Below are positions 1 to 26,099 of a DNA stretch of 26,099 nucleotides, in pieces (the stretch's first letter is position 1; every line of letters starts with the position of its first letter). The notes below the pieces were generated by a model, which saw nothing but the letters and a program-made list of their open reading frames with translations, was not told where the DNA came from and made no database searches. Source of the stretch: an uncultured Thermococci archaeon. GTDB taxonomy: Archaea > Methanobacteriota_B > Thermococci > Thermococcales > Thermococcaceae. A program made the position numbers and the translations under genes. The stretch spans positions 1-26,099 of the forward strand of contig CAZAPD010000049.1 of assembly GCA_964487115.1 (NCBI GenBank), written 5' to 3'.

Positions 1-1246
1 ACACGTAGACCACGGGAAGAGTACAACTATAGGAAGACTGCTCTTCGACACTGCCAACATCCCTGAGAACATCATCAAGAAGTTCGAGGAGATGGGTGAG
101 AAGGGTAAGTCCTTCAAGTTCGCCTGGGTCATGGACAGGCTTAAGGAAGAGAGGGAGAGGGGTATTACCATTGACGTCGCCCACACCAAGTTCGAGACTC
201 CGCACAGATACATCACCATCATCGACGCCCCGGGCCACAGGGACTTCGTTAAGAACATGATCACCGGTGCCAGCCAGGCCGATGCTGCTGTCCTCATCGT
301 CGCCGCCACCGACGGTGTCATGCCCCAGACCAAGGAGCATGCCTTTCTTGCAAGGACACTTGGTATCAACTACATTATCGTTGGCGTCAACAAAATGGAC
401 ATGATTAATTATGACGAAGGAAAATTCAAGAAGGTTGCTGAGCAGGTCAAAAAGCTCCTCATGATGCTTGGCTATAAGAACTTCCCGATTATCCCAATCA
501 GCGCCTGGGAAGGCGACAACGTTGTCAAGAAGAGCGATAAGATGCCATGGTACAAGGGGCCAACACTCATCGAGGCACTCGACCAGATCCCAGAGCCGCC
601 AAAGCCAACCGACAAACCACTTAGAATCCCGATCCAAGACGTCTACTCAATTAAAGGTGTCGGTACAGTTCCAGTTGGTAGAGTTGAGACGGGCATCCTT
701 AAGGTCGGTGATGTTGTTATATTTGAGCCAGCCTCAACGATATTCCACAAGGCCATCCAGGGTGAAGTTAAGTCCATCGAGATGCATCACGAGCCACTTC
801 AAGAAGCTCTTCCGGGTGACAACATCGGATTCAACGTTAGAGGTGTTGGTAAGAACGACATAAAGAGAGGTGACGTCGCTGGCCACACCACCAACCCACC
901 AACAGTCGTCAGACCAAAGGACACCTTCAAGGCCCAGATCATCGTCCTCAACCACCCGACTGCGATAACCGTTGGCTACACACCAGTTCTCCACGCCCAC
1001 ACACTGCAGGTTGCCGTTCGCTTTGAGCAGCTCTTAGCCAAGCTCGATCCAAGAACCGGCAACATCACTGAGGAGAACCCACAGTTCATCAAGACAGGTG
1101 ACTCAGCTATCGTAGTTCTGAGACCAACCAAACCAATGGTCATCGAGCCAGTCAAAGAGATTCCACAGATGGGTAGATTCGCTATCAGAGATATGGGTCA
1201 GACTGTTGCTGCTGGTATGGTTATATCCATCCAGAAGGGCGAGTGA
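1..1246 (+). CDS. tuf: Translation elongation factor aEF-1alpha (5' end lies outside the window)
   Basis: Frame from nt 2 reads HVDHGKST (G1), then [17 protein letters not shown] and NKMD; C-terminal [15 protein letters not shown]; stop at 1244-1246. Confidence 0.99.
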
Positions 1247-1285
1247 AGCCCTTTAGCCCTTCTTTCATTTCCTTGAGGTGAGAGC

Positions 1286-1594
1286 ATGCAGAAGGCAAGG
1301 ATTAAGCTGGCGAGCACCAACATTAAGGCGCTCAATAATGTTACCGATCAGATCAAGCAAATTGCAGAGAGGACAGGAGTTAGAATGAGCGGCCCAATCC
1401 CACTCCCCACCAAGAGGATCAGGATCACAACCAGGAAGAGCCCTGACGGGGAAGGAACTGCAACCTTTGACAAGTTTGAGCTTCGCGTTCATAAAAGGCT
1501 CATCGACATTGAGGCTGACGAAAGGGCCATGAGGCAGATCATGAGGATTCGCGTTCCGGAAGATGTCACCATCGAGATCGAGCTCATCTCATGA
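1286..1594 (+). CDS. rps10: 30S ribosomal protein S10 (uS10)
   Basis: MQKARIKL...[10 protein letters not shown]...HKRLIDI; GAGGTGA RBS upstream; conserved position after tuf. Confidence 0.99.
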
Positions 1595-1605
1595 TTCTCC
1601 TATTT

Positions 1606-2010
1606 TTAATGCCGGGGTAGCCTAGCCTGGGAAGGCGCGGGCCTGGAGAGTCCGTGGGCGTCCAGCCCGCCAGGGTTCAAATCCCTGCCCCGGCGCCAAA
1701 ACCCTTCTAACGAAGTTGAATGGCGCCGAAATATTATTTGGGATTCTAAAAGGCCCACATTTTGCACATCCTCTCCAGTCCCGCCCCTTCCCAGGCTACG
1801 GCTCCTTATGCTCTGTACAGAACTCTGTACAGATTGAGCGGATGCGTCGGCAACGTAGAGGATTATGGCCTCTTTTCCACCAAGAATCGTTCTTTCCATG
1901 CTTACCTGCTTTCCTATCAAATCGGCCCATTCCTTTGGCATCCTCAAAATCGGATACACATTTCCCTTTCCGTCTCTTAGCTTTCCAATCTTTCGACCCT
2001 CTCGGCCCAT
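1606..2010 (-). CDS. Integrase N-terminal fragment Int(N), with a possible AbrB-like swapped-hairpin N-terminus; runs antisense through the tRNA
   Basis: GGTGAT RBS before the ATG at 2010; the ORF crosses the att site (WRRGRDLNPG), as expected for SSV1-type split integrases. Confidence 0.75.
   Translation of the reverse strand: MGREGRKIGKLRDGKGNVYPILRMPKEWADLIGKQVSMERTILGGKEAIILYVADASAQSVQSSVQSIRSRSLGRGGTGEDVQNVGLLESQIIFRRHSTSLEGFWRRGRDLNPGGLDAHGLSRPAPSQARLPRH
1611..1698 (+). tRNA. tRNA-Ser(GGA) with encoded CCA
   Basis: Acceptor stem GCCGGGG/CCCCGGC, anticodon stem CGGGC/GTCCG with loop CTGGAGA (GGA at 1645-1647), long variable arm, T-loop TTCAAAT, discriminator G plus CCA. Confidence 0.98.
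1643..1700 (+). repeat. Left att site, 58-bp direct repeat (3' part of tRNA-Ser starting at the anticodon loop)
   Basis: Identical to 13803-13860; the flanking bases differ on both sides. Confidence 0.97.
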
Positions 2011-2416
2011 ACTATCACCAAAACTCATTATCTCCTTTCACAACTAAATCATTTGCGTCAATCTATGGGAAGAATACCACAACCTAAGTTAAACAATTAT
2101 GAGAAACAGGGAACTTTTTATCCATCGGATTTTTAACGGAGAATTTTTCAAAAATTAACTAACTCAAAAGCTCTCTGGACCCGTACAACAACATTTTAAG
2201 GATTTTACAATCGTATCTCCCTTATTTTCCCGCTTTAACGTCCAGAACTGGGGAATAAAACCTTCTGCTCTGTTCTTGTAGATATCTGTTAGACAGTCCT
2301 CCTGACAAATAAACCAAACTCCCTTGTCCAATAGTGCACTATCACACCATATCAGGTTCAACTTTCAACGGGACCTTTTTATTATCTCAACACTCTCTCG
2401 TTTATCCTCATTCTCT

Positions 2417-5400
2417 CTACGTGATTTCCTCGCTTTCTACGCTCTTCTCCCCAAACAAAACGGCCGCCTGATTAACTATGGCCTCCGAAAGGGCCTTTAT
2501 CTCCTTATACGACAACCCCTTGAAGTTCTTCATCAATATCCGCTTTACTTGATTCTTTATCTTGGCCCTAACCTGCTTTCTCTTCTTCCAATCTGCCACC
2601 GTTACGTATCCATTAATCGCCTTAACTATCTCCTTTGCTATCTCTTCTATCTGGGAATAATTCTGGGCGATTTTCTCCTGAGACATTAACAAATCGTAGA
2701 ACGCCAGCTCTTCCTCGGTGAGGTTCAGCTGTTTTCCTTCTTCAATGGCCTTTCTCGTTTCCTTGGCTATCTTTATTAGTTCCTCGATAACTTCCGAGAC
2801 TTCAATCAGCTTGAGATTGTACCTGTCTATAAGCTCCTGGAGTTTTTGATATAGCGACTTATACCTGTACGGGTTTCTCCTCATCCTGACCCTTATTTGG
2901 TCCTCAAGGATTTTGGCCAAAACGTCCGCAACATAGTTTTTATATTCAAGTCTCGCCAGCTCCTGCAAAAATTCATCACTAAGAAGGGACACATCGGGCT
3001 TTTCCCTCTTCATCAACTCAAAAACATCAATCGGATTCTCGGCCGCTATGCTCTTTGAAATAAGCTCCGTCATATCTTTTTCTATGTCCTTAACAAGGGC
3101 CTTTCCCTTTCTCGTCTGGTACTTAACAACCATGTTCTTTATCATGTTGAAGAACGCCAAATCGTCCTTAATCTTTACGGTCTCCGGGTGTGGACTCACC
3201 AATGCGTACAGCTTCTTTAGAGCTACCACGTTCTTAACGAACTTCTTTTTCGTCTCTTCATCTGTACTAACCCTCGCATAGGCCTTTGCCGTTAGTATTG
3301 CCAAATCCCTCTCACTTAGCTTTCTCCAGTTCTTGTAATCCAATCCATAGAAATAGGAAGAGACTATATCGTACTTCTCCCTCATCAAATCCAGTATCCT
3401 ATTTATATCGGTCAGTACCTTCTTGGCTTCTTCCGGTGCATACACTGAGAGGGACTTTTTCAGGTCGTCGGCTATTCCTATATAATCAACTATCAACCCA
3501 CCCGGTTTATCCTTGAATACCCTGTTCACTCTCGCTATTGCCTGAACAAGGGAATGGTTCTTCATAGGCTTATCAAAGTACATCGTGTGGAGACACGGAA
3601 CATCAAACCCAGTAAGCCACATATCAACGACAATCACCATCACCAAATCCGAATCCGGGTCCTTGAACGTCTTTGCCAGCGTCTGTAACTCCTTCTTGGT
3701 TCTGATGTGGGGCTGGAATTCCTTAGGGTCTCTTGACTTACTACCCGAGATAACAACTGCCAACGAACCAGGCCCGAACCTCTCCTCCATCGGTCCCCTA
3801 AGGCGGTTGTACAGCTCAACGGCCACTTTCCGGCTTATCGTAACCACCATGGCCTTTCCTCTGAAGTCCTCATGCCTCTTACTGAAATGTTCCACTATAT
3901 CCTGGGCTATCTTGTTAAGCCTGTCCTCCGATAAAATCAGCTTCTCCAAACGTGCAAACTTTCTCTTCAAATGTTCCCTTTGCTCCTCCTTAAGACGCGG
4001 GTCGCTTTCCCTAATGGCTCTCTCAGATATTTCCTCAAATTCCTCATCTATGAACTCGTTTGTAAGGTGCAGCCTCGCGAGCCTCGATTCGTAGTATATT
4101 GGAACCACAACTCCATGCCTTCTCGCGGTGTCCATTGAGTATATGCTGATGTAATCCCCAAAAGTCAATGGCGTTGATTTGTCGGCGTATTCAATTGGGG
4201 TAGCCGTAAACCCTAAGAATGATGCGTTTGGAAGGGCCTTCCTTAAGTTTCTCGCCAAATCCTGGTACTGACTCCTATGGGCTTCGTCCGCTATGACTAT
4301 GATATTATGCCTCTCATTCAACAGCGGATAAAACTCACTCCTCCACTTCGGCTCATACCACTCAATCGGCTCGAAATCCACAAGATAAACGGTCTTTTCT
4401 TTAAGTTTGTTCTCCGACAGCGGGTTATCTGGCCTCTTCCTGTTGAACTCCCTGATAAGGACCTCCTTAAGGTCCTCTAAACTCTTGAATCCCGTTCCCT
4501 TCACGTCCTCCTCCGAAAGCTCCTCGAACTTCTTCTCTTCCACGTATTTAATCTTGACCTCTCCAATGACAAGCTCACCAACCTGAAGGAATCCCGTATC
4601 GGCCTCCCCATTCTCTTCGTCGTCCTCTCCCCTAACGGCCCTTATGCTCACTCCCCTTCTTATCTCTCCCTCCCTTACCCTCTCAACATCCTCTTCCTGG
4701 GAAGAACTTATTATGTACCTGTCGAAATCACCGAATTTTTGAATGGTGGCGAAAACAACACCACCCGCTTTCCTGCTCAGGAGCTCCCTGAGTTCTCTAA
4801 CGCTCTCGGCCTTCTTGACGTTCTGCATCACCCCAGCGAACACACCGTATAGCTGATCGTCAAGTTCCCTCCTGTCGGTTATGAAGAGCAACATCGGGTT
4901 TTCAAGTTCCTTTGTTTTAAGGGCCTTTCTCGCATAGAACAGCATCGTTAGGGATTTCCCGCTCCCCTGGGTGTGCCATATTGTCCCTATTCTCTTCTCC
5001 TCCGGCCTTCTTCCGTACTTAACGGCCTTTACTGTCCTTTCTATGGCCTTTCTCACGGCGTAGAACTGATGGTACATCGCTATCTTCTTTGTAAAACTCC
5101 TTCCCACGCCTTCATGAATTATAAAATCGTTCAAATACTCCAAAAGCCTCTCCTTCTCGAAAAGACCCATAAGAAGAACTTCCAAACTCGTTAATGTCTT
5201 TCCCGTCTTTTTGTGCTGGTACAACGTAATCTCGTTTTCTCCCTCAACCCGAACCTCAACCCTGAGGTCATCATCGCTCTCTATCCCTTCCCATACAAAG
5301 AAACGCTCCCATGGACTGGTGGGGGAACCGTACCTCGTCTCCAGCCCATCGCTTGCAACGAGAATCTGGGCGTACTTGTAAAGCTGTGGAATGTCCTCTT

Positions 5401-5941
5401 TCTTCTTCATGTGGTCCTCGTAGGCGTCTCTCGCCGTCTGGGGAGAGTTCGGCCCCTTAAACTCAAAAACAGCAATTGGAATTCCGTTAATGAAGACCAC
5501 CATATCGGGGACCCTGTAGAGGTCCCTTTCTCTGTAAAAATCAACCCTGAACTGGTTTGAGACCAAAAACTCGTTGTTCTCTGGAACTCCAAAATCAACG
5601 AGCCTCACAATGCGCGTTCTTTCATCCTTCCCGCTTCCAACCTTCACCTTAACCCCGTTGGTGAGCATGTCGTAGAATTCCTTCATCCCCAGGGTGAACT
5701 CCCTGTGCATCACATCACTAACCGTCTTGTACACCTTGAGGGCGTCCCTCTCTGAAAGCCAGGGGTTGATTCTCATTATTGATCTTATGAACCGCTCCTT
5801 CAGGATAACGTGTTTGTACGACTCTCTTTCTTTTTCGGGCTCCAGCTCCTCCCCGGGGACGTACTCGTAGCCCATCCCTTTCAGCACTTTAACCGCCAGG
5901 TCCTCCACCATGTACTTCTCGCTCAGCTCGGCCCTATCCAT
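2417..5941 (-). CDS. hsdR: Type I restriction enzyme subunit R with an ASCH-like insertion
   Basis: Nuclease motif PDMVVFINGIPIAVFEFK, Walker A HTQGSGKS, DEAH, FTATP, MWLTGFD, QAIARVNR; GGAGGAAGG RBS region. Confidence 0.97.
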   Translation of the reverse strand: MDRAELSEKYMVEDLAVKVLKGMGYEYVPGEELEPEKERESYKHVILKERFIRSIMRINPWLSERDALKVYKTVSDVMHREFTLGMKEFYDMLTNGVKVKVGSGKDERTRIVRLVDFGVPENNEFLVSNQFRVDFYRERDLYRVPDMVVFINGIPIAVFEFKGPNSPQTARDAYEDHMKKKEDIPQLYKYAQILVASDGLETRYGSPTSPWERFFVWEGIESDDDLRVEVRVEGENEITLYQHKKTGKTLTSLEVLLMGLFEKERLLEYLNDFIIHEGVGRSFTKKIAMYHQFYAVRKAIERTVKAVKYGRRPEEKRIGTIWHTQGSGKSLTMLFYARKALKTKELENPMLLFITDRRELDDQLYGVFAGVMQNVKKAESVRELRELLSRKAGGVVFATIQKFGDFDRYIISSSQEEDVERVREGEIRRGVSIRAVRGEDDEENGEADTGFLQVGELVIGEVKIKYVEEKKFEELSEEDVKGTGFKSLEDLKEVLIREFNRKRPDNPLSENKLKEKTVYLVDFEPIEWYEPKWRSEFYPLLNERHNIIVIADEAHRSQYQDLARNLRKALPNASFLGFTATPIEYADKSTPLTFGDYISIYSMDTARRHGVVVPIYYESRLARLHLTNEFIDEEFEEISERAIRESDPRLKEEQREHLKRKFARLEKLILSEDRLNKIAQDIVEHFSKRHEDFRGKAMVVTISRKVAVELYNRLRGPMEERFGPGSLAVVISGSKSRDPKEFQPHIRTKKELQTLAKTFKDPDSDLVMVIVVDMWLTGFDVPCLHTMYFDKPMKNHSLVQAIARVNRVFKDKPGGLIVDYIGIADDLKKSLSVYAPEEAKKVLTDINRILDLMREKYDIVSSYFYGLDYKNWRKLSERDLAILTAKAYARVSTDEETKKKFVKNVVALKKLYALVSPHPETVKIKDDLAFFNMIKNMVVKYQTRKGKALVKDIEKDMTELISKSIAAENPIDVFELMKREKPDVSLLSDEFLQELARLEYKNYVADVLAKILEDQIRVRMRRNPYRYKSLYQKLQELIDRYNLKLIEVSEVIEELIKIAKETRKAIEEGKQLNLTEEELAFYDLLMSQEKIAQNYSQIEEIAKEIVKAINGYVTVADWKKRKQVRAKIKNQVKRILMKNFKGLSYKEIKALSEAIVNQAAVLFGEKSVESEEIT

Positions 5942-5974
5942 CCTTCCTCCCTCTTGGTTCGTATTTCAAACCTC

Positions 5975-7210
5975 TCAAAGCTCCTCAACCCTCAACCTTC
6001 CGAACACCAGCTGGGGAAGGAGTGTATCGCGGACCCCCTTCAAAACCATTATTTCCTTCTCGTTGATTATTATCTTCCTGAAGAGCGGCTCAACGAGCGA
6101 GTGGAACTTTTCAAGGATGGGTTTTGGTGGGATCAGTACTGGCATTTGGGAAAAGTTCCTCTGATTTAATTTTGCTTGGACTGCACCAGTAACGTATGGC
6201 TCTATTGGAGTGAATTTCAAATGCAAATATAAATACTCAATGGAAACTCCTCTTCCGGTAATTACATGTACGTGGTTATTTGCCCAAAATTTCCCATGAA
6301 CTAATCTTGAAACTACGAGCCCCCTTTCGTCCATAACTGTCCCGTCTTCTGCTACTAACAGATAAAATCCATCAAAAATATAATCGTCAATATAGTCGAT
6401 TATGCCATTAGCTCCATAATACGGATATGGGCCTTTTCTATTTTGACGTTCTATTTCTGAAAGCGGTATTCGTTTACTATCATGGAATTCAGCAACCTCC
6501 CCAATAGGCTTAACCTCCCACCCCTTCGGAATCTCCATGTCCAGCTCCTCGCTGTAAACGAACTCCTCATCCTGGAACGGCTCAAAATCAATGAACCAGC
6601 TCTTGAATATCGCCATCGCAACCTTCTCTAAAACCTCGTTCTGCTTCCTCTTGTTCTCTATCAAATCGTCGAACCAGGAAAGGGCGGTGGCAATGCGTTG
6701 CTGTTCTTCTGGAGGGGGGTAGGGGAGTAATAAAGTCTCTAAAGCATGCCTATCAACCCTTTGTCTTCCACTTGTCCCCGTCATTGAATATTCAAGAGTA
6801 TCTTTTGGTATTGGATGCCGAAGATAATAAAAGACAAATTTTGTTGAAACCTTGTTATCTCTCGGAATCAGTGAGAAGACTTCAGTAGTAGCAATCCATC
6901 TGTAATTAGAGTTATTTGGAACAATACACATTTTCCCATGTTCAAATGATGGGGTTATCTTGGCGAATAAAATTGAACTTGGAGGCACTTCTATTCCACT
7001 CTTTACCTCATTGGGAGTCCTAAATTCGAATTCTGGAAGTATTCCGTCTACTGGTATCTTCTCCATTGGAATAAACGCTATCGGCTTGTCTTGTCTATTT
7101 TTAGGACGTTTATTTATGAACATAACTTCCTGAATCTCTTTAACGTTCCAATCCTTTGGAATCTCACCGATAGGAGTTTTCTTGAACTCGGTTTCCCATC
7201 TAAACTTCAT
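5975..7210 (-). CDS. hsdS: Type I R-M specificity subunit S
   Basis: Two TRD repeats (GEIPKDW / EIPKGW), PPPEEQQRIA, terminal RDTLLPQLVFG. Confidence 0.96.
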   Translation of the reverse strand: MKFRWETEFKKTPIGEIPKDWNVKEIQEVMFINKRPKNRQDKPIAFIPMEKIPVDGILPEFEFRTPNEVKSGIEVPPSSILFAKITPSFEHGKMCIVPNNSNYRWIATTEVFSLIPRDNKVSTKFVFYYLRHPIPKDTLEYSMTGTSGRQRVDRHALETLLLPYPPPEEQQRIATALSWFDDLIENKRKQNEVLEKVAMAIFKSWFIDFEPFQDEEFVYSEELDMEIPKGWEVKPIGEVAEFHDSKRIPLSEIERQNRKGPYPYYGANGIIDYIDDYIFDGFYLLVAEDGTVMDERGLVVSRLVHGKFWANNHVHVITGRGVSIEYLYLHLKFTPIEPYVTGAVQAKLNQRNFSQMPVLIPPKPILEKFHSLVEPLFRKIIINEKEIMVLKGVRDTLLPQLVFGRLRVEEL

Positions 7211-7715
7211 AGGGCCCCCTCTCCTTCCTGCTAATCTCTTCTACTAGCCAGTTATTAATATCAAGAAGAATCTCATATCCAACTTCCACTAGGTTTTGAT
7301 CCTTCTCAAACGAATATATTTTGTCTCCATGGAAGAGGTTGTTTCTAATCCAGTAAACAGCTTCAATAACATTTTTGTAATCTTCTAGCTCTTCCGCGGT
7401 TAGTGAGCTTCTTCCCCGGTCTCGGCGGGCATTTCTCACATTCCTGATGGGTGCAATCTCCTTTAGCCTCTGTATTTTGTCTCGGGATATCTGGTTTTGA
7501 GGAATTTCCTCTTTTATATTCTCCATAATCTTCCAGTCTCTCAGCCTATATCCATACTTCGCCCGGCATAGTGCATTAAACGCTATATACTCCACCGTAA
7601 ACTTCAGAAATGGATCATCTAACTCCTTGGCAACCTCTCGCCACTCTTTGGCCCTCTCCAGGATGAGGTCCCACGTTCGATCTTCTACTGATCCAGTTCC
7701 GGACAAGGGAATCAC
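7200..7715 (-). CDS. HEPN-domain protein (RxxxxH), putative RNase
   Basis: Helical 171-aa protein with FLKFTVEYIAFNAL and IRNNLFHGDK; overlaps both neighbours, suggesting translational coupling. Confidence 0.75.
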   Translation of the reverse strand: MIPLSGTGSVEDRTWDLILERAKEWREVAKELDDPFLKFTVEYIAFNALCRAKYGYRLRDWKIMENIKEEIPQNQISRDKIQRLKEIAPIRNVRNARRDRGRSSLTAEELEDYKNVIEAVYWIRNNLFHGDKIYSFEKDQNLVEVGYEILLDINNWLVEEISRKERGPYEV

Positions 7716-9307
7716 GCCTCCACGTACACCCGTCTTTTGATTTCCTCTATTATTGCTTTCTTTCTAAGCTTCATGAACGTTTCAATATCATTTCTCAACA
7801 ATGCATCAAGAGCCTCTCTTGGAATTAAATGTGTCCTCAAAATCTCTTCCACCTTTTCCCTTCCGAATTCCGCGATCCTCTCGGAAAAGTACTCAGACGG
7901 TCTCTTGTTACTCTTTGATTGATTTGTGGTTATTATCGTCCTGTTGGCTATCTTATCCTCTTTGTAGATACTCCTCGGAAAGATGTGGTCCACCTGTACC
8001 TTACTGCGATATAACTCAAACTGTGGAGGTTGTCCAGTCTTAAAATCCAAGGCCCCATTTAGCACTATTAAGCTCAAGACTCCCTTAAACATGGCCGAAT
8101 TCATACTTGAAACGTCCAGGTCTATGTCCTCAACCGTAAAACGCTCGATGAACTCGGGTATCTTTCCGTTTTCCACCCACTCTATGAAATCCATGAAGTC
8201 TGAGAAACTCTTTGAGTCTACGGCTTGGTCATACCTCCCCTCGAACACTGTTACCCAGTAAAATGCATCCACCTTTGCATAATTGGCAGGACTCTCCTTC
8301 CGGTTTGTCTTTAGATAGTCTAACATCACAGCTACAGGTACAATGAGCGTTGTATATGGGGCCCACTTCTTAAAGCTCAAAACCCCATAACCGTTTCTGA
8401 TATCGGTAATCCTTCGGTATGCAAGCTCTAATGCCTCACAGGCTCTCCTCCATTCCTCCTCAAAGTTTCCATGGTCCAACTCTAGCAAGTTCTTTCTCCT
8501 TGGTTCCTTTCCCCTGATAAGGGCTATTACCTTAAGTATCCACTCGGGAGGAATAAAGTTTACAAACTCATACTGTTCCTTGGCGTCGTTGAGCATATCC
8601 CTGAGGTTAATACCGTACTTGTACAGTCTCGCAGTTGCTAAATCAAACGTCGATAGTGGCATTCCCGTTTTGTTCAGCCGTTCAAAAGTCTCAACTATCT
8701 TGTCAAGGGACGTATCACTTGGGAGGGTTATCACGTGGATTTCGTATTCCATCACGCTGTTATAGAGTTTGATGAGATCTTTTATGGGGATATCCTCCCT
8801 TCCCTCGAACCTCTCAACCAAGGCCTCTAAGCTTTTGAACTCCGATACCGGGACCATGTACATATTCCTCTTTACTTCTGATAACCTCCTCTTGTCCGCT
8901 GTACTCACCCCAACTATCGCGTCGTCCCATTCTCCCTGAAGGGCCTTCTTGATGTCCACATAGAACCTGTGGGGATACTTTCTGCCATTTAAGGGGATAT
9001 CAGGCGCGTAAAAGGCGTAGAATAGGGCTGTCGTCCTCTGCTGACCGTCCAATAATACCTTCACAGAATAGTGTATCTTGGCATCAGGATTGACAGTTTC
9101 AACGCCTTCAACCAATCTCAATGCAAACGGGGCTTCGTCCCTTGTGGACTCCAAGAACAGCATAGACCCGATGAAGTATCCTCCAAAGACTGATACCAGA
9201 AGTTCCCTAACGTCTTCTGGGCCCCACACAAAGCTTCTCTGGAAATCGGGCAATACTATCTTTCCACCGTGTGTATCTTTCAACAGTTCTCTTAACTTTA
9301 TGCTCAT
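7712..9307 (-). CDS. GmrSD-family protein (DUF262 plus DUF1524/HNH-like), putative type IV modification-dependent nuclease
   Basis: LPDFQRSFVW, LLDGQQRTT, FERLNKTG (DUF262); VDHIFP...N...NQSKSNK at the C-terminus. Confidence 0.9.
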   Translation of the reverse strand: MSIKLRELLKDTHGGKIVLPDFQRSFVWGPEDVRELLVSVFGGYFIGSMLFLESTRDEAPFALRLVEGVETVNPDAKIHYSVKVLLDGQQRTTALFYAFYAPDIPLNGRKYPHRFYVDIKKALQGEWDDAIVGVSTADKRRLSEVKRNMYMVPVSEFKSLEALVERFEGREDIPIKDLIKLYNSVMEYEIHVITLPSDTSLDKIVETFERLNKTGMPLSTFDLATARLYKYGINLRDMLNDAKEQYEFVNFIPPEWILKVIALIRGKEPRRKNLLELDHGNFEEEWRRACEALELAYRRITDIRNGYGVLSFKKWAPYTTLIVPVAVMLDYLKTNRKESPANYAKVDAFYWVTVFEGRYDQAVDSKSFSDFMDFIEWVENGKIPEFIERFTVEDIDLDVSSMNSAMFKGVLSLIVLNGALDFKTGQPPQFELYRSKVQVDHIFPRSIYKEDKIANRTIITTNQSKSNKRPSEYFSERIAEFGREKVEEILRTHLIPREALDALLRNDIETFMKLRKKAIIEEIKRRVYVEA

Positions 9308-9311
9308 AACT

Positions 9312-10991
9312 TCACACCTTCCATCCCAGTTCCCTAAACACTTCCTCCACCTTTTCTCTCAGCCTCTCCTCCTCCTGGAAGAGTTTCGAAAGCTCCTCGC
9401 TGTACTCCCTCATTTTCTCTTCAAACGTCCTCTCGTCGTCGAACTCCAGCTTGACACCCACATACCTTCCAGGGGTGAGCACGTAGTTGTTCTTGGCTAT
9501 ATCTTCAATTGTGGCCACCTTTGCAAACCCTATCTCATCTATCTCGTCCAGTCTGCCTTCTTCAAAGAGCCTGAACTTCTCGACTATCCTCTGAATGTGC
9601 TCCTCAGTCATTACGTTTTGTCTTCTCGAAACCTGTTTGTAGAGGTTCTTGGCGTTTATGAAAAGTACCTTCCCCTTCATGTGCTCGGGTTTCTTCTTTC
9701 TCATAAACCACAGCGAGACGGGTAGTGAAACGTTGTAAAACAGTTTAGGCGGTGCGGCAACTATCCCATAAACGAAGTCTTTTTCCACAAGCTTCTTTCG
9801 TATCTTCCCCTCTACTCCACCCCCTGATAGGGCCCCATTGGCCATTACAAATCCCGTTTTTCCGCTGGGGTTCAGGTGATACAGGAAATGGAGTATCCAC
9901 ATGTAGTTCGCGTTGTTGTCAGGTGGAATAAGGACCTCCTCATCACTAACAATCTTGATTCTCGGGTCATCCTCGCTTATCTTATCTGCTCCCCACTTGC
10001 TATCGTTGAATGGAGGATTCGAAACCACGAAATCAAATCTATCGTGCATGAACTTGTCATCATGGTATGAATCCCCTAATCTGATGTCTCCCTCGGCCCC
10101 TCTTATGGCTAGGTTCATTTTGCATATCTTCCACGGTCCTTCTTTTGACTCCTGGCCGTATATGGCGAGTTTTGTTGGATCTACCCCTTCCCTCTCCAAT
10201 GCTGCAACGAAGAATCCACCGCTACCACATGCTGGATCAAATATTTTGCCCTCCTTCACGTCGAGGATTTCAATGATAAGTCTTGTGAGTGAACGCGGTG
10301 TGTAGAACTCCCCTCCCTTCTGGCCTTCAACTTGGGCAAATTTTCCGAGGAAGTATTCGTATATTCTCCCGAAGAGATCCCTTCCATCCTTGCCCTTCCC
10401 AAAGTCGATATCTGTAAACAGATTGATCAGATATGCCAGGTCATCCGGGGACAGGTTGATCTCAGCGTATCTTTTGGGTATGACGTCGGCCAGCTGATCG
10501 GGATACATTTCTTCAAGGGTTGAAATGGCGTTGTCTATTATCTCCCCTATGTTGGGCTGGTTGGCGTTCTTCTTGAAGTACTCCCATCTTGTTTTCTCGG
10601 GGAGATAGAAAACCCCTGCCTCTATATAATACTCCTCATCCTCAATGGCGGCCCTTCTCATCTCTGGGTCTTCGATATAATCCTCACTCGTGGGATCCCC
10701 AAATCTCTTTTCCAGTTCGGCTCTCCTTCTCTCAAAGGCCTCTGACAGGTATCTCAGGAATATAAGCCCAAGAACTATGTACTTATACTCGTGAACCTCG
10801 ACTTTCTTCCTCAGTTTGTCGGCGGCGGCCCATAACTTCCTTTCAAGCTCGGGCTCCAGTTCATAATACTCTTCAACTTTATCCTTCTTTACCTTCTCAG
10901 CCTTCGATTTCTTTTTCTTACCTTTTACCATCTTGTTCTCCCCTTTCTCCTTCTTGAATGATTGGGAAAGATATTCATCCAGCGTCGGCAT
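9312..10991 (-). CDS. hsdM: Type I R-M methyltransferase subunit M (m6A)
   Basis: LWAAADKLR, GEFYTP, DPACGSGG, NPPFN; probable start is the ATG at 10991 after GGTGG. Confidence 0.97.
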   Translation of the reverse strand: MPTLDEYLSQSFKKEKGENKMVKGKKKKSKAEKVKKDKVEEYYELEPELERKLWAAADKLRKKVEVHEYKYIVLGLIFLRYLSEAFERRRAELEKRFGDPTSEDYIEDPEMRRAAIEDEEYYIEAGVFYLPEKTRWEYFKKNANQPNIGEIIDNAISTLEEMYPDQLADVIPKRYAEINLSPDDLAYLINLFTDIDFGKGKDGRDLFGRIYEYFLGKFAQVEGQKGGEFYTPRSLTRLIIEILDVKEGKIFDPACGSGGFFVAALEREGVDPTKLAIYGQESKEGPWKICKMNLAIRGAEGDIRLGDSYHDDKFMHDRFDFVVSNPPFNDSKWGADKISEDDPRIKIVSDEEVLIPPDNNANYMWILHFLYHLNPSGKTGFVMANGALSGGGVEGKIRKKLVEKDFVYGIVAAPPKLFYNVSLPVSLWFMRKKKPEHMKGKVLFINAKNLYKQVSRRQNVMTEEHIQRIVEKFRLFEEGRLDEIDEIGFAKVATIEDIAKNNYVLTPGRYVGVKLEFDDERTFEEKMREYSEELSKLFQEEERLREKVEEVFRELGWKV

Positions 10992-11103
10992 GAATACCAC
11001 CGAGCGATTTAAGTCTGTACAGAATTGTGTTCGTCTTGCCTTATGAATTTTCCGTATTCATCCCTTTGTAAAAAAAGAAAACATGAATGTGGCCCCTATA
11101 GCT

Positions 11104-11409
11104 CTATGCAATTCCAAGCTTCGGTATCTCGATACTATCCAATTCCTTAAAGGGCCAAAGACTGGCGATATCTCCCTCCCTGTCAGAGATTATAACGCCC
11201 TCCCTAGTGAAGTTAAGGGTCTTAATTTTCCTTCCATCCTTACGGTATATCTCATAAAGAACAGTCTCAATGATTTTTTCCATGAATTGCTTATTCTCTG
11301 CTGTATAATAAAAATGTTCGTTCACGTAAACCCTTAGTATCTCAATGCCCCTCTTTCGCTCAAAGGTATCCAACTTTTCATCCAATCTATCTACCTGTTT
11401 TCCCTGCAT
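11104..11409 (-). CDS. Hypothetical protein, possibly the frameshifted C-terminus of the upstream nuclease
   Basis: 101-aa ORF overlapping the upstream ORF by 23 nt in the +1 frame. Confidence 0.5.
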   Translation of the reverse strand: MQGKQVDRLDEKLDTFERKRGIEILRVYVNEHFYYTAENKQFMEKIIETVLYEIYRKDGRKIKTLNFTREGVIISDREGDIASLWPFKELDSIEIPKLGIA

Positions 11410-12244
11410 GAAACCAGATATACACCTTCCTGAATCCTGAGCCGTATTTCAGAGCTTCAACATTCATCTTGTGTTGTAAATCCGCCTTATTTTCACAAAA
11501 GAGTGCCCATGCTATCTCTATTAGGTTTTTACTATACTTTCTTTGTTTTTTGCCTGGTATTATTCCATCGTTCACCTTGGAAAGGATAATGTCTACACCC
11601 TCATGGCTGAGGGTTACCATTAATTTTTCCGCCTGCCCTTCTACGTCATATTTACCGGAATAATGCTCCCAGAAATTTTTGAGCTCAATCGCAATAAGTG
11701 TTTTATCGCTCCAATCTATTATGAGGATGTCCGCTATCTTATCGGCATCGGATTTTCTACCTCTATTTGAGTCCTCTGTTCCTGGCCTTGTTCGTATCTT
11801 GTATATAGGAAGTACAAAGATATCCCTCCCCAGTTCCCTGTACTCTTCCAGCACTTTTTCTAAGCTCTCGTAAACAAGATCTTCTAGGAACCTCCCCTTC
11901 CAGAACGCCACTTTGCTGTGGGGAAGTTCTCCGCTGGCAATCCGCTTTGCTAGGGCTTCGTAAAATTTTCCCTCTATCTCCGAATACATGTCCAGGATAT
12001 CGTTTATGTAACCGTACATAGTTTTCTCATCTTTTATTCTCACTCCCATATCGGGCTCTGCCTGAAACGCTTCTATCATCTCCTCCGTTAGCCTTCCCTC
12101 TTTTAGCATTTCCAACATCGCATGAATGAACACATCCCAATACTCAAATACTGAATGCCTGTATCTCTTCTTAATACACTCTTCCAACTTTGCCCTACTA
12201 ATTTTTCTACCCTTATTCTCAACTAACATTAACTCCTTAACCAT
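11387..12244 (-). CDS. PD-(D/E)XK nuclease-family protein
   Basis: KGRFLEDLV...IADILII...IAIELKN pattern; GAGGTGG RBS. Confidence 0.7.
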   Translation of the reverse strand: MVKELMLVENKGRKISRAKLEECIKKRYRHSVFEYWDVFIHAMLEMLKEGRLTEEMIEAFQAEPDMGVRIKDEKTMYGYINDILDMYSEIEGKFYEALAKRIASGELPHSKVAFWKGRFLEDLVYESLEKVLEEYRELGRDIFVLPIYKIRTRPGTEDSNRGRKSDADKIADILIIDWSDKTLIAIELKNFWEHYSGKYDVEGQAEKLMVTLSHEGVDIILSKVNDGIIPGKKQRKYSKNLIEIAWALFCENKADLQHKMNVEALKYGSGFRKVYIWFHAGKTGR

Positions 12245-12948
12245 ACTACCACCTCAGGAAAGAGTTCTCAAGAAACGGGGGCCTTTGTGTCCTGTTTCAT
12301 TACCCTGAGATTTTGAACCTTTGAGAATTTTATTTAATTAATAAGATTCATTAAACCACTAAGAACCTAGTTAGACACCTTGAGCATCTGTCACTCGTTC
12401 TCTTCCCGTTTTTAGAATTAAAAGGAAAGGAAACACAGGGTGCAAGGTTGGAATGATTTAGAAGGTTAAGTTAATGTTAGAAGTGTTGTGTTTGTAGGAT
12501 TGTTGATATTGTTAGAGTTTGATTATTTTTGTCCCCCATATATAATATAGGGAAAACTATGTAAATTAGCTAATTTTTAATTTTTGTTACCTTTAAATGC
12601 TTTATGGTTAGAATAGGTATGTTAGTTATTATTTCTCAAATATCCATTACATAATTTGTTATAAAACCTTAATATTCGTACTCATACCCTTCACAATAAC
12701 ATAACCCCTTACTATCTACCCCCCTTTCACTCTCTCCTTCAATAATAATACATCAAATACATACTATCCTAACCTACTCATACACTTATACATACTACCT
12801 ACTACTCTCTCTTAATCTCCCTATCTTTCTATCAATACTCAACACTCACATGGAGATATGTTTCAAAATGGTATATACCGAATGGGAAAGATAAAAACGG
12901 CAGATAGACCCTCAATTAAACGATTAAAAGGGAGGGGAAATTTGGAAT
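12245..12948. other. AT-rich non-coding region with opposing C-free and G-free tracts, possible relic origin
   Basis: No C in 12444-12532 and no G in 12679-12851. Confidence 0.45.
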
Positions 12949-13791
12949 TCAAAAAACAACCTTATTCCCCAAGATTTCTGAGAGTGTTGGGTTTAATGAT
13001 TTTTCAAGGTACTTATACGAGCGGGCGTATTCTCTTTTAGCCTGGTTAAATAGATCTAGATAGTGGATACTCATTATCGAACCTGTTGAGTGGCCGACCA
13101 TGTATTTAACCACGCTTTCTGGAACTCTTGCTTCAAACATCTTGTTTATGAACCATTTTCGGGCGTACTTGAGGCGAACCCCTTTCCTTTTGGAGAGGTA
13201 GGAACGTAGAGTTACGTATGTGGTGTTGGGGAATGGTTTGAGGAGCGAGGCAATATAGGGGGGCATAAAAGCCACGAAGGAGTTTTTGGTTTTTCGGGTC
13301 CATGAAAGTTGATAGTATGCAATGGTGGTTCCATTCACTCTTTCTGTCTTTAAGCGATTCTCATCAAATTCTGTTACTATCTTCAACGCCTCCTTTATCC
13401 TTATACCTCCAAAAACTACCAACAACGCAACTAACAATGCGTCCTCTCTCTTGCTAACGGCCTTAATCCAACTTTGAATCTCTTCGTTCGTGGGGAAATA
13501 CAAATCCGGTTTGGACTCGTGGGTTCGTAAGAGTCTCTTCAACTTAATGGCTGTCTCCTCCAACATCCAGTCATTTTCTAGGTAGAAGTTTATCAGGTTC
13601 CTTATGGCCAAACTCAGGTGATGTCTCCCTACCTTGGTATTGTCCATCAACCTTCTCAAATCTTCAATGCTCCAGATTTCTGTATCCCCAAAATATCTAT
13701 CCAAGGAAGAGATATACTTCCTTCTTGTTTCCTCTGTTACTCTATTCTCTAGCCATTTAGTGAATTCTTCCCTAACAGGCCTGTATATCAA
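12949..13791 (-). CDS. int: Integrase C-terminal fragment Int(C), archaeal SSV1-type tyrosine recombinase
   Basis: GGIRIKE (R), RKTK (K), LKYARK (KxxR), MVGH and HY (catalytic Tyr); abuts the right att site. Confidence 0.93.
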   Translation of the reverse strand: MIYRPVREEFTKWLENRVTEETRRKYISSLDRYFGDTEIWSIEDLRRLMDNTKVGRHHLSLAIRNLINFYLENDWMLEETAIKLKRLLRTHESKPDLYFPTNEEIQSWIKAVSKREDALLVALLVVFGGIRIKEALKIVTEFDENRLKTERVNGTTIAYYQLSWTRKTKNSFVAFMPPYIASLLKPFPNTTYVTLRSYLSKRKGVRLKYARKWFINKMFEARVPESVVKYMVGHSTGSIMSIHYLDLFNQAKREYARSYKYLEKSLNPTLSEILGNKVVF

Positions 13792-13802
13792 AATTGGAGC
13801 CG

Positions 13803-13860
13803 CTGGAGAGTCCGTGGGCGTCCAGCCCGCCAGGGTTCAAATCCCTGCCCCGGCGCCAAA
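13803..13860 (+). repeat. Right att site, partial tRNA-Ser copy
   Basis: 58-bp identity to 1643-1700. Confidence 0.97.
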
Positions 13861-13885
13861 CAAACTTTGCTTGCGCAAAGTTTGT
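13860..13885. repeat. Inverted repeat with an 11-bp stem downstream of the original tRNA end
   Basis: ACAAACTTTGC-ttgc-GCAAAGTTTGT. Confidence 0.8.
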
Positions 13886-14070
13886 ATGTCCCTTTTAAAC
13901 TCGTAATTTTCCAAGTGGTTTTTAGCTCAAATCGCTGTTTTCAATGTTTCACTGCACTCGGCGCTCTTCGAGCGCCTAAAATGGGAAAACCTGCTAAAAA
14001 GCCTGTTTTTCCATAGGATATTATTACATTCCAAAACATTCACCAGTTAAGTCAAGAATATTAACGGTTA

Positions 14071-14745
14071 TTAAAGCTTTTTCTGCTCGATTTTTTGTTT
14101 TTCATTGAGTAGTTCTAGTATCTCCTTAAAACTACCCTCTCTTTTTACAATCGCTGAATGGGAAAAAACTATATTTTTGCCAATTTCGTACTTGCCGCTT
14201 TTAATGATTTCTCCCATTTCTTTCAATAAGTGATCCATTGCAACATCCCCTTTCAGAGGGGGACCTCTAATAGTCTTCGCAGCTTTTACTCTCCCCTCTT
14301 CTATTTGGAGACTCCAAGAAATCTCGCTGTTATGAACTATTAATTCACCGTGATAAGATTTCAGTAGCTGGAGAATTTCTTCAAGGTTTTCCCCAGGTAT
14401 TTGGTCAGGAGGAGTATGTAACTTAAACCGTGCTTTAGGATAATCTCGGAAGATAGAATTTACAGGATATTCGTATATTTCTACTGCTGTTACCTTTCTG
14501 TGTCGAGAAGCAGTGAGGATCTCATCCAGAGCCTCTCTTCCTTGGAAAACTTTGTTGTCTGAGTGATGCTCGACTATTAGACCTACTATTTCGTGATTAG
14601 ATACTAGGATATAGCCTGTTTTCAATTCTTCATTGTCCCTCCATGAAGCTTTTAAATACCCCTCATATACCTTGCTTAAAAGCCCCTCCACGTTTTCGTA
14701 GTCAGGGATTACGGATATAAATTTCCCAGGTAGCATGCGAAGCAC
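14071..14745 (-). CDS. DUF2226-like protein
   Basis: LPGK..., GYLKAS...GYILVSNHEIVG, and a second similar module (IEEGRVKAA...LKGDVAM); sits beside a roadblock gene. Confidence 0.6.
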   Translation of the reverse strand: MLRMLPGKFISVIPDYENVEGLLSKVYEGYLKASWRDNEELKTGYILVSNHEIVGLIVEHHSDNKVFQGREALDEILTASRHRKVTAVEIYEYPVNSIFRDYPKARFKLHTPPDQIPGENLEEILQLLKSYHGELIVHNSEISWSLQIEEGRVKAAKTIRGPPLKGDVAMDHLLKEMGEIIKSGKYEIGKNIVFSHSAIVKREGSFKEILELLNEKQKIEQKKL

Positions 14746-14772
14746 CCCCGATAAACAAAAAGAAATAAATTT

Positions 14773-15126
14773 TTAAAGCATTGATGCTACTTTCTGTGCG
14801 TTTCTCTTTAGATAAATCCTAACCAGACCCAGATTGACTTTCGGGTCGGTGAGGACTGTGAGAACTGCGTTTTCCCCGGCCTCGACTGTTATTATTTTCC
14901 CCTTGGGCGATTCGAGCGTCACCATGTCAACTGCTTCCTCATGAAAAACTTCATTGCTGACGTTTAGAGATGTGCCGTAAATTGTGGCCACCATAGCGGA
15001 AGTGCTTTCCACGTCAATGGTTCTATCACTAGCCTGCCCTTCAATGAGGAGGCCATCCTTGCTGACTATCGCAACTCCTTTGACTCCATCGACCCTGAGA
15101 AGGTCGGCTATAACATTCTCAAACAT
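14773..15126 (-). CDS. Roadblock/LC7 (MglB-like) domain protein
   Basis: VDGVKGVAIVSKDGLLI...SAMVA...NLGLVR; GGTGA RBS. Confidence 0.92.
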   Translation of the reverse strand: MFENVIADLLRVDGVKGVAIVSKDGLLIEGQASDRTIDVESTSAMVATIYGTSLNVSNEVFHEEAVDMVTLESPKGKIITVEAGENAVLTVLTDPKVNLGLVRIYLKRNAQKVASML

Positions 15127-15132
15127 TTTTCA

Positions 15133-15615
15133 TCACCCCAGTATCAGCATATCAACTTCTACGTGCTTATCTGAAACGCGGATCCCCTTTATAAGGGTGT
15201 TCTTCCCGCTAAACTTCTTTATGGCAGCGGCAATGGCGTTAGCCATTGGATATAGGACTGGCTTCATACCTTTCTTTTCTAACAACTGGAGAGAATAGAG
15301 ATCCATTGGATTATTAAGTTTGAGTGTTACTTTATTTCCCTGAACGTCGATTTCACCACTTTCTGCAAATCCAAAAGTGTTAATCATGACTTCTGTGAAC
15401 CTGTTTAAGAGTTCTTGGGGATCGTCGCTACCTTCAAAATTGAGGCCGTATTCTTCGACCATTGTGTTTAATACTTCCTCTCCAATGGATGTTCCTAATC
15501 CCCTGGCACCGGTTCCAAGGACTTTGTATATTCCATAAAGTATCAGGTTATTTACTTTTGTTGCCATTTCTTCTGACCTGTCTTCCATCCTTTTCACGAC
15601 CTTCGCCTCCGTCAT
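15133..15615 (-). CDS. V4R/H-NOX-like ligand-binding protein (hypothetical)
   Basis: Alpha/beta pattern LGTGARGLGTSIGEE...FGFAES...VTLKL; GGAGG RBS before the ATG at 15615. The longer ORF-track start is unlikely. Confidence 0.55.
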   Translation of the reverse strand: MTEAKVVKRMEDRSEEMATKVNNLILYGIYKVLGTGARGLGTSIGEEVLNTMVEEYGLNFEGSDDPQELLNRFTEVMINTFGFAESGEIDVQGNKVTLKLNNPMDLYSLQLLEKKGMKPVLYPMANAIAAAIKKFSGKNTLIKGIRVSDKHVEVDMLILG

Positions 15616-15915
15616 CAGATGCATCCTCCCAAGTGGGCTGCTATCTGAACAAAAAAGTGATTTTTTTTTGAGTATATAATTTTTTCTCTTCAACTTTGGG
15701 AGATATGCCCTTAAAAGTAGGTACAGATATAATCGCCTAATTTAGCATATAGGGGACAATTTTGAGTATTGCTATTTTTCTTTGTTTTGTTTGTTGAACA
15801 GTGTGGTACCTATTATCAGATTATAACACCTAGATTTTTATGTTTTCTTGATTCAAAACGTTTAAAAGGAGGAGTATCATCATGATACCATCAAGTTTGG
15901 TTGAGGTGTGGTAGG

Positions 15916-16281
15916 ATGGGACTTTTGAAGAGGATAAAATCACTTTTTAAACCCGAAAATGAAGTCGAACTCGAAGATTTTAAAGAAAGAATTAAACGGA
16001 AATATGGGTTTATGGATTTTATTTATGTTACTAATGAAGGGCTTCCAATATTGGGGACGTTCTCCAATTGCGAAGAATTTTCTGCTAAAGTTCCTGAACT
16101 GTTAAAGATCCTCTCTCAATTTGTGCTGTCTGAGCATTATATAATAATTACTGAGGGGAGTGTATATAATATCATTGTTATTAACAAGGAAGTGGTTTTT
16201 ATCGGGACAAGTACCCGTCCCCTCTCCAAAGAACGAATAGAAAAACTTGTCAATGAAACAAAAAGAGAGTTGAACATATAA
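15916..16281 (+). CDS. Divergent roadblock/profilin-like protein (hypothetical)
   Basis: GFMDFIYVTNEGLPILG resembles the roadblock beta-hairpin; GAGGTG RBS; TTTAAAA box near 15861. Confidence 0.55.
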   Translation: MGLLKRIKSLFKPENEVELEDFKERIKRKYGFMDFIYVTNEGLPILGTFSNCEEFSAKVPELLKILSQFVLSEHYIIITEGSVYNIIVINKEVVFIGTSTRPLSKERIEKLVNETKRELNI

Positions 16282-16479
16282 CACTTATTTTTCTGCTGAC
16301 GTCATCGAAATAAGAGTCAATTCTCTTAAAAAATTAAAAAAATTGAAGAATGTCATGTTTGTTTTTCAGGTATTTCATCCACACCGACTCCCGGTTTTTT
16401 AGTCACTCTGTATATAATCCTGTTTTCAACTAGAGTTTTGAGAATTACTCTTTCGTTTAGATCCGGGAATTTACCGATC

Positions 16480-16735
16480 TTTTTCTCCCAAAGGGATATA
16501 TTTGGCAATGAGATCTCATATCTTCCTCACCCCTACCTCGTTTCCTCCATCGCCGATTCCTGTGCTGAATATTCTCAACTCTCTCGCTCTTTCAATGATC
16601 CAGTCAAAGGTTTCTCTTATTATCTTCATACCATTTCATAGAGTAACAGCTTTCGTCTAGGGCTTTTCTTGGTGTCCCAATAGCAATTATTAGGGAATAA
16701 TCAGCAATTCTTGGGTCTCTGACAAACTTGATGCT
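16480..16735 (-). pseudogene. Remnant of a DUF4392 / D-glutamate cyclase-like gene
   Basis: DYSLIIAIGTPRKALDESCYSM, then a frameshift, then ...FDWIIERARELRIFSTGIGDGGNEVG (16560-16537 encodes GIGDGGNE) and an in-frame stop. Confidence 0.75.
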
Positions 16736-18118
16736 GTCCTCCTCAAGCCTCGCCTGGTAGGCTATCTTCACAGTAAAGCCGTCCTCTATGGACTGCGTTA
16801 TGAAGTACCTGTCGAGGTAGGGCCTATAGCCGAAGGTGGCGTAGGTGTCGCGTCCTTTCTTTGCTATTGGAGTTCCTGTAAAGGCGAAGAAGGACGCGCT
16901 CTTAAGTATCGAGCGCATAGTCGAAGCAAGCTCACCATACTGGGTTCTGTGGCCTTCGTCTATGAGAACCACAACGTCCCTGCGATTCGTTATTGTCTTT
17001 CTTCTCCGGCTTTCCCTCTTGAGCCCCTCCAGCACGTCATTGAGGTCCTCGGTGCGGAACTTGTGAATGAGCGTGATGAACGTTCCCCTCTTTCCATCGG
17101 CGTGGGTTAGGACTTCCTTGAGCTTCTTGATTGAATCTATGACTTCAAAGCTCAGCCCCACAGCTTTAAGCTCGCCGCTCAGCTGTCTCTCAAGTTCCTT
17201 CCTGTCAACGACGAAGAAAATTGTGGGGTTGCCGAGCAGACGCTTGATTTTATAGGCTGAGAATATCATGGTCAGCGTCTTCCCGCTTCCCTGCCAGTGC
17301 CAGATTAAACCCCTGTTTCTTTCCGTCTCGCCCCTCGCGTAGGCCAGAGCGATGCTCACTATCTCCCTAACCGCCCGGTACTGCATGTACCTCGGCAGAA
17401 CCTTGGTAAAGGCTCCACCGCTCTCGCGGTAGAAGGTGAAGTAGCGGAGGACGTCGAGGAGGGTCTCAGGTTTTAAAAGCTCAACCAGGTTGTCCAGCTC
17501 ATCAAAGCTCTCGCCCTTCCATTGATAGACCGGAACACTGCTGAGCCACGGCACTATGGGGAAATAGACGGGTTTATCCCCGACGGCAACGCCCATCTGG
17601 ATATACTTGAAGAGCTCGGGCATCTCCTTCTCGTAGTCCTTAATCTGCTCGTATGCTTTTTTCCAGCTCACGTCCAGCCTTTTGCACTCAATGATGACCA
17701 GCGGAATGCCGTTGACGTAGAGGATTAGGTCGGGTATCTTGGTCTTAAACGGGTAGCCGACCTGGTTGGCAACGAGGAACTCGTTGCTTTGGAGGTTTTC
17801 ATAGTCAATGAGCATCAGCCTCTTGGGCTCACCGGTTTCTTCATCCTTCACGGGAACGCCGTTCTTGAGATAGTCGAGAACCCTGCGGGAGCCTTCAACG
17901 CCGAAGGGACTCGCTTTAAGGAGGTTGATTGCCTCCCCCGCTTCCTTCTCGCTAACTCTGTTTATCCTAACTATCGCATTCTTTAGCCTTGAGATTAAGA
18001 GAGGCTCGTTCTCGTTTTCGAGAACCTCGATGCCCCTCTTATACTTCCAGCCCTCCGATTCCAGCCGCTTGATGATGGGCTTCTCGCACTGGAGGTATTC
18101 GGGGGTTTGAGCAGGCAT
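16736..18118 (-). pseudogene. hsdR: Truncated type I HsdR (nuclease and first RecA domain only)
   Basis: PDLILYVNGIPLVIIECK, HWQGSGKT, DEGH and FTGTP present; motifs IV-VI and the C-terminus absent; AGGTGA RBS before the ATG at 18118. Confidence 0.92.
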
Positions 18119-18203
18119 GAGGGTCACCTGTTTATTTGTAAACATCGGAACCATCAGAGAGGTTGGATGTTTATGATTAAAACAGTTTTCGAAAATTAAA
18201 ACA

Positions 18204-19406
18204 TTAAGCTAATAACTCTGCTAAATCCCATATTAATTCCTGTAACCGCTTTAAATGAGAGGGATACTGATTAATCTTGTCATATATCTCTGAGGGGACA
18301 CATTGTTCCAGAGCGGTCATTATGTCAGTATACGGATCAGTCCTAGCCAACAGATCTTTAATGTATAAACTAGGATTCCCACTTATTTTTTGTTTGATAC
18401 AACGATCTTTTTTCTCAATTTCTCCTAACAACACTGGAAGATTCTCGAATCCGGAAGCCTCGAACAGATATGATATCTTAATTGAAGATACCTCTAGTTT
18501 CTGATGGATGACATCCCTTATCTCTCTTTCAAATCGCTCTCTTTCTTCTTCTGGGAAGATTTGGGGGAAATTCATCAGGTCGCTCTGATATGGGACAGAA
18601 ATTATTATTTTTGGATGATAAGGGGGATTAAATGAGTTCATCCATTGCTGGAGATATTGTTTCTCTGTGGTTCCTAATTGCTTGTACTCCTCGCTATTTT
18701 GGAATCCATTAATTTGTTTGCTTACAAAATCTTTGTATCCAGAGATTATTTGTCTTCCAAGAGCTATTATGTCTGTGTCCTTACCTACAAATATAACAAA
18801 GGAGGACACTCCCTTGATATCGATCCTGTAAACCTTTTGGGTTTGAGATCTGATTTTTAACTCAAAGAACATCTTAAAGAAAGATGTTGGAGGTTTGTCT
18901 AGGTTATGTTTTTTCTGGAGATATTTAGCTATTGCTTGACTGACGTTCTTTTTGTATGTCTCTGTATGTTGACCGGACAAAATACCTTCACCGGATTCCA
19001 TGACTATTACCGCTCTAGTAATTTGAGAAAATATCTCTGTCTCAATTTCCTTTAAGGTTTTAACGCCATGTCGTTCTAGAACCTCAAAGAATATCCTGAT
19101 CCTATCCGAGAATTTAGTTTTGACGAATTCAGTTATCTGCTTTTCAATTTTAAGTTCTTCGTTTTTCAGTTCATATCTCTCCCGTGATATTGCCTTCTCT
19201 ATCCAAAACGCATATGCAGAGAATCCTATAATTGATAACACAAAGAAAAGCATAGCTCTAACAGATGCTAATCCAAACCACGCAAAACTACTACCTATGA
19301 TTAAAGCAAGTATGTCTAATGTTATCAGGAGAGAGTGGACATTTCCTTTTGATATCTGGGCCAAATATTCCAGGACTTTAATAATCCCACCGTTCCAATC
19401 TATCAT
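18204..19406 (-). CDS. Hypothetical membrane protein (two N-terminal TM helices and a large soluble domain)
   Basis: Hydrophobic segments LLITLDILALIIGSSFAWFGL and AMLFFVLSIIGFSAYAFWI; GGTGGAG before the ATG at 19406. Confidence 0.75.
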   Translation of the reverse strand: MIDWNGGIIKVLEYLAQISKGNVHSLLITLDILALIIGSSFAWFGLASVRAMLFFVLSIIGFSAYAFWIEKAISRERYELKNEELKIEKQITEFVKTKFSDRIRIFFEVLERHGVKTLKEIETEIFSQITRAVIVMESGEGILSGQHTETYKKNVSQAIAKYLQKKHNLDKPPTSFFKMFFELKIRSQTQKVYRIDIKGVSSFVIFVGKDTDIIALGRQIISGYKDFVSKQINGFQNSEEYKQLGTTEKQYLQQWMNSFNPPYHPKIIISVPYQSDLMNFPQIFPEEERERFEREIRDVIHQKLEVSSIKISYLFEASGFENLPVLLGEIEKKDRCIKQKISGNPSLYIKDLLARTDPYTDIMTALEQCVPSEIYDKINQYPSHLKRLQELIWDLAELLA

Positions 19407-19430
19407 AATCTCCACCAATGTAAAACCCTG

Positions 19431-19699
19431 TGGGCGGAGGTGGGGGATTCGAACCCCCAACGTCCCTCTGGGGACGAGCAATTCCGGGCAACACTCCTCG
19501 CTCCGGGGATAAATAGTGACTCTCGCTAGTACCTCCGGCCCCAGAGGGCGAGAGCCACTTCTCCGCCCGGGAGGTCGTTGATAAATTTCAGGATTGTCTC
19601 AATCATCGCTATCACCTCCGTAATGGCTTTTATGAGGGCCCATGTAGTTGTTGGACTTGTTGCAACTGACAGAGCGAGGAGCATTGCCACCTGCCCATA
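19431..19699 (-). ncRNA. Predicted highly structured RNA with a tRNA-like 3' end and an internal small ORF
   Basis: 19-bp long-range helix with three G-U pairs, T-arm GGGGG-TTCGAAT-CCCCC, 3' ACCTCCG-C-CCA, and its own BRE/TATA. Confidence 0.65.
19526..19606 (-). CDS. 26-aa peptide MIETILKFINDLPGGEVALALWGRRY
   Basis: Full GGAGGTGAT RBS at 19611-19619, 4 nt before the ATG; an in-frame upstream ATG would give 52 aa. Confidence 0.6.
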   Translation of the reverse strand: MIETILKFINDLPGGEVALALWGRRY

Positions 19700-19725
19700 G
19701 GATAATAAGATTATAATGGGCAAAA

Positions 19726-19742
19726 GTATTTATACTTTTCGT
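19726..19742 (-). promoter_or_regulatory. BRE/TATA promoter for the structured RNA
   Basis: CGAAAAG-TATAAATA on the minus strand, inside the inverted repeat AAAAGTAT-tt-ATACTTTT (19722-19739). Confidence 0.7.
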
Positions 19743-19757
19743 TTGAGGAAGGAAAAT

Positions 19758-21035
19758 CTAGCGTGTGGACATTACCCTCCTCTTTCCAGTTAGCAAGTCC
19801 TTCATCAGCCCGCGCTTCACCCGCTCAAGCTTCTCCCTGCGCTCCCGCAGGAGTTCGAGCTTCCTGTCAACGGTGGAGAGGATTTTGGCGATTTGTTTTT
19901 GCTCCTCAATGGGGAGGAGGGGGATTTTGAACTTTTTAAGATTAGATGCATTTATATTCGCTTGGCTTGCCGCTCTTGTGGCTAATTGACGCAATCTATC
20001 CCCCGCAAAAATTAAGTAAAGCGTTAGGAACATAGGATCAGCTACGTTCAAGTTGGGTTTTAGGCGGATTAGATAAGAGGCAAAGACGTAGTCTCCCTCA
20101 AGCATAAAAACGCCAGTTCTGCCAACCAGTTCATAACTGTTAGTCCTGTTAATTAGAACATCTCCTTTTTCCAGTTTATATTTTCTGAACGTGATCTCAT
20201 CAAGGTCGGTATATTTTAGATTAATTGGCAGGACTTTGCCGTTTAATATGCTATCCATTTTTATGACAGGATACCTGCCGGAGTCCTTCAGCTTGGTGGA
20301 TAGGCCATACTGGAACGAACTAGCAACATCTCCAAGTCTAACAACCCTCCACTCCTCCGGGATCTCGCCCAGCTCGGTCTTCTTGAACCGCTCGTGTCCG
20401 ATGCCCTTCGTTAAAAGTCTCCCCATCAGGCCTTTCTTCAAGCGCTCCGTCTTCTCAATTGCCTCATCGGTCTTCTCGATGACTTCATCAACGGTTCTCA
20501 ATATCTCGGCGATTTTCTTCTGTTCGGGGAGGGGCGGGAGTGGTAGGGGCATATTCAATAAATCTGTCTTTTTGACACTTGCTTGACCTACATATCTAAC
20601 GCATATCTGCCTGAAGTATCCAACTCTCCAGAGTTCCATGAAATAGTACATTATCCACTCTGGAATGACTCGACTAGAATCTACCCGGATTCTTGTTATA
20701 TGGTTACTGTATGTACAAAACTGACACTCGCCGCGGAATATGGCTGTTTTACCGATTAAATCAACACTGTTCGTGTTATTAAACAGTACATCACCCGGCT
20801 TAAGGAGATAATCTTTAATGTTGCTTGGGACTGGAACTTTCAAGTATTCCTTTAGGGTGACTTTGCCCTCGGTAGTGATGTTGTTCATTCTAAGCTGAAT
20901 TATCCCGTTCTCATCACGTTTCCCGCTTGCAAATCCCGGTTTTGCTTCTTTGATAACATCTTTTAACCTTACAACCTCCCAATCCTCTGGAATCTCGCCG
21001 ATTGGGGTTTTCTTGAACTTGGTTTTACCTTTCAT
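19758..21035 (-). CDS. hsdS: Type I R-M specificity subunit S
   Basis: GEIPEDW / GEIPEEW repeats, PPLPEQKKIA, GLMKDLLTGK. Confidence 0.96.
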   Translation of the reverse strand: MKGKTKFKKTPIGEIPEDWEVVRLKDVIKEAKPGFASGKRDENGIIQLRMNNITTEGKVTLKEYLKVPVPSNIKDYLLKPGDVLFNNTNSVDLIGKTAIFRGECQFCTYSNHITRIRVDSSRVIPEWIMYYFMELWRVGYFRQICVRYVGQASVKKTDLLNMPLPLPPLPEQKKIAEILRTVDEVIEKTDEAIEKTERLKKGLMGRLLTKGIGHERFKKTELGEIPEEWRVVRLGDVASSFQYGLSTKLKDSGRYPVIKMDSILNGKVLPINLKYTDLDEITFRKYKLEKGDVLINRTNSYELVGRTGVFMLEGDYVFASYLIRLKPNLNVADPMFLTLYLIFAGDRLRQLATRAASQANINASNLKKFKIPLLPIEEQKQIAKILSTVDRKLELLRERREKLERVKRGLMKDLLTGKRRVMSTR

Positions 21036-22633
21036 TCTAATTCCCCCACTTGACGTTCAATCTCCTTTATCAAAAGCGTCCTCACGGTTTCCAATAGTTT
21101 GCGCACATCACCTTGATTAATGGACTCTCCATGGTGAATAAGATTGTTCCGTTTTCCATTGAGACTTTTAATTGTGTCATAGGCCTCTGTTTTAATAGCA
21201 CCCTGAAGCTCTAGTATTTCCAGCTTTCTAAGTAATTCCCACTTGATTAATTTCTCCAGTCTCTTCTCTGAAAGTTTTTTGCTATCCCATAATTTTTGCC
21301 AAACTAGAGAAACAAGCCTCTCTAATGCTGTCCACCCCATGATAAACGCTTGATTATATTCAGATTCAAGGTAATGTGAGTATGATTCGAGGAAGAACAC
21401 AAGAGAAGTTACCAGATCATCATTCCTCCAAATTTTTTCTGCATATTCGATTGCTCTATTAATTTCTTCTGTACCAAGAATGGGCCGATTATATGGAGCT
21501 GAAAGAATATTCCTATGCACATACCTACGTACTGATGAATATTCTCTTGAAGGCACATGAGACCTAAATAAGTAAATCCTGGGATGATTTTCAGGATTGT
21601 AATAGACTTCTTTCAAATCAGAGAATCGTATCGCAAAGAACTTTAAACCCGCTTTGTTAAAGATTGTTAATAGACCGGCAATTAAATTTAAGATATCCCT
21701 AGCTGTTTCTTTGGAGTTTGTTAAAACTAAAATCTTCCCATCATTATCAACTTCAATATTGATACTCTCAATTTTGAATTTTACCCATGGAACAGAGGAG
21801 ACAACAGGTTTTAATAATACAAGATCCTCAAAAAAGATTATTGGTTTTTCGTATACCCATACAGGTGGATATAAATATGCAGCATATCCAACAAGACGAG
21901 CTCCAGTAAAAGAAAGAGTAATATCGCCATAATTATTCCCGTTTTCGTCCGCTATTTTCTCACTTGCGGAATCCATGTCAAGTAGGGTAGTAATCATGTC
22001 CCTAAATGTTTCGAGAATTTTTTGAATATCCAACTCCGCAATATTTCCATTAAATACTTTGACTATCCCATTTGGTGGAAAAAATACAGAATTTCCACTA
22101 AAATACATAAGATGAGCATCGGATCCCTTAATCTTCCTACCAAAGAGCGGTGAATATCTTCCACTATATAAAAATAGGCTAAGAAATCTGATAAAAACAT
22201 CTGCACGTGTCAGATGTTCGATATCCGGAATCTCAATGCTAACTCCCGCAGGTAATTCTTCAATCATAGATGCATTAAGGAACCTAAGATATGTTTTGGA
22301 GTCCTTAGGAAGTTCTTTTTTCCATTGTTCCTCTCTTTCTAAAATGTTGCCAATTTCTCTTAAGAACTCATAACCTTGGAATGGTCCATAAATTATTATC
22401 TCTTTGTCAGATCTCTCCGGATCATGAGTAATTACTATTATCTGCCACTCGCATGGCTCTTTGATCCAGAAAATCTCTACTTGACAGGGAAATTCAAATT
22501 CCATAATGGATTTCCCAAATGTTTTTGTTTTCCTAAATTTTTCATATTCTTTTCTAAATTCTGTGATAAGCTCAATAAACCATTCTTGCAATTTTTGCCT
22601 CTCTTTTTCGTATTTTTCCTTATGTTCTTGCAT
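21032..22633 (-). CDS. Protein with a C-terminal HEPN (Apea-like) domain
   Basis: AFIMGWTALE...KRNNLIHHG (RxxxxH at about 21134-21151); ATGA overlap with hsdS. Confidence 0.75.
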   Translation of the reverse strand: MQEHKEKYEKERQKLQEWFIELITEFRKEYEKFRKTKTFGKSIMEFEFPCQVEIFWIKEPCEWQIIVITHDPERSDKEIIIYGPFQGYEFLREIGNILEREEQWKKELPKDSKTYLRFLNASMIEELPAGVSIEIPDIEHLTRADVFIRFLSLFLYSGRYSPLFGRKIKGSDAHLMYFSGNSVFFPPNGIVKVFNGNIAELDIQKILETFRDMITTLLDMDSASEKIADENGNNYGDITLSFTGARLVGYAAYLYPPVWVYEKPIIFFEDLVLLKPVVSSVPWVKFKIESINIEVDNDGKILVLTNSKETARDILNLIAGLLTIFNKAGLKFFAIRFSDLKEVYYNPENHPRIYLFRSHVPSREYSSVRRYVHRNILSAPYNRPILGTEEINRAIEYAEKIWRNDDLVTSLVFFLESYSHYLESEYNQAFIMGWTALERLVSLVWQKLWDSKKLSEKRLEKLIKWELLRKLEILELQGAIKTEAYDTIKSLNGKRNNLIHHGESINQGDVRKLLETVRTLLIKEIERQVGELE

Positions 22634-22644
22634 TATTATACCTC

Positions 22645-24330
22645 CTATTTAATCGCAACCATAATGACGATACCTTTTCTTTTGAACTCTTGATCGGGGA
22701 CATCATAAAAGTAGACTCTACTCGCACCGGCTTCGTTTTTTACTCTCTCTTCCCATTTTGTGAGTCTGTCGTCATTTATCCTGCTTAGGTTTATTCCATC
22801 AAAAACTCTTGTTTTTTCATCGAATCCAAAATAGTATATCACTACAATACGGTTCTTGAGCTTAGATTCTAAGTCCTTTGAAATTTTCTTAATTATTTCT
22901 TCGTTCTTACCTTCGAGATATTCCCGGGACTTGTATTCCACTATAACATCTTCTTTCCTGAGGAGCACTGCTCTAGATTTAGGTACTTTGATAATGCCGA
23001 GTATTTTTGATGAAAGCTTTTCTAGGAAAAATGATATCTCTTTGTCCATATTTTCGGTTGTAAGTAATTTTAACGCAGAGTACATTAGCAACCTATCTAT
23101 GTATGACTTACCAGTTTCTGATTGGTTTACTGCTTCTAACACCTTCTTGAGTGCGTCGGAGGTGTGAAGTAGGTTGTATATTTCCAAAGAGCCAATTACT
23201 ATTGGTTCAGGACTAAATTCATCTCCCGGATGGAAAATTCGGATTTTCTCCCCATTAACTAGTTTTGTAGCTATATTTCTCAAGAAGCTTTCTCTTATTT
23301 CAATCTTGTTTTTGGTTCCAAAAATTGGAATCATAACATCGTGGACTTTTGGTATTCTGTCCACTGCTCCCTCTGAGGACATAACTAAAACTTCTTCCTT
23401 ATCGTCAAGTACCTTGAAACTGCTAATCGAGACGTATATTGAGCCAAGTAGTTGTCTATATCTTTCTTTTATGTTATCAACTGTAAAATATTCAAGCATG
23501 AAGTCTTGGATAAACTCACTTAAATCTTTGTAGGGTTTTTTGCCTGCCCGTGCTAGGGCTATGGGTAGTCCTTCAATAGGATTTTCAAAGATAATTCGTC
23601 CATCAGTAAGTTTAACACCCTCAATGTGCCCTTTTAGCAACTTATAAAATTCTTCTGGAAGAAGCTCTAAAGAGATTTTTATTCCATTTATGTCGCCTTC
23701 TAGCCGGTATTTGCCCCCAAAGTATGAGTATGCTTCTCTTTTCGAGATTCCTAGCCATTCCGCAAGGAATTTGGTTTTATATTGCTCATGATATTTAACT
23801 CGTATTCTTCCATTTTCATACTTAACAAATGCGACAAAGCGAATTACATTATCTGTGTCCAACATTCGGGGCAATACCTTAAAGTCAGGGGTTATAGTGA
23901 TTTCTCCAAATTTGCTATGGCATAGTACCACAAGTCCAGGAGCTAAAAGAAGAATACCATACTTCTCCTCTTCTCGCATTCTCGACTTCATTTCATACGT
24001 GAAATCATTTAATAAAAACTGGGCATCTTTGACATCAACATTGGGATATGAAGACAACAATTCTAATATCCAAGTTCTTCTATTTGGATTCAGCTCCAAA
24101 TCGTCAAAATTTTTTTCTACATGTGCGGATTTGAGAACCTTGTTTATAACATCAATAACAGCTTTTCTTTTATCTTCTGAAGACACCTCCCTCTGCTCTA
24201 CAGCTGTAATCTCAGATTTTACCCTCCTGTAAAAAACCAGAATGGGGAGAGACTCTTTGCTAAGGGCATCTTCTAATTCAGGGAGGTACCCTACCAAACT
24301 ACTCTGTTGAGATGATACCTCATCGATCAT
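22645..24330 (-). CDS. Hypothetical protein with a C-terminal Schlafen/AlbA_2-like domain
   Basis: EDVIVEYKS (ExxxxExK) and VIYYFGFDEKTRVFDGI in the last ~100 aa; GAGGTGGTGA RBS. Confidence 0.6.
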   Translation of the reverse strand: MIDEVSSQQSSLVGYLPELEDALSKESLPILVFYRRVKSEITAVEQREVSSEDKRKAVIDVINKVLKSAHVEKNFDDLELNPNRRTWILELLSSYPNVDVKDAQFLLNDFTYEMKSRMREEEKYGILLLAPGLVVLCHSKFGEITITPDFKVLPRMLDTDNVIRFVAFVKYENGRIRVKYHEQYKTKFLAEWLGISKREAYSYFGGKYRLEGDINGIKISLELLPEEFYKLLKGHIEGVKLTDGRIIFENPIEGLPIALARAGKKPYKDLSEFIQDFMLEYFTVDNIKERYRQLLGSIYVSISSFKVLDDKEEVLVMSSEGAVDRIPKVHDVMIPIFGTKNKIEIRESFLRNIATKLVNGEKIRIFHPGDEFSPEPIVIGSLEIYNLLHTSDALKKVLEAVNQSETGKSYIDRLLMYSALKLLTTENMDKEISFFLEKLSSKILGIIKVPKSRAVLLRKEDVIVEYKSREYLEGKNEEIIKKISKDLESKLKNRIVVIYYFGFDEKTRVFDGINLSRINDDRLTKWEERVKNEAGASRVYFYDVPDQEFKRKGIVIMVAIK

Positions 24331-24342
24331 ACTCTCACCACC

Positions 24343-25896
24343 TCAATACCCCAGCTCCCTCAAATACCCCTCAATCTTCTCATCAACCCTCGCGAGCTCC
24401 TCGTTAATCCTCTTCAGCTCCTCCCACTCGGCCTTAACGTCGATCTCCTCCTCTTCCTCCACCGGGAAGACGTAGAGGGTGACGTTGAGGTTGTAGTCGT
24501 TCTCCTTTATCTCGTCCAGCCCAACGACCCTCGCAAAGCCATCAATATCTTCAAACTCCTCGAAGGCCTCGACGATCTTCCTTATGTGCTCCTCGCCGAG
24601 GCGGTTGAGCTTCCTTATCTCCGGGTGCTTTTCATATTCCTGGGATGCGTTGATGAAGAGGACTTTATCCCTCCTGTCCCTGGGCTTGTTCCTGTTGAAT
24701 ATCATTATGGCCCCCGGCGCGCCGGTGTTGTAGAAGAGCTTTTCCGGGAGGAGAATAACGGCCTCAAGCAGGTCGTCCTTGAGTATCTTCGCCCTTATCT
24801 TCTTTTCAGCCCCACCGCGGAAGAGCGCACCGTTGTCTATGACGATGCCGACCCTTCCATCGTCTTTGGCGCTCGCGAGCATGTGCTGTATCCAAGCCCA
24901 GTCCGCTGAGTTGTTCGGAGGATAGCCGTACCTGAAGCGCTCCTCCTTGAACTCGGCCTTCTTGAGGGTCGCCTCGCCGTAGCCGTCCTGGTTCCAGGGC
25001 GGGTTGGCTATAACCACATCGAAGCGCTTGAGCCTTTCGCCCTCCTTAAACTGTGGCCGTAGCAGTGTATCGCCAACAGCCAGTTTTGGCGACTTTATGC
25101 CGTGGAGTATCATGTTCATCTCGGCTAAAGCGTAGGTCGTCGGGTTTACCTCCTGGCCGTAGAGGAAGAGCTTTTTAGCCTCATCCGCTCCGCGGTGCTC
25201 CTTAACGTAGAGGTAAGCTCCGATGAGCATGCCGCCAGAACCCATCGCTGGGTCGTAAACTTCATCACCCGGCTCCGGCCTGAGGATTTCAACCAGGAGC
25301 CTGATGACCTCCCTTGGGGTATAAACTTCGCCCTCCTTGGCCTTCTGCGGGGCAAAGTAGCGGAGAATCCACTCGTAGGCATCGCCAAGAACATCTGGGG
25401 ATGCGTTCTTTAAGTCAAGCCCGCTGAAGAGCTCGAAGAGCTGCCTGAGTATCTCGGCGTTGTCCCTGTGTAGCATGAACTCCATGAAGTCGAACCTGTC
25501 AACGACACCCCTCAGGTTGGGGTTGAGCTCGGCGAGCTTCTTGAGCGCCTGCGAGAGGTTCTGGGGAAGGCTCTCGATGTCCTTCTCGCGGAGCTTCCTC
25601 CAGAGGAATTCAGGCGGATAGTTGATGGTGTATGCTTCCCTGTCTTTGAGGGCAAGCTCTTCGGCGGTCTTTCTGTCCAAACCTTCTTTCATGAGCTTCC
25701 TAACATACTCCTCAAACTCCTTCTCCCACTCATCGCTCAGACGCTTCAGGAAGAGCAGAAGGAGAATGTACTTGTAATCGACCCTCGTCCTGATTAAATC
25801 CGCGGCCTTCTTAAGAACCCTCTCAAGCCCCTCACGGGTTAAACCGTTATCCTCCCTGGAGGCATGGCCAATGAAATCAGTGAGCTTCCTCTCCAT
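24343..25896 (-). CDS. hsdM: Type I R-M methyltransferase subunit M
   Basis: KAADLIR, GEVYTPRE, DPAMGSGG, NPPWN, LFYNTG. Confidence 0.97.
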   Translation of the reverse strand: MERKLTDFIGHASREDNGLTREGLERVLKKAADLIRTRVDYKYILLLLFLKRLSDEWEKEFEEYVRKLMKEGLDRKTAEELALKDREAYTINYPPEFLWRKLREKDIESLPQNLSQALKKLAELNPNLRGVVDRFDFMEFMLHRDNAEILRQLFELFSGLDLKNASPDVLGDAYEWILRYFAPQKAKEGEVYTPREVIRLLVEILRPEPGDEVYDPAMGSGGMLIGAYLYVKEHRGADEAKKLFLYGQEVNPTTYALAEMNMILHGIKSPKLAVGDTLLRPQFKEGERLKRFDVVIANPPWNQDGYGEATLKKAEFKEERFRYGYPPNNSADWAWIQHMLASAKDDGRVGIVIDNGALFRGGAEKKIRAKILKDDLLEAVILLPEKLFYNTGAPGAIMIFNRNKPRDRRDKVLFINASQEYEKHPEIRKLNRLGEEHIRKIVEAFEEFEDIDGFARVVGLDEIKENDYNLNVTLYVFPVEEEEEIDVKAEWEELKRINEELARVDEKIEGYLRELGY

Positions 25897-25975
25897 AATT
25901 CACACCAACAAGAGGATACTCCCGCAGGTTCTTATATTTAACTGCAGGGAAGAAGCAAAAGAAAAGGAACCGAGA

Positions 25976-26099
25976 TCAGATCCCTACACCAATGTCCTCA
26001 GCAATGTCTGGCAGGTCTAAAGCGATGAGTTTAACCTTTGTTGGAATTCCATCTCTGCTCCAGCCTCTGGCCTGGTAGTATTCATCGAGCATTCTGTCG
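25976..26099 (-). CDS. 3' end of an aldehyde:ferredoxin oxidoreductase-family gene (partial)
   Basis: Manual translation [40 protein letters not shown] matches the AOR-family C-terminus; a T-rich terminator-like tract follows. Confidence 0.85.

Follow-up and report, generated by a model that had tools for sequence, protein, structure and literature searches.

An ASCH-like domain inserted in the motor of a Thermococcales type I restriction subunit

To our knowledge, type I restriction enzymes inspect DNA only where HsdS and HsdM recognize their site, the motor being blind to the DNA that it pulls in. The closest described systems join domains of the PUA superfamily to restriction in other ways. 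Free-standing EVE and ASCH proteins are reported to accompany archaeal type I restriction-modification systems, and an ASCH-HsdS fusion is described in Methanohalophilus; an added modification specificity was proposed for these systems (Bell et al. 2020, PMC7641849). In type IV nucleases (EVE-HNH VcaM4I, SRA-type enzymes and YTH-McrB; PMC7897488, PMC12707154) a PUA-like reader is fused with the restriction nuclease or NTPase, and the Thermococcus gammatolerans YTH-McrB fusion reportedly binds m6A DNA (PMC12707154). The ASCH fold is also known from enzymes. E. coli YqfB (Protein Data Bank (PDB) accession numbers 9kyf and 1te7) is an N4-acetylcytidine amidohydrolase, and free-standing archaeal ASCH members are reported as N4-acetylcytidine (ac4C) deacetylases (bioRxiv 10.64898/2026.02.27.708502).

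The locus analyzed here resembles the systems of PMC7641849 in that a PUA-superfamily domain is joined to an archaeal type I system. However, the domain is neither a separate gene nor a fusion to the specificity subunit; it lies inside HsdR, inserted within the RecA1 part of the motor. It also departs from the type IV enzymes, which carry terminal reader fusions and have no cognate methyltransferase, because the domain is internal and the operon is a classical one encoding HsdM and HsdS. A literature search found no description of an ASCH insertion in an HsdR motor. ASCH proteins beside type I systems and the ASCH-HsdS fusion are already published, whereas insertion in the HsdR motor appears to be a new arrangement, and a rare one.

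The window, the whole 26,099-nucleotide stretch of DNA that was analyzed, contains a 12.2-kb element integrated in tRNA-Ser. The element carries an operon on the minus strand in the order hsdM, GmrSD-like gene, 171-aa ORF, hsdS and hsdR, with gaps or overlaps between neighbors of -11 to +33 nt. Its features are as follows.

1643-1700, plus strand: attachment repeat of 58 nt, corresponding to the 3' half of tRNA-Ser(GGA) (1611-1698)
2417-5941, minus strand: hsdR, type I restriction subunit of 1174 aa (ORF, Pfam, PADLOC), with HSDR_N nuclease, SF2 motor and C-terminal domains intact
5975-7210, minus strand: hsdS (Pfam Methylase_S, two stretches)
7200-7715, minus strand: 171-aa ORF that overlaps the GmrSD-like gene at one end and hsdS at the other, with no family matches in Pfam, PADLOC or NCBIfam
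7712-9307, minus strand: GmrSD-like gene (GmrSD_N/DUF262 plus HNH; Pfam GmrSD_N 6.8e-29, HNH_4 1.7e-07)
9312-11000, minus strand: hsdM, N6-adenine methyltransferase family (Pfam N6_Mtase 2e-106, HsdM_N)
12949-13791, minus strand: integrase gene (Pfam archaeal phage integrase 2.9e-32)
13803-13860, plus strand: the 58-nt repeat again, identical to the first copy and adjacent to the integrase gene

HsdR comprises an N-terminal PD-(D/E)xK nuclease, an SF2 motor with motifs I, II, III and VI, and a C-terminal helical domain, as expected of a type I restriction subunit. The residues D146, E160 and K162 and the motifs GSGKS, DEAH, TATP and QAIARVNR are present and, where aligned, invariant in alignment A1. 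Pfam assigns HSDR_N (4e-44), SWI2_SNF2 (1e-70, in two stretches) and T1RH-like_C (1e-84), together with T1R_D3-like and ResIII, and PADLOC assigns REase_I (3.5e-244). Elsewhere the insert-bearing enzyme looks intact, as do the partner genes hsdM and hsdS. The segments of HsdR referred to below, all encoded on the minus strand, are the following.

4733-4747: TIQKF motif, aa 399-403, immediately preceding the insertion (translation; HsdR survey)
4331-4732: inserted segment, aa 404-537, flanked by TIQKF and YPLL...DEAH (translation and alignments; a separate scan gives Pfam ASCH 21.7 bits, the cut-off being 21.2)
4358-4717: predicted ASCH core, aa 409-528 (AlphaFold models, VIA-align, hhalign)
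4640-4657: RGVSIR, aa 429-434 (alignment A4; strand beta2 in both models)
4598-4630: acidic loop GEDDEENGEAD, aa 438-448 (alignments A4 and A5)
4487-4501: KGTGF, aa 481-485 (confident part of the hhalign alignment; A5)
4277-4288: DEAH, helicase motif II, aa 552-555 (translation, alignment A1, HsdR survey)

The initial annotation had placed 134 residues after FATIQKF, and the translation agrees exactly: the insert begins after F403, the end of FATIQKF, and stops before Y538, the start of YPLLNERHNIIVIADEAH, so that TIQKF flanks it on one side and YPLL...DEAH on the other. The strings quoted in that annotation (VREGEIRRGVSIR, VGELVIGEVKIKYVEEKKFEELSEEDVKGTGFKSLEDLKEVL and VYLVDFE) all occur in the HsdR translation, and in alignment A1 the window's second HsdR (16604-18154), which is truncated, indeed has about 20 residues at this position. 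Closer relatives show the contrast more sharply. Since the native linker of insert-free HsdRs reads TIQKFG-KRKxEE-YPxL, the net insertion is about 127 residues. A survey of HsdR homologues, which had been recommended, covered the query and the best 120 of 8000 scored relatives, with the distance measured from [TS][IVL][QH]KF to DE[ACGS]H. It is 21–23 residues in 115 of these 121 HsdRs and 142–148 in the other six, which bear the insert. EcoR124I HsdR (2w00, 7bst-7btr), of the same subunit family, aligns through TIQK[FL] and DE[AC]H on either side of the insertion; its TTIQKL ends at residue 388 and is followed by about 9 residues (389–397) rather than 134.

The insert descends from the archaeal ASCH family. 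Scanned alone, it scores 21.7 bits with Pfam ASCH (PF04266; gathering score 21.2) over profile positions 42–102 only, and 19.8 bits within the whole HsdR. BLASTP against the ASCH paralogue of the same genome (G000 contig 36), which itself scores Pfam ASCH 1e-21, yields 40% identity over 68 aa with E 2e-10. The hhalign comparison of the six-insert profile with 8 Thermococcales ASCH domains (whose relatives score Pfam ASCH 1e-17 to 1e-21) gives 98.7% and E 1.8e-16 over 73 columns. Judged by BLASTP, hhalign and phmmer, the resemblance is far beyond chance. A phmmer search with the insert over 1.84 billion representatives returned a single match, a 107-aa ASCH-like protein (E 2.9e-5), and the nearest ESM Atlas clusters carry ASCH. 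The insert-bearing HsdRs themselves are absent from the phmmer result; they may be hidden in 50% clusters whose representative is an insert-free HsdR. The phmmer search of PDB sequences with the insert and its flanks gave no matches, the six-insert profile gave chance matches only against the PDB (best E 0.094), and NCBIfam holds no family matching the insert. The insert-profile search of genome contigs matched 73 pattern stretches, none of which was confirmed.

Predicted structures lead to the same fold. The AlphaFold model computed from the six inserts alone has a pLDDT of 76 and a pTM of 0.68. When this model was compared by VIA-align with 48,161 PDB chains, the six best matches were all ASCH structures, with Z scores of 5.9–7.8; all are below 8, middling on the scale of the tool, and the query is a predicted model. 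The top match is YqfB (9kyf; Z score of 7.8, rmsd of 2.8 Å over 95 aligned residues), followed by 1t62, 5guq, 3s9x, 2z0t and 1xne. YTH, PUA and EVE structures score lower (Z scores of 3.5–4.7), and the sole Pfam match inside the insert is ASCH, so EVE, YTH and SRA identities were rejected. An intein or intron was ruled out by the open frame, the conservation as protein and the ASCH fold. Modeled in the context of RecA1, most of the core reaches a pLDDT of 81–95 with ASCH-type secondary structure, whereas the two linkers joining it to RecA1 are of low confidence. The predicted order is beta1 (YIISS), alpha1, beta2 (RGVS), beta3 (TGFLQV), beta4, three helices and beta5 (TVYLVDFEPIEW). On these predicted models with middling Z scores, the insert belongs to the ASCH fold of the PUA-like superfamily. 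The original assignment to an ASCH/PUA-like domain, for which AlphaFold and fold comparison had been suggested as checks, is thus borne out both by sequence (Pfam, BLASTP, phmmer, hhalign) and by predicted fold.

The clearest homologues are the Thermococcales and Archaeoglobus proteins in which an ASCH domain is followed by a C-terminal HTH (GKTR type: Pku2ASCH, Pku4ASCH and Afu3ASCH, described in bioRxiv 10.64898/2026.02.27.708502). The same-genome paralogue probably belongs to this group, judging from its architecture of ASCH plus about 85 further residues. The group including the paralogue shares the fold with the insert, 40% identity over the C-terminal 68–73 residues, and common G, V, K, EL, D, GF, L and F residues. 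In contrast to these proteins, which are basic, the insert is acidic; it sits within a helicase domain and carries no HTH. It has a longer alpha1 region, an acidic loop and an EKKL helix in addition, and lacks both the GxKxxTxR lysine and the Asp before GF. YqfB, the best structural match, aligns over 95 of 102 residues at 10% identity, and equivalents of its Lys21 and Glu74 are not kept.

The N-terminal half of the insert aligns ambiguously to ASCH, in four possible registers, and none of them keeps G, K, T/E and R of the semi-conserved octapeptide GxKxx[T/E]xR across the six inserts. The octapeptide Lys is found in at most three of the six, in one register; in the protein of the window the position is Arg, Ser or Ile, depending on the register. 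The best-conserved string there is RGxS[IL][RK], with R, G and S invariant in all six (A4). RGVSIR probably occupies the KxxTxR strand, with Lys replaced by Arg and Thr by Ser, in a register chosen by predicted secondary structure; MAFFT, BLAST and global hhalign give other registers. Where the alignment is confident, Thr (five inserts) or Met (one insert) takes the place of the acid that precedes GF, and Thr483 of KGTGF stands in the Asp column of the free-standing relatives (KKDGF). As had been proposed at the outset, the residues for YqfB-type catalysis are thus not retained as a set. The mixed profile A5 aligns with YqfB at E 0.65–0.91, which is not significant; in this weak alignment (E 0.65) the lost acid corresponds to Glu74 of 9kyf, and an invariant Tyr of the inserts stands at the Tyr89 column. 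In the register favored by predicted secondary structure, the ASCH pocket appears to be partly kept, with RGxS[IL][RK] on the octapeptide strand, Tyr at the Tyr89 column and GF.

The charge of the insert differs from that of its relatives. The six inserts are acidic to neutral (net charge -13, -9, -1, -1, -2 and -7; pI 4.7–6.4), whereas ASCH domains of the free-standing kind carry a basic charge (net +5 to +11; pI 9.3–9.9). This acidity argues against a general nucleic-acid-binding surface; nonetheless, EOLA1, which is acidic as well (pI 6.4), is reported to bind DNA oligonucleotides (bioRxiv 10.64898/2026.02.27.708502). The acidic loop between beta2 and beta3 has no equivalent in free-standing ASCH proteins (A4, A5). 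It is 4 residues shorter in four of the six inserts, acidic there too, and has a pLDDT below 50 in the insert-only model. Invariant positions specific to the inserts and without a counterpart in ASCH enzymes are DTGF[IL]Q, GE after the Gly of beta4, EKKL and I[DE]WY.

The gene neighborhood was the other ground on which modified-base sensing had been proposed, through co-transcription with the GmrSD-like gene, and this support is weakened. GmrSD lies between hsdM and hsdS in only two of four insert-bearing loci, the content of this slot varying among the four, and one genome (G072) has the insert without a GmrSD match. Among 99 Thermococcales genomes, GmrSD-like genes occur in six besides that of the window, and none of these six has the insert. 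A specific partnership between insert and GmrSD was therefore rejected.

We tentatively favor a reading in which the insert is a non-catalytic sensor that makes translocation or cleavage of DNA depend on detecting a modified base or nucleotide. The ASCH-fold domain, placed in a loop at the surface of the first of the RecA-like domains of the HsdR motor, would bind such a ligand without hydrolyzing it, because the catalytic Lys and acid appear to be gone. It could sample either the incoming DNA or a modified nucleotide in free form, and thereby alter motor or nuclease output. Sampling of incoming DNA may be possible because the domain hangs on two short linkers beside TIQKF, a position relative to DNA that is deduced from the order of motifs rather than from coordinates. 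The insert also shows that the ASCH fold, of late reported to erase ac4C, has been reused after loss of its catalytic residues. A reader-type domain in a motor, kept by selection in a clade of hyperthermophile enzymes and carried on an integrative element, would offer a simple natural test of the gating of translocation or cleavage by modifications along DNA.

A rather unlikely alternative is a regulatory or structural module that reads no base. The ASCH scaffold could then act as an acidic plug that autoinhibits the enzyme or mimics DNA, offer a docking surface to another protein (HsdM, a second HsdR or chromatin proteins), or stabilize the motor of a hyperthermophile. The charge reversed relative to all free-standing relatives, the conserved acidic beta2-beta3 loop, the invariant positions found in inserts only and the loss of catalytic residues all fit such a module. 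Nevertheless, the YqfB pocket-lining positions (the Tyr89 column, GF and the basic-x-x-Ser strand) are conserved, no partner emerged, the gene in the hsdM-hsdS slot varies among the four loci, and the 115 HsdRs that do without the insert include some from archaeal hyperthermophiles, such as the HsdRs P0116 and P0109. Were the insert purely structural, it would be a curiosity of domain shuffling.

The sensor could take a more specific form, which we consider improbable, in which the motor inspects base modification during reeling. The ASCH pocket, beside the strand-contacting TIQKF motif, would flip out and sample translocated bases, and a foreign modification would stall the motor and fire the nuclease. 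A cytosine with an N4-acyl or a methyl group might be such a mark, for example, as might m6A that departs from the host pattern. If this were true, one enzyme would restrict both unmodified and hypermodified invaders, as a type I/type IV hybrid.

Quite improbable, too, is an allosteric role in which the pocket binds a small molecule and thereby switches the enzyme on or off. The ligand would be a modified nucleoside or nucleotide in free form, for instance a methylated dNMP or an N4-acylated cytidine set free in an infection. Such a small ligand would be compatible with the acidic surface. ASCH enzymes are reported to act on free ac4C and N4-acylcytosines (PMC6972931), the isolated catalytic ASCH domain of Afu3ASCH reportedly gave no tRNA shift (bioRxiv 10.64898/2026.02.27.708502), and m6-dAMP has been reported as the trigger of a PUA-domain defence module (bioRxiv 10.64898/2026.01.15.699771). 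However, the placement beside the DNA-contacting part of the motor is left unexplained.

YqfB-type deacetylation is unlikely because the octapeptide Lys is not kept in all six inserts in any register, the acid before GF is replaced and the domain has turned acidic; an active eraser, which would deacylate N4-acylated cytosines in the DNA or RNA that the motor encounters, is accordingly given very little weight. The closest relatives belong to the GKTR-type archaeal group of reported ac4C deacetylases (bioRxiv 10.64898/2026.02.27.708502), Thr is replaced by Ser in one register, a change (Thr24Ser) that reportedly leaves YqfB as active as wild type (PMC6972931), and the Tyr of the weak alignment matches Tyr89. 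Nonetheless, Lys, Thr and Arg mutants of YqfB are reported as inactive, with the turnover number of Glu74Ala 100- to 1000-fold lower (PMC6972931), and Lys and Glu as essential in TthASCH, EOLA1 and TRIP4 (bioRxiv 10.64898/2026.02.27.708502). Replacement of the Lys by Ala or Leu reportedly inactivates four ASCH proteins (PMC6972931; bioRxiv 10.64898/2026.02.27.708502), and the protein of the window lacks this Lys in every register.

The six insert-bearing HsdRs form one split in a tree built without the insert (SH-aLRT 100), and the insert entered the TIQKF-DEAH loop a single time, in the common ancestor of what is a small clade of Thermococcales HsdRs. Its rarity (5 clusters among 5.8 billion; 2 of 99 Thermococcales genomes) and its surface-loop site on low-confidence linkers would suit a tolerated, functionless passenger, a reading we regard as scarcely credible, as the frame is open in six sequences whose identity in the insert falls to 45–50%, 41 columns are invariant, and dN/dS in the insert is 0.07 and 0.14, compared with 0.03 in the flanking RecA1. 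Purifying selection acts on the insert.

The hsdR gene encodes a protein of 1174 residues (ORF and translation) with the full Pfam domain set, namely an HSDR_N nuclease, a SWI2/SNF2-type motor, domain 3 and a C-terminal helical domain, and it matches PADLOC REase_I at 3.5e-244. Translation places the insert in the motor exactly where the initial annotation had put it, between FATIQKF and YPLLNERHNIIVIADEAH.

2417-5941, minus strand: hsdR, 1174 aa
4331-4732, minus strand: insert, aa 404-537, between FATIQKF and YPLLNERHNIIVIADEAH

Alignment likewise confirmed the ~20 residues claimed for this site in the second, truncated HsdR of the window. A survey of HsdR homologues, suggested in that annotation, comprised the query plus its 120 top-ranking relatives out of 8000 scored; the distance from [TS][IVL][QH]KF to DE[ACGS]H is 21–23 residues in 115 of these 121 proteins and 142–148 residues in the remaining six. 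HsdRs without the insert read TIQKFG-KRKxEE-YPxL. The native linker is thus a six-residue basic loop and the net gain is ~127 residues. The insertion site lies just after TIQKF, which we take to be the strand-contacting motif Ib/Ic of SF2 helicases, and corresponds by alignment to residues 389–397 of EcoR124I HsdR.

Scanned alone, the insert yields a borderline Pfam match to ASCH, a PUA-like superfamily fold; it scores 21.7 bits, with the cut-off at 21.2, and the match is confined to the C-terminal 60% of the profile. Stronger comparisons bear this out. When the six inserts are combined into a profile, hhalign aligns it with eight Thermococcales ASCH domains of the GKTR octapeptide type at a probability of 98.7% and an E value of 1.8e-16 over 73 columns; a smaller comparison gave 96.6% and 5.4e-10. 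Searching 99 Thermococcales genomes in all six frames placed the insert within long HsdR frames of only two genomes (the window's own and G072) and returned weak matches to small frames of ~190–250 residues in 96. The small-frame matches that were checked, two of them from the genome of the window, proved to be clear ASCH proteins (Pfam 1e-17 to 1e-21). The one on contig 36 of that genome shares 40% identity with the insert across 68 residues (E 2e-10). Among 1.84 billion representatives, phmmer found a single match, an ASCH-like protein of 107 residues (E 2.9e-5, 42% identity), which itself matches the NCBI N4-acetylcytidine amidohydrolase model weakly, at 25.6 bits and under the cut-off. The nearest ESM Atlas clusters carry ASCH, which serves as a lead only.

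Thermococcales genomes contain two adjacent ASCH genes (contig 36, 1000-2600, of the window's genome, locus L011; loci L003-L010). One encodes a 113–128-residue protein of the GKER type (GxKxxExR) and the other a GKTR-type protein of ~190 residues that is extended at the C terminus and apparently has the ASCH-HTH architecture of the reported tRNA ac4C deacetylases.

An AlphaFold model of the insert alone, computed from an alignment of the six inserts that included no ASCH protein, reached a pLDDT of 76 and a pTM of 0.68. VIA-align comparison of this model with 48,161 PDB representatives returned ASCH structures at places 1–6, followed by YTH, PUA and EVE domains with Z scores of 3.5–4.7.

VIA-align matches of the insert-only model (all ASCH Z values are below 8, middling by the program's own grading)
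YqfB, 9kyf (rank 1): Z 7.8, RMSD 2.8 Å, 95 of 102 residues
1t62: Z 7.0
ZmASCH, 5guq: Z 7.0
3s9x: Z 6.9
PH0355, 2z0t: Z 6.7
PF0470, 1xne: Z 5.9

The assignment as an ASCH domain proposed in the initial annotation is safe because the match list is consistent and the sequence evidence independent. When residues 283–660 of HsdR, with the insert inside the first RecA-like motor domain (RecA1), were modeled from a 60-sequence alignment, the ASCH core, comprising β1 (YIISS), α1, β2 (RGVS), β3, β4, helices and β5, had pLDDT values of 81–95. The entry linker (GDF) fell below 50 and the exit linker was at ~61. The domain thus appears in this model to be a separately folded unit tethered to the motor by two short linkers.

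In the C-terminal two thirds, where the alignment is confident, the structural positions of ASCH (G, V, K, EL, D, GF, L and F) are present in the inserts. At the Asp of KKDGF in free-standing proteins, a column that corresponds to YqfB Glu74 by weak alignment, five inserts have Thr and the sixth has Met. Placement of the octapeptide GxKxx[T/E]xR differs between BLAST, MAFFT and global hhalign; no register retains its Lys in all six inserts, and the best retains it in three, the window's protein lacking it. Both residues that appeared lost in the initial annotation are indeed missing from the window's domain. The register we favor aligns the invariant RGxS[IL][RK] on β2, such that Lys becomes Arg, Thr becomes Ser and Arg remains Arg or becomes Lys, because it matches the β2 strand predicted in both AlphaFold models and restores, in four of the six inserts, the 22-residue spacing to the β4 VxG seen in free-standing ASCH. 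Excerpts of the study of YqfB, the E. coli N4-acetylcytidine amidohydrolase, report that Lys, Thr and Arg mutants are inactive, that the turnover number falls 100- to 1000-fold in Glu74Ala and that Thr24Ser is active (PMC6972931); Lys and Glu are described as essential in TthASCH, EOLA1 and TRIP4 in excerpts of a preprint (bioRxiv 10.64898/2026.02.27.708502). Given this mutagenesis and the missing Lys and acid, YqfB-type catalysis by the insert is unlikely. The inserts have gained a longer α1 region, an EKKL helix before β5, an I[DE]WY tail and a loop between β2 and β3 that is acidic in every case. Their net charge is −13 to −1 (acidic or neutral), versus +5 to +11 (basic) for free-standing ASCH domains.

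The insert is rare: it occurs in only five 90%-identity clusters out of 5.8 billion (P0002, P0003 from Thermococcus stetteri, P0004, P0006 and P0007). A metagenome scan found three insert-bearing loci, one identical to the window, and a species-genome scan added none to those of the genome search. For a tree, the insert was removed and the 108 of 122 HsdR rows with 950 residues or more were used; in it, the six insert-bearing proteins form one split with an SH-aLRT of 100, and their sister group comprises archaeal HsdRs of Methanocaldococcus and Archaeoglobus that lack the insert. This topology fits a single acquisition. Sequence divergence has been faster in the insert than in the motor, with amino acid identities of 87%, 64% and 49% versus 96%, 91% and 75% for the flanking RecA1, yet the insert is under purifying selection. 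Its dN/dS is 0.07 between the window and metagenome locus L015 and 0.14, a rough value because dS is high, between the window and G072, compared with ~0.03 in the flanks; the most distant pair is saturated.

We tentatively prefer the reading that the insert would sense a modified base or nucleotide without catalysis, and that ligand sensing would modulate the motor or the nuclease. PUA-superfamily domains sense modified bases in restriction enzymes, which favors this reading, as do the conserved pocket-type positions and the insertion point directly after the presumed strand-contacting motif. It is further favored by excerpts of PMC7641849, in which ASCH and EVE proteins accompany type I systems of archaea and an ASCH-HsdS fusion is described, whereas here ASCH lies inside the HsdR motor. 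In the literature searched, which took in few subscription journals, no paper describes an HsdR motor with an ASCH or any other PUA-like insertion. The domain may instead be regulatory or structural and read no bases, which is less probable than base sensing; the charge reversal and conserved acidic loop lend this alternative real weight. Sensing of a small molecule seems improbable, and retained eraser activity, with the catalytic Lys and acid lost, more so. Least credible is a neutral passenger, for a domain under purifying selection.

The sensor reading had also been argued from co-transcription with a GmrSD-like gene. The operon runs from hsdM through the GmrSD-like gene, a 171-residue unknown and hsdS to hsdR, and adjacent genes are −11 to +33 nt apart. 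Between hsdM and hsdS, the other three loci with the insert have a GmrSD-like gene (metagenome locus L016), an unknown 508-residue protein (L015) or a 317-residue protein with a weak DUF5677 match (G072). Of the 99 Thermococcales genomes searched, six besides the window's own have GmrSD-like genes, and all six lack the insert. With this position variable and such genes present without the insert, a specific link to GmrSD is not supported.

1611-1698: tRNA-Ser(GGA)
1643-1700 and 13803-13860: perfect 58-nt direct repeat of the tRNA-Ser(GGA) 3' half
7200-7715, minus strand: 171-aa ORF, overlapping the GmrSD-like gene stop and the hsdS start
11104-11409, minus strand: 101-aa ORF upstream of hsdM
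11387-12244, minus strand: 285-aa ORF upstream of hsdM
12949-13791, minus strand: archaeal integrase gene, adjoining the second repeat copy

The ~12.2 kb between the repeats, which include the whole operon and the 101- and 285-residue ORFs, look like an integrated mobile element. All three ORFs lack matches in Pfam, PADLOC and NCBIfam. The L015 system, 87–94% identical, also adjoins an EF-1α gene, as in the window (92-1594), and a related strain may thus share the integration site.

The second type I system of the window (16604-25896) comprises hsdM (24343-25896), hsdS (19758-21035) and an hsdR cut to 516 residues (16604-18154) that ends within the motor. Between its hsdM and hsdS are two large ORFs with no Pfam family, of 561 (22645-24330) and 533 residues (21032-22633), the latter with a weak PADLOC CARF_HEPN match (E 1e-4). 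L016 encodes the most divergent ASCH-HsdR, and its operon precedes, within 12238-19225, genes for a 1486-residue protein with PD-(D/E)xK and SF1-helicase (AAA_11/AAA_12) domains and, on the opposite strand, an 845-residue Piwi-domain protein, which suggest a defence island.

Follow-up and report, generated by a model that had tools for sequence, protein, structure and literature searches.

A candidate archaeal RNA element joins a small hydrophobic reading frame to a tRNA mimic in type I restriction-modification loci

The window, by which we mean the whole stretch of 26,099 nt from an uncultured Thermococci archaeon that was analysed, contains a type I restriction-modification (R-M) locus in which a structured element of 271 nt (19429..19699, minus strand; GC 56% compared with 43% for the genome) is flanked by hsdS upstream (19758..21035; Pfam Methylase_S, E 5e-48) and by a gene that we call Y (18204..19406) and hsdR (16604..18154) downstream, all on the minus strand. 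Since hsdR is truncated here (516 aa compared with ~980-1010 aa in most relatives), the element and Y have been retained in a locus whose restriction subunit is incomplete. A sequence-only reading of this DNA had proposed a structured RNA encoding a 26-aa peptide, as a candidate type I toxin-antitoxin (TA) module, and every helix, ribosome-binding site, promoter and ORF that it named does lie on the minus strand where it had been placed. A 533-aa gene between hsdM and hsdS (21032-22633) has a weak C-terminal HEPN match (Pfam E 0.075-4.8) and a PADLOC match to CARF-HEPN (1e-4), and could possibly be a nuclease back-up for the R-M system. Elsewhere in the window, a tRNA-Ser(GGA) gene (1611-1698) has a 58-bp direct repeat at 13803-13860, ~12 kb away, beside which an ORF (12949-13791) looks by eye like a tyrosine recombinase. 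The stretch 2417-13791 appears to be an integrated element with a second type I R-M system, and a gene within it (7712-9307) gives PADLOC matches to PDC-M55C/HEC-05. Between the two R-M regions lies a cluster of small genes (14071-16281), one of which presumably resembles a Roadblock/MglB protein, and more att-like repeats of tRNA 3' halves occur on contigs C5, C24, C31, C35 and C76 of the source genome.

Homologues of the element exist in 13 of 99 Thermococcales genomes, seven of them belonging to a subfamily A and five to a subfamily B, plus one in G057 (G000 denotes the source genome's own copy, other G numbers the genomes compared and L numbers contigs). BLAST over the 99 genomes of the order gave a match in 11, seven of them full (with G000) and four of them short promoter or chance matches, while subfamily B was revealed by inspecting the DNA upstream of hsdR relatives and three further metagenome variants came from pattern scans. 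The G057 element, which is cut by a contig end, was found by a peptide HMM that did not include it (E 1.4e-8). The working set comprises 15 sequences, 12 from genomes and three from metagenome contigs, ten of subfamily A and five of subfamily B; they form about six lineages with 55-73% identity to each other, and a group of copies without Y (G087, G097, G042 and G035) extends over three genera at 83-95% identity. The element was found neither in 34 other genomes of the phylum nor in the viral contigs, plasmids or phages searched. The promoter that had been read at 19742-19726 on the minus strand is present, with a BRE at 19741-19735 and a TATA box at 19734-19727 (together 19727..19741), and transcription is predicted from the spacing to the TATA box to start at ~19704, the archaeal TATA-to-start distance being ~23 bp (PMC4247193, in part). 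A TATA-like box stands 34-39 nt ahead of the 5' arm in all ten subfamily-A sequences and, as read by eye, ~30 nt ahead of it in all five of subfamily B.

The location inside an R-M locus holds for the family as well: in one type I R-M locus, 11 of the 12 complete genome copies fill the slot that separates hsdS from hsdR and are co-directional with these genes, the element of G042 having no hsd gene nearby. Among 20 genomes with a close hsdR family the element is present in 11 and absent in seven, two being not assignable. The elements of G004 and G015 are 92% identical while their hsdR genes are 68% identical, and for G000 and G015 the corresponding values are 62% and 91%. Since element identity thus does not track hsdR identity, the element travels as cassette cargo, as do the PIN and HEPN genes of these slots, and in being shuffled between R-M loci and outliving the loss of the downstream gene it behaves as the self-contained unit that had been proposed. 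On contigs L060-L065 and L091-L102 an hsdM-hsdS-hsdR locus lies beside an oxidoreductase gene or a tRNA-Ser gene and carries variable cargo in fixed slots, comprising PIN-like pairs, nucleotidyltransferase/HEPN-like pairs and membrane genes (labels by eye); this locus appears to be a cassette-shuffling defence hotspot.

The coding capacity of the element is greater than had been recognised. A long ORF (19526..19690, minus strand) encodes 54 aa from a GTG at 19690 or 52 aa from an ATG at 19684, and its product, a candidate membrane toxin, consists of a hydrophobic stretch, a Pro/Asp kink and a second hydrophobic-amphipathic helix. The 26-aa ORF of the sequence-only reading (19526..19606, minus strand) is the in-frame C-terminal half of this long ORF, with an internal Shine-Dalgarno (SD) sequence before its start (19612..19620, minus strand), and what had been taken for a leader of ~90 nt is in fact coding, with a hydrophobic frame that is open and continues in phase into the 26-aa ORF. 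This leader frame is open and hydrophobic in all 15 sequences (mean hydropathy 0.8-2.0, other frames negative) at a shuffle p of at most 0.006 each, the sequences being related and not independent. The long products measure 47-61 aa and contain a transmembrane-level segment in 15 of 15 cases (max KD19 1.5-2.3), the short products in none. Although the 26-aa ORF is present, its peptide, described as amphipathic with a basic tail, has a net charge of 0 and no transmembrane-level segment (max KD19 0.88). Its role as the toxin is not supported across the family either, where the short products reach a max KD19 of -0.3 to 0.9, vary in sequence and, in some copies, carry a frameshift. The notion of a small hydrophobic peptide survives, but as the long frame.

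Further signs of coding are found in both parts of the frame. The spacing from the Leu-Leu codons to the internal start is 75, 72 or 69 nt and always in frame despite indels, and the leaders of G004 and G025 differ by seven synonymous codon changes in the coding frame compared with one each in the other two frames. However, this synonymous bias is uneven, as it is absent between G000 and G018 and between G087 and G042 (leader pN/pS 0.89 and 0.95). The core of the internal SD (GGTG/GAGTG) stands at constant spacing in all 15 sequences and is followed by an ATG or GTG start in 13 and by GTA in two, while the short peptide that follows is not conserved. For the long ORF neither a single conserved start codon nor an SD sequence was found; an in-frame GTG or ATG lies within the first four codons of the element in every sequence, and such starts would be leaderless or short-leader and SD-free, given transcription from ~23 bp past the TATA box. 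We infer that the frame provides a long membrane peptide and also a short ORF for which being translated is more important than the peptide that results. Searches with 12 of the peptides reached no Pfam or NCBIfam cut-off, the best PHROG match had an E of 0.03, and no type I toxin family appeared among the matches listed, short peptides being easily missed in such searches. Gene callers annotate long and short forms as hypothetical proteins, among them WP_157723225.1 of T. barossii, WP_168194708.1 of T. aciditolerans, WP_168188395.1 of T. indicus and AIF69454.1 of Pa. pacificus. Known membrane type I toxins are hydrophobic, shorter than 60 aa and often sequestered at the ribosome-binding site (PMC8309996, in part).

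The RNA of the element is predicted to be strongly folded. A stretch of 281 nt has a minimum free energy of -125.6 kcal/mol (z -5.92; as good in 0 of 200 shuffles), with a z of -6.0 on the sense compared with -4.1 on the antisense strand. Its long helix P2 joins a 5' arm (19670..19688, minus strand), which covers the ATG at 19684 and the conserved Leu-Leu codons, to a 3' arm or anti-leader (19487..19505, minus strand), and consists, as had been described, of 19 bp with exactly three G-U pairs and no mismatch. In nine subfamily-A sequences both sides have changed at 10 of 18 P2 pairs. Over the tested structure in these nine, 94.8% of cells are paired compared with 51-59% when it is slid, and none of 500 shuffles did as well, although the shuffle counts for P2 cannot be read as probabilities because the rows are related. 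The selection at the RNA level that had been suspected from the G-U pairs is thus supported by covariation, and in 15 of 15 sequences G-U pairs make the P2 duplex of the sense strand the stronger one. Between G087 and G042, synonymous Leu-Ala codon changes are matched by compensatory changes in P2. A comparison of homologues, which had been suggested as a check, finds the open frame kept in all 15 sequences and compensatory changes present. In subfamily B, P2 is weak, the duplex lying only 1-2 SD past shuffles and the whole-element z being about -1.

The proposal that the RNA folds back over its 5' translation region also stands, nucleotides 3-18 from the 5' end being paired at 66-89% in 13 of 13 sequences tested (nested model, 37 C). 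The translation start is predicted to be sequestered by cis structure through P2, in subfamily A and more weakly in subfamily B. Two other contacts that had been put forward are present in the source genome but are not supported as traits of the family. The pairing of the 5' with the 3' end around a 2-nt bulge is one of them, since the 3' strand matches the 5' end over all 7 bp in six of 15 sequences and in none of subfamily B. The other is the 8-nt anti-SD complement, whose role as the conserved silencer is not supported, as it is complete in five of 15 sequences and in 0 of 5 of subfamily B. The 12-bp helix P3 exists as described, with one G-U pair; its 5' arm (19548..19559, minus strand) pairs with 19526-19515 and closes a local hairpin of two segments, a and b, that excludes the tRNA-like fold considered below. 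When the 3' piece is removed in the energy model, the 5' region opens modestly (in G000 from 0.14 to 0.28 unpaired) and the internal SD hardly opens.

What had been overlooked is that the 3' end appears to be a tRNA mimic, with a T-arm on a 7-bp acceptor stem. An Rfam search including Hgc, Ssc and other archaeal sRNAs, which had also been suggested, gave nothing at the gathering threshold over the element, the sole Rfam match in the window being the tRNA at 1611-1695. The tRNA-type end was recognised because the best Rfam E-value fell on a tmRNA T-arm. In E-value mode only fragments matched, two tmRNA models scoring the T-arm alone at 15.4 and 10.4 bits compared with a cut-off of 47 bits. The T-arm (19442..19458, minus strand) has a 5-bp stem and a TTCRANT loop and is followed (19431..19441, minus strand) by segment b', the acceptor 3' strand (19441-19435), by a discriminator C at 19434 and by CCA at 19433-19431. 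The acceptor 5' strand, segment b (19531..19537, minus strand), lies in the last codons of the ORF, 2 nt before the stop codon, and the stop codon comes 0-2 nt past b in 10 of 15 sequences. A second helix of 10 bp joins segment a (19539..19548, minus strand) to segment a' (19464..19473, minus strand), which may alternatively take part in a hairpin resembling a variable arm (19475-19462).

In G000 segment b' has three possible partners, the SD, the 5' end and segment b, and it is b that is kept across homologues, with seven of seven pairs in 12 of 15 sequences and six of seven in the rest. Over the 15 rows the acceptor pairs read CG in ten and GC in four at position 1, AT in nine and GC in five at position 4, GC in ten and CG in five at position 6, and TA in seven, GC in five and CG in one at position 7. 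Both sides have thus changed at positions 1, 4, 6 and 7, the change in G065 falling at an unambiguous alignment position, and shuffling gives p values of 0.002-0.04 in 14 rows and 0.13 in one. In subfamily B, b was picked as the best complement in a G-rich window of 12 nt (shuffle p 0.018-0.13). Acceptor position 3 is G-C in all 15, so that the G3-U70 pair of tmRNA is absent. The T-stem is fully paired (5/5) in 14 of 15 sequences, its first pair changing from G-C to T-A in two B sequences, and the 7-nt TTCRANT loop, which fits the TTCRANY pattern closed by G-C, is kept in 14 of 15 and varies only at tRNA positions 57 and 59, the loop of G065 having 6 nt. Seven of seven a:a' pairs form in all 15 sequences once G065 is shifted by one base (p 0.003-0.046), with two-sided changes at helix positions 4, 6 and 7, and this covarying helix would make the tRNA-like end a pseudoknot. 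Since a and b can also pair together, the RNA can adopt either a local hairpin or a tRNA-like pseudoknot that crosses P2, but not both at once.

The resemblance to a tRNA is partial. No D-stem or D-arm was found in the element, nor was a canonical cloverleaf with a conserved anticodon arm, and Rfam gives no tRNA match there. A GG within 10 nt past b, of the kind used by the tRNA elbow, is present in 14 of 15 sequences but missing in G000, and CCA is encoded in seven of ten A sequences, but neither in the other three nor in subfamily B. In a search with a model of the A-type 3' core, tRNA-Leu comes next in rank (23 of 23 lower matches checked), and in G035 and G042 the 3' piece is taken for a tRNA by ARAGORN, whose calls vary among homologues (Ser, Leu, Pro, Glu or none) and need relaxed scores or introns. 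On L061 (9864-9955) and L062 (10146-10237) it assigns a tRNA-Ser(AGA) to the 3' piece, a false annotation of which the element is a source. In the nested energy model the free 3' piece forms b:b' at a probability of at least 0.75 in 11 of 13 sequences, but the T-arm at 0.5 or more in only five of 13; b:b' cannot be scored in the full RNA in this model, because it crosses P2. The source genome encodes RNase P RNA and a PIN_5 (HARP-type) protein. RNase P forms gauge the distance from elbow to acceptor, and PRORP cleaves the pseudoknotted TYMV tRNA-like structure (both PMC10941002, in part). Recognition of the element by RNase P is nevertheless uncertain, because it lacks a D-arm and G000 lacks the GG after b. 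On a metagenome contig of 61% GC, near an operon with a secretion-ATPase-like gene, a mini tRNA-like fold has an acceptor-type stem and T-arm ~20 nt apart (L042:3971-4162, minus strand, and L043:1-191); the L042 fold gave no match to model R1.

Gene Y begins 27 nt past the discriminator and encodes 400 aa, with hydrophobic N-terminal helices, a coiled coil and a mixed alpha/beta domain. A structure model of Y (pLDDT 83) places this domain at about residues 130-276, and E-x-x-E and G-x-S-x-F motifs are conserved. No Pfam match over cut-off, no PADLOC match and no fold match were obtained. Foldseek returned recurring weak matches to class III cyclases, Thg1 and Csm subunits, all at E of at least 0.058, and 26 matches among representative sequences form a family without a name. 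One contig of run X3 joins the end of the element to the hsdR side (window 18144-19427) and skips Y, an arrangement also seen in G035 and G018, the junction being weak as its short side measures 20 nt only.

Taken together, the element is real and conserved, an archaeal RNA in which a small hydrophobic ORF is linked to a tRNA mimic, and its architecture is well supported by comparison in subfamily A and moderately in subfamily B. As to function, we tentatively favour a mobile one-gene cassette, in which a type I toxin-like mRNA, gated by RNase P and tRNase Z, would encode a self-silenced membrane toxin. The transcript would fold such that P2 hides the start of the long ORF, while segments a and b would toggle between the local hairpin and the tRNA-like pseudoknot. 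A ribosome that had started from the internal SD would come to its stop over b and prevent the tRNA-like fold, so that the state of translation would set the fold. Once the tRNA-like fold has formed, a cut by RNase P or HARP between 19538 and 19537 would take away the stop codon and release a tRNA-like piece of ~104-107 nt, which would remain bound to the leader through P2 and a:a' as a built-in antitoxin; a cut by tRNase Z after 19434 would trim the 3' end and uncouple Y. Failure of this processing or loss of the piece, through loss of the locus, virus infection or an RNase that attacks tRNA-like RNA, would allow the peptide to be synthesised and to harm the membrane. Such a release would stabilise or back up the R-M island. 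However, the tRNA-like piece may outlast its mRNA, the reverse of what addiction needs. There is one copy of the element per genome, whereas type I toxins are often present in repeated copies. The position of Y directly behind the element would also fit a leader role. It appears rather unlikely that the element is a toxin-antitoxin or abortive-infection unit made from one transcript, with the RNase P-cut tRNA mimic, still paired to the start region, as the antitoxin and with disturbed tRNA processing or an attack on tRNA-like RNA unleashing the peptide. A virus, a neighbouring PIN or HEPN nuclease or loss of the R-M island may cause such a disturbance. If true, this would mean that archaea have a membrane toxin under RNA control and that a tRNA mimic serves as a sensor coupled to restriction-modification.

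Several other explanations deserve consideration. It is possible, though somewhat doubtful, that the element is a translation-coupled regulatory leader for Y and that the peptide is not toxic. Formation of the tRNA-like fold would then depend on the ribosomes translating the leader ORF, which may sense insertion of the peptide into the membrane, and the fate of the Y mRNA would be set by tRNase Z or RNase P cleavage. Y occurs in six of 133 genomes and in all six directly behind the element, at a distance of 20-45 nt that leaves little space for a promoter of its own; its types track the RNA subfamilies, with 78% identity within A and 25-28% from A to B, and the pair looks ancestral because G035, G018 and L051 keep the last codons of Y. 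The retention of the SD and start of the short ORF without its sequence, and of the stop on b, would fit such a leader too. Yet Y is absent from six of the 12 complete copies, and in the Y-less group, where compensatory and synonymous changes are still seen, the next gene is variously a PIN-type pair, hsdR or none; in seven of 20 genomes the hsdR locus of the same family lacks the element, which also speaks against a leader. The co-occurrence and co-divergence of Y with the element, and the hydrophobic N-terminal helices of Y, could alternatively mean that the peptide is a small membrane partner of protein Y, an inhibitor or activator whose ratio is set by the fold, but this seems improbable, given that the hydrophobic frame is kept in all Y-less copies. 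The classical type I pair of the sequence-only reading, with a toxin mRNA, a separate antisense sRNA and a tRNA-like end that only stabilises or terminates the RNA, strikes us as unlikely. The hydrophobic peptide and the fold-back over its start, together with the element's own promoter and its place among mobile defence-island cargo, are what such a pair would have, but no antitoxin gene was found, and a type I TA module is therefore not established. In eight of ten A sequences TATA-like words do occur on the opposite strand, 38-67 nt beyond the 3' end. However, they are weak, without fixed position and in AT-rich DNA, and were scored with a crude matrix, by which no conserved antisense BRE/TATA at a fixed position was found in the 15 sequences; in subfamily B the words are absent at that distance. 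Moreover, the fold is tied to translation and not simply to protection of the end, because the acceptor 5' strand lies inside the ORF. Since membership of the class would also require an antitoxin and a toxic product, we do not count the element among type I TA systems.

Two readings that start from the tRNA-like end carry far less weight. That the element has no function as RNA, being a decayed tRNA gene, what is left of an att site or a hairpin that acts as a DNA signal of a mobile element, is highly improbable. Integration-derived tRNA 3' fragments are common in Thermococcaceae (PMC9897764, in part) and are found in the source genome too, and the 3' core resembles tRNA-Leu, but the acceptor strand matches no host tRNA and covaries with a segment of the ORF, variation in the T-loop is confined to positions that are free in tRNAs, promoter and frame are conserved, and P2 is stronger on the sense strand throughout; the covariation already largely refutes this reading. 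A copy of a host tRNA was considered and rejected: nowhere else in the genome do the 3' 52 nt have an exact match longer than 17 nt, which corresponds to the T-arm alone, compared with 58 nt for the true tRNA-Ser att repeat. It would likewise be conceivable, but hardly credible, that the element is an archaeal analogue of two-piece tmRNA, with an aminoacylated tRNA-like piece and a coding piece that tags stalled chains with a hydrophobic tag. The acceptor and T-arm, a long P2-like helix, pseudoknots, a frame without a fixed start and C-CCA in seven of ten A sequences all recall tmRNA. Against this, SmpB (PF01668) was found in 0 of 1 own genome, which is 96% complete, by a search whose control was positive in 10 of 14; the G3-U70 pair is missing, the distribution (13/99) is patchy and mobile, ARAGORN reports no tmRNA at default thresholds, and the Rfam matches cover the T-arm only.

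The combination of a hydrophobic ORF with a tRNA mimic appears to be previously undescribed, as no such element is described in Rfam or in the open-access full-text literature searched. None of the 15 anomalies in Table 1 of PMC9897764, the part of that paper considered here, is described as such an element, and the words 'tRNA-like', 'toxin' and 'restriction' are absent from the main text of PMC3124441. Since the element is short and the peptide is annotated in cultured species, the proposals made here are directly testable. If the peptide is toxic, it would extend RNA-regulated membrane toxins to archaea; the 2021 review PMC8309996, in the sections drawn on here, lists membrane type I toxins only in Proteobacteria and Firmicutes and none in archaea. 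If the RNA is processed as predicted, it would constitute a non-tRNA regulatory substrate for archaeal RNase P, HARP or tRNase Z and a new way of tying translation to RNA cleavage.

Several known systems share parts of this architecture. The mRNAs of membrane type I toxins (hok/sok, aapA/IsoA, fst, zorO) also encode a peptide of less than ~60 aa with a hydrophobic helix, have a start sequestered by their own structure, those of hok and aapA being silenced by fold-back, and travel as cargo of mobile or defence regions. The element differs from them in being archaeal, in having no antisense antitoxin that we could find, no family match and a single copy, and in its tRNA-like 3' domain that overlaps the end of the ORF. 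Long and short in-frame products are likewise made from sprG1, which yields two such peptides (PMC8309996, in part). With tmRNA (RF00023; two-piece RF04321) the element shares the upper half of a tRNA without a D-stem, a long helix, pseudoknots and an ORF, but only the T-arm scores, G3-U70 and SmpB are lacking, the distribution is not universal, and the ORF precedes and overlaps the acceptor 5' strand, the strand order in one- and two-piece tmRNA being different. Bacterial Y RNA YrlA similarly has a tRNA-like domain with a T-loop and a long end-to-end stem; the element has an open acceptor end, a coding frame and no Rfam match, and Ro60/TROVE (PF05731) was found in 0 of 1 own genome. As in leader-peptide attenuators and in the arrest-peptide sensors SecM and MifM, the end of a small ORF overlaps a structural switch before a membrane gene, but between subfamilies the C-terminal sequence lacks conservation, a tRNA mimic takes the place of the switch, and the element persists without the gene. 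The att-type tRNA 3' fragments of Thermococcaceae (PMC9897764, in part) share the T-arm, an acceptor strand and residence in horizontally moved DNA, whereas the element has no identity to a host tRNA, evolves by compensatory change and has its own promoter and ORF. The t-elements of plant mitochondrial mRNAs and the TYMV tRNA-like structure (PMC10941002, in part) also carry a mimic of acceptor and T-arm at the end of an RNA, with predicted recruitment of RNase P or tRNase Z, and that of TYMV is likewise pseudoknotted. The element differs from these in that its mimic begins inside the coding frame, so that a cut would remove the stop codon, and in that the released piece would stay paired to the 5' part of the mRNA. 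MALAT1 mascRNA and the Haloferax 5S rRNA leader are further tRNA-like processing signals, and the same differences set the element apart from them.
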